Positions 1 through 64,000 of a DNA stretch of 64,000 nt are shown piece after piece. The notes under the pieces were generated by a model, which saw nothing but the letters and a program-made list of their open reading frames with translations, was not told the DNA's origin and ran no database searches. Within the stretch, counting starts at the first letter, position 1, and every line of letters starts with the position of its first letter. A program made the position numbers and the translations under genes. The DNA is taken from contig CM119372.1 of NCBI GenBank assembly GCA_051294905.1, positions 17,300,001-17,364,000 of the forward strand. Direction: 5' to 3'. This DNA is from Botryllus schlosseri. Its lineage: Eukaryota.

Positions 1-739
1 ATCATACAACGAATATGTTTTGTGGGTCGAATTGTTGTTCAGTGTCAAGTCTACCTGTTGAAACGTACATTAAAACAGCGCAATCCAATTAAAACCACGA
101 ATCTATTTTCATTTCGTCACATACAGAAAAATAAATTTAATTTCCCAAAACATACTTGTAACCAATCGATTTCATTAAACATACAACACCATAATAGCAT
201 TTACTTTCTACAACATAGACATTCCGGTGTAGTCAAGAAATATTTTTATTAATCAAAATCATCGACTTCTGTTTACGGCGTTAGTGTGTGCATGTCATAT
301 ATGTGGGATCCGTATTAAAATGGACACGACGCGACTGAATGTAAGGAGATAGAAGTCTATCGCATAGATTTACATGTGGTCTTCGCTACGGTTTCAAAAA
401 AACTAATCATCTCTTTTGCATTGATCTAGACCGAGCAAGTTAGTTAATGGCCATGATTGTGTTTGTCATATGCGAATGATAGGGTTACTGTCAAATCTAC
501 ATACAACAATCTTCTGACGATCATAATAGCAATTTCATTTTCCGCCCCTTCATAATTGTACAACTCGGTAACTACGTTTAACAAGACCAATCACACTACC
601 AGCGTTGAACACAAGATACCTACCCAAGTAAAAATATCATTCTGGTTTGGACAACTGACGTTTACCTGTGTAAAATTATCACTTGGAGGTCCACCGTTAC
701 CTAACTAAAATACCATTGTCCTTTGGAGATTTATCGTTT

Positions 740-1260
740 ACCCAGTGTAACAATCCCCTTTTCACTTGGAAATCTATTTTTGCCCTGGATAACAAACCTT
801 TTTCATTTGGAAATATATTTTTTCTCTTGGTAACAAACCTTTTTCACTTGGAAATATATTTTTTCTCTGGGTAACAAACCTTTTTCACTTGGAAATATAT
901 TTTTTCTCTTGGTAATAAACCTTTTTCACTTGGAAATGTATTTTTTTTTCTCTGAGTAACAAACCTTTTTCACTTGGGAATATATTTTTTCTCTGGTTAA
1001 CAAACCTTTTTCACTTGGAAATATATTTTTTCTCTGGGTAACAAACCTTTTTCACTTGGAAATATATTTTTTTCCCTGGGTAACAAACCTTTTTCGCTTG
1101 GAAATATATTTTTCCCTGGGTTACAAACCTTTTTCACTTGGTGATCCGTCGTTTACCTGAGTAAAAATATCATTTTCCTTTGGGGATCTGGCGTTTACCC
1201 AGTGTAACAATACATTTTCTCTTGGTCATCTAGCTTTTCCTAGAGTAACAAAACCATTTT
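740..1260. repeat. ~42-bp minisatellite (GTAACAAACCTTTTTCACTTGGAAATATATTTTTTCTCTGG), about 9 good plus several degenerate copies
   Basis: Tandem units read directly; mirrored at about 3643-4163. Confidence 0.93.
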
Positions 1261-2518
1261 TATTTTGAAATCTGACAACCACACCGACAATTTGATATTT
1301 TTGTATTTTCTTGCAGCGAACAGCGACAAAATATACACCAACAACGACTCCGATACATTTGTGCAATCGCATATTTACTTGTGTTGGTGCATCCCATCAA
1401 AATCATCGGTTACCCACATGCAATGTGCTCTTGTATATCGAAATGTATGTTTGGGAAATTGGACAATAGGTTTCGATAGGTCTGTGATGTCCGGGTTCGT
1501 GCTTTGGATTTTCCAGAGTCAAAATGTCTGAATAAAACACCTCCTCGACGATGGTTGGTATGTGGATAACGGTGTTCGGAAAACGGTTGGATTTATGTCA
1601 CCCATCGCGATAACAATTCCAGGTCGAGTTTTCCCCCGCGCGTTTACTATATTGTGTCTTTATTGGTCAATGTATGTCTCGACATTCAGTTTGAAATCGG
1701 AAACCCTGATAAGTATGTAACCGGATCCGGATATCAACTCTGAATCGATAAACCAATGAACAATATTCAAAGTAAACATGTTACACCCTGTGTTTCCACG
1801 AAAAAATACCATCCAGACATACGTCGCGCTTGTTTGCCCACACCAGTATATGCGTAAATGGAGGTGTGTGACATTGCATGCAATGTGTTGGTATACAAAC
1901 ATCGATCCACAGACATTATCATAGCCGGTAGTTTTGATGTAGATCGAATGTCATCACACCCGATAACAATACCAATAAGCCACATTGCAATGACTCTGAG
2001 TCCGCGCTATGACATCGATATCTCGACACCGTTCACTGATTTATTCGATGGTGTTATCGCGCTGTAACATTACATGATAGTCATGACCCTATCTGCAGAC
2101 GGACCACCCAGATCAATTGGATACATCGGTCAATATCCGTCGTGTTGTCGACACCGAAGTTTTCTGCTGCAGCGTTTGACCAATGTGAACTATCGAAGTA
2201 CGGGTGCTCGAAATGATTGCGATCAGTCTTTCAGTCACGATGCATGGATGTCGCTACTCCCACATAACGACTCCAGATAAATATCGCGAAAATCTCGGAC
2301 TGATACTGTGATCCAATAAGGTGTGTTTCTGTGGAATGAAGACTGCGATCGTACACCACAATAGAACACTACCTCGTGATTTCACACGCAATCATAAAAC
2401 ACACTTTCGTAAGGGTCTAGCTCGTCCGGTGACATTTCGAAACGGTCGTCACCACAAGAGATCGGTATCATTTTGAAAAGACATCGTCACAAGGCTATTG
2501 ACGTCGATTCTGTTGGTC

Positions 2519-2800
2519 ATGTCAATCCGTTTCAAAATCCGCCGTTTTTCAACTCCCCGCACCATAGTGTTACGACACAGACAGGAAGCGTCGGTGGAAA
2601 TAATAAAACACGGAAAGCACACTTTGGTGTTATTTGACATGGATTTTACACCCGACGAACCTTACATTCGAGCGATGCATTGGAATGACGCTTGTATTAT
2701 TGACGTAGAAGGAACAGAAATGTATCGATTTATTGGTTTCGTACATATCCAACAAAAACCAGGGTATGTGATTGTGCGTGGTTCGCATATTCGACTGTGA
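2519..2800 (+). CDS. Small hypothetical ORF (93 aa from the ATG) in the palindrome spacer
   Basis: ATG at 2519, uninterrupted, protein-like composition (MSIRFKIRRF...GYVIVRGSHIRL); no recognised domain. Confidence 0.25.
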   Translation: MSIRFKIRRFSTPRTIVLRHRQEASVEIIKHGKHTLVLFDMDFTPDEPYIRAMHWNDACIIDVEGTEMYRFIGFVHIQQKPGYVIVRGSHIRL

Positions 2801-3642
2801 ACGCTCTATTGGTATATGCTGTATAGTTCACTTTCACCGTCGTGCGAATAACCCATGTTACGGTTCGATGTTTGTGTGTCTGTATGTCACGCTTCAGATT
2901 GACTCAGAGTCATTGCAATGTGGCTTATTGGTATTGTTATCGGGTGTGATGACATTCGATCTACATCAAAACTACCGGCTATGATAATGTCTGTGGATCG
3001 ATGTTTGTATACCAACACATTGCATGCAATGTCACACACCTCCATTTACGCATATACTGGTGTGGGCAAACAAGCGCGACGTATGTCTGGATGGTATTTT
3101 TTCGTGGAAACACAGGGTGTAACATGTTTACTTTGAATATTGTTCATTGGTTTATCGATTCAGAGTTGATATCCGGATCCGGTTACATACTTATCAGGGT
3201 TTCCGATTTCAAACTGAATGTCGAGACATACATTGACCAATAAAGACACAATATAGTAAACGCGCGGGGGAAAACTCGACCTGGAATTGTTATCGCGATG
3301 GGTGACATAAATCCAACCGTTTTCCGAACACCGTTATCCACATACCAACCATCGTCGAGGAGGTGTTTTATTCAGACATTTTGACTCTGGAAAATCCAAA
3401 GCACGAACCCGGACATCACAGACCTATCGAAACCTATTGTCCAATTTCCCAAACATACATTTCGATATACAAGAGCACATTGCATGTGGGTAACCGATGA
3501 TTTTGATGGGATGCACCAACACAAGTAAATATGCGATTGCACAAATGTATCGGAGTCGTTGTTGGTGTATATTTTGTCGCTGTTCGCTGCAAGAAAATAC
3601 AAAAATATCAAATTGTCGGTGTGGTTGTCAGATTTCAAAATA

Positions 3643-4163
3643 AAAATGGTTTTGTTACTCTAGGAAAAGCTAGATGACCAAGAGAAAATGTATTGTTACA
3701 CTGGGTAAACGCCAGATCCCCAAAGGAAAATGATATTTTTACTCAGGTAAACGACGGATCACCAAGTGAAAAAGGTTTGTAACCCAGGGAAAAATATATT
3801 TCCAAGCGAAAAAGGTTTGTTACCCAGGGAAAAAAATATATTTCCAAGTGAAAAAGGTTTGTTACCCAGAGAAAAAATATATTTCCAAGTGAAAAAGGTT
3901 TGTTAACCAGAGAAAAAATATATTCCCAAGTGAAAAAGGTTTGTTACTCAGAGAAAAAAAAATACATTTCCAAGTGAAAAAGGTTTATTACCAAGAGAAA
4001 AAATATATTTCCAAGTGAAAAAGGTTTGTTACCCAGAGAAAAAATATATTTCCAAGTGAAAAAGGTTTGTTACCAAGAGAAAAAATATATTTCCAAATGA
4101 AAAAGGTTTGTTATCCAGGGCAAAAATAGATTTCCAAGTGAAAAGGGGATTGTTACACTGGGT
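3643..4163. repeat. Mirror copy of the ~42-bp minisatellite
   Basis: Reverse complement of 740-1260. Confidence 0.93.
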
Positions 4164-7100
4164 AAACGATAAATCTCCAAAGGACAATGGTATTTTAGTT
4201 AGGTAACGGTGGACCTCCAAGTGATAATTTTACACAGGTAAACGTCAGTTGTCCAAACCAGAATGATATTTTTACTTGGGTAGGTATCTTGTGTTCAACG
4301 CTGGTAGTGTGATTGGTCTTGTTAAACGTAGTTACCGAGTTGTACAATTATGAAGGGGCGGAAAATGAAATTGCTATTATGATCGTCAGAAGATTGTTGT
4401 ATGTAGATTTGACAGTAACCCTATCATTCGCATATGACAAACACAATCATGGCCATTAACTAACTTGCTCGGTCTAGATCAATGCAAAAGAGATGATTAG
4501 TTTTTTTGAAACCGTAGCGAAGACCACATGTAAATCTATGCGATAGACTTCTATCTCCTTACATTCAGTCGCGTCGTGTCCATTTTAATACGGATCCCAC
4601 ATATATGACATGCACACACTAACGCCGTAAACAGAAGTCGATGATTTTGATTAATAAAAATATTTCTTGACTACACCGGAATGTCTATGTTGTAGAAAGT
4701 AAATGCTATTATGGTGTTGTATGTTTAATGAAATCGATTGGTTACAAGTATGTTTTGGGAAATTAAATTTATTTTTCTGTATGTGACGAAATGAAAATAG
4801 ATTCGTGGTTTTAATTGGATTGCGCTGTTTTAATGTACGTTTCAACAGGTAGACTTGACACTGAACAACAATTCGACCCACAAAACATATTCGTTGTATG
4901 ATTTGTCACTGGTGTGTAAAGGGTTAGGAATTTTTTGAATGATAATATCTACTAGCTGTTTTGTTGTGAGGGCGATCATGTGATGACTCAGCACTTTTCG
5001 TTAGCAAAGTAGATTGATCTATGTGAAAGATGTAAGGACCGTGACTAGAAAACATATGTACTTTGCTGTTGGGGTACTGCTATGGCATTGACATAACCTT
5101 CTGGGAGTGAGTATGCTTTTCTTTCACGAAAGTTTACGTGACTCCGTTGTAATAAATTTGTGTTAACTAAACTCGGATGGATACCACAATTGTGCTGGAC
5201 TTACACATGGTATTCGCATACTGTGCACATATACAAACTTTTGTGTAAACAACTCTCATGTTTCTGTTAGTACTAGTTCTGTGTTGAACTATTTGATTAT
5301 TAAGATACATGAACACCCATTCAGACAATAAAGGTCTTGTGATATCGAAACAGTTTGTAGAGTCTACCCAACCATTCTTTAGTTTCGTAATGCGAGAATA
5401 TCGAGTAAAGTTAATTACTTCGTGCGATGTTAATATCCTTCGTACTTTTGTAAGAGTTGTGGAGTAACATACAAAGTAACTAGTTGACACAAACAAAATA
5501 TTGAATGACCGCTAACGCATTGAATTCATAATCCAAGAGGGTGAAATTTGTTTACTGTTAAACTAACATAACTCATATCCAACAAAACAGATACAATCCG
5601 ATGATGTGATGTTGGTCAATATCCATTTTGTAAAGATTGAGTAAATCCTCCTCCGTCAGGTGGGTGTGATTCAAATCAATAGCATGTTACACATAAACAT
5701 CATTTGTATTGACGGTGATATTGTGAAGATGATGCCGCAACAACACAACAAGTAATATTTTGTATCGGGTGTTTGTACTTTAGGAATAGCATAGTGTGCG
5801 ATATTTTGGATATGTGTGCACGGTTGTAAACTACGGTTGTTCTTGGGTCTTGCGTCGAGTAAATTAGAAATATGTCTAGAATTCAAACACATCCAAGTAA
5901 TTTCTTTAGCGACTATGATTACATCTACTTTGACGAGAGGAAATGGAAAAATTCAAATGGATACTACTGACGAACACAAAGTGCAAAATGGTTTTATCAG
6001 ATTTAGGTGTAGGATATCTTTTCGATTTCTTTACCAGAGTGTGTTTTACAAATAATTCCAGTTCACCTAACTATAGGATACATTTGGCAAACATCGTGTA
6101 AATTGTTTCTTTGTGATGGTAACGACTTTCGGCGGCTTAGTTTCACGTCGGGAATTATTATTTGAGGGTTCAAAAACAATCAATACTACAAATGAACAAC
6201 AATACAAAACACGTTTAGTGAATTATAGTGTAGCAAGTACTTCCTCGATATTACGATTGTTGTGCACCAGACATTTCTAGCTGATTCGAATGCATCTAGC
6301 AAACATATTCCAATTTACTTTTGTAATGATCAAAGTCTTAGAGTGCGACCTCGTGATATTTTACATGTAGCATGTAATATAGAAAGTGTGAGCGGAGTTG
6401 AGTATTAATCGTGTACTTGGTGTAGTGCTTTGATATCAAAGAGATATTTTCGCCCTGTGTAATGTTTCAATTCTCTGTTGGGAATTCCGACAGTAACGAC
6501 ATTGATGTAAAATCCTCACCCGCGGTTATTGTAAGTGAATCCTAAACATCGCAACAGTCGGTATGGAAATCGAACGCGTGCGTACTTTTAGATAGGTGAC
6601 ACTAACAAGTTTATTACATCCGTGAAATACTCTGAAACGTCGATTCGTGATTGTGTTAGCTATATTCATCTTCCATATCTGTGGACACAAAGATATCCCG
6701 ACTTTGGTTACAACTCACTCGAAACGAATTGTTGCGGGTAATCTAAAAAAGCACAAGTCGAAGACGAATGATTTGATTTCAATGAACTAAAAAAGTCCTT
6801 TTGTTTTGATGTTGGGTTTAATACAATTTGTACGACTATAACGAATCCGATTCCAAAAGTGCTATGTTACATTTAACAAAAAAGTTTGATGACTTGTATT
6901 CTGATATTGATAGATGTGAAAAGTAATATGACTAGTTTATAAAATCCCGATCATGTTCTTTGTCATGTCTGTGTTCAACAAATATGTGATCAAGTCTTAC
7001 CATTCGATATTAACTTTCGCAGTCGGCGTAAGCGATAATTTGTTGAAGTAACAATATCGACGAGTTCAATAATATTCTCCATCGATGTATTCGAATAATC

Positions 7101-8839
7101 TGTCAGCTACAAGTGGATTAAAAACTTGATGCCGTTTTGTGGTTAACTCAAGTCGGTGGTCGCGTTTGTGTTGATTTGAGGAATGATCATGACGAGTTGG
7201 TCGGGTAAATTAGATAATGTGGTTGTAACTATGACCGTAAAGAGTTGCTGACATTCCAATAAGACGAGTTGGTGGTATATGCCTAAAACCGAACTTGATA
7301 TGATTGTTGGTTGTAGTGATTACTTGCGTAGTCTTGACTACTTTTCGTAAGGATACTTTTTGTTTTGGTTGGGTAAGTTACAAACGGATTGACTTGACAA
7401 GGTTTTTTGTATTTTACTCTTTTGTGTATGGGAATCACTCGATTGCAACAAAAAATAACCTGATAGTTTGTTCAAGGTTTCGACAAATAGATTGAAATAT
7501 TCCGATTTAACTCATCGCGTCGCAACTTGATAACGGTATGCACAAGTGGTTGTCAAGATAGAAATATTTACAACAACGGGCGATATTTCATTGATTGATT
7601 CTATTGTGTGTAGTTACACATTAAAATATCGCGATAGTATTTACTGAAACTCTATTTGACAAATGGAAAACTCAGTCGTGAATAGAGTTGTAAGTTTCAA
7701 GGATTGTTTCAAAGTGTAATCTTGAAATGTGACTGGATCAAAGTTGGTAGTCATGTTTGTCAAACCTATTTCTATTCACACTATGTCAAGTCCAAATATT
7801 TCATTCTGGATTATTTGGATTTACCTTTAGTACATCTCGCGAATGGATTCCGATACCGTACTATAACATTCTTAATAATACGGGTTCGAGGGTTTTCATG
7901 ATAGAGTTGACGAGTGATAAGATGCGTGTTTTTGTTAAGAGTTTGATTTCATGTTGATAAAGACAATAACTGTATAATGCACATACTTGTGATTCTTGAT
8001 TCTTGTAGAATAATAGTTGGTATTGATTCTATAAGTGTGAAAACAGCGGCGTGGAATGTGCGAATAATTCGATGTAGCTGAAAGTCGGCGTCAGTAATAT
8101 TCGGGTTATGGTCGAATCCAAAGATCACGAAAAGATTTCTCAAAATAATTAGAATTGTACCGAATTAACACATTCAAATACGAATCAACTCGGTTTGTGT
8201 AGTGAATTTCATTTCGAGTTGACAAATTGATACATTGATTGAATATTCTCATAATTCTTATCGTGCAACTAAAGTCAGCCGCTGTTCGAAGTGTCAAAAC
8301 ATATAGCGACCACCAGAAAGTGTCAAATTGTTGGTTTTCGAATCACCGTCTGCGACGGCTCTGTGACAAACTAATTACCGAAATATTACCTTGTGAGCGA
8401 TCGGTATGTCTTTAACACCAAGTCACTAAAAATGGTTATACCCGAGACATTATCTTGTTAGCGATCGCGGGATTTGCAATCTATTTTACACTTTTTGAAG
8501 TGTTAATTTACGAGCGCGGTTATTTGTTGGTTGCTTTTCGTGTCGCTGCTGAATACTGAATACTCCTGAATGTAATAGCGCTGACTGGATTAGTGTAATC
8601 GATAGTAGCACGCGGCTGGCCGTGAAACAATTCCACACGCAGGTCATTCGGAATATAGGTCGCACTGCTTAATCCTCACAACAAGCCACGTTTCCGTTTG
8701 TGCGGTTATTGTTGGCGACTCGTACATATTCAACACCGCGTGAGAGATGTCTGAAAGTGCGAATCACGACCGCACCCATAAGAACACATGGTGAATCACC
8801 ACAGATACCGTAAGAATACACGACAGACACATTTATCGT

Positions 8840-9135
8840 CGTTAGCATGTCACCGCACGTATACCAAAAACATTAGCATGTCACCACGAGTTTCGCGTTA
8901 TCATGCGACTGCACCCATAAGACGAAAACGTTAGCATGTCACCACGAGTTTCGCGTTATCATGCGACCGCACCCATAAGACGAAAACGTTAGCATGACAC
9001 CCCCGCCATAAGACGAAAACGTTAGCATGCCACCCCCACCATAAGACGAAAACGTTAGCATGCCACCCCCGCCATAAGACGAAAACGTTAGCATGCCACC
9101 CCCGGTTTCTCGTTAGCATGCCACCCCGCCCATAA
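8840..9135. repeat. Subterminal tandem array: two ~59-bp then ~33-bp units (GTTAGCATGCCACCCCCGCCATAAGACGAAAAC)
   Basis: Units read directly; lies just inside the putative ACTACT terminus. Confidence 0.9.
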
Positions 9136-9173
9136 GAGACAATGGCGCATCACGAGAGATCTATATAACTACT

Positions 9174-9452
9174 GTCGTCAAGGCTCATGTATCGCATGCT
9201 CATGTGTCACCATGCTCAAGTGGCACTTATTAAATTATCACCATGTTAATGTGTCCCTATGCTCACGTGTATCCATGCTCGTGTGTCCCTATACTTATGT
9301 GTCCCCATGCTAATATGTCCTCATGTTAATATGTCCCTGTGCTGATATGTCTACATGCCCACGAGTCGCCATGACCAAAAGTCGCTATGCTCAAGTGTCG
9401 CATGCTCAAGTGTCGCTTGCTATTGTGTCGCATGCTAATATGTCCACGGACC
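9174..9452. mobile_element. Tandem-repeat terminal arm (~15-16-bp ATGCTCATGTGTCGC-like units) of a MULE/foldback-type element
   Basis: Degenerate short-period array ending sharply in TGTCCACGGACC; the left side is truncated at the putative Polinton terminus. Superfamily assignment is inference. Confidence 0.5.
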
Positions 9453-9503
9453 TAATTTCAGGTACCTTTAATTATGCGTACATAATACTAATGCATATTT
9501 AAT

Positions 9504-10757
9504 ATGACTAAACGGAAACTAGACAAGAAGTCAATCGCATTTTCTTTGGCAATTTCTCTGGATAACATTCCTGGACCACATTCGACCCTTAAGCATTCAG
9601 AGATAGTAAGGTCGTGGAAAAGGCGTAGGAGAGCTGCGTCTGCAAAGAATATAGAGATTGTTCGATGTCTGTGGAAGAATAGCTCCGAATATCAGGGCCA
9701 ATGTGATTACGTTTTTCCGCCAACATCATGAAATAAACACCGACAACTCTATTTATTCGATTGAGTCACCTGAAGTTCGTGGAGCAGAGAGAAATTCAGA
9801 GCTGACGTCGGATGTGATGCAAAAGACACCATTTACGGACAATGATTCGAAATACGATGAAGTCATAGAACCTGTTTTTTGTTATTGCTAGCGACCGCAT
9901 AAAGGAGAGTTTATGGTGCAATGCGATGATTGCAAATTCTGGTTTCATCCTGCATGCGCTTTCCCATCGGACAGTAAATAAATCAAATTTGATCGTAATA
10001 AATGGCGTATTACGTCTTTAGGTTGTGGACGTGGTAAAGACCATAACACTGGCAAAAAAATCGCCGGGTTTACACTCACGCACCGCAGCGCACTGAAAAT
10101 CCTAATGTCGACAAGGAGTTATTTCCTCCCAAGTCTCCTAACGGTGCAGGGGTCACAGAAATAGATGGAATGTTAAATCTTTCAGATGATGCTTCTCTGA
10201 ATCCTAATGTCACTGAAGATGATGCCATGGAAAAAGATGGAATATTGAATTCTTCATATGATGCTTCCCTGAATCGCAATATCACCGAAGAAGATATCAC
10301 AGAACATGGTAATCAATCCGATGATGCTTCTCTGAATCCTAATGTCACTGAAGATGATGCCACGGAAAAAGATGGAATATTGGATTCTTCATATGATGCT
10401 TCCCCGAATTGCAATATCACCGAAGATGATATCACAGAACATGGTGGAATATTAAAACAATCTGATGACGCTCCTCTGAATCCTAACGTCACTGAAGATG
10501 ATGCCACGGAAAAAGATGGAGTATTGGATCCTTCATATGATACTTCCCTGAATAGTAATGTCTCTGAAGATGATATCACAGAACAAGATGCATCTGATCA
10601 TACAAAATCGTTTCCAGATTCCCGGATGACGTCGAATTCTAAACCAGTCGCGCACAGCGAAATTAATGAAGCGTGGGTGAGTGATTCCGCAATCGAATCA
10701 GCGTGTACTCAATGGTGGTGTGGATACTCGAAAAATCACGTGACCGTCACGCCCTGA
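9504..10757 (+). pseudogene. Disrupted MULE-like transposon gene: transposase-type C-terminus, PHD finger, acidic repeats and a possible Ulp1-protease start
   Basis: 9871-9965 translates PVFCYC*RPHKGEFMVQCDDCKFWFHPACAF, a PHD finger with an in-frame TAG. Upstream KRRRRAASAKNIEIVRCLWK resembles MULE transposase tails; downstream EAWVSDSAI resembles Ulp1 WLNDEVI. Stops and frameshifts are present. Confidence 0.6.
10180..10600 (+). repeat. In-frame tandem repeat, about 3 x 126-135 bp (SDDASLNPNVTEDDATEKDGILDSSYDAS...)
   Basis: Visible in the DNA and in ORF 10170..10757; each unit is a dimer of a related ~23-aa subunit. Confidence 0.9.
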
Positions 10758-11673
10758 TACCTTTTATGACTTTGTTATTGTCGATCCGTCTACAGCACTA
10801 ATTAAAGGCAGAGTCGCTATTGGTCTTTGTTGATTTTGACTGTGTTTCATATCGAGATGGGTGACAGGATTTAGTATGGTATATTTTGATGCTGTCATCT
10901 AGCACTGTACCAAGTTTCAAGGCTGAGACTCAATGACTAGCGTAGTAATTTCGCTGTCAAAGTCGAGTATTTGGTAGATGAGCGCGCACCGATATATTGC
11001 CGACTTTGATAACGGAATTACCATGCTAATGCGGCTTCGCGAAGTGTGTTATCGAATAAATCATTGGCAAAAAATGACCGCCACATGTTGGCCGAAACAA
11101 TCAATATATATATTACCCATTGTCCGCAGGCGCGGGATAGTCCTGCGCTCACGATCTGAAGTTACCTTCTTCCTCTACCAGGAGAACTGATCACGTGGAC
11201 AGAGAGCGGATGAAAAATTAATTGCAATATGTGCAATTACCAATATTATAGAAACAAATTCAATCCTGGATTAGAATTTTTTCGCGCTTTGCGCGAATAC
11301 CCACACACGCACCGGCATCCCTCACCCATTTTTATACCCTTCACTCGGATTGGATCGAATGTAAAGGATATTATTTATATTCGCGAGAATCTGTTTTAGT
11401 TTGAAACCGAAAAATGGAGAAATAAATAATTAGCAACGTTGTCTGAAGTGGAAAAGATTGTAGAAAACGTGATGAATTTGTCATTTGTTAAGTTTTCTCG
11501 TAATTTCATTGGTGTTAATCAATGCACCCCCTCATATTTTACGATTTATGCCATAGGTTTGACCTAAATTACTAAACTAGTGTATTTTCGTCGATCTAGT
11601 GTTTTTTAGTTGGAAAATCTAGTGTTTTTACACGCACCCCAAGTGGCAGCACTGGTAGTACCTTTCACATATG

Positions 11674-12392
11674 CGACACCAATGGGTTGTGGATTCGAGT
11701 CCGACCGAGGTAGACTCCAGACTGCCTATTCAAGCATTGGAGCTTTATCGAGGCTGCTCCTCGCCATCCGATCCATGTCAGCGAAAAAAGTGATCCGTGT
11801 TATAAGTAGGGCTGGGCAATATCGAGTACCTGAGTGATTCGATTCTCAATCAAATATTACGCTTCGAGTCGAGTCGAGTATTCGAGTATCCCTCATTATG
11901 ACGTCAAATCAGAATGTACTAAGTCGAAGTTCAAATATGTACCTTTTATGCTACCACAAAGAACATAATGCCTGTTGGCCGTCAAATAAAAGATACCTTG
12001 GTATTTTTTCGACCATACCGATTTCATTGCACTTCTTGACAATGTTGTGGGTTGATCATGACTTCGGAAATGTGCATGTTATTTCCAGTAACGTTCGAAG
12101 CTTTGTACCATGTCTCGTATTTTGCGACACGGCCAATCAAGGTTTCAAGGCTTCCTCAGTGGAAAACAGCATCAAACTATAATTATCGTTAGTAAATTAA
12201 CTTTCAGTTGCGAGGAGCATATAATTTCAGTACTCGAAAAAATCGTCTTTTACTACTCGACTCGAATCATTAAAATTAATACTCGATTCAGATTCGAGTA
12301 CTCGAATCATTGTGCCCAGTCCTAGTTATAAGCCGCCTGCAGCTCAGAATTTCTTCTGGGCATTATATATAACACACTGAACAGATAATAAA
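11674..12392 (+). mobile_element. Diverged tRNA-derived SINE copy split by a hAT MITE
   Basis: CGACACCAATGGG..GGATTCGAGTCCGACCGAGGT matches the head of the SINE at 41778-42050; sequence resumes after the 12325-12332 TSD. Confidence 0.6.
11807..12324. mobile_element. hAT MITE
   Basis: Terminal inverted repeats (TIRs) TAGGGCTGGGCA / TGCCCAGTCCTA; perfect 8-bp TSD GTTATAAG; subterminal TCGAG repeats. Confidence 0.9.
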
Positions 12393-13961
12393 TGGACGGG
12401 GGTTCGATCCAGAATTCAGAAATGATGACGTCGAGGTATAAGCCCATAATTGACCACAGGACAAATATTTATACTTTTGGACTCTTCTTCACGTCAAATC
12501 ATTCAAAGATGCGTCTGGAGTCATTCCAACACTGCTACAAACCGCTTTGAAAGTAGCGCAAATAAACGCAACACGACATTGAGTAAACTGACTTCAGTAG
12601 ACCGTGACCATTCTGTGGACTAACACTGGGAGACAATGGATTGTTCACTCCCATCTCTATACCACTAGCATAACATCGTCTGAGTCGTTTATCGGCGTCG
12701 AAAGTACATGACGCCGTGAGCTTAACACGTACGACGTAGGGCCGTCGTTCGTGTGCTGAGATCGATGGATACGAGTCGATTTAGGTGGTACCTTGGCCGA
12801 TAGAACCATTACATATATTCGTTCCTGAATCGCCTTATATATGTACCATTTGTGGGTAGGATGTATACAGGTAAAGTGATGAAATTACCCGCGGAGGAAA
12901 ATGAGCTATGGTGGCCATGCTACTGCGAGGTCTTTCGAAGTCCCAGAGGCAAAACGCCATGTTGCTGTACGGAAAATGCTCGACGCCTAACGCCAGTAAA
13001 TCAGCTTCCGCTATGGGTTTAACCCCGTGTCACGCCTCCTTGGTTGCATTGAATTGCGAATTCGGATGCTAAAATTTACAAGCATATTGAGCAACGTAGT
13101 TTTGAATTGCCAGAATATTAGCCATGAACGGTGTTATCTGTAATGCCAGTTGACATGAACGTTCAGGTTTCTCCAGAATGCTTTGCTCTACAATGTTTAA
13201 TATTAGTGTTAGTCTGGCTTGGGGATATGATAGTATGGGCTAGGATTAGGCCAGCTTGGGTAAAGGTCGGCTTGATTTAGGATTTGGGTTAAGATCCAGA
13301 TCGACCACACTATTGACGCAGTATAGTCGCGAGTGAATTCATATTATCCAGGATTAGTCTAACATCTATATTATTTCCATGACCTAATTGTTTTAAAGAG
13401 CACGGCGGGTGTTTATGAGGTCATTTTGGGTTAGCCATTGCTAAAAGTCAGATCTGATGTTCCTGGGAAGTTTTAGCTGCACGAGGAGCTGAAAAATCTA
13501 GATATTACCTATCATATTTCTGAGTTTTTCGCGGGGAAATTTATAATGCGGCGGCATTATTGACGCAATTTTTTCATCCTATCTACGGACTCTCCACAGG
13601 ATAATATGTCGTTTGAGCAGTGTTCTTAGCCTCTTGAGAGCCCGTACCCCCCGAGCAAAATGCTCGGAACTAAACAAAAGAATATATTGCACGTAAAAAA
13701 ACTCCGGGTAATACGGACAATTCTCCGCTCAATTCAGACACAGGTTCGCAATTCCTATCGCTAGATCATTTATATGACACATTGATTATTTCGTTCTTAT
13801 CAAGATGAGTGATTATGGCAAAACAATGACGATCCATGCAGTAACGATTGACAATTAACTCATATACGGAGGGCCAGCTTATATTACGTCCTTCCAACTT
13901 TACAATAAATTATTTTCTGACCGGCTTAAAGACTTATGCCTTTCATTCTTACTGTTTAGTG

Positions 13962-15477
13962 CAGAGGTCTCAAACACGCGGCCCGCGAGAGCATTTTGTG
14001 CGGCCCGCGACGGCATTTTGGAATTTCAAGCATTCACCAATATATTCAAGTGCCATATATCTTTTTTACATATAAGAACTTGAAGTTCGTGCTAAAACTA
14101 CTATAAAATCACCGAAATCTCAATAAACTTCACTATCACATCACTTTTTAAAAAGCTACGGTAGAAGATCAACTATCACGTCACATTTCTAGTTCATAAT
14201 GATAAGACATAACCCGTTGATGATTCGCGATTGAAAATTGTGATTCGGTTTTATGCGACCTTCTCGTTACTCGATTTCGGATTGACTGGGTGATTAATTA
14301 AAAATGACTCGAGTTGAGTCGGGTTAAACGTCAAAATCACAGAAGGACTTGCGACTCGGAACGGTGACTTGGTTGGTAATCCTACGGGCGCAACAATCTA
14401 TGATACTGTCATGGGGAATAGTAATATATCAAAAGGTCGTAGCTTGCGTTGCGTAGGGTACATAGCTATCTAATCAGGTCAGTATAGCAGCCATTGATAT
14501 TCTGTGACCCTCGTGACGTATAGTTGATTACATGCTGGGTGTTGTTTGTTCCCTTTGTCCATGTGATTATCGGTGGCGCACGCTCTGCAGCTGTAACACC
14601 AATGAATTATTCGCCGATTGGATATTTCAATTCCAGGGTCCGTAGACTCCATCGAGGTACGAAGCACCACATCAGGGTGTACGAGATGCATTGTGGAATT
14701 AGGCCTATATGCTGTGGAATATATTCTTGGCCAATTTATTCAACTGGAAAATAGTCCTCGCGCTACGCGCGATTTTCTGTGAATGGGCTTTCTGATTTTA
14801 ATATAGGAACCATCCAGATATCGTGTTCTAAATGGACAAGGGCTACGAGAAATCTTATCGGAAGCACAAGGGGTACGATCGCTATAAAGTTTGAGAAGCA
14901 ATGTTATTACTATGGATCAATAATGATTATATTTAAGTTGTTATTGGTTATTGATATGTTCCAATAATAATCGAAGGAAAAATCTAACGCTGATTTAGTT
15001 TGACTTTGGCAATAACAGTAACAACAGTCGATACTTATCACGACTATGTCAAAACCAGGTATGGCTCGCACAAATGCTCTGATATCAGATCATCGTTCGG
15101 TAGATTTTAAAATATTCTACATAAGATTGTGGCACGGTAAAGGTCCACTAGCTGCAATATTATAACCCGACAGTTTGACGATGTCATGATCATGACGCAT
15201 CCTCTCGCATGACTCATTAATTAAAAAAATTATGCCCAGAACAAAAACAATTTTATTCAAATATTTGAAAATGTGATTTTTTCCGTGCCGAGCGAGAATA
15301 GTTTAATAGTAAATTACATTTCCACGATGTTTGTGGAATGCCTATATGCAAGGTCCCGTCAAATAAGTCCTACTTGGAAATTATACATTGAATATCCCTA
15401 TTATTGATGCTGCGGCCCGCGGTGTCATCAAAAACTAGGAAATTGGCCCGCGAGCACATTTGAGTTTGAGACCTCTG
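13962..15477. mobile_element. Non-autonomous hAT (Charlie/Buster-type), family A
   Basis: TIR CAGAGGTCTCAAAC; perfect TSD GTTTAGTG; GCGGCCCGC subterminal motifs; related copies at 17990, 30346 and 34870. Confidence 0.92.
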
Positions 15478-16010
15478 GTTTAGTGGAATAATTTAACAAA
15501 TATAGATATATATAGCTATAAATGCCGTTCAGTTCTTGCCGCAAGGCTCAGTACTGTATTGGAAAACTTAGTTACTGCACTATTTAACCACATGCGTGTG
15601 TTACAAAATAATATAGTGTATAGTAGCCTATTTATTGTAACGTGTAGTACAGTATAATACTAACCTGAAGGTATTACTCATGAGCGTTTTATGAGATCAG
15701 TGACAATTGCAATTCATTCGTTACTCAACAGTAGACCTACGCTCTTTTTAATGCATTTGGGCATTACTATGAAACGAGCAATTAATATTCCGCTTAATTC
15801 AAACCAATCGACGAATCCGAATCCTTCATCTCTACAAATCGCTGTCAGATATTGGTTACTGGTCAGGTGATACTACATAATGAACGTCTTGATAGAATCG
15901 TAAGACTATACTTTTTGCGATTTGTATTTACTTTAGCTGATTTAGCCGATTTCCTTTAGCTGTGTATAGCACGCATGTTAGTCGACAAAACGGTGAATTG
16001 ATATATAGTG

Positions 16011-16470
16011 CAGTGGTTCTCATCCTTTTTGTCTTCGCGGACGCCATTTCGTCCATTAATTCTCCGACGGGCCCCCTCAAGGTCAGTTCAATTATCACGC
16101 AACCGTCATCTGTCTTGTGTAGTTATTACCTGTAGCTTATTGTAAACTGCAGTGATTGCGCTTTTTGTGAGATTACCATCGTACTATCGTGTGGAATATG
16201 TGAAGACTTTTATTGTTTCAAAGCGAATCCGCATAATCGGATGTCTGCAGCAGCATGTGAGAAACTAAACTCGAAATGGTAGGTCGTGTCGTGGAGAAAT
16301 GATAGGTCGTATCGTGGAGAACTGGTCTCATATGAACGAGAGTAGAATATCCACTTTCACGAAGATAGGTGGAGGTGAAAGTAATAATGTCGCGCAACGT
16401 TTCCGACGACGCATTTGTGTGTGACGGTAACATGATGCACCAAAATTGAGACACAGACTTTTAAATGAAC
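16011..16470 (-). mobile_element. hAT Buster/Charlie remnant (terminus plus transposase C-terminal scrap)
   Basis: CAGTGGTTCTCA terminus at 16011; minus-strand FTSTYLRESGYSTLV resembles the Buster FxxTYLCESGFS motif. Confidence 0.55.
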
Positions 16471-16690
16471 ATCGCCTACAGCTTAGTCATTGCTATCAAA
16501 AGCTAGGTTGTCCGTAAATTGGCCACTCCTGTTTTATAAGTGTATTTGTATATTCCATAGATTATTGTATATTATAATTGGTTATTTATCTGATGTTTAT
16601 TATAAAGAGGTAAAAACTCTGAACTGCTGTCTCGGGCGAGAAGATCGAAGAATTGTTAGCATTATATACCATGGGCGCTACACTAGTTCC

Positions 16691-17272
16691 ATGATGTATT
16701 TACTGGAATTCCTTCATAGATGCCTTGAGTATTTGTGGCTGGTCCACAAATCAGGCAAATTAGTGTTCCTTGGGCTTAGCGACGCGGGAAAAACCTCGCT
16801 ACTCCAAATGTTGGAGAATAAGGAAATTATGACCCACAAACCTACATTGCATCCAACTGTGCGGAAACTGACAATTGGAGATAAATCATTTACCACGTTC
16901 GAAATTGGTGGCCATTTTCTATGGAGAAGAAGATGGGAGGATTATTTTCCGGATATTGATGGAATTGTGTATCTTGTTGACGCCGCTGACAAGGGATGCA
17001 TGGATGAAGCGAAAAAGGATCTTGACAGTTTGCTGGCATATGGGCAGGTTGCACATGTACCTATTCTTGTTCTTGGGAATAAAACTGACATACCTGACGC
17101 AGCAAGTGAACGTGCCCTCTTAGCATTTTTCCAATTACATACAACTGGCAAAGGTAATGTTTCCAGAGATAGCCTTGGCGGCGCAATGCCAGTCGAGCTA
17201 TTCATGTGCTCCGTTCTTAACAAGCAAGGTTACGAGGATGGATTTCGGTGGCTGAGCCAGTATATCAATTGA
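16691..17272 (+). CDS. SAR1: Sar1-family small GTPase (COPII), divergent intronless copy, 193 aa
   Basis: KSGKLVFLGLSDAGKT (G1), PTLHPT (G2), FEIGGH (G3), YFPDIDGIVYLVD, LGNKTD (G4), TTGKG, ELFMCSV..QGYEDGFRWLSQYI are Sar1 hallmarks. ATG 16691 gives canonical length; the ORF track's upstream extension is non-ATG and unalignable. Confidence 0.92.
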   Translation: MMYLLEFLHRCLEYLWLVHKSGKLVFLGLSDAGKTSLLQMLENKEIMTHKPTLHPTVRKLTIGDKSFTTFEIGGHFLWRRRWEDYFPDIDGIVYLVDAADKGCMDEAKKDLDSLLAYGQVAHVPILVLGNKTDIPDAASERALLAFFQLHTTGKGNVSRDSLGGAMPVELFMCSVLNKQGYEDGFRWLSQYIN

Positions 17273-17648
17273 AAGCAAAACAGGTCATACACTGTACAGT
17301 GCCGTGATGTACAATTGTACATCCGTAACACTATTGTACCATTTGCATTTCACGACTATATCATTCCATGTTTAAATCATGAGAGTTCTTTATGTTCCTG
17401 TCTGGTAGCGTAATGCGCAATCACAAGTCGAGGGTTTTGCTCCAGGTGTGAAGTTTAGCCTAAATCTCGTGTATTTAATTGTTGCTGCTTAACAATTGTA
17501 TTCTGGCAACCCAAAATTAATCCAATACTGCGTGAAAGATTGTTTACAAGTGTAAAAGTGAAAGTGTGTAGTGAGGGAATTAAAACATTTTTTTAGATAT
17601 TTGATAATTTGCTTGTGTGTAATGGAATTTCTGTAATCACATAGCCAG

Positions 17649-20193
17649 TAGGGATGGTGTGAACGTGAGGTTCACGTTCGCGTTCTTTGTGTGTAGACCT
17701 CAGAAATTTAGAGGCTCACGTTCACAAACGAACCTTGGTAGGTTCTTCACTGTGAACCTTTTTCATATATTACAATTTTCACTTCATTATAAGATATTTG
17801 GTTGAAATTTATTGCATTTTAAGTGCGGGCCACTATATATGCATGGCGCTGGAAGCATTCATAAATCAACACTAAACGAGGATGTACCTTGACAATCTCA
17901 AAATTTTCCTTACTTTGTTACAAAAGTTTGCTCGAATATTTAGTGACTCTCTGCCGAGTGCTTGGCGCGCAATCATACAATATCAAGAGCAGAGGTCTCA
18001 AACTCAAATGTGCTCTCGGGCCAATTTCCTAATTTGTGATGACCCGCGGGCCGCAACATCAATAAATAGGGGTATTCAATTTATAATATGCAACTAGGCG
18101 TTATTTAACGGCACCTTGCAGACAGGCATTCCACAACCATCGAGAAAATGCAATTTACTATTATACTATTCACGCTTGGCACGAACAAATCACATTTTCA
18201 AATATTTGAATAAAATAGTTTTTGTGCCGGGCATAATTTGTTGGGGAATGAGTTTAGACATCATGCGAGAGGCGCATGATGATATCGTAAAAGCTGTCGG
18301 ATTGTAATATTGCAGCTATTGGACCTTTGAAATGCCACAATTTTAAGTGGAATATTTTAGAATTCACTAAAGATTGATTTGATATCAGAGCATGTGAGCG
18401 GTGTAGCCTAATCGGGTTTTCTGATATACTCGTGATAAGTATAGGCTATTGTTACTGTCATTGCCAAAGTCAGCGTTACCAGCGTTAGGTTTTCTTCGAT
18501 TAATATTGAAACAGATCAATAACAACTTAAATATAATCATTATTGTTCCATAGTTAGCATTGTTTCTTAACCGTTTTAGCGATCGTGCCGCTTGTACTTT
18601 TAATTGGATTTCCAGTGACCCCTGTCGATTTTCAACACAATTTCTGATGGGACCTATAAAAATCAGAAATCCCATTCACATAAAATCACGCGTAGCGCGA
18701 AGAATATTTTCCAGTTGAATAAATTAGCCCAGAAAATATTCCAGAGCATATAGGCCAATTTCCACAATGCATCTGGTACCCCCTGATGTGGTGCTTTGTA
18801 CCACGAAGGGGATACGGACCCCTGGAATAGAAATGACTAATCGCCGAAGAATCCATTGGTGTTACAGCTGTGGACTGTGGAGCGTACCACTACCTTACTC
18901 GCCACCGATAATAACATGGACAGTGAGAACTAACAACATCCAGGATGTAACCAAGTATAGGCCTACGTCACGGGGCCACAGAATGCCAATGGTTTCCATA
19001 CAGACCCGATTAGATTTCTATATTCTATATACCCTACGCAACGCAAGTTACGGGCTTTTGATCTATTACTATTCCCCACGACAGCTTCCTAGATTTTTGC
19101 GTCCGTAGGATTGCCAAGTCACTATTCCGAGAGGCAAGTCCTTCCCTGATTTTAACGTTCGACCCTACTCAACTAGAGTCATTTTTAGTTTATCTCCCAG
19201 TCAATCCAAAATCGAGTAATTTGACGAAAGGTCGCACCAAACAAAATCACAATTTTCAGTCACGAATCATCAACGGTTCATGTTTTGTCATCATGAACCT
19301 GAAATGTGACGTAGTAGCGATCTTCCGCTGCATGGTAGATTTTAGGAAGTGATGAAACAGTGAAGCTTGTTTAGATTTCAGGTTTTTGTAGTAGTTTTAG
19401 AGTCAACTTTAAGTTCCTAAATTTAAAAAAAGATATATTGCACTAGAATATATTGTCGAATACTTGAAATTGAAAAATGCCTTCGCGGGCCGCACAAAAT
19501 GTTATCGAGCGCCGCATGCGGCCCGCGGGCCGCGTGTTTGAGACCTCTGATCAAGAGCATAAAACACTACATGTGGGTAGTCAGCGAATGATGCTTATTT
19601 TCAACCAATCACTGAAATTTATAGTGTTGTCGGATGTAAAAAATCTAGCAGGCGTACAAGGTCAATATTGATTTCACATGTTTATTGTATCATAAAAACC
19701 AAATCCGTGCGATTCGAGTGTTGGCTACTGCTATAAATTGTTAATGGATTAATATCGGTAGCAAGTGTAGAAACCCGTTTTACACTCTGCTCAATATCAA
19801 CGTAGCAATCCTCAAACGCCGAATACATTTTCCGGTCAGGCCTAAGGCGTAAGCTTATATTCCCAAGCATGTCCTCATCGAAATGGGTGGCAAAGCAACG
19901 GAAGATAAAGAGATTTTATGGGATTATTATATCGTTTGATTGCCCCAATTGATACATTTGGCGACGTTTAAAGCGTCAATATGAACTTAGGCATTGTGGC
20001 ATCATATCGACCGAGCCGTATCTAGGTACCGTGTACATTAATATAGGCTATCACTTCATCGAAATGTAGTGTTGTAATTAGCAATATGACGTCACGTGAC
20101 GTCATGAGGTTCACGTTCGCGTTCACACAGAACCTTTCAAAACGGTTCGTGTTCACACAAACCTGAACCTTTCAGAGGTTCACACTATCCCTA
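17649..20193. mobile_element. hAT MITE family B, carrying a family A insertion
   Basis: TIR TAGGGATGGTGTGAAC / GTTCACACTATCCCTA; degenerate TSD ATAGCCAG/AAAGCTAG; matches the uninterrupted copy at 39272-40264. Confidence 0.85.
17990..19549. mobile_element. hAT family A copy, inverted relative to 13962-15477
   Basis: TIR CAGAGGTCTCAAAC; perfect TSD ATCAAGAG. Confidence 0.92.
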
Positions 20194-20467
20194 AAAGCTA
20201 GAAGAAAACTAGGGGTTTGGCGATTTTCATAAAATCAGGTGACGGCGCAGGGATCTATTATGACGTCGTGCAAACGAATACCATAAGAATATTCAATAAT
20301 CAAATATAGTTAGCTAGCATGTATACACTGTTGCGCGATCTCGATGAGGTCAAAAAGTTACCTAGAGAACGAATTACGATGTTAGGATAGAATTTTAGAT
20401 AGTGGTCAGCCAATATTATCCATCCAGCCCCTGTGCGTTCATCGTCGTCGTAACTTGCTGTGCTTGT

Positions 20468-20640
20468 TAGGGCTGGGCAAAATCGAGTACATGAGGGATT
20501 GGAATCTGAATCACGTATTACGCTTCGAGTCGAGTCGAGTATTAGAGTTTCACTCATTATGACGCCACAACAGAATATACTATGCCAAAGTTCTAATATG
20601 TACCTTTTATGCGACCACAAAGAACATGATGCAGTTTGAT
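20468..20640. mobile_element. Left end of a hAT element of the 11807 family (right end not found)
   Basis: TAGGGCTGGGCAAAATCGAGTAC and the following ~160 bp align with 11807-11970. Confidence 0.7.
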
Positions 20641-21179
20641 ACAGTTGTTCAAAAAGTTCTTGCAATTGTTTTAAAATAAGCTTTACGACATTTTGGGAGA
20701 GTAAATATCTCTCCATTTTTGCTTACTACATTGCAATTCCCCAGTAACTAGGGATATGAAGCTTTCTTTCGTCACTTGTACAATCTAGTTTAGGTAGGCC
20801 CTCTGTGCATTCAAAGCGACTACCAAAATAGAAATTTTGATCTGTATATTTTATGTTCAATATAACATGCATATGTTCGTTAAAGTTACTCCTTGCTCGC
20901 GTGTACTACTTGAGACACGCCCGCGTACCACAGTCTGGGAATCACTGATCTGTGAGCTATGCTCAACCGGTTGCGCGACTTTGAATTATGTGTCGGCTGC
21001 GCGATTATTTTCTGCCGGCGTGCATAATATTGTTCGAAATCACGAGTTCCGCCGCGCCGTGCAATCAACTAAAACGGCTGCTACACGTGTGTGTGCTGTA
21101 CAGTGTACAGGCTGTACTCTGAAGTCCTAGCCAGACAGGACAATTATAGCCGAAAGCGTAGCGGTTTGAGCGTGTAGCC

Positions 21180-21960
21180 CAGTGGTTCTCAACCTTTTCG
21201 ACCTCGCGGCACCCTTTGGAAATGAAATATTGTTCGCGGCACACCCGCACAGTTGTTCTGAACTTTTTTGCTTAGCAGCACCCACTTCAGTAGTATCACT
21301 GTGTTTCTGCATTAGCTTGGACAGTTCTCGCGAAATGAAAACAATTTATTGAATTTCATCACAAACAAAGTCAGTGCAAAATCTGCGCTTGATTTCTAGC
21401 GCCGGCACCTGTCTATACCGTTACAGAGTCAGTTACACGTTAATATTATTGTTTTGTGTTTTTGTTTTGTGTATTTTTTTTCCTACTCATTGACTAATCC
21501 CGGTTGACGAAGAAATAAATATCTCTCTCTCCCTCCCTCTCCCCCTCTCTCTCTCTCTTCCCCTTTCTCTCTCTCTCTCTCTCTCCTTTCAATTTCATGG
21601 ACGCACAGTGGATAATGCTACTGATTTCTCGCTGATGATTGGAGAGAAAATGGGGATTAGAAAACTGCATGGCCTTGCAGGCGCCGCCATGTTTGCTCTT
21701 CCCTGCGCAAAACTGAATTCAGCCGTTAAGGCACGTGCTATGCCGGCTAAAGCTAATTCGCGGGGTTATTGATTGCGGGCAAAACATCAATTCTGAATGG
21801 ACAAATGTACTTAGAAACTTCACAAGCTCGATTTAAGATTATTGATCGTTAAGAATTATTTTGCGCATAATTTCAAAAATTCGAAGTAATCGCTCGCGAC
21901 ACACTTGCGAGACGTAAATGGCACACGAGTGTGCCGCGGCACGCCGGTTGAGTACCCCTG
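21180..21960. mobile_element. hAT Charlie-type MITE containing a CT-rich microsatellite (about 21522-21590)
   Basis: TIR CAGTGGTTCTCAACC / GGTTGAGTACCCCTG; perfect TSD GTGTAGCC. Confidence 0.9.
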
Positions 21961-22084
21961 GTGTAGCCAAAAACGTATGCGACACAGACAGGTCCCGTAC
22001 GAAGAAGCGTTCTCTCGTTTTTTGCGAGCCTGGTCGAAAGCGTTCATGCCAGACTTGTACAAACTACTGAATTTTCAAAAAGCG

Positions 22085-22740
22085 CAACTAGAACTAGAAC
22101 TAGAACTACTCAATTTTTAAGACTCGCAACTACAACTATAACTAGAACTACCCAATTTTCAAATTCCGCAACTAGAACTAGAACTAGAGCTACTCAATTT
22201 TTAAGACTCGCAACTACAACTATAACTAGAACTACCCAATTTTCAAATTCCGCAACTAGAACTAGAACTAGAACTACTCAATTTTTAAGACTCGCAACTA
22301 CAACTATAACTAGAACTACCCAATTTTCAAATTCCGCAACTAGAACTAGAACTAGAACTACTCAATTTTTAAGACTCGCAACTACAACTATAACTAGAAC
22401 TACCCAATTTTCAAATTCCGCAACTAGAACTAGAACTAGAACTACTCAATTTTTAAGACTCGCAACTACAACTATAACTAGAACTACCCAATTTTCAAAT
22501 TCCGCAACTAGAACTAGAACTAGAACTACTCAATTTTTAAGACTCGCAACTACAACTATAACTAGAACTACCCAATTTTCAAATTCCGCAACTAGAACTA
22601 GAACTAGAACTACTCAATTTTTAAGACTCGCAACTACAACTATAACTAGAACTACCCAATTTTCAAATTCCGCAACTAGAACTAGAACTAGAACTACTCA
22701 ATTTTCAAATCTCGCAACTAGAACCATAACTAGAACTAAC
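22085..22740. repeat. 84-bp tandem array (dimer of two 42-bp subunits rich in AACTAG), about 7.5 near-identical copies
   Basis: Period 84 read directly (22085, 22169, ...); about 3 related 42-bp units at the other end (23716-23835). Confidence 0.95.
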
Positions 22741-22920
22741 GAAATTTAAATATCGGCAACTAACTAACTAATACACAACTACTAAATTTAATTCTCAATC
22801 AACTCATTCATTTTTATTGTATTCGAATTCGGCGTTCCAGCCTTCCACATGAACGTCGGTACAACGAAATTACTAAAAAATCAGACAGACAGAATTATTC
22901 TGTAATCAGTACAGGATAAA

Positions 22921-23378
22921 CTAAACCATTTTCTGCAGCGGTTGCTGATTGCAGCGAATCAACATGAGTCGCGAGAATGTTTTTTCGTTTAATTTTGCCC
23001 TCTTTGGGGAATACAAAATCCCAGCATGCGAGAAAGCCCTTTCACTGGGCGCAGATGTTGCAGTCATCCCAAGAAAATCTTTCCGTAATTCTGGCAAGTC
23101 GGTCATATTCCGCCAACAGTTTAGCACATTCTGACCAAGGGGTAGTCGCTGTTCCCGGCATACTTTTTCACCTCAGACGGCCCGGATTTAACTTCAAGCG
23201 GACGACACTGACTTGGAGGTAGAAAGTTGAAGAGTGAGAGTCTCGGTTTCTTGTGCGTTGGAGAGCCAGGAGGAAACGACCCAGGCAATTTCTGCAATTT
23301 CATTTGTAAAGATACCTTGGGCGAATCCAGATCGTCTTCTCTTTGTGCCTGGGCAGACGTGGTCGACATCATCATCAC
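22921..23378 (-). pseudogene. hAT transposase C-terminal (dimerisation) domain fragment, frameshifted
   Basis: CWRNMTDLPELRKDFLGMTATSAPSERAFSHAGILYSPKRAKL matches the hATC motif (W..P.L...L..PATSA.SER.FS.AG...R..L). Confidence 0.88.
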
Positions 23379-24149
23379 GAATCAAATCTCGTAAGTTTCA
23401 CAGACGCGACAGCTTAGTTCCGAGATAAAACTCGCCAGCGCACAGCAGGAGATCACATTCCAATTAGTAAACAACCTCAGCGGGAGATCGCGTGCGCTGC
23501 GCACTGTCGATTGTTGTAAATTTGACGAGTTATCAGTGAACTCTGTATAATCAATGAATTAACTATGATCCAACAATGAGCATTTGATCCTTTGTCATGA
23601 TCACATTAGTAACCCCAAGTAACCTCACTTGTCACGCGAGGAGAGTTCTCATCGCGCAGGGCAGGACACACGAGTGTTTTCTAGTTGTTCGGCAACTAAT
23701 ATTGTTTTGAAATGCGCAACTAAAACTAGAACTAGAAGCTAGAACTACTGAATTTTCAAAATCTGCAACTACAACTAGAACTAGAACTACGCAATTTTCA
23801 AAATCCGCAACTACAACTAGAACTAGAACTACTCAAAAAACTGTTAGTTAGTTGACCGTCAACTAACTAAGTGTTTAGTTTGTACAAGTCTGGTTCATGC
23901 GCGTATCGAGTTAAATATTTTTCAACTTTATGCGCTATCGGCGCTGACGGCTGTCGTTCATCGTGTGCTTCAGTCGTATTTGGCTGCATGGCTGGGCGAT
24001 GTTTTGTTGAGTGTTGTGAATCGCTGGGAGAAGAGATGCTTTCCATCAATTGTAGTAGAGTATAGTGCCAGCCTATCTTTTGAATATTGTTTACCGCACT
24101 GTATAGCCTACTTGATGAGAATAGCAGTGGCGGCTCGTCCTATAGGCCT

Positions 24150-26151
24150 CAGGGTTGTGGAGTTGGTAAATTTTACCACCGACTCCGGCTCCGACTCCGA
24201 CTCCGCACATTTTAAATATACCGACCCCGACTCCGACTCCAGAGTCTTTAAACGTACCGACTCCGACTCCTGGGTCTGTAAACGTACCGACTGCGACTCC
24301 CGACTCTGACTCCAGCATTATTACCAATTTACTTCGAAAATTATATGCCACATTGTCGGTTGAATGACTATCATACAACCATTAAACATGTGCAAACATA
24401 TGATTAACGGTGGCATGCTAAATTGTTTCATTGTGGCACAGCTCGAATTATCCACTATGCAATTAACATGAAAGAAAGATTTGCTAAATATCCTTCCTTT
24501 TTCAAGTTTTTATAACATGAACTCTCTAATATCCTGAAATGTATAAATCATTCAAATATGGCAGATATCCAATCCTGTATAATAAAAATGTAGATAAAAA
24601 ATCCAAGTGTAGCTCTTGTGTATGAGTCAGCAACTAATAAAGAGACTGACCTGCTAATTTTGTCATTGCACACTGTACTGATTACAAGCACACACACTCT
24701 TACTACTAATTTACATTGGTCATAAATGGAATTTAGTTAAGTAGCCAAAAACGATAGCCGATGTGTAGTCTACACGTACTTAATCAAGTATTCAAGGATT
24801 GGGACTTGCAGTCTTTCTTAATCATTTGTTCGACCCAAACAACTAAGCTCCACTACAAATATTTTTAATTTTGTCAAGTGGGAAGCATCGTTTGGTCAAA
24901 TTTACATCATTTTTACAATTTTACAAAACCAGCCGATGCATTTGCTCTGTCACAGTATCATGGTATAATTCCAAAAATTGCATCAATTTTGACTGCATCG
25001 CGAAAACGCAATTTACGATTTTCTTCCCCTGTGCAACTGAGTTGTAATTTGCAAGTAATGTCTAATTTTATCTATATCAGGGATGGGCAACTTTTTCGGT
25101 CAAAGGGACACATGAGATTCACGAACCATTGCGCGGGCAACTGGAATGTTAATAATCTTTTTTTAGCCGTCCGATAGGAGCGAACCGTTGCAAACAAGAC
25201 TTATATTAATACGCTCTAAAATTGATAACAATATGTCATGCAACTGTGCAGTGCGCAATCAGGCGCTGGTCGCGCGAAGCGCGAATTCTTTTTGCAAGAT
25301 AATGACTGAATTATATCAATAAATATGTTGCTAACATACATTGAGGGTCGCATCTGTATTCCACTGGGCTCATTTGGCAAGGACAGGATTATTCGACATT
25401 TAGACATAGCAAAATCGACGGCATCAGTGAACATGCCTCTATCATTTTGTGCAAATGTTTTGTCGACGATCTCGCTGCGAGTGCACAAGCGAAGCCGCAT
25501 GTTGGACGACACGTTATCTCCTAATTGCGAATATAGTTAGACTCAATTATGTGAATAATATGTATTTATAATTTTCAGAATGGGGCTCAAATACTGAATG
25601 CAGGAAATCTAGTGACAATGAATCATATGAAGTACTGAGAAAAATTACAAGTAAAATAAATCTGCTATGAAATATTCTACTTTATGGTCATATACGAAGA
25701 TCTGGGATTAATTTGGCTGGCCCCTCGATACGTCAATGCGTCAGAACTGTTGTTTTAGTCATCACCAAATTTCGCAGCCATGCTAATCAAATTTTGGTTG
25801 GCCGTGCAATTGTACCTGATGTCATAAATAATTTCGAGAATTGCCTCGCAGGCCGCACCTAACCATCTCGTGTGTCAAATTTGGTCTGCCTGTCACGAGC
25901 TGGCCGCACCTGATCTGTATGGTTATTAATAACAGTGATTGGTGGTACATAAAAATTCTATTGAAAATCCTTTGAAAGCAAATGTTTTCATGATAGAGAA
26001 GTTGGAGTCGGAGTCGAAGTCAGGGTCATTCTCACAAACTCAGACTCCGACTCCAGTCAGTATTTTCCCAACGACTCCGAATCCGACTCCATCAAGCGAA
26101 AATTTCCCAGACTCCGACTCTGACTCATCCGACTCCGACTTCACAGCCCTG
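24150..26151. mobile_element. hAT-like element with GACTCC subterminal repeats
   Basis: TIR CAGGGTTGTGGAGT / ACTTCACAGCCCTG; (GACTCC)n clusters at both ends; no TSD recognised. Confidence 0.7.
25078..25912. mobile_element. Old hAT Charlie-type MITE nested in 24150-26151
   Basis: CAGGGATGGGCAACT / GAGCTGGCCGCACCTG ends; TSD ATCTATAT/ATCTGTAT. Confidence 0.7.
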
Positions 26152-27247
26152 GCAACTGGGGCATTGACTCATCTAAAATTCTGTTCAATAACAATTATCA
26201 TTTATAGACGCACAGCAATCAATATATACCGAAATCACAGCGAAAACCGCATTCTTCTTGTGCTTTCGCTTGTAAATGCCCATACATAGCGAAGTCTCTG
26301 CGAAAATCGAATTCTCTTCTGTGTTTTCGCTTTGCGAATGCCTAGCCGGGGCATGCATCAGTAGCGCTCAAAACAAGCTTTCACTGTCTATTCTCTCAAA
26401 GCCACGCACAATAAAGAAACGGTGATTTACTCTCTCTTACTCACAAAATTATCGAGCAAGTGGGGCAACATTGCCTTGTTGCCCCTAGGGTCTGACGTAA
26501 CAATCGTACATATATCTGAACCCGATTACCGTCATATGTGTTAAGACGATCTTTGCTGGTATAGGTTGATTTTGACGGTGTTTCACACCATGATAATTCT
26601 TGAAACTTGGTGCGTTATGTCGTGATGGTGGTGTTTAATACTGCCCCAAGTTTCAGATTTTACTCAAAAGCCAGTACTGGTGTCTTTTGATTTTGACGAT
26701 GTTCCATACCGAGATCGGTCATATGATATTTGTCACGGTAAGTATACGAACGCTGTACCAAGTTTTAAGTTTGTCACTGATCTTGATAGTGGTAATTCCG
26801 TTTCCTAAGTCGAGTGAGAGCTGACTCGTCATTTATCGCTTAACAGATTTTACGCAAAGCCGATATTGGTCTCTATTGATTTTAACGATGCTCCTTACCT
26901 AGATCTGTCATGAGCTTTTTCACGGTATGTCTTGATTTTAGTATCGAACGCTGTGCCAATTCTCAGGATTGACACTCGATGATTGGGGCAGTAATTTCGT
27001 TATCGAGGTTGAGTATGGTGGAGATGCGCGCCGATCTGACACTTAGCCTACCTAACCAGAGGTGGTCAGTAACGAAGTACTTCTACTTTTTGGAAGTACT
27101 CAAGTAGTTTTCCTCTACTTCTGGTACTTACTCAAGTAGATCTGATTTTCTCTCCTTCTACTTCTACTTCGTAATATTTTGTGATCTACTTACTTACTTT
27201 TCGCTATTTTCAGTTTGTCAAGTAGGAGTAGTTAAATTCCCTAATAC

Positions 27248-28666
27248 CAGGGGCGGGCAACATACGGCCCGCGGGCCGGATATAGCCCGCGAAGGGATTT
27301 TGACCGGCCCGCCGAGAGCTTTTACTCTGAAAGTGAAATTTTATACTTAAAGTATTGACAAATTTCATGCGTCACATAATGAATCCATGTTTGCCAACCT
27401 GAGAAAGATGGACATTAAACTACTTGCTCTGTTCGGGTCTACATACATTTTCGACCATGAACCAGTGGGATGACTCGAGACACCTTGGAAAAATGACTTG
27501 ACTTGACTTGACTCGATACTTCAGAAATGCAGATTGACTCGTGACTCGAAGCAAAATTTACGAGTTAATTTCAAGTCATCAAGTAATCGATGTCGACTAA
27601 ATCGCTGTATTTCGTATTTCGTGTAAGTTCGGATTGCCAACCTATGAATCAATGATTGTACGTTTTACCGAACCTCCATTGTTATATCACAAATAAATTG
27701 ATCGCAAACGCAGTGATCGGAGCTTATACAACAGCTTACGTTCTCGTAAACTTGCTCACCTCAACCAACCCTCCTGTATATAATTTATATCAAACGAATA
27801 TATCTCATACGTTTATAATTGTATATCATGGCCATGTAGGTATGGGTAGGCATTGAACTATATCATTTTTAAACTTTCTGAGGTTTCGTATGTTACACTG
27901 TATTTTGACTGATATTTGAAGACTGAGGCTATACCGCTATACTGGCGTAGTTGAGCAGTTCTACGTATGTGTGAGCGATACAGCGCCTTTTGCGCGCATA
28001 ATCAACTCTTTATTCGTTCCTCGATTCAGAATAAATGGGCACTTCATCTGCATTTAAAACAGTTAGCAAAATGTAATGACTTTGAATCATGTCTAGTACA
28101 TTGAAATTCCAACTTGACTTGACTCGTGACTTGACTTGACTTGACTCGGGCTGACTTGACTCGAGTCACTTCCAAAAATAGAGTGACTTGACTCGTGACT
28201 TGACTTGACTCGAGTCAACTCCAAAAATCGAGTGACTTGACTTGACTCGAGTCAAAATGTGCAATGACTCGAAATGACTTGTGACTCGAAGGTAGTGACT
28301 TGATCCCAGCACTGCCACGAACGAACATTAGCGAGGAAGGCTGCGTTCCAATATAACGGATGTTCGCATGCAGTCTTTACTAAGGGTTTCCGCATACGAC
28401 ATGCAACCAGAGTTCAAAAACTAGTGTACAATATTGAACGACCACAGATGTCTGATTTACTTCAATAGCTGTTGTATATAAATTCATTAAATTCTGTTTT
28501 TGGTCTCTATGCTTTAAACTTAAAGTTTACATTAAATACAGTTGATTCCTTGAATAGGTGGATAAATTCGCGATTAAGGTATATTGTATATATTCTGTAA
28601 TTAGGCCCGCCAAGTGCTTCATTTTCCCATATCCGGCCCGCCGACCGGAGAAGTTGCCCGCCCCTG
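27248..28666 (+). mobile_element. Charlie/Buster-type deletion derivative (middle layer) with a transposase C-terminal scrap
   Basis: TIR CAGGGGCGGGCAAC; perfect TSD CCTAATAC; MFANLRKMDIKLLALFGSTYI...RLRSNITDVRMQSLLRVS is split by the inner insertion. Confidence 0.9.
27463..28314. mobile_element. hAT MITE with (GACTT/GACTC)n repeats (inner layer)
   Basis: CAGTG...CACTG ends; TSD CCATGAAC/CCACGAAC. Confidence 0.85.
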
Positions 28667-30345
28667 CCTAATACGAAAGGTAGCCTGAGGAATTTTGGGG
28701 CTGTTTTCACTGAGTACCAACATTTCATATTGATAAAAGTCAAGTAAAGCCCAGAAATTTTGTTGTGGTTCGCGCACAGTAGTTATGGAGAGACAAATAT
28801 GTCTAACGAAAGTATCAGTGAATATAATTTAGGTACCGGATTACCTGGTTCCGCTCACACCGCATTGTCGCCCATATCAAATATTTCATCACAGTAAATA
28901 TGGCCCAGCATAATGTTTGAAACTACCGATTCGGAATCTAGCAATTACCTATCATATCGTAATCTAGCAGTCCATGACGTGTCCTGCTAATCTGGAAAAT
29001 CCGGACTTTTTTAAACGTTACACAAGTTTTAGCAGAGCACCTTTGAAGCTTTATGGACAAAAGACATGAAATATATTTTACGCTTTGTAGAAGTGGTATT
29101 TGTATTTCACTTTAAATACTGAGTATCATACTTTGAGTTCTAATTACTTTCAATTCTTTTGTCTGCAGAACATACATGTTGATGCATAAAAGCAAGTGTA
29201 GTAATGTCTCTATTTTCCGAAAATAAAGCTACACTAAATATAAATTTTACGATCCACAATATTTGTTACTAACGCATACTAATCGCGCAAAGTGTTGAAA
29301 ACCTAACCGATACAACTTCTCCGTATTGCTCTCGCCTAAACTTGGGGCCTTGTAATATGAGGGAGGGCGCCATGTCATGATATTCTCTAAAACGGGGTCT
29401 TCTAGTAAACAAAAGGTTAGTATCGCATTTCCATATCAATACTATAATTTGCATCCAATGATGCGAAAGAATGCTTATTCTGTCGAAAATTGATACCTCC
29501 CGGGATGCATCAATACGAATCTCTGCACCTTCCGCATAGCTCAATTTGCAGCTTTTGACAGTCCATGCGAACGAATCAAGACTGTTTGCAAAACTACTTA
29601 CTTACTTCAGTAAATTTGAAGTCAGTAAATTCCACTTCTACTTTAAGAAGTTTTAAGTGAAAGAAGTACTTCTACTTGTACTTCAGTAGATTTTGTCGTC
29701 GCTACTTCTACTTCTACTTGAGTAGCTTTCTTGACTACTTTGACCACCTCTGTACCTAACGCATTGCGGATTTCGTGCAAAAGCCTGTGTGTCTGTGCTA
29801 ACGTTAACTGTGTTCCATACTGAGATAGGTGATGTGATGATGATATCATGAATCAGTTTACTAACATTCTCGGTTTGCATTCAAATATTTACATTTATTT
29901 TATATTCTACAATGTCAACTTCACTGTGAAATTGTGACGTTCAAGCCATTTGCCTACTACCCCCTGTCAAGCGCGATAGCTATTTCGTTTTCGATGACGG
30001 CTAACAGTTGATCTATAGAAATTAAACATGGAACGGCAACGACCGATTTTGCAGCTTCGTTCCGCTTCGCTGAGGCTGCAGTGGAGAATGGTATTGCGTA
30101 AGCGACTGTAGGATTTCTGGCAATCCAAAAGCTATCTTCCCGAGCGCAGAAATTACTGAATCTGGTCTTGATCGAAAGCTACTGTTACACCGATTCCGAA
30201 AATATAAATTAAAATATTGATCAGGCACTGGTCCACCTAGAATCCGTCCTCCAAGTTTGAAATATCGGCATTGTTCAGAACCGCAACACATTGGTCATAA
30301 CAATGACCCGTTGCGACTTTCCGATTGTTCGAACAATGTCTATAC

Positions 30346-31563
30346 CAGAGGTCTCAAACTCAAATGTGCTCGCGGGCCAGTTTTCCCGTTTTAACGACGC
30401 CGCGGGCCGCAGCACTTAGGGGTATTCTATTTCTTTCCAAGTAGGCCTTATTTGGCGTGAATGAATTGTCCTATTGAAAGTGAGACGATCCAGCAGACTG
30501 ACAGTAAACACTTTAACACACATCGTCAAAATGTGATTTACTCTTGTATCAATTTAGGCCTGGCACGAAAAGAATCATCACATTTATAACTACTTAAATA
30601 TAATTGTTTTTGTACTTGGTTTATAATAATTATAAGATATAGACACCATATGGGTGGACAAATGTATAATGCCATCAGAAAAGCTATCGGGTTATAATTT
30701 TGCAGCTAATATGAAAATTTTGCATTAACAGATTGATAATAGAGACTGATTTGATATCAAAATATTTTTAGGTTGAGCATTGTAATTCCAATCCAGGATT
30801 CGGATGTACTTCTGATAAGTAGGCTATTAATCTCATGGCCAAATATCTTCAAATATAGGAGCAGAAAAAAATAAAAATATAATATAAATATATTAATAAA
30901 TGTGTCCTAGTGGTGGAAATGTCAGAACGCCTAACGGCCCATTGTTGTTACATCGTTGGAGCGTACCACTACGGTACTCGGTACCTTTAAGTGGCCTTAA
31001 TAACATGGTTTAGCGACCAAAGATGTAACTACTAGATCGCCAATGGTTGCCATAGCTATTTGCTTAGTTAGCGAAATACCAAGCTGCGACTTTCTGATCT
31101 ATTACTATTTCCCTGATACGCGATTAGTTTGTTGCGTCCATGGTTCTAACAAATTCACGGCATTCTGAATCACTCCGAGTCCACTATATAGTCATTTTCA
31201 TTTTGCCATTGACTTAGCCCGAGTCTGAGTAATTCTAAGAAAGGTCACGTCCAAGTCCAACTCACAAATTTCAGTCACGAATCGTCTAAGGGTCAGGTTT
31301 TATCATCATGAATTGGAAATGTGGTGAAATAGTGAATCTTCCCCTGCAGGGTGGCGTTTGCAATTGATGTGATAGTGAAGTTTGATGAATAGTTTCAGAC
31401 TTTCGGAGCAATTTATGAGGGAATTTTGTTTTTATAACCTGAAAAGATATATGTGACACTTATATATTGTCAAATTATTAAAAATCTAAAATGTCGTCGC
31501 GGGCCGCACAAAATGCTCTGGCGGGCCGCATGCGGCCCGCGGGCCGCGTGTTTGAGACCTCTG
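30346..31563. mobile_element. hAT family A relative
   Basis: TIR CAGAGGTCTCAAAC; perfect TSD GTCTATAC. Confidence 0.92.
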
Positions 31564-31571
31564 GTCTATAC

Positions 31572-31758
31572 TAAGTGTTGGAGGTTTATCTAGGCTCCTC
31601 CTCGCCACCTCATTCGCATCAGCGGTGTCTTACAAAAGCCTAGCGAGGTGGGCCGTGCTATACGTCGGCAGTTACGGAAAATAAGAAGAATATCGGCCTG
31701 GTGTAAATGACCATAGTAGTCGACAAACACCATGAATATCCCAAAACAAACAAACAAA
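31572..31758 (+). mobile_element. 5'-truncated SINE copy with (AAAC)n tail
   Basis: Closely matches the 3' two-thirds of the SINE at 41778-42050. Confidence 0.85.
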
Positions 31759-32272
31759 GCAAAACAATTCTCCACTCCAGCCTCGGCGAAGCGGAACAAA
31801 GCTGCAAAATCGGTCGTTGCCGTTCCATGTTTAATTTCTATAGTTGATCACTTGATCAGCCTATTCCTCAGTAAATCTTACGCAAAATTCGGTGTTCGTC
31901 TGTTCCGAACAGGCTGTTCGTATTAATGTTGACGGTGTACCATACCGAAAAAGGTCATGCGACTACTTCTCGACGATGTCATGTAACAGTGTACTAAGGT
32001 TACGGCTTTCATTAACGTATTTATTCGGTATTATATTTTGCAACGACGATTTAGCAGCAGACTTCTAAACAATAAGCAATTTGTGTTATGTCACAGTCTC
32101 CAGTTTCAAGGCCAAAATCTCCTATGTTGTTCCGAGACCGAAATTCCGAGGCTGCTTTCGTCTTACTTCTTCAAATTCAAAATGATGCGTTGGATTCAAT
32201 ATGACAGGCACAATCTATGAGATAATAATGGCGTATGTGTCTGAACTCGTTGACTTTTCCGGTCGGGCTATC

Positions 32273-33345
32273 TGGGGTTGCCATACGTCCGGAATTTCTC
32301 GGACATGTCCGGAATTTCACTGTCCAAACTAGCGTCCGGGAGGAATTTCTAAAATATGCCAAATGTCCGGAATTTTGAAGACCTGTCGTAGGCTCATAAT
32401 TTTTTCGTAAATCAAGATAAAAACATTATTTTGGAGAATATTTATGCTGATGCATCATATTTTTCTGCGCGCGATTTACAATCACATTTGTTGATTTTAT
32501 TATGGGGACTACCACCCACGCAAAACTGCAATAAAATATAAATAACAACAACCTTCATTCACTGGAATAAGCCTAATTGAAATCCTCATTATAGGAGAAC
32601 GGTATATTCCTAGAGATCGTTAAGGCCGTTTAAATGCTTTATTCAAAGATAGTGGTTTCAAACGTGGGGGTCGTTTGCCTTTATGCTGGGGTTCGCGAAT
32701 ATGTTGAACGTAATTAGCTTCCAAAATAGCTCATGAGTAAGTCTGGGCAAAGGTGCTGACTTCTTTTAGTAATCAGCTCGTCAAATTTTGATCTGGGCCA
32801 CGGAACATTTTCAAATTGGAAATGGAGTCGCGACCATAAAAGGTTGTTGGTTGGGGTGTTTATAAAGCTCTGTGGTGCGCACCGGCATAAGGATGGTAAA
32901 CAATCTTATGGGTGGGACATGAACATGACTTAACGATGTGCAATTTCGAGCTCATCATCCTCCACTAGCTCTACCGCTAATTCTGATCATGTGGGCGTAG
33001 AGTAGTAACTATATGGTAATATGTTGAACAACTAATATTATTGACGTACATTATTCAAAAAAATTTAACGACCAGATGCATATAGCAAGCCCCCCTCCCG
33101 GAATTTGCATCGATTGCCACATGTTGGGCTCAAAATCGTTGTTTATTTGGGCATGAAGGGGCTGAAAAAATGTTGTTTCGGTCCAGGTTACACAACACAC
33201 AGCAACATACTCCTGAACCGGATCGTGACCACCTTTTTTTCTATAAGCATAGCTTTGCTAGTGTGACGCCATAAGTAATTTTGACATCCACTAGTGGGCG
33301 CTAAAGAGTGTCCAGAATTTGGTTCACAGAAATATTGTAACCCTA
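32273..33345. mobile_element. hAT (Blackjack-like) non-autonomous element
   Basis: TGGGGTTGCCATACGTCCGG start, TGTAACCCTA end, GTCCGG subterminal repeats; no TSD match. Confidence 0.5.
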
Positions 33346-33499
33346 ATATAGGCGACAATGCTGTGTGAACGGAATCACGCAACCCGGTATCTAAATTATA
33401 TTCAGCGATACTTTCGTTAAAACATATTTGTCACTCCATATCTATCTACTGTGCGCGAAGCGCAATGAAAATTCTGGATATTACATGTTTTTTTTGAAA

Positions 33500-33737
33500 A
33501 TTAAATGTTGGTTCTTCGTGAAAACAGCCCCGAAATTCCTTAAGCTATCTTTCTTATTGGGGGATTAAACTACTTCTACTTGACAAACTGAAAATAACGA
33601 AAAGTAAGTAAGTAGTTCACAAAATACTACGAAGTAGAAGTAGCAAAAAAAGACCTACTTGGGTAAGTACCAGACGTAGAGGAAAACTACTTGAGAACTT
33701 CAAAAAAGTAGAAGTACTTCGTTACTGACCACCTCTG
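33500..33737. mobile_element. Isolated end of the 27057 hAT family, inverted
   Basis: Ends GTACTTCGTTACTGACCACCTCTG; lacks the 27248 insertion at the equivalent site. Confidence 0.8.
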
Positions 33738-34869
33738 CATTTACCCAGGGCCGTAACAGCACTTCGGCAGGCCCCCCAAAAACGTTGGTCTTGTGCCCCC
33801 ACACATAGGGTGATAAACTGAACTTTTAGGAGCTTCGCCCCCAGACCCCTCTCAGGCTGAATGGTTTTTGCCGCTACTTATCATCTACATTTAGTGAGTC
33901 GGGTTGTATGTTGTATCGTATGAACACGCAGAGCGCGAAAATATTCTATAAGTTATGATTGAATTGGTCAGTATGATCGGGAATTGCATATATATTGCTA
34001 TCAATTTTTATCCTCTCTACTCACGCAATCAGATTTACCGGTATAGAGCTGAGTGAGGTGTGTTGGAAAAGTACTTAGGACCCCTAAATAATAATTAAAC
34101 ATCTTCGGGCGTACCCATTGGTTAACTTCGTTACATGATGCTATTTCGTGACCTCCTATCTGCTATGTCAAAAGATTTTGAAACCGTCCAGACGTAGGCT
34201 ACTAAACTTAAAGACGTACACAATTTCAAATTAGTATTTCTTGACTGGAAAATAATGTTCCCTGGAGGATGGCATTTGTCATGTGGGGCTCGGACCGCCA
34301 CGACAGGAACATTCGGCGCCAGCCATTTAGGCGCCTATGGACAAAAAAACATTTTGGAAAAAGTTGCATAAATTTCCGAAACATATTCTACAATTTATGC
34401 TAATTCACGAAATAATTTTGGGGGCCCTTCTAGCTCTCCACCCCCCCCCCCCATTTGGGGTTTGGGTGCGGCATCTACGGTCCTGTCTTTACCCAGCCTT
34501 AACTCTAACCCCTCTCCAACCCTAATATCCCCACCTGCAACCCTATAATTTTAATAATTTTCAATAAATTTCAATTCACCAAACTTTGTGAGAGCTACGA
34601 TTAGTGGTGCGTCGTAAGTTAAACAAGTTTTTACAATTACCTCGCAACTACAATAGTTACACTGACCTTAAATTTTCTATTAGGTTTATTTGAATGATTC
34701 CACGTCTGAAAAATTAACGATTACTCACGATTTTCATTCGCACTTGATCCGGATTTTCATTCGCACCATTCGCACCGCCTTCATCATCCGCACTGCAATT
34801 TATTTCATTCGGAAAAGTGCGAACCGTCACACGGGTTGAAATAAAAGCACTGTTTTAGAATTTAACACA

Positions 34870-37261
34870 GATTTATCTGATATCAGAGCATTGGATCAGT
34901 ACAGCCCAATCCGGATTTCGGGCATAGCCACAGGCCTACTCCTGATAACTAGGTTATTTATCATGTCATTACCAAAGTCAAATTGAATCATCGTTAAATT
35001 TACCTTCGAATATTGGAAAAGATCAATAAAAACTTGAATATAATGATTATTATGCCATAGTAATAGAAATTTCCAATCGCCGAAGAATCCATTAGAGTTA
35101 CAGCTGTGGAGCGTACCACTACTCTACTCGCTAATTGGCAATAATAACATGAACAATGATACCCAAGTTGACGCAGGATGTAACCAAATACATTAAGGGG
35201 CAACAGCATGCCAATGGTTGCCAAACCGAACTGCTTAGATAGGTAAATACGGTTCGCAACGGAAACTACGACCGTTTGATATATCACTATTCCCCATAAC
35301 CATAGGCCGTGTTATTTTTGGCATATGCTTATTTTGGCATTTTTCAGATTTTATTTTTGGTAATTTTGGCATCGCCATGAATTCATATTTATAGACTCGA
35401 ATTAACTATGTAACTCGCTTCAGTTTGGTCTTTCTTATGAAACGGAAGTCACAAAACATGCAGTATTCACCCGCTCTGCCACCAAACAGCAAAATTTACA
35501 TTCGAATTGAAAACGATGTTGGAGACCAAATTTACCCGATACAAAACCGAGTGTTTCTGCAATATCTATTCTCAATAGTCGATTCACTATGCGTACAAAA
35601 TTACCGGCATTCACAATGGTCACAATACTTACGATAACAATTCAAACGGGTTTCTGACACGGTGGATATCAGCCTTCACTAGATCGATACCAAACCAGTG
35701 GTAGAAAGCGTGAATGACTTTAAAAATCAATTCAATATGAAAAGTTATCGACCCGGCAATGAAAAACTAGGAAAGGACTGGAGGCCTTTTGCACAAGAAG
35801 TGTTATTTTTGGCATAAGCATGAGCCAAAAATACAAACAATAGCTTATTTTTGGCATTTGTCAGAACGTATTTGGGGCAGTTTTGGCATCGACAGGATTT
35901 CATATTTGCGATGTATACTCAAATTACCGATGTAAATCGCTGTATAGCTTAATCGTTCATATCAAAAGGAAATCAAAACGTGGAGTATCCACTTTGTGTC
36001 ATCAAATAACGATAGTAAAAACCGAATTGACAACGGTGCCGCAGAGTCAATTCACTCAATACAAAACTGATCGACTGCTTCTGCAATATCTAATCCGAAT
36101 AGTCGATTCGATAGGCGTGCATAATTACCTGTATTCACACAGATTACTATACCACTTTTGATAACAATTCAAAATCGTTGCTGACACGTGAATCACAGCC
36201 CTTCAGTCGCTAACCAATGGTTAGAATTTACGAGTGACTTAAATATTAAATATATTATGAAAAAAAATCAAACGGGCAAACAAACAAAAAAGTAGAAGAA
36301 TGAATGTTTGCAGGCCTGCGTATGGCACGCATTGATGGGGGTTACTTCTTGGCGACTGTAGCATTTTGCACTGTGTAAGTGTGTATGTTCAATTGTTCAT
36401 AGACGAAACTATATCCCTTTTGTCCAACGGGACACAGACTACCAGTGATTGCACCATATGCTGACATTTTCATTAACAAGTTGAAAGTAAATGGAATTGT
36501 ATCCATATTCTAGTACTCGACTTTTTGGCCTCGACCCTAAGATTTTCATTCGCATTATACAGATCCCTTGGACGGCAGATCACGGCCTTCCGAAGGGTTC
36601 ACTGACCTCAATTAAGGAATTTAGCGTTGCACACTTGTTTTTTGACTTCTTGCAGACTCATTGCAATACTTGTTGACATTTTTATCTAAAACTTTCATAA
36701 AAATATATTTTTTCAAAAATCCTATTTTTTGGCATTTTCAAGTTTTTATTTTTGGCAGTTTTGGCATTTGATTCTCGAAATGCCAAAAAATAATACGACA
36801 TGCCCACAACAGTTTGATAGTTTGCAGCGTCCGTGGTTGTACCAAGTCACAGTATTCTGGGCCCACATGTCCTTATCTGGTGGTAATGTTTGACCATACT
36901 CAACTCGAGTCATTTCTCTTTTATTGCCCATTCATTCAGACTTCGAGTAATTCTACAAATGGTTACACCCAAGTCGAAATCACAATTTTCAGTCAGGAAT
37001 CATCAACGGTTCTTGATTTACCATCATAAACAGGTAATGTGCCGTAATAGCTATAACCTTCCACCGCATAGTAACTTTTGAAAGTGATATGATAGTGAAG
37101 TTTGATGAGTAGTTTAAGGTTTGGAGTAGTTTTAGAGCGGATTTTAAGTTCTAAAATCTTAAATAGATATGTGGCAGGTAATTTTTCGAATACTTCAAAA
37201 TCCAAAATGCCGACGCGGGGCGCTCAAAATGATCTCGCCGGGCGCGTATTTGAGACCCCCG
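34870..37261. mobile_element. Truncated, diverged hAT family A copy interrupted by 35301-36802
   Basis: Internal similarity to 18380-19549; ends TTTGAGACCCCCG. Confidence 0.65.
35301..36802. mobile_element. hAT element with TTTTGGCA subterminal repeats (same family as 61490), with an internal ~490-bp duplication
   Basis: AGGCCGTGTTATTTTTGGCAT start; TSD CCCATAAC/CCCACAAC; 35305-35790 resembles 35800-36290. Confidence 0.75.
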
Positions 37262-37509
37262 CTTTGAATGCATATAAAAGTGAGGGTTACTTCGTAACGG
37301 CAATCAACTTGGCCCATTTCCTTGGAACACTCAGTTACTCTGAAAATAAAATATGAAAGCATCTAGTTTGTTTTGAACGAATAAAAATATGAGCAATATG
37401 ATTGGCCAATCTGTGTCTACTTGAAACTGGTGGACTTTTTAGCTGGTCAACAATCAATCAATAAATACACTAAGCATCCCTATTAGAATTCAAAAGCTCA
37501 ATAGCAACA

Positions 37510-38436
37510 TCGTACTGTAGAAATGTGTGGCCCTCGAGAAATGTATGAACCCCCGGCTCCTGGCAATAAATATAGCATTCATGAACCACTGGTGGCACCA
37601 AAAAAGATCTTTCTTCCATCTTTCTACATGACACTTTGGGCTTATGATGTAATATGTTAGCTTTTTACTTGCATGGAGAATGCTACAAATAGGCTACTTG
37701 TGCCGGAAGGTAACTGGGTTGGCGAAGAAAAATAAAAAGCTGGAATATCCTATTTACCTGCAATTCAACAACCACTAAACAAAAGTTTTATATCATCCAT
37801 CTATCTATGTCTTCAAAGGAAGCTGCAGCTTGGTAAGGTTTTGTTATGAAAGTCTGTTGAAGCAATTACTCACTAGCTTTTAAGCTCTGAGTTGGAATAT
37901 GAACATTGAGATTCACTTTCTGCATAGCCAAGTAGATAGATTCCCTAAATCTTGGCAGTGTCAGTGAGTAGCAGGAGGAGCGTTTTAACCAGGACAATAA
38001 AACATTGAAAGTGCACTACCAAGAGCGGTTGGACTGTCACATGATAGTAGACTTATTTATTGCTGGAGCCTAGAAAGAGGTATTCCAAAAGCCTTTTTTG
38101 CCTACCACAGAAAATCAGTGAAGAGAAAATGTGTTGGTAATGTTTCATAACTGATTCTGCATCTAATTCCAGTTTGGGCTATGTATCTGATGAACTTAAA
38201 TGAATAAAACATATTTGTGAATATATATCAAACTTCTCACAAACGTCAAGATATGGTATAAATTATAAGACTATTGTGTAGTAGAATGTAGAATCTCTAT
38301 TAATTTTTTTTTAGATGTGTTACATGTCTCAAATCCTGGCGTGTTGGAAAAAAATATTGTAGGTTTGAAATCATCTACCCCAAATACTTTAATTTAGTAT
38401 CCAAAGTGAAATCCGGAAATTTTGTGTTAACCAGTG
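37510..38436 (+). mobile_element. Chapaev3-like (CMC superfamily) transposase remnant and right terminus
   Basis: Broken frames give EPLVAPKKIFLPS, HFLHSQVDRFP, LGSVSE*QEERFNQD and CWSLER, matching the PLV..KI.LPPLHIKLG / HFLHSHLDFFPENLGAVSDEQGERFHQD signature; ends CCAGTG followed by TAA. Confidence 0.7.
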
Positions 38437-38842
38437 TAATAGAATCCCGCGACATCGTATTAATCGGTCTCACAAAACCCTGTTATCGGGACGATTGAAT
38501 GCTTTTCATCTCATTTCTTTACCTAATTTAGCTACAGCGACTGCGCTGAAGTAATCCAGCCGAGACTGTATAAATGACACGTCACTACTTCGACTCGACC
38601 TCCGCTTTGCCCGTTTGTTTACGAAACTCTGTCGTACGCTTTGTCGAGGTCGAGTTTTTAATGGCATTTTAATACTTTTCCCAGAAAAAGAGGAAAAATT
38701 CTCAAAAACGCGGACATTTAAGCGTCCTCCGAGGACACTTTCAATTTATTGAAAAAAGAGGACAAATCCTCTTAAAAGAGGACGTATGGTAACCCTAATT
38801 TAGATAGAGTCATTAATGACATCCGAGTAGGGTGGCATTCAA

Positions 38843-40356
38843 CCGGCTGACACCGGCTGCTTCTTCCGAAAAAATTAGCTCCACTTTTGAAATCTGAAAA
38901 ACACGACTCGAATAGGATGCAAAATCCATAAGCAATAACCAGTTGGTCCAGAATTCTAGCGCATAACCAACTCGGCCACGAAGCGTGGCGAGAGCAATGC
39001 AACCGAGCGTGTATATAATCAAAAAGACGAGAAAACCTTGTATAAAAAGACATGCTTTTTATTAGTTTTATATGAAGTCCACAACATATACCTAGTGCGA
39101 ATAAGTACGTGCTTTTCATAGCAATAGATATCACTTCTTTCAAACAAGTCATGACTGACCGCTTTTGCTCAACTAATTCGATCGACACTTTCAAAACATT
39201 GTTGGGCGTTTCACCATTAACCGCAGTCTGACCCAGCTGACGCGTGAATCCAACTATATATTACTTATTATTAGGGATGGTGTGAACCTCTGAAAGGTTC
39301 AGGTTCGTGTGAACGCGAACCTTTTTGAAAGGTTCTGTGTGAACACGAACGTGAACCTCATGACGTCACGTGACGTCATATTGCTAATTCCAACCCTACA
39401 TTTAAATTAAGTGATAGCCTATATTAATGTACATTGTACACGATACCGAGCGACGACCCGGGCCACATAATGACACAATGCTTACATACATATGGGCGTT
39501 TGAAACCTCGCTATATGTATCAACTGAGGCAGTCACATAATATGATACTCCCATAAAATCAATATCATCATTCACTTTTCCGACAATTTCGACGAGTAGT
39601 TACCAGTGAATATAAGCTTACTCCTTCACGGTCTTCGCCAGACCGGACAATGTACTCGGCGTCTGACTATTGCTACGTTGATATTGGCAGAGCGTAAAAC
39701 ATGTTTCCATATTTGGTACGGATATTAGGCTACCCCACAAGTGATACAACTGTATCCAACGTTTCAATCGCACGAATTTTGTTTTAATGATACAGTAAAC
39801 GTATCAAGTCAAGATTGACTTCTAGATTTATTACATCAAAAAGCGATATCAATCTCATTGATCGGTTGAATAAGCATCATTCGCTGACTACAGGTACTGC
39901 ATATCGCTCGTGATGTCGCGTGATTGCGGGTCAAGCTCACAGCAGAGAGTCACTAAATATTCATGTACGGGAAGCTGGATATTTCGTGCAAACTTTTGTA
40001 ACAAAGCAAGTAAAATCTTTGAGATTGACAAGGTTGCTCGTTTTGTGTTGATTTTTTTATGCTGCCAGCGTCATGCATAGAGTGGCCCGCAGTTGAAATG
40101 CAATAAATTCGAGCCAAAAATATCATAACGAAGTGAAAATTGTAATATATGAAAAAGGTTCACAGTGCAGAACCTACCAAGGTTCTGTTGTGGACGCGAA
40201 CCTCTAAATTTCCGAGGTTCACACACAGAACGCGAACATGAACCTCAAGTTCACACCATCCCTACTTATTATATTGCTTATTATATTACCTATTGGTTTC
40301 GTATCCCATCAAGGTCGTGTTTTTCAGATTTGAAAAGTGAAGCTGGTGCCAGCTGG
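38843..40356. mobile_element. piggyBac-like MITE hosting a family B insertion
   Basis: CCGGCTGACACCGGCT / AGCTGGTGCCAGCTGG ends plus inverted CACTTTTGAAATCTGAAAAACACGAC blocks; flanks TCAA / TTAA. Confidence 0.55.
39272..40264. mobile_element. hAT MITE family B, uninterrupted 993-bp copy
   Basis: TIR TAGGGATGGTGTGAAC; perfect TSD CTTATTAT. Confidence 0.93.
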
Positions 40357-41485
40357 TTAAGACAAAAATCAATTAAAAACAAACATGTTTAAAACATGAC
40401 TTGTATAGTTTTTGTTTTGTTTTATCCATGACGTCACTAATATTGGATTGCGACGCCACTTTGGATTGGCATTGACCATTGAAAATATAGGGTAAATATA
40501 GCTCCTTCGACGAAAAGGTCTTCCGACCGCTGTCTTAAACAAACCAAAAAGATCTTTAAACAGGACTACATCGTTTTGCAGCATCTTTACGGTGGGCCGT
40601 CTTCAAGATCAGAACTCCCATTCCATACCAATGATATATATCTACAACTTCATGCCATAACTGTTGAACCGACGATGGTTTCGAGGGTTCCAGTTACTCT
40701 ACATCGTATACGTCGACTATATTGCGTGAAAATCGTCCTTGGGACCATACTACGTGTTTTTCGTAGGTATGTACACAATTAGGGCATAATTAATCAACGT
40801 TAAAAAAAAGTTTTTTGAAAGGCATTCGTTTAAAACACTGCGTAAACATATTTTTTAACAAAGTGTTTTAAAACACGGTTTGTGTTAAATGCAACCGTAC
40901 ATCCGAGAAGTCGGGGGTCGGTTACTGCGAAATAGTTTGTGTTGAATGGTATTCCAATTCAATGCTAATTACTTCGTTGATCCGATAGCAGATGGTGTGA
41001 ATAAAATTAATATCTCAACGTTCACGCCTTATTATACGCTCATTTACAATAATTAATAAGTTTATTCGTTACACGAGCCTTTGAAAGGCAGCGTCCGCAA
41101 GCTTATTAGCTCTGATTGCGTGAAATCTACATTGGAGCGACAAAATTTACTTTCAGATATCGACTATAACCTGGGAAATATAATTGCCTCTGTCTTTCCT
41201 TCGTATCAGTTTATTTCATCTTCATGCTCCACGAATTCAGTCTTAAGAGTGGTCTATTGGCAAATTATATCACCATTGTTTTCAAGGGGCTCTTTCAATG
41301 TAGTTCCAGCTAATCAGCGCCATATTCATTTTTGATTAATTTGCAATGTCACTATCGAAACTCAAATCACAGGCCTTTATCAAGACGTAAACGCATGAAA
41401 AAAGCATCACACTCCCTTTATACATGCCGCGAACACGACGTTTGATCGTTACGAAGTGTCGAAATTTGCTATATGCTAAATACTA

Positions 41486-42233
41486 TAGGGATGGTGTGAG
41501 CCTCTGATAGACCCCGTATACGCCTGCTAGATTTTTTACATCAGAAAGGTTCATTCGCTGACTACCTACCTATATGTAGTGTATTTCGCTCTTGATGTTC
41601 TGTAATTGTGAGTCAAGCTCACAGCAAAGAGTCATTATTATTCACGAACGGAAAGCTATATATAACGAGCAAACTTTTGTAACAAAGCAAATCAAATTTT
41701 TGAGATTGTCACAAAGTGCATGCTCGCTCACTGTTTTTTTTATGCTGCCAGCGCCATGCATTTAGTGGCCCGCAGTTTGTTTGTTTTGGGGTATTCATGG
41801 TGTTTGTCGACTGCTATGGTCATTTACACCAGGCCGATTTTCTTCTTATTTTCCGTAACTGCCGACTTATAGCACGGCCCACCTGTAGGCTTTTGTAAGA
41901 CACCGCTGACGCGGATGAGGTGGCGAGGAGGAGCCTAGGTAAACCCCCAACACTTAGGTATCGGAATTCGGAAGTCGACCTCGGTCGGACTCGAACCCGC
42001 ACCCATTGGTGTCGAAGCCGCGGATTATACCACTGCGCCATCTCGCCACCGTGGCCCGCAGTTAAAATGCAATAAATTTCAACCAAATGTGGTAAAATGG
42101 TGTGAAAATTGTAATATATGAAGAAGGTTCACAGTGCAGCACCTGACAAGGTTCGTTTGCGAACGTGAACCTTCAAGTTTCTGAGGTTCACACACAAAAC
42201 ACGAATGTGAACCTCACGTTCAGACCATCCCTA
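41486..42233. mobile_element. Internally deleted family B copy carrying a SINE
   Basis: TAGGGATGGTGTGA / TCAGACCATCCCTA ends; body matches about 39830-40264. Confidence 0.85.
41778..42050 (-). mobile_element. Full-length tRNA-derived SINE (273 bp)
   Basis: Minus strand: GGTGGCGAGA, A box TGGCGCAGTGG, B box GGTTCGAGTCC, body, (AAAC)n tail; perfect 13-bp TSD GTGGCCCGCAGTT (41765-41777, 42051-42063). Confidence 0.92.
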
Positions 42234-42244
42234 GTAAATAGTAT

Positions 42245-43429
42245 CAAAGGCGCCGACTTACCAGGTTACGAGGTGGCGCAGCCTCCTCGTACAAAATGCT
42301 CAAACGCCCAAGTGATTTGTGACCAGTAATTAATAATCAGGCGAATCGATGCGACCTCGTTAGAGACGTCTTCGCTTTCGATACGCGCGTGTGCCAGGCG
42401 CGTAGCCACGGTTTTTCGGGGGTCGAACTTCCCTATTTCAAACGCGAAACCCCGTCATTTTGAAATGATCATTCAACGTCTTGCAATTGCAAAACTTGCA
42501 ATTCAATAATTGTGTAATCAGTGTTCCGCGCGGCGGGTTTGCGAGAAACGTGTTGTCAATTAGCGCGAAGAATCTGTGATTATCTTCCGCTGAGGTCGCG
42601 AAATTAGGTAGGTCATTCATTCGCGTGCGGGTGGCAATCGTCGCTAGCCTGATTTATCGCGTCTCGATCAAGCCTGATTCCGCAGGATTCAACAATCGCA
42701 TCTGCAGTAGGCCCAGTTCACACTACATCATCGCGTAACTGCGCAATCGCATCTGCATTGGCGGCTTCGGCCTGGTGTGCACGATATCATCGCTGGCTCA
42801 CACAACAGCATCTGCAATAGGCCAGGAGTGAAAGAGATCATTGCTGGCCTATGGCCTGACTATCGCGTCTCGGGCCTAGCATGCTTTGGCTCCTATCTCT
42901 CGCTGGTTTGGCGACAATGCAGTCGAGTTTACGCTAATTAGTGATTGTTTTATGTCATATTGATTGAAAAGCGACATCGCGAAACTGAATAACATCAAAT
43001 CGCTGCAAACAGACTTCAGCGTGCGAAATTGATTCCCGCTAATACTTGAACGTAACGTGTATCATGTCTCGAGTTCTGAAATACGACCAAGGTTTGAAAT
43101 CGGTGCCATCAAGTTCGGACATTTTGATTTGCGAAAACTGTCGCCGAGAATGCGTAATACGCGCGCGTATTTAATTGTTCACCAGAGATCAGGGACCCGC
43201 TAATTGACAGCACTCCCGGACTCTTTTGAAAGCGTATCATACGCCTAAAACCGTCGATACGAAAAGATTATATGATCACCATTTACACATATACTCGACC
43301 TGAATTGAATTGATGCTATATTGGTAAATTTGAAAAAAATCCAAACCCCCCTGATTTTTCGACTGGCTACGCGCCTAGCGTGTGCTGAGAAGCACCATCC
43401 TAGATCTCCTCTACCGACCAGGCGCCCAA
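42245..43429. mobile_element. Non-autonomous DNA element sharing its core with 57935-59046
   Basis: CAAAGGCGCCG start and GGCGCCC end; about 42540-43240 aligns with about 58190-58880. Confidence 0.55.
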
Positions 43430-45214
43430 ATATACGTTCTGCTTTTCTGAAATCTAAATTATGTGCGCCCATATTCATTTACAAAACCATTCATGAGCCA
43501 GCTGGCTTCGTGATGAGTAATCGCAGCGCGAAAGTGGAGGGTGTGATGGTGTGTGCCTGCAAATTGGAATTCATTTCTGCGCAGATTCGTTTCTTAACAA
43601 GGCTTTGCCAGTGACATTAATCGGGAAATGCTGCAATACAGCTTGAACACCGATATAATGAGAAAACAATTGTCGCCACGAAAGCTACTCATTACGGTGT
43701 CACACCCATAACCGATTCGTGGCGATACTGATTAGAATACACGCTTTCTCAGTTGCCATCATCCATATTTCTTGTTATCTATTTGATACATTCGTACTCC
43801 GAAATTGTCGCACGAAGTCATTTTTCAGGGTTCCTTTCATTATTAACGTGATACACTACAAGATTACGGGTGGTACAAATCCTGATTTTATTCGATTAGT
43901 TTGAACAGGGAAACTTCTACATTCCGATAAACTTTATTGCTGGATGTACTCGTATCCAGAACAACATTATCGAATATTAAATAGACAGTGGATTTCTATT
44001 GGTAAGATCGGGGCATGCGGCCGGAAGTGGAATTAATTCCAGCCCAGGGGTGGCCAACCCGCGTCCGCAGAAGGAAATTTGTGCGGCCGTCAACACGTAA
44101 TTCAATTAGTGTGCATTGGCGGCCATCGACATGCAGATTCAATTTACGAATTGACCGATGTACTCCCGAAATGCTTCGCGAACTTAAATCGGGAAATGCA
44201 CCAATGTTTTAATCATCAAACAATTGCCGCGACGCGAGTTGTGGCCAACGCGAAGCAAGAAACCGCAAGAGACAATTACTGATTGGCTGCGCGATTTCGC
44301 GTTTGTAATCATCATTATTGTCTGCTGGAAGTATTCGAGAGTTGTCGTGTGTTAAGGCTGCTGCACACTGGCTTTGCGACACGACTAAAACAGGTAATTT
44401 CCCGATCGTGTCGCGCTCACGATCGCGGTTGTTGCGTTCCGCTGCACACTGGGACACTGAGTCGTACCGTAGGCCTATCTGTTCTGTACCAGCTTAATGA
44501 TTTCGTAACAGTATAGGTTCTTGGGTATTACTATTGAAGAACATATCAGGATACTTCCTACACATATGTGTTTTCTATGTGTACTGACCTCATTTTGCTG
44601 ATGCTCCGAATTTTGATAAGGAATACACCATAATGCCACCAAGATATTCTCAAATTCGAAAACTCAGTTTATTATTTCAACTCAAGACGCAGATGTACAA
44701 AATACAGTACCGAAGATACAAAGAATATATACAAGAAGGTGTCTAATCGTTGAAACGCCCTGACATAGTCCATCAATCAGATATCTTTATAATATATAGG
44801 CCTAACGGGGCCTACTCTTCTTGACCTACCGGTACTTTCGTAATGCCAAGCATTTCAGTGGCATTGGCGGTCTAGCGGTCATGTTCTCTGTTATTCATCT
44901 TGTATTGTAAACATATAGTAATTTAATTATAAAATATATCTTCGTTTCGTTCATCCATCTTTAAGTTATGAACTGGAAGTTGGATCATTCTTTTTCTGGG
45001 CTTGTTGGATATCATACAGCGCCCTGAGTCAATCCCAAGATAAATTATGCACATGGTACACGAGAATGTTAAATTAGGAAATTGAACGATTAGATAAGAT
45101 TGCAACAGCACCGTCGAAATAAGAGTGCGTGCTTATTTTCTACTGCGACTGAGCCCGCAACTCGCGACAAAGTTGGAATTTTTCAACTTTGTCGAGGAGG
45201 GTTGGTTCGATTGG

Positions 45215-46390
45215 TTAGAAATAAGGATAGTCATGTTTGAAATGAGGTCAGTCTCCTGTTTGAAATGAGGATAGTCATGTTAGAAATGAGGATAGTCTTG
45301 TTTGAAATAAGGATAGTCGCTATATTCACGACAAGGTCACTTTCTGTACCAGGCACGATTTTCCAGTGGTAACACAGTCCGAACACATCCCAGACACGAT
45401 GTCCGAACACGCCCCAGACACCATGTCTGAATGACAACACAGGCCAAACGCATCTATGACACCGTGTCCTAATGGCAGCACATGCCGAACACACCTCAGA
45501 CATGATGTCCGAACACGCTCCAGACACGATGTCCTAGTGTAAACACAGTCCTAACATTCCCCAGACATGATGTCCAAACACGCCCCAGACACGATGTCCA
45601 AGTGTTAACACAGGCCTAACACGCACAAGACACCATGTCTGAATGGCAAGAAAGACCGAACACGCCCCAGACACGATATCCGAGTGTCAACTTAGTCCGA
45701 ACACAACACAGACACCATGTTTGAATGGCCGACCACGCCCCAGACACGATGTCCGATTGGCAGCACAGGCCGGAAACACCCCAGACATGATGTCCAAACA
45801 CGCCCCAGACACGATGTCCGATTGGCAGCACAGGGCGAACACACCTCAGACATGATGTTCAAACACGCCCAAGACACGATATCCGAGTGTCAACACAGGC
45901 CTAACACGCCGCAGACACCATGTCTGAATGACAACACAGGCCAAACGCATCTCAGACACCGTGTCCTAATGGCAGCACATGCCGAACACACCTCAGACAT
46001 GATGTCCGCCCAGACACGATGGTAATAGGGTTAGTCATGTTTGAAATAAGGATAGTCATGTTTGAAATAAGGTTAGTCTCATGTTTGAAATAAGGAGAGT
46101 CATGTTTGAAATAAGGAGAGTCATGTTTGAAATGAGGTCAGTCTCGTGTTTGAAATGAGGATAGTCATGTTAGAAATGAGGATAGTCTTGTTTGAAATAA
46201 GGATAGTCGCTATATTCACTATAAGGTCACTTGCTGTACCAGGCTCGATTTCCCAGAGGTAACACAGTCCGAACACATCCCAGACATGATGTCCGAACAC
46301 GCCCCAGACACGACGTCCGATTGGCAACACAGTCCCAACACCCCCTACACAGGATGTTAATAAGGTTAGTAATGTTTGAAATAAGGTGTT
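45215..46390. repeat. Left arm array: ~20-22-bp TTTGAAATAAGGATAGTCATG blocks alternating with ACACGCCCCAGACACGATGTCCGA-based blocks
   Basis: Read directly. Confidence 0.9.
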
Positions 46391-47246
46391 GACTTTCAAT
46401 CAATCAATCAATCAGTTTTTATTAATATTTTCATCATTTAAAAACACCACAAAACTGCGATACAATGAATACATATAAAGGCGTCGAAACGACTTGGAGT
46501 AGTCTTTGGGATCAGACAGCCACCTTGGCCTAGGCCAGGGGTTTCCAACCGTTCTATGCCCATGGCACATTTTCCAGTTTGAAAATGTTCTGTGGCCCTC
46601 CTTTTATCCTAGAGTCATATATAGTCCCGTTCAAGGCGTGGTAATCGACAGCACCGTTATGCATATTTCTCCTACTGATGATATTCAAATCTAGACCTAT
46701 CGGGACATGAAATAGCGCCTAGCGCGACAAAATTTTTCAAATTGAATAAATATCCACCAACCAACGGCCAACAAAATAATTTTAGACCCCTTCGAGCTCC
46801 CCAATTGGGGGTTTCGGTGCGGCAGTTACCGCCCGGGTCGATCATAGGCTAAAAGTCCTGAATAATATTCTGATCGCCCGCTGCTCCATTCGCGTCGCGA
46901 AACACGATGATCAGATCCCTGCATCCACTGTGTAATTGGGACTTAAGTTCCACTATTGTGTGGAATAATAATAATTCTGGACCAGCTTCGAACAATTAAT
47001 TGGTGAATGGGGTACTACAGTGAAGTGGAGAAAGATTTTTAATATGCATGCTGTACAGTACAATGTACATTGTATGTCTTGTACCAAAACAACTGAAGCT
47101 GCGATGTCAGATTCAATCAAATTAGTATATTATAAATGCGAACCATTCGATATCACCAAACATAGTCGTAAAAGTGAGTTTAACAAGACTTTAACTGGAA
47201 ACTGAGCAGTCAACACAATGACTTGGACTCGGACTCGATTCTTAGT

Positions 47247-47577
47247 TAGGCTTACCATTTTTTGGAAATCTAAAAGGGGGACACTTTTTCAGAAATCCGA
47301 GGCTTGCAAAACCGGAGAAGAATTCTCAAAAATCGGTTGACTAAAAAATAAAATAAAAAAAGGTCTTCTCAAAATACCGTTTTTCTCTCCGCATTGCTAG
47401 GTGGTTGACTAAAAAAAAAAGGTCATCTTTTCGCTCAGAGCTAAAATCACCGTTTTCACTCCGAAATACCCGTGTCGGCCTTAAAAAGCGGGACGTTTGG
47501 CTGACTGGTCGGGACGCCGGGACAATACGTTAGAAAGCGGGACTGTCCCGCCTAAAACTGGACGTATGGTAAGCCTG
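47247..47577. mobile_element. hAT MITE nested in a GACTC-repeat element that ends near 48225
   Basis: TIR TAGGCTTACCAT / ATGGTAAGCCTG; degenerate TSD TTCTTAGT/TTCATAAT; GGGAC repeats. Confidence 0.75.
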
Positions 47578-48689
47578 TTCATAATACCATGAGTCGGACT
47601 CTAACCTCTGCTCCATGGCTTGGACTCGGACTTGACTCGGTGATGGATTGAAAATGACTCAACTTGACTCGAGTCAAACTATAAAGGTGAGATTGACTTG
47701 TGACTTCGAGCTTTGTGACTCGGTTACAATCCTGCGACGAGCAGACTCGATATGAAGTGTAATTGATGTATAAATTTGCTGTACTTCGGCAGGTCGTATT
47801 ATTGTGAGATAAAAATAGCCATAATTGCAAATTATTAGCAACTGCTGATGGAGGTATACTGCACCACCGCAATGAATCATAATGGATTGAGGATTTAACT
47901 GAGCGCATTAATATTTGGAGTCGGTTTAAAATGTCCGACCTGGAAATCATTGTACATAATGTAAGAGTCAGATGAATTGATTGTATCTCACTCTTAACAG
48001 TTTCTGGTCGCATTTTCAAGTACCAGTACCAATAGACGAAATCCCAATATGGTGGTTAACTGTTCTTCAAAATTACAATGAAATGTCGGTCTGGACCGTC
48101 TGAGTCTGGTGCTAGTCATGCACAATGACTCGAGTCCAAGTCGAGTCAATGCACTTATTGACTCGAGTCAAGTCGAGTCATTTCCGTATATCTTCAGAAA
48201 ATTACTCGAGTCATTATACAACCCTGTGACCAATCGGTGAGGTCGTGGGCGTACTCGGACTACGTCGCCATTATGACATCATGTCTGCGATGTATCAGGG
48301 CTGGGTTACCACTAGGAAATCGTGCCTTCGATGTGTTGGTATGCAACTGACGTTATAGTGCAGTGGTTCCCAACCTTTTTGTCTTCATTCCCCACTTCAG
48401 AGTTATTCCGAGTCTTCATTCCCCACTACCCAAAACTCCTATATACGGTGTACCCTTTAAAATAGGGTCACCTTACCTTAAGATCCTAAAAAGAGCACAC
48501 TTTTTATGAATTCCGAAAGCTCCGGGAAAACTGGTGATTTTGAAAACTTTTCGACCGGTAGTATTATGTTGGCTAAATAAAGGTCATCACTTTGACTAGG
48601 CTCCCGATTTTCTACGAAACTCTGATGTTCGCCGCGTCGGCGACGCATTTTTCTCGTGGCATTCAAATCGTTTTCAAAAAGACTTGGAA

Positions 48690-51140
48690 ATGTGTTGACA
48701 CTCGGACATAGTGTCTGCGGCGTGTTCGGACATCATGTCTGGGGTGTGTTCGGCCTGAGTTGCCATTCAGACATTATGTCTGGGGCGTGTCGGCCTGTGT
48801 TGATACTCGGACATCGTGTCTGGGGTGTGTTCGGCCTGTGCTGCCAATCGGACATCATGTCTGGGGCGTGTCGGCCTGTGTTGACACTCGGACATCGTGT
48901 CTGGGGCGTGTTCGGACATCATGTCTGGGATGTGTTGGGACTGTGTTACCACTGGGAAATCGTGCCTGGTACAGCAAGTGACGTTATGGTGAATATAGCG
49001 ACTATCCTTATTTCAAACAAGACTATCCTTATTTCTAACATGACTATCCTCATTTCAAACATGAGACTGACCTCATTTCAAACATGACTATCCCTATTTC
49101 AAACACGAGACTGACCTTATTTCAAACATGACTAACCTTATTAACATCGTGTCTGGGGGGGTGTTGGGACTGATTTGCCAATCGGACATCGTGTCTAGGG
49201 CGTGTTCCGACATCATGTCTGGGTTGTGTTCGGCCTGTGCTGCCATTCAGATAATATGTCTGGGGCGTGTCGGCCTGTGTTGACACTCGGACATCGTGTC
49301 TGGGGCGTGTTCGGACATCATGTCTGGGGTGTGTTCGCCCTGTGCTGCCAATCGGACATCGTGTCTGGGACGTGTTCGGACATCATGTCTGGGGTGTGTT
49401 CGGCTTGTGCTGCCAATGGCACATCGTGTCTGGGGCGTGTTCGGCCATTCAAACATGGTGTCTGGGTTGTGTTCGGACTGAGTTGACACTCGGACATTGT
49501 GTCTGGGGCGTGCTCGGTCTGTGTTGCCATTCAGACATGGTGTTTTGGGCGTGTTCGGCTTGTGGTGATATCCGGACCTCGTGTCTGCGGCGTGTTCGGC
49601 CATTCAATCATGGTGTCTTGGTTGTGTTCGGACTGAGTTGACACACGGACATTCTGTCTGTGGCGTGCTCGATGTGTGTTGCCATTCAGACATGGTGTCT
49701 TGGGCGTGTTCGGCCTGTGTTGATATCCGGACCTCCTGTCTGGGGCGTGTTTGGACATCATGTCTGGGGTGTGTTCGCCCTGTGCTGCCAATCGAACATC
49801 GTGTCTGGGGCGTGTTCGGACATCATGTCTGGGGTGTGTTCGGCCTGTGCTGCCAATGGGACATCGTGTCTGGGGCGTGTTCGTCCATTCAAACTTAGTG
49901 TCTGGGTTGTGTTCGGACTGAGTTGACACTCGGACATTGTGTCTGGGGCGTGCTCGGTCTATGTTGCCATTCAGACATGGTGTCTTGGGCGTGATCGGCC
50001 TGTGTTGATATCCGGACCTCGTGTCTGGGGCGTGTTCGGACATCATGTCTGGGGTGTGTTCGGCCTGTGCTGCCAATGGCACATCGTCTCTGGGGCGTGT
50101 TCGGCCATTCAAACATGTGCTGCCAATCGAACATCGTGTCTGGGGCGTGTTCGGACATCATGTCTGGGGTGTGTTCGGCCTGTGCTGCCAATGGGACATC
50201 GTGTCTGGGGCGTGTTCGGCCATTCAACTATGGTGTCTCGGTTGTGTTCGGACTGAGTTGACACACGGACATTGTGTCTGTGGCGTGCTCGGTCTGTGTT
50301 GCCATGCAGACATGGTGTTTTGGGCGTGTTCGGCTTGTGGTGATATCCGGACCTCGTGTCTGGGGCGTGTTCGGCCATTCAATTATGGTGTCTTGGTTGT
50401 GTTCGGACTGAGTTGACACACGGACATTGTGTCTGTGGCGTGCTCGATCTGTGTTGCCATTCAGACATGGTGTCTTGGGCGTGTTCGGCCTGTGTTGATA
50501 TCCGGACCTCGTGTCTGGGGCGTGTTCGACATCATGTCTGGGGTGTTATCGGCCTGTGCTGCCAATGGGACATCGTGTCTGGGGCGCGTTCGGCCATTCA
50601 TACATGGTGTCTGGGTTGTGTTCGGACTGAGTTGACACTCGGACATTGTGTCTGGGGCGTGCTCGGTCTGTGTTGCCATTCAGACATGGTGTCTTGGGCG
50701 TGTTAGGCCAGTATTTACACTCGTACCTCGTGTCTGGTGCGTGTTTGGACATCATGTCTGGGGTGTGATCGGCCTGTGCTGCCAATCGGACATCGTGTCT
50801 GGGGTGTGTTCGACCATTCAAACATGGTGTCTGGGTTGTGTTCGGACTGAGTTGACACTCGGACATCGTGTCTGCGGCGAGTTCGGACATCCTGTCTGGG
50901 GTGTGTTCGCCCTGTGCTGCCAATCGGACATGGTGTCTGGGGCGTGTTCGGACATCATGTCTGGGATGTGTTCGGACTGTGTTACCACTGGAAAATCGTG
51001 CCTGGTACAGAAAGTGACCTTTAGTGAATATAGCGACTATCCTTATTTCAAACAAGACTATCCTCATTTTTAACATGACTATCCTCATTTCAAACAGGAG
51101 ACTGACCTCATTTCAAACATGACTATCCATATTTCAAACC
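48690..51140. repeat. Right arm array: TCGGACATCGTGTCTGGGGCGTGT-based units plus CATGACTATCCTTATTTCAAA blocks
   Basis: Read directly; reverse complement of the left-arm modules, with the GC-rich block expanded to about 1.85 kb. Confidence 0.92.
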
Positions 51141-52290
51141 AATCGAACCAACCCTGTAGACTTTGTCGGCGAGTTGCGCAGCCCGCTCGCCGACGCTTTG
51201 TTGCGTAGTCTGGCGACGCGGTGTGCATGGTTTTGCCACAGACAGGCGCGATTCTCTCGTTTTGTCGTGTCGCGAGAGCCAGTGTGCAGCAGCCTTTACT
51301 TGCAAGGCCAGTGCGTAGTGTGTATTTCATTACTCACACGGGGCATTGCGCGTGAATAACATTGATGCAACTGCAGATTCCGTCGGACGGACTGGTAGCG
51401 AAGGCCGCAGTTACACTTCAAATGATCGTACCGTTTTAAGATTCCATTTAATAACTCGACTGCATGGTTTGATATTAATGATGAGTGTAGGGCCGTATTA
51501 AAATGTCACGCGAATGGTTTAACTCCGCACGTACACCAGCGGCATGCAGTAAAGTGCGTTTTCGCGTGACGATGAAGTCATCGATTTGGAACCATTATGA
51601 TGTCACAAGAATTCGCCACCTCGTAAAAAATAAAAGTCGTCGCCTATATAGTATTATTTCAAAATGCTCGGAACATCAATTTCAGAGATGTTGAGTGCAG
51701 TCAAAAGAGCTAACATCTTATCCATGACATCTGGCATATCTTCACTCTGGTTAACTTAGTGTTTGATAAATAGTAGTCACTAACGTTCCATGAAAATTGG
51801 ACCATAGTTATTTCGAACTCGGGTTCACGTTAGTTTAGAAAATAATCAGCAACGCCGAAATGAATGAAGGTGAAAGGTAGGAAACCACTTTCTTATCAGA
51901 TTGTAGTTTCGAGCTAAATTAATAATAGTTTCCTGAGTTGTTTCCTGAGTTATTTCCTGCCTTGGTCCTAAATGATTTTCGAACTGAATTTGTTGAATGA
52001 TGACCGGCGAAAGAGATTTGGAAGCGGAAAATTCATCTTAAAAAAATGCAGTGCTAATTCACAATATACTTAATACGGCAATCACGAATCGCCATGACAG
52101 GGCGGTGGGAAGCAACCTATCCAAAGCGTGTTTAGTCTTTTCGCGGCGAGCAGATTGAAAAGTCATTTCCAAATAATTTTGCTGCTGAATACATGTCTAT
52201 ATTTTTCATGGAAGGCTATGTGAAACGATTCAATTCAGAAAGTTGAACTGCCATCACAACACCAACTCCCGAGTCGATTCAGCTCGTGTC

Positions 52291-52379
52291 TTATTCGAAG
52301 ATTTCGTCGGACATATCCTCAATAAGATCACTGTCGCTGTGCTCTGCATGGGATCTTCGCACGATGGCTGCACGCTCAT
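52291..52379 (-). CDS. Last coding exon of the secreted peptide precursor: (D)ERAAIVRRSHAEHSDSDLIEDMSDEIFE*
   Basis: Acceptor TTTCTAG| after a 100-bp intron; phase 1 joins the previous exon in frame; TAA at 52293-52291. Confidence 0.72.
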
Positions 52380-52479
52380 CTAGAAATATCCCGTGAGCGG
52401 GAAAGTTTATAGAGTTGTTATCGCCTCATGAAAAAAAAAAACATACAGCGCAATACGTTCACCCATGCTCTTATAATAC

Positions 52480-52600
52480 CTGGTTGCATATCAGCCAATT
52501 CGTCCAAAGATGCGATTATCTCGCTGACATCTTCTTCAGGAAATCTCGTTTTAAAATCGTCCTGCAGGAGCTGCATGTACTCATTGTAGGCGTCGTGATC
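52480..52600 (-). CDS. Internal exon (121 bp): DHDAYNEYMQLLQDDFKTRFPEEDVSEIIASLDELADMQP
   Basis: TACAG| acceptor, CAG|GTATT donor; phases 0 to 1 are compatible with both neighbours; strongly acidic. Confidence 0.75.
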
Positions 52601-52686
52601 CTGTACGCAAATCCGAAATAGATTTATTTTTCGCTGCTGTACTTATATGCGCTGACTGACTCTCGCCAGTAGGCTATACAACTTAC

Positions 52687-52736
52687 TTCAGATTTCAGAT
52701 TCGCTATTTCGTTGATGTGCGATTCAACGTCTTTAC
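52687..52736 (-). CDS. Internal exon (50 bp): (G)KDVESHINEIANLKSE
   Basis: CTAGCAG| acceptor, GAA|GTAAGT donor, 86-bp intron to the next exon in phase 0. Confidence 0.65.
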
Positions 52737-53848
52737 CTGCTAGTGCAAATTTGGTTGCTAATTTAATTCCAGTGTTGATGGCCGGCCTGTGATATGTGGA
52801 GCAAAGTATAAAAACTCTATACCGTTATTTTTTTTATTTCTATTGTTCGATGTAAAGCCGGGAATACGCGATCCGTCCGTAACGCATGCGGAATTGTCTC
52901 GCATTTCCTATTTCAGTGATATTAGTGAAATTGCGTCATCGCAATTGATAGTAAATAATACGTGCCCAATGCCCAGCCGTGACAGCGATCTGTCGATGAA
53001 TGTGCTTTGGACCTTGGATAATATGAAAACTTACGTCACTGTGATATTTTCCTGGCAATGATATTAGATTGTATCAGAATAGTAACATGCGTTGTTTCAT
53101 GAAGCGGCGCGAGAACAGAAGACGTGAAAGTGGCCAACGGAAAGTGCTACATGGTGCATACAGGTATACTAAACCCATGGCATCAAACAAATGAACTTTT
53201 CACCATGAATTTTCACATTTTCTGCCAACTCACCTATTGTATTGCCACATATAGCAAATATAGCTAGGAGTTCGACCACTGTAACCTAGATAGGCGCTAA
53301 CCAAACGTCGCATTGGTTTTCCCGTCAACGACATAGCTCTTGACGGATGGAACTACGCAACACGCATGAAAGCGAATTCATTCGACTTGTCGCACTTTTG
53401 CTCGTTCTACTCCTCATTTTATCCTCGCCCCTTCTTCTCTCTCGCACGCATCCGTTTGAGAAGATAGGAGAGAAAGAAACGGACACGTTTACGGATCGTC
53501 TATTCACGGCTTAAAGGCGTCGATCGACGTTTGTAACAATTTTACACCAGGCCGTTACATTCGTTGTAGGATTCTTTCCTGTCGACTTATAACACGAGCC
53601 ACGTTCGCTATCGATTTTTTTGTACGGCCCATATTCAACTTGAGTGTCAAAGAGGATATAGTAGAAAGAAACCTTCAACTTTTCGCCTAGGATCCTAGAT
53701 TCAACATAGGTCTTACTAAAGCCCACATCCCCTTTGAGTTACGGTATATTTTTGACGTTGAATGGCATGGTGCATTTGAGAGATTTGGATGTTACTGCGT
53801 AGTGATTAAACGGAATAAAAATAGATTGCTAACGCACAGCAATTTTAC

Positions 53849-54031
53849 TCACGAGTGTGTGTTGTAAAACTTGTACGCCTTTTTAACACCATTTCCCACT
53901 GTTCTCACTATTCTCTTCCCCCAGCGCCGTCTCCTTCTGCTGCTTCTCCTTCTCCTTCTACTCCAAGCGTCCCCGTCCGGAATCAAGAGTACCAGCACTA
54001 CCAAAATCGTAAGCGAAACAACAAATTTCAT
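53849..54031 (-). CDS. First coding exon of a secreted cationic (antimicrobial-peptide-like) precursor: signal peptide + WSRRRRRSSRRRRRWGKRIVRTVGNGVKKAYKFYNTHS
   Basis: ATG 54031 directly follows acceptor TCGTTTCAG|; MKFVVSLTILVVLVLLIPDGDA is a typical 22-aa signal peptide; the next 38 aa hold 16 K/R and no D/E; a GTGAGT donor at 53852 overlaps the TGA. Confidence 0.8.
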   Translation of the reverse strand: MKFVVSLTILVVLVLLIPDGDAWSRRRRRSSRRRRRWGKRIVRTVGNGVKKAYKFYNTHS

Positions 54032-54563
54032 CTGAAACGAAGCGGTTGAAGATTTTACGTCATCGCATAATACTAACTTGATTAATATATGGCTCTTCCA
54101 TATGTTAGTTGAAAAGGTTATTTCCCGGAATCGGATACGATTGCCACCTGCAATGCAAAATTTATTCTCGTCCACACAAGATCGAAATTCAATGGGGATT
54201 TGTCATGATATGCATACGGCTTCACAAGCCTAACTAAACATTCTACAGGCTTGCTACCTCTGGCTTGAGGTATTTGAACAATTTAATGGGAATGTGAATG
54301 CAAATTGGGCATATGAATAGGTTTATACGGCGTGATGGGAAAATCCGTAACGGTAGTCATTGGGCCTGGCCCGTATAATTTCCAGTAGTCAAGGGTGAAT
54401 ATATGTTTTTCAAGCTGTTGGACACGGGTTGTGCGTTAGAGAGTGAGAGAGTGAGAGAAAGAAAGAGAGAAAGATAGATAGACGTAAGCATAAAAAATGA
54501 ACATTTAACAATGACGCAAATTCCGATTATTAGCTCTGCATCATCGACACTGAAGGTACTCAC

Positions 54564-54649
54564 CGTTAATAATCGTACGCCAAGCGCAGACGTAGCAACG
54601 GATCAACATAAAATGAGGTATAGAAAGCTCCGTGAAGGTAACTTTTATA
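54564..54649 (-). promoter_or_regulatory. TATA box, initiator and short non-coding exon 1 of the peptide gene
   Basis: Minus strand: TATAAAAG (54649-54642), TCATTT initiator-like motif about 30-35 bp downstream, ~50-bp exon, ACG|GTGAGT donor at 54563, 532-bp intron ending at the ATG. Confidence 0.7.
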
Positions 54650-54989
54650 CTTTCCGGAGTCACATCTTATGTATTGCCGGAATCTGATTCACATCACACC
54701 TATCCTTCCAACGCAGAATACCAGTCACGCTGGCCACATATCTGAGATGACAAAACAGGGAATGTCAGGACGCTTTTCAATGTGATACACACATATATAA
54801 TATATAACACGTAGCAATAAAATCATATCAAAGAATAACATTAAGCCCATTTACATGGCCCTTTGGGTCAGCTTCGAAGCTGACTCGTCACTCCGACTCT
54901 CTCGTTTTTGAAAAAGAGAAAAAGGCAGACGGCTTCAATCCGTCTTGAGCTCAATCCGTTCCGCAGAGTCGCTTGGAGACGACTTGAAC

Positions 54990-55026
54990 TATAGATAACT
55001 AACCTACGGTAGGTTAGTTATCTATA
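54990..55026. mobile_element. 37-bp minimal MITE (perfect 18+1+18 palindrome), P-like termini
   Basis: TATAGATAACTAACCTAC-G-GTAGGTTAGTTATCTATA flanked by a perfect 7-bp direct repeat CTTGAAC. Confidence 0.8.
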
Positions 55027-55249
55027 CTTGAACAGTACCGGTACTTGAAAACGAATCCAGACTACAGCAACATACCAACATTCCATGTTCATATTTCACG
55101 AAACCGGCACGTATTTCAACTGGGTGAATATGAAAGCTCTATCAGTGCATGATACTGCTTTTATAATATGCACGTGGTCTTATTTGTTCAGCGTCACAAC
55201 TTATGAAGCGAATACATCCAACAATATAGCTTGCACAACTCACTATCAG

Positions 55250-55370
55250 AAAGAATATATACACGGTGTATTTGGTCATTCTAGAATTGTGTTGAAGTAT
55301 TTCTGGATATTTCAACTGCCGTATCATATTCCCGAGCTGAATCCCAAAGAGCTGTGTACCATTCGAGCTG
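55250..55370 (+). pseudogene. Possible IS630/Tc1-like transposase scrap
   Basis: QLPYHIPELNPKEL resembles the LPPYHPELNPIE motif; the rest of ORF 55085..55579 is not recognisable. Confidence 0.35.
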
Positions 55371-57260
55371 CGATAAACATGACCAATGACCATGTAAACT
55401 CGATCACTTTGGCAAGCCGTCTCATGACGTCACTCCAAGACGACTTGGCTTCAAGACGACTTGACCATGTAGATGGGCTTAGCCACTACGATCACTGTGG
55501 CATATGTTGTGACAGTTTGGTCTTCAAAATTGACAAATATAATTTACGATTTAGTTACGCATATTATTTTGCAAATTAACATAAAGTCGATTATTATTTC
55601 TGCAACTCGAAAATTTTCTTCGCGCTTCGCGCGATTCCCATGCAAGAGCATACTTATTGTTAATTTGGGGATGTCGTTACCTCCGACAACATAATGGTCG
55701 GCTTATAATAAAAAATAGAACAGAAGTTTGAAAAATGAAATTAGACTTTTTTGCAATTATGGAATAATTGCGCCTTTAGGTCGTTAGGGTGCTTTAGTCG
55801 AGTGGCGTGAAACCTGCTGGGCCTGGACTATCACACTCCCACATCTCGGCGCTGACCGTAACTTCCACCCCAAAACACGACAAGACCTGTGACATTTCGT
55901 GCACCGGCGGAGGCGATTTACATTTGAACCCTAAAATCACAGCACATCGGTTAAACCTTCGATATCATTTCTCCAGTCGCTGAAATGTCTCTTGTCCCTG
56001 AAATCCAAACCAATTGTGTTGACAGCCAATGCATCCTCTGGGCGCACTCACCAACTCACTGCGCGGTCCCTCGGACAACAGTGCGTAGCGACTAAAAAGG
56101 GTCATCGCTTCGGCTTTTTTGTTGGCAGCTTGAATTTTATGTGCGCCGAAACAGTGTAGGCACTGCGCAATTGAGCGCGCGTGCTGTATAAAGGGGACAG
56201 TGTTGACAATCCTATGGGTCCTACGACCAGCCTTCGGGGCGGCTAGACAAAGTGCTGTTTCGATCATGGATTGGAGGACGAAAAACATTTCATGACAGCT
56301 CATGGGGTACAAGCGCTAAAAACTTTGAGAAACGCTGGACAATAGAGAAAGGTAGGACAAGGTTTTCTTCGCTCTGGAGTAGTAATACAACAAATAACTA
56401 AATCAGCTTGCTGTAGAGTGATACATTATAGCTTTCATTCCCTGTAAATGTTTATCTTTAGAAATAGTACATTTATGGATATCTCGGACAATCGATAACT
56501 CGGTAAAAAGATGAACTTTCTTATATTATCGGGGATGTTGCAATCGCGGATAGACCACGCCAGCCCCGACAACATTATTTTGCTGCAATCACCTCTTCAA
56601 AATTTGGCAGATACATAACCACGGTCAAGAATATAAAATTGCGATGTGTTTCGGCATAAAACTGTTATGCTTCAACAAATCCACTTTGTATTTCTAGGTA
56701 GTTCTCTATGTATACCTTTTTTCATTTTTTTATAGACGAGTGATGAAAATCGCACGTGAGATTGACAACAGAAAATAAATGATTGTCATGAAGCTTCAGT
56801 GAAACATCGCAGCATGCGACTGAATGCCAGCTGTCCAAAAATGAAAAGGAATGAAAAGGCATCAAAAAACAACCTGTTAGTTCTAGTGTTAATTTATATA
56901 ATGAATGTGTACTCGATTTGCTGGAGTAGATTAGGGAATTTATTATTTTCGAATCTGAATCCTGTTACGTAGGCCTATTTGAGATTCAGATCGAGGCAAA
57001 ATAGAATGCCAGAATTCAATTCGCATCGTGTCCGCATCCTAGTCGATATTCGGTGATGACAGAGTTTTTCATAAGATTCATGAAAAGTCCGTATCCAAGT
57101 TCAAATCAAAATCCGTCTTCAAAGAAGTCAAAAATCCCAATACGAACCTAATCAGGTCAATAATTTTTGATCTTTTTTTCAAACTGAAAACTCATGCATG
57201 CTCGTCCATAACCACGTTGGCTATGTCCAAAAGTAACACCACATCGCTAACTATTTAGAT

Positions 57261-57469
57261 CAGGGGTGTCAAACTCAACTTGGGTCACGGGCCGGATTCC
57301 ACCCCGTATCGCCAGCGGGCCGTAAAATCCTTGCCTTGTTTTTCGCTGGAATATTTTTTTTCGAGCCCATTCACGTAATATTATAGGCCTATTACATTAT
57401 ATTTTGGATCACTTTATTCGCAAACGACGAAATGGCAAATACGGTGATTGACCGGTTGAATATAGTTAT
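57261..57469. mobile_element. Left end of a Charlie-type MITE related to 59217, truncated by family B
   Basis: CAGGGGTGTCAAACTCAA...CGGGCCGGATTC. Confidence 0.65.
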
Positions 57470-57934
57470 CAGGGATGGTGTGAACCTCTGAAAGGTTCAG
57501 GTTTGTGTGAACGCGAACCTTTTTGAAAGGTTCTGTGTGGACGCGAACGTGAACCTCATGACGTCACGTGACGTCGTATTGCTAATTGCAACCCTGCATT
57601 TCAGTGAAGTGCTAGCCTATATCAATGTACGCGGTGCCTAGCGACGACACAGGCCACATAATGCAGCAATGCTGAAGTACATATTGACGTTGCAAACGTC
57701 GACAAATGTATCAACTGGGACAATCAAATGATATAATGATCCCATAAAACCAATGTCTTCCGTCGATTTGTCAACAATTTCGACGATGACTTGCAAGGGA
57801 ATATGTGCTTACGCCTTAACGGTATAGGCCAGGCGGACAATGTATTCGGCGAGTATTGCTACGTTGGTATTGAGAAGTGTTAAAAACGGATACTTGCTAC
57901 CGATATCACCCCATTAACAAGTTATACAGCAGTG

Positions 57935-59046
57935 CATAGGAGCCGAACCTGGGTATGCAAGGTATGCCACGCATACCTAGACATTTTTCTAGGTATGCGG
58001 CATACCTGGAATTTGGTTTTGCATGTATCGGCATAAGGCCCGTTTGCGTTATTTAGAATAAATCGCAATGTATTTCCGTTTACGACATTACCTGCGGCCG
58101 CTTATGTAAGCGAGGTGGCCCGTTGCGCGCGGCCAATTACCGAGAAGCGTGTTGCCAATTAGCGAGAAGCGTGTTGCCAATTAGCGAGATTCGTCTGTGC
58201 AAAATGTAACGCGACGCGATTTCCCGCTGAGATGATCGCGAAATTATGTCATTGATTGCCGTGCGCTCGGCAATCGTCGCTTGCCTGATTTATCTCGTCT
58301 CCAACAAGCCTAGTTTCAGTGGCTTGAAGAATAACATCTGCAGTAGGCCCGGTGCGCACTATACCATCGCTAGCCTGCATTGGCGCGCACGATATCATCG
58401 CTTGCCTACACAATCGCATCTGGTACGATAGGGATAGATATCATCGCTGGCCAACTATCGCGTCTCGGGTCAAGCATGCGTTGACTCGTATCTCTCGATG
58501 GCTTGGAGACAATGCCGTTAGTGTATACTGATTAGCGATTGTGATTAAAGAGTGACATCCCTAAACTGAACGACATCGAATGTCCGCAGACATGTGCGAT
58601 TGCTCGTGCGCCGTGCATGCGTAATTGAATTCCGCTAATACTTAAACTTAACCATCAGAAGATGTGCGTCAAGGCTTGAGTTGTAAAAGACGAATAAAGG
58701 TTTGAACAACCTGAAATCTAGAACAGATTCCTTAACAACTCGGACATTTTGCTTTGCGCAAATCGTCGCCGAGGTTACGTAATACGTGTTGATAAGCAGC
58801 GAATTTAATTGTTCGCGAGCGATCAGGGACTCGCTAATTGACAGCACTTCCGGACTCGTTGGTAAACTTATCATACCCGAAAGTTCGTTAACACGAGGAG
58901 ATTGTATAATCGGCATCAACGCATGCACTTTACCGTAGTGAATGCTATATTAACCCTAATTATCAATTCCGTCACATTATGACGTCATTACTCTGTGACG
59001 TCATCGAACCCGCATACCTAAGGAAAATTAGCGTCCGGCGCCTATG
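57935..59046. mobile_element. Non-autonomous DNA element with CATAGG termini
   Basis: CATAGGAGCCG / CGGCGCCTATG; approximate TSD AGCAGTG/AGCAGTAG; GCATACC subterminal motifs. Confidence 0.8.
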
Positions 59047-59216
59047 AGCAGTAGACAACACCTCAATTGCAAGGATTATGTTATTATGATATAATAAACA
59101 TATGAAATCAAGATTGAATCCGTGCGCCTGCTACATTTTTACATCAGACATCGATATCAATTTCATTGATTGGTTGAATAAGCATCAATCGGTGACTGCC
59201 TAGTGCTTTCATAGTG

Positions 59217-60053
59217 CAGGGGTGTCAAACTCAAATTGCGTCGCGGGCCGGATTCAAACCATCTGATCGCTCGCGGGCCGGAGCATTCAAATGATTGAAA
59301 TTCCATACCCTTGTTTTTTGCTTGAATACTCAATTATTAAGCCTACACAATAATACATTAAATTATGACGGATCATAGGATTCTACTCTAGCAACATTAT
59401 TAGCGAACAATGGAATTAGCAAAATTGAGATTATAGCTGGTTACATACGGTAATATAAACTGCGAAATGAGTAGCTGTACGGACGATATACCTCCTGTGT
59501 ATGCGTTATGAGGAATACGAGATATATATTGGAGCTGGTTTATTACTATTACATCGCGATTCGCGTTTCTCCGTATGTAGAGGTTCTGTTAAGTCATAAG
59601 CGAAATTGGGAATGCGTCCACAGATATTTGAGTTATATTTGTGTGTAATAATTTCATTCTCCATGTAACCTGCAAATACCGGTTTCTCACTATGGCGGTT
59701 TCACATCTGTGGTTCACTACTTTTTGGTCCACTTTTCCGTAAAACTCGGAATTGAGTGTGCATTTTTTGCCTTCTCGGAATTTGACGTAAATGACAGCTT
59801 TTCCATGCTGATAGTGACTAGAGTGAAACCACAACACCGCTGTCGCATGGTCATAATGTGACCTGTGAACAATTGAACATACTCGACATTTGCTGTCTTG
59901 TGTATATTTGATTATAATATTTCTTACAAAAATCTCAACATTTGTAAGAAATGTGCTGTATAATACAGCCATTTTTCAAAATAGCTTCGCGGGCCGGATG
60001 AAATAGTCTGGCGGGCCGGATGCGGCCCTCGGGCCGTATGTTTGACACCCCTG
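59217..60053. mobile_element. hAT Charlie-type MITE
   Basis: TIR CAGGGGTGTCAAAC / GTTTGACACCCCTG; degenerate TSD TCATAGTG/ATGTAGTG. Confidence 0.85.
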
Positions 60054-61489
60054 ATGTAGTGTATTTCGCTCTTGATGTTGTGTGATTGCGGGTCAAGCTC
60101 ACAGCAGAGGGTCAAGCTGGATATTTCGAGCAAACTTTTGTAACAAAGCAAGTCAAATTTTCGATATTGTCAAGGTGCATGCTCGTTTAGTATAGATTGT
60201 TTTTATGCTGCCAGCGCCATGCATAGAGTGGCCCGCAGTTGAAATGCAATAGATTTCAACCAAAGATGCTATAATGAAGTGAAAATTGTAAGATATAGAA
60301 AAAGGTTCACAGTGCAGAACCTACCAAGGTTCGTTTGTGAACGTGAACCTCTAAATTTCTGAGGTTCACACACAGAACGCGAACGTGAACCTCACGTTTA
60401 CACCATCCCTCCCGCTAAAACAGAGAGTCCAACGACGTTCTAAGTTTGCATATTTCTCAGCTCCTGTTGTTTCGGTCGTGATCTGGCGTTATAGCTATGA
60501 GTGGGCCTTGTGAGAAATATATGATATTTGCCCGTCAACGCGGACGTTTGGATATGGTTCTTTAGGGTTTCTCTGAAGCTCGAGGTCTTTTGAGTCAGAA
60601 ATGATGAGGCAGAGTGAACACAAATATTTGAATTTTATTTTTGTGTAACAACTGCATATAACGGTTGTGCATTGGCGTCTCGCTGCTGTGAATAAGTGTA
60701 CTAGCTTACTCCTTGGTCAATTTTACCACAAAACTCTGCACTCATGTGTACAAATTACCAATTCATTTTGTTGACTGTTAACTAACTGGGCCTACTGTTA
60801 TTTTAGTGGTTCTAGTTCAGGGGACACCAACGCGGTGCCCGCGGGCCCCAGGTAGCCCGCGAGGACCAGATGAGTAGCCCGCGAGCCTGTTCTAAAAATA
60901 GATCGAATAGCAGCTTTTACCAATATTCGTCAAATTATTACCAGTGAATTTTAAATATATTATAGATTGATTGATTTAGCTATTCTTTTTTGAATCACAC
61001 TAGCATGTACCTTTCAAATGACAATACATATTTATAAAATGATGATATCAAATATCCTCAATTAGAATTAGTAGTATTCCAACATACAATAGAATCACAA
61101 GATATCGAAGGCGTAGGACATACGGCGCACTGCCTATACAGGCGACATGACGGAATGCTATCCACGGTCTTCTTGAAATCGCGGGGGGTTCCTTTATTTC
61201 ACATCGACGCCCAGGAAAATGCCAAGGTAGTAAACAACATTACTATTCGGTATCAGATAAAGCCGTAAAGAACTAGCAGATTTCCGATATCTGTAAGCCA
61301 ATTAGTATTGCATCTTTTGACTCAGCCTGTGTCTCTTACACTCAGTGCAGTTTAGTACAATGTTTCTATAATTTTCTGTAATCGTTGCTACTGTCCGGTC
61401 TAATGAAATCTGTCATTTCTGGATGCTGAACAGTTGGAGATTGAAATTGTAACACCGCAAAATGACCTCCACGTACAGTGGTGTATGAG

Positions 61490-62808
61490 CAGGCCGTGTT
61501 ATTTTTGGCATATGCCAAAACTGCCAAAAATAACTTATTTTTGGCATTTTTCGATTTTTATTTTTGGCAGTTTTGGCATCGTCCTCAAAATATATAGTTT
61601 CAGCCTCGAATTAGTCACAAAAACGCTTTATTTGGGCTAGTTTTTCAAAAGACACCACAAAATGTGCAGCATCCACGTATAATCAGTGCCAACAAACAAT
61701 AAGAAGAAGAAAATACCTAACGATTTCATAGGTTAATAATATCAAACGAAACCACAAAATATGCCGTATCCATCTGAATCGGTGCCAATAAGCAAATAAA
61801 AAAGAAAGAAAAGCCTAACAAACACGCTCAACTGCTTATTGTTACAGCTGTTGAATAGATTTAATTCGTTTGCACTGTAACAGTGCTTCCAAACTCAGGT
61901 CAGCTAAGTTTCTCCTAAATTCATTTCTCGCCCAGCGAATCTGGGAAATATCGGCTTCAACAGTAGCCGTTGAGGGAAAGAATGTTGCCAGTCATCCACG
62001 AAAGGTTTTCAGAGCTTCGAACTCTTTGGAGGGCCGAACCGGCTTCCATGCATCATGAAAAGAGATCACTTCGCAAGTGATATCGATCTAATCGCGGAAA
62101 GAATTTTCTTCCCGACACTTTTCCAGGAGTTTCCTGTGTTGTCTCTCAACAAATTTTATTTAGTAGCCTGACTATCATTTCTCCTTCAGTCTACCGATAG
62201 ATTTTCGGAGGACTTTTGTCACTTCAGGTGGCTTTAATATAACCAACTCGCATGGAAGAGTCCTAGGAAGGTTAGCTTGTTTAAGAACATTGACGCAACA
62301 AGACTGTCTGGCAAAACGAGACTATGCAGCTCAGAAATAGCCAGACAGTTTGTTGCGTCACAATGTTCAACTCGATCACAATGCAAAAATCGTGGTTGAT
62401 TTTGGGGGTTCCAGTTCCATGAGCAGAATATAATTTATATTTTAATAATCAGTACTACGGCAGCTTCTCATTGATACCCGTTTTATCAAATTTAGCGCCG
62501 GTCAAAAATGGTCGTAAAATTGCCTTTGGACAAATGGAAAGTATGACGTAAACCAAATGCAGTCAGTCGTTCAATCTCGCTGTGCCCACACCATTTAAGA
62601 CACCAGAGTAAGAAACCTGCCTTTCACAAACGCTCTTCTCGCTTGTAACGCGGTCCTGTTAACACAACACCATGAACGAAATACACTATTTGGCAGACCG
62701 TGTTATTTTTGGCATATGCCAAAAATTGCTTATTTTTGGCATTTTCAAATTTTTATTTTTGGCAGTTTTGGCATCTGGCTGCTGAAATGCCAAAAATAAC
62801 ACGGCCTG
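61490..62808 (-). mobile_element. hAT deletion derivative with 22-bp TIRs and a transposase C-terminal relic
   Basis: TIR CAGGCCGTGTTATTTTTGGCAT; perfect TSD TGTATGAG; minus-strand 62060-61861 reads FHDAWK...ALKTFRG*LATFFPSTATVEADISQIRWARNEFRRNLADLSLEALLQCK. Confidence 0.9.
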
Positions 62809-63149
62809 TGTATGAGCATGAGCACTGAGCAGCAGCTATGAAGATTGCAAGCGTGTTGGTTCAACTTATCGGTATGAATCAGCCTTTTTGGACATGAGCT
62901 TCATCAACAAAAACACAGAACACGCCTCACTAATGCACATCTACAGCACTCACTCAGAGTTGCAGTGTCAAGTTACATGCCAGCTAGACTACAGCGCACT
63001 AGTGTTCTAATTTCTTGATATATGCTCGAGTTGATTGTTATTGGTTTGAATCGGTATTTAGCTGGACTCCGTGCCAAGAGATTCCCGCTTTAGTGTAGTA
63101 CACTTTTAAAGAGTGTTTCACTCACCGCGAATCGTTTGAACAGAAACAA

Positions 63150-63900
63150 GAACAAGGAACGGGAAATTAAACAACGAAAACTGGGTTTGCTTTCTCAGAT
63201 ATTAATGGAAAACCGATATGTCATGTTTGTCGAAGAACAGTTGTCGTAACGAAGCGTACAAGCCTAAATGATGCCACGACAGTTTCTTCTGTATAGTTAT
63301 ACATAAGTCACTCTGATTCCACTGCGACGAATATCGCCTGATCTTAGAAAACCTTACCAGCTAGGTGTCAAGCCGGAAATCCATGTTCAGAGGCGTTGTT
63401 AAAGACGATTCGTTCGAAAGTGCTTGGTGTATCGCGAAATCCAAGAAATATGCTAGAGAAAGTGTCATTTCAATAAAACTTGAACATACTGTGCGAATAT
63501 TCGCTGTTTCCGAATCTTAGCAGCAAGGACAACGTCACCTGACAAATTTCGAAGCTGCAGTTATCTGATTCAACCGCGACCAGAAGAGTATCAGCAATGT
63601 CAGTCGTTTTTTACCACATGTTCTGAAACACGTTGCCGCGTATAGACTCACTTCAGCCACCTAGCATTGGACAAATCAACAGACTCCACAGACATTGCAT
63701 AGCTAATTATCTGGGTGCATTTTATCACAGTGGACATATTTGCAGAGGAAATAGTGGAAGCGAAAACGTGAGGAGTGGACCAGCATAAAACATCAACTTG
63801 ACCAAGCTGACTTTTGTAACTATTGGTACAGGGCTCCATCCATGGAAGGAAATGAGAAGGGCTGATTAGTTTGCTCAGAAATGACCCCTTCTCGTACCAC
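63150..63900 (+). pseudogene. Charlie/Buster (GTF2IRD2/ZBED8-like) transposase pseudogene, N-terminal half
   Basis: Broken frames give FAFSDINGKPICHVC, SFESAWCIAKSKK, LQLSDSTATRRV, LALDKSTDSTDIA*LIIWV and GAPSMEG. Confidence 0.8.
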
Positions 63901-64000
63901 TGAGAGCTCAATGTGATAATAGCCTCTGTCACGAAAAAGACACCGTAATTGTGAACTTTCCCGCTCACGCATTGAGATATACAGTTAGGTTATATTGTGG

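What the first reader, a model, noticed from the sequence alone, without database searches (positions are those of the whole stretch)
1..9173. Near-perfect multi-kb palindrome inside a Polinton-like end: candidate snap-back defective Maverick
Seen: arms of at least 2002 bp with no net indel and identical mirrored ORF translations, even though the sequence itself is stop-ridden; 4.27 kb further right lies an ACTACT terminus with a subterminal tandem array. Established: Polintons end in AGT-AGT-type motifs, make 6-bp TSDs and are thought to replicate by protein-primed strand displacement through panhandle intermediates. Inference: if the symmetry continues left of the window, the element is a ~13.4-kb hairpin with ~6.3-kb arms made from one end copied back on itself, analogous to copy-back defective viral genomes, and possibly still mobilisable in trans. 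A fold-back assembly or read artefact is a serious alternative.
Basis: partly seen in the sequence, partly recalled or inferred. Interest (0 to 1): 0.7.

Follow-up and report, generated by a model that had tools for sequence, protein, structure and literature searches.

The report
Giant hairpin transposon, Maverick-like end
This is a real mirror-image stretch of DNA belonging to a very abundant, gene-less repeat family in a marine animal genome; its one visible end looks like that of virus-like Maverick transposons, so it is probably a large hitch-hiker on them, although its other end lies outside the window and could not be checked.

Summary
Arms 1-2002 and 2901-4902 are 100% complementary around an 898-bp loop; ACTACT ends at 9173 beside a subterminal array. 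The palindrome is neither a one-off nor a chimeric-read artefact. The stretch is a very high-copy repeat in three studies, and ORFs called on two independent, diverged ENA contigs each cross one loop junction. The fold-back is therefore old and inherited by a family. This copy differs from the family at 132 of 1681 sites, yet its arms are identical, so symmetry is renewed within a copy (unless assembly equalised them). No Maverick gene or remnant was found. Maverick affinity rests on one 6-bp motif. The TSD, left end, 13.4-kb size and helper were untestable (no genome held). Best reading (0.6): a non-autonomous, ~93% palindromic Maverick satellite replicated and integrated in trans. A cut-and-paste foldback element is not excluded. 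The scan has already reported this kind of element at least 10 times in the same genome (unchecked notes).

The parts
1..2002 (+). Visible part of the left arm; cut by the window edge; exact reverse complement of 2901-4902
747..1260 (+). Internal 41-42-bp tandem array in the left arm (9.5 copies at 89% plus a degenerate tail)
1992..2002 (+). Inner end of the left arm: mini-hairpin GACTC-T-GAGTC (junction J1 at 2002/2003)
   Evidence: J1 crossed by P0003
2003..2900 (.). 898-bp loop; 44% GC; no self-structure beyond shuffles; no gene identified; itself high-copy
2901..2911 (+). Inner end of the right arm: GACTC-A-GAGTC (junction J2 at 2900/2901); with 1991-2002 it also forms a 12-bp direct repeat with one mismatch around the loop
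   Evidence: J2 crossed by P0002
2901..4902 (+). Part of the right arm whose mirror is visible
3643..4156 (+). Mirror copy of the internal 41-42-bp array
4903..9173 (+). Presumed outer right arm (mirror not in the window). Stop-ridden; weak 3-base periodicity at about 5250-7650 may be a long-decayed gene
   Evidence: membership of the arm is inferred
8849..9137 (-). Subterminal array: 10 CATG[AC]TAA-containing units in 58-bp and 33-bp periods
9168..9173 (+). Candidate right terminus ACTACT, the (AGT)2//(ACT)2 Maverick end motif
   Evidence: motif from PMC8097293
9174..9179 (+). GTCGTC, candidate right copy of a 6-bp TSD (left copy not visible)
   Evidence: sequence only; untested
9183..9444 (+). 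15-16-bp tandem array flanking the terminus; probably target DNA, not part of the element

Best explanation
One young copy of a very high-copy, gene-less DNA element built as a long hairpin (predicted about 6.3-kb arms, 0.9-kb loop, about 13.4 kb), with a Maverick/Polinton-type end, moved in trans by an autonomous Maverick. Shown: perfect arms, no intact gene, high copy number, both loop junctions shared with diverged copies, and arms identical within this copy although it differs from the family. Inferred steps: (1) an ancestral fold-back or template switch at the GACTC-N-GAGTC mini-hairpin duplicated one end. (2) Each single strand can pair into a near-complete duplex that shows an (AGT)2 origin, the racket/panhandle intermediate proposed for Polintons, so a helper's protein-primed polymerase copies it and its integrase inserts it with a 6-bp TSD. 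(3) One arm is rewritten from the other during this cycle (repair in the panhandle, or fold-back synthesis), which resets arm identity at or near each insertion.
For: 0 differences in 2002 bp; 95% upper bound on arm divergence 0.15%. Laying 1960-3640 on 4 runs from 3 studies placed 37,566, 3,313, 2,296 and 1,638 contigs, covered 30 of 30 bins in each run, and the share running on into unlike sequence was 0, 0, 0 and 0.01. Median inner-arm/loop depth was 4.0, 3.0, 2.0 and 3.4, i.e. at or above the twofold expected and not half. P0002 (ENA contig, 696 bp) aligns over window 3147-2815 at 94%: 82 aa in the arm and 29 aa in the loop, across J2. P0003 (ENA contig, 5531 bp) aligns over 1858-2100 at 78%, across J1. 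The window differs from other copies at 132 of 1681 sites. At 3 of the 12 listed inner-arm sites its allele holds 1.5-2.5% of X1 depth, and both arms carry it. The end motif equals the commonest vertebrate Maverick motif, linked in that paper to protein-primed jumping-back initiation (PMC8097293). The racket-like single-strand intermediate is described in PMC4196379.
Against: Only one end is visible, and ACTACT is common (29 times in the window). No Maverick protein remnant: 0 of 33 X-read frames reached a Pfam cut-off; PHROGs gave nothing better than E 0.019. Protein searches found only near-identical ORFs called on other copies or nothing. No helper was found in viral, metagenome or prokaryote collections. 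No single record spans both junctions, and no data here link the hairpin to the terminus 4.3 kb away except contiguity in the window. Summed contig depth is not a copy number (caveat). Intact vertebrate Maverick TIRs are 46-1,447 bp, far shorter. Internal tandem arrays in long arms are also typical of cut-and-paste foldback elements.
Confidence: 0.6

Rival explanations
1. A non-autonomous cut-and-paste foldback element (Galileo/FB type, moved by a P, MULE or other DDE transposase) whose ACTACT end resembles the Maverick motif by coincidence; arm identity kept by recombination between arms.
For: Long arms with internal tandem arrays and no transposase are the defining look of Galileo non-autonomous copies (PMC3573991 passages). 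Other long-armed repeats lie in the same window (13960-19518 and 45198-51155). No Maverick gene remnant.
Against: Galileo TIRs reach only 1,260 bp, and the longest pair is 95.2% identical, against at least 2002 bp at 100% here. The end matches (ACT)2 exactly.
Confidence: 0.15
2. The hairpin is a real family feature, but the mirror does not reach a second terminus in this copy (partial, truncated or nested copy), or 4903-9173 is a separate neighbouring repeat.
For: The window starts inside the arm; nothing upstream could be read. Single-contig deletion variants exist (joints). Two ENA ORFs match 6016-6339 and then diverge from the window, so the outer arm is mosaic among copies.
Against: No break or foreign TSD was noticed between 4902 and 9173. 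Run X1 holds 0.84 of the sampled words of 1500-9400. Unchecked notes report same-genome elements of 13-14.6 kb with 6.3-6.8-kb arms.
Confidence: 0.12
3. The architecture is real, but the 100% arm identity comes from assembly or polishing that merged two slightly different arms, or from host gene conversion after insertion rather than from the element's own replication.
For: No read spanning both arms of this locus could be examined; one search used contigs of at most a few hundred aligned bases. Long palindromes are hard to assemble, and gene conversion keeps host palindrome arms alike (both recalled).
Against: Both arms share alleles that are rare in the family, so neither was polished towards the family majority. 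This does not exclude one arm being overwritten by the other.
Confidence: 0.1
4. The whole palindrome is a fold-back chimera of library preparation or assembly.
For: Perfect identity and a position at the window edge.
Against: Both junctions occur in diverged copies in independent ENA assemblies. Arm depth exceeds loop depth in 4 of 4 runs. None of the 24 loose ends shown (of 806) lies at either junction.
Confidence: 0.03

Closest known systems
Autonomous Mavericks/Polintons with (AGT)2//(ACT)2 ends (Barreat and Katzourakis 2021, PMC8097293; passages read)
   Same: End motif ACTACT at the visible terminus; predicted 13.4 kb falls within their 12.7-24.6-kb range; terminal inverted repeats.
   Different: No pPolB, integrase, ATPase, protease or capsid gene found. 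Inverted repeat at least 2002 bp and predicted 6.3 kb, against 46-1,447 bp. Very high copy number, against a median of 8 per genome. The passages I searched contain no 'non-autonomous' or 'nonautonomous' (0 occurrences).
Copy-back and snap-back defective viral genomes (review PMC13506859; passages read)
   Same: One end copied back on itself, nearly full-length self-complementarity, no coding capacity, dependence on a helper.
   Different: In those passages the copy-back and snap-back examples are RNA viruses. This element is DNA, integrated, inherited and amplified as a family with old, shared junctions. Derivation from a helper genome is not shown.
Foldback-type cut-and-paste elements: Galileo and Drosophila FB (PMC3573991; passages read)
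   Same: Long arms with internal tandem arrays; longest TIRs in non-autonomous copies; TIRs lengthened by recruiting internal sequence.
   Different: TIRs up to about 1.26 kb and 7-bp TSD for Galileo; here arms are far longer and perfect, and the end is Maverick-like.
Non-autonomous Polintons of Kapitonov and Jurka 2006 / Repbase (recalled; paper not held)
   Same: I recall gene-less Polinton derivatives being listed for zebrafish.
   Different: Their arm lengths could not be checked. If any is mostly palindromic, the novelty here drops to 'new member'.

Membership tests
Maverick/Polinton (autonomous) | Protein-primed family B polymerase gene | tested here: not met
   No Pfam or PHROGs match in 33 X-read frames covering 1201-8900; applies to the visible part, and by symmetry to the predicted rest
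Maverick/Polinton (autonomous) | Retroviral-like integrase, ATPase, protease, capsid genes | tested here: not met
   homology searches of four single frames gave only near-identical ORFs from other copies or nothing
Maverick/Polinton (any, including non-autonomous) | (AGT)2//(ACT)2-type end motif | tested here: inconclusive
   Right end ACTACT at 9168-9173 met; left end outside the window; the motif occurs 29 times in 64 kb
Maverick/Polinton (any, including non-autonomous) | 6-bp target-site duplication | not testable with these tools
   Left flank not in the window; no genome held
Maverick/Polinton (any, including non-autonomous) | Terminal inverted repeats reaching both ends | tested here: inconclusive
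   Inverted repeat of at least 2002 bp shown; that it reaches the termini is predicted only
Maverick/Polinton (non-autonomous) | Termini shared with an autonomous element in the same genome | not testable with these tools
   No genome; no match for end or arm patterns in viral, metagenome or prokaryote contigs; claimed only in unchecked notes
Non-autonomous mobile family | Many dispersed, diverged copies with the same architecture | tested here: met
   (many diverged copies; both junctions in other copies); dispersal over distinct insertion sites not shown
Copy-back/snap-back defective genome | Near full-length self-complementarity without coding capacity | tested here: inconclusive
   4004 of the first 4902 bases are paired; 93% is a prediction
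Copy-back/snap-back defective genome | Sequence derived from one end of an identified parental genome | not testable with these tools
   No parent sequence found in any collection searched
Foldback/Galileo-type cut-and-paste element | Long TIRs with internal tandem repeats | tested here: met
   41-bp array in both arms and a 33/58-bp subterminal array
Foldback/Galileo-type cut-and-paste element | Superfamily-specific TSD length and a cognate DDE transposase | not testable with these tools
   TSD not visible; no transposase inside

The most novel reading that the evidence does not exclude
A heritable, genome-integrated satellite of a virus-like Maverick: a roughly 13-kb, 93% palindromic, gene-less replicon that arose once by snap-back, outnumbers its helper, and rewrites one arm from the other in every replication cycle. 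The 0.9-kb loop may be a later insert into the centre of a once-perfect palindrome, since the inner arm ends are themselves a self-complementary 11-mer. The family would be a natural record of the single-strand panhandle intermediate that has only been proposed for Polintons.
Probability: 0.4. Interest if true: 0.75.

Novelty: new variant of a known kind. Interest (0 to 1): 0.52.

Why it matters
Polinton replication through a panhandle single strand is a model, not an observation (PMC4196379). A large family whose arms span almost the whole element makes it testable from sequence alone: if arms are reset at each insertion, arm divergence per copy should date insertions, as paired LTRs do, and should be far below divergence between copies. 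It would also show that large DNA virus-like elements have defective-interfering-style parasites that become heritable and abundant, and that multi-kb perfect palindromes are tolerated in an animal genome. This particular copy adds junction evidence but is cut by the window edge.

Tried and rejected
Own genome not held, so upstream symmetry, TSD and helper were not tested. Exact DNA patterns found nothing: terminal 20-mer in viral contigs and JGI metagenomes; inner-arm 20-mer in JGI metagenomes; subterminal unit in prokaryote genomes and viral contigs. Protein scan of viral contigs with frame 5302-7701: 5 pattern matches, 0 confirmed. Pfam on 12 ORFs and on 33 X-read frames (best E 0.00074, Cytomegalovirus gL at 19.4 bits against a cut-off of 25, taken as chance); PHROGs on the same 33. 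Only 4 single frames went to the large protein searches, so the other frames were not searched there. ESM Atlas on the 107-aa loop ORF: best score 0.85, low recognition, no lead. The 5302-7701 frame was not searched in the Atlas. Rfam 1-12000: 0 matches. A single-stranded-DNA-binding gene as reported in note e1-7884335 was not found here. Loop self-structure: z -0.5 against 20 shuffles. Degenerate continuation of the arms into the loop: not significant against control pairs (31 of 587 at best); rejected. Kinship of the 9174-9460 flank array with the subterminal array: 10-41 of 378 control windows reach the observed word sharing; not claimed. Earlier-finding look-ups by sequence, relatives and near place returned nothing, so I could not confirm that the same-genome notes describe this sequence family. 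Literature: 9 searches showed no description of a mostly palindromic Maverick derivative in the listings or passages read. Kapitonov and Jurka 2006 and Repbase were not available, and no supplements were read, so prior description is not excluded.
Full report
Observation. Self-comparison shows bases 1-2002 and 2901-4902 to be exact reverse complements with no mismatch or gap, around an 898-bp loop. The symmetry runs off the left edge of the window. Each arm holds a 41-42-bp tandem array (747-1260 and 3643-4156). The region 8849-9137 is a subterminal array, ACTACT lies at 9168-9173, and GTCGTC and a 15-16-bp array follow. No frame in 1-9173 stays open for more than 114 codons. If the mirror reaches the terminus, the arms are 6273 bp and the element is 13,444 bp and 93% paired, starting at about -4270. 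That is arithmetic only: no genome is held for this window.

Is it an artefact? The stretch 1500-9400 is held in part by 22 of 24 listed runs from 12 studies, including four studies of organism A. I laid 1960-3640 (43 bases of left arm, the loop, and 740 bases of right arm) on four runs from three studies. They placed 37,566, 3,313, 2,296 and 1,638 contigs and covered 30 of 30 bins each. In X1 the contigs were spread over identity classes (14,702 at 99% or more; 12,662 at 95-99; 8,681 at 90-95; 1,521 under 90). This is a very high-copy, diverged repeat family; the summed depths cannot be turned into a copy number. Median depth of the inner arm over the loop was 4.0, 3.0, 2.0 and 3.4. The share of laid contigs that run on into unlike sequence was 0, 0, 0 and 0.01, and none of the 24 loose ends shown (of 806) lies at a junction. 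One X2 contig of depth 2156 covers 2799-2920, but with only 20 letters on the arm side it does not meet the tool's 31-letter rule for bridging.

Firmer junction evidence came from protein search. phmmer of the X-read + frame 1201-3639 against 1.84 billion representatives gave 3 hits, all singletons called on ENA contigs with no Pfam family, i.e. ORFs called on other copies. P0002 aligns at 94% from 3147 down to 2815: 82 residues in the arm and 29 in the loop, across the right junction. P0003 aligns at 78% from 1858 to 2100, across the left junction. So both junctions exist in diverged copies in independent assemblies. No record spans both. The fold-back is ancestral to a family, not an event that made this copy, and a chimeric read is very unlikely.

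Arm identity. This copy differs from other copies at 132 of 1681 sites (40 listed). At three of the twelve listed inner-arm sites its allele makes up only 1.5-2.5% of X1 depth, yet both arms carry it, and the arms differ by less than 0.15% (95% bound). One arm was therefore copied from the other after this lineage diverged from the bulk of the family. Whether that happens in the element's replication, by host gene conversion, or in assembly cannot be told without long reads over this locus.

Junction anatomy. Both arms end inward in GACTC-N-GAGTC, a 5-bp stem with a 1-base loop. Only 18 of 14,282 positions in the element end in such a structure, or 131 of 14,282 allowing loops up to 6. Two readings follow (inference). 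Either the mini-hairpin supplied the microhomology or pause for a fold-back template switch, or it is the centre of a once-perfect palindrome into which the 898-bp loop was inserted; the loop is flanked by a 12-bp direct repeat with one central mismatch. No loop-less joint was among the 15 of 23 joints shown. The loop has no unusual structure, and its ends are not significantly complementary.

Genes. Thirty-three X-read frames over 1201-8900 gave no Pfam match at cut-off and no PHROGs match better than E 0.019. Four single frames searched in the large protein sets gave only ORFs from other copies or nothing. The 107-aa loop ORF had no Atlas lead; Rfam found nothing. A weak periodicity at 5250-7650 (chosen post hoc) may be a decayed gene. 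Nothing here shows that the arm descends from a Polinton genome.

Maverick affinity. PMC8097293 (passages) gives (AGT)2//(ACT)2 as the commonest vertebrate end motif, 6-bp TSDs, TIRs of 46-1,447 bp, sizes of 12.7-24.6 kb and a median of eight copies, and ties the terminal repeats to protein-primed initiation. PMC4196379 (passages) restates the racket-like single-strand model. The visible end fits, but ACTACT occurs 29 times in the window, and its position next to the subterminal array is only modest support. TSD, left end and helper were untestable; pattern and protein scans of viral, metagenome and prokaryote contigs were blank. As an autonomous Maverick it fails the membership test; as a non-autonomous derivative it is plausible but unproven. 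Galileo-type foldback elements share long, internally repetitive arms and gene loss, but their TIRs reach about 1.26 kb (PMC3573991 passages). Copy-back and snap-back defective genomes (PMC13506859 passages) are the functional analogy. From PMC3014272, PMC6431247, PMC5499653 and bioRxiv 10.1101/2024.01.15.575659 I read passages only; none described a mostly palindromic Polinton derivative.

Earlier notes. After stating my reading, I found at least 10 notes on 12-18-kb palindromic, Maverick-ended elements in the same genome; several claim hundreds of copies, 6-bp TSDs and gene-carrying Mavericks with the same ends. They gave me the paper PMC8097293, the word 'satellite', and the lead that some members have almost no loop. 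They are unchecked, and look-ups by sequence returned nothing, so I could not confirm that they share this sequence. Their predicted-size agreement (about 6.3-kb arms, about 1-kb loop) is a lead, not support.

Mechanism and verdict. Most likely (0.6) this is a young copy of a non-autonomous hairpin element with Maverick ends. A displaced single strand folds into a near-complete duplex showing the terminal origin; a helper's protein-primed polymerase and integrase copy and insert it; and one arm is rewritten from the other on the way. The palindrome, the family and the shared junctions are shown; the helper, TSD, left end and replication steps are inferred. Rivals: a cut-and-paste foldback element (0.15), a partial or composite copy (0.12), arm identity from assembly or host conversion (0.10), and a full artefact (0.03). 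Novelty: a new variant of a known kind, with the caveat that Kapitonov and Jurka 2006 and Repbase could not be read and nine literature searches cover only an open-access library. Interest 0.52.

Noticed in passing
window 9880-10757 (+): Broken gene in the right flank: a PHD finger (Pfam PF00628, E 2e-7) followed by acidic 72/135-bp coding repeats with strong 3-base periodicity; possibly a decayed DNA-transposon gene (my guess).
   Followed up: partly
window 16487-17272 (+): Intronless 261-aa frame with an Arf-family GTPase domain (PF00025, E 3.5e-47); looks like a SAR1 retrocopy (name recalled). It lies inside the inverted pair 13978-15477 / 17990-19518.
   Followed up: partly
window 13960-19518: About 1.5-kb inverted arms at 80% identity whose outer ends both begin CAGAGGTCTCAAAC, hAT-like by recall; may be two opposed copies or an element that captured the GTPase frame.
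   Followed up: no
window 45198-51155: Element or cluster with about 660-bp inverted ends at 85% identity beginning AGGGTTGGTTCGATTGG and complex 21/24/41/65-bp internal arrays; foldback-like.
   Followed up: no
window 22062-22789: 84-bp tandem array, 8.3 copies, 97% identical, open in one frame for 260 aa.
   Followed up: no
window 1960-3640: Of the 40 listed differences from other copies (of 132), 10 of 19 C>T/G>A sites are CpG positions that this copy retains and many other copies have lost (binomial p 0.023): this copy's lineage may have spent less time methylated.
   Followed up: partly
window 6016-6339: Two ENA ORFs (P0005, P0006) match this stretch at 76-77% and share a different continuation after 6339, marking a rearrangement point or a segment shared with another repeat.
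   Followed up: partly
window 5250-7650 (+): Weak 3-base periodicity (p 0.006; stops 41/47/79 by frame, 3 of 2000 shuffles; region chosen after looking) that may be a long-decayed gene with no identifiable relative.
   Followed up: partly
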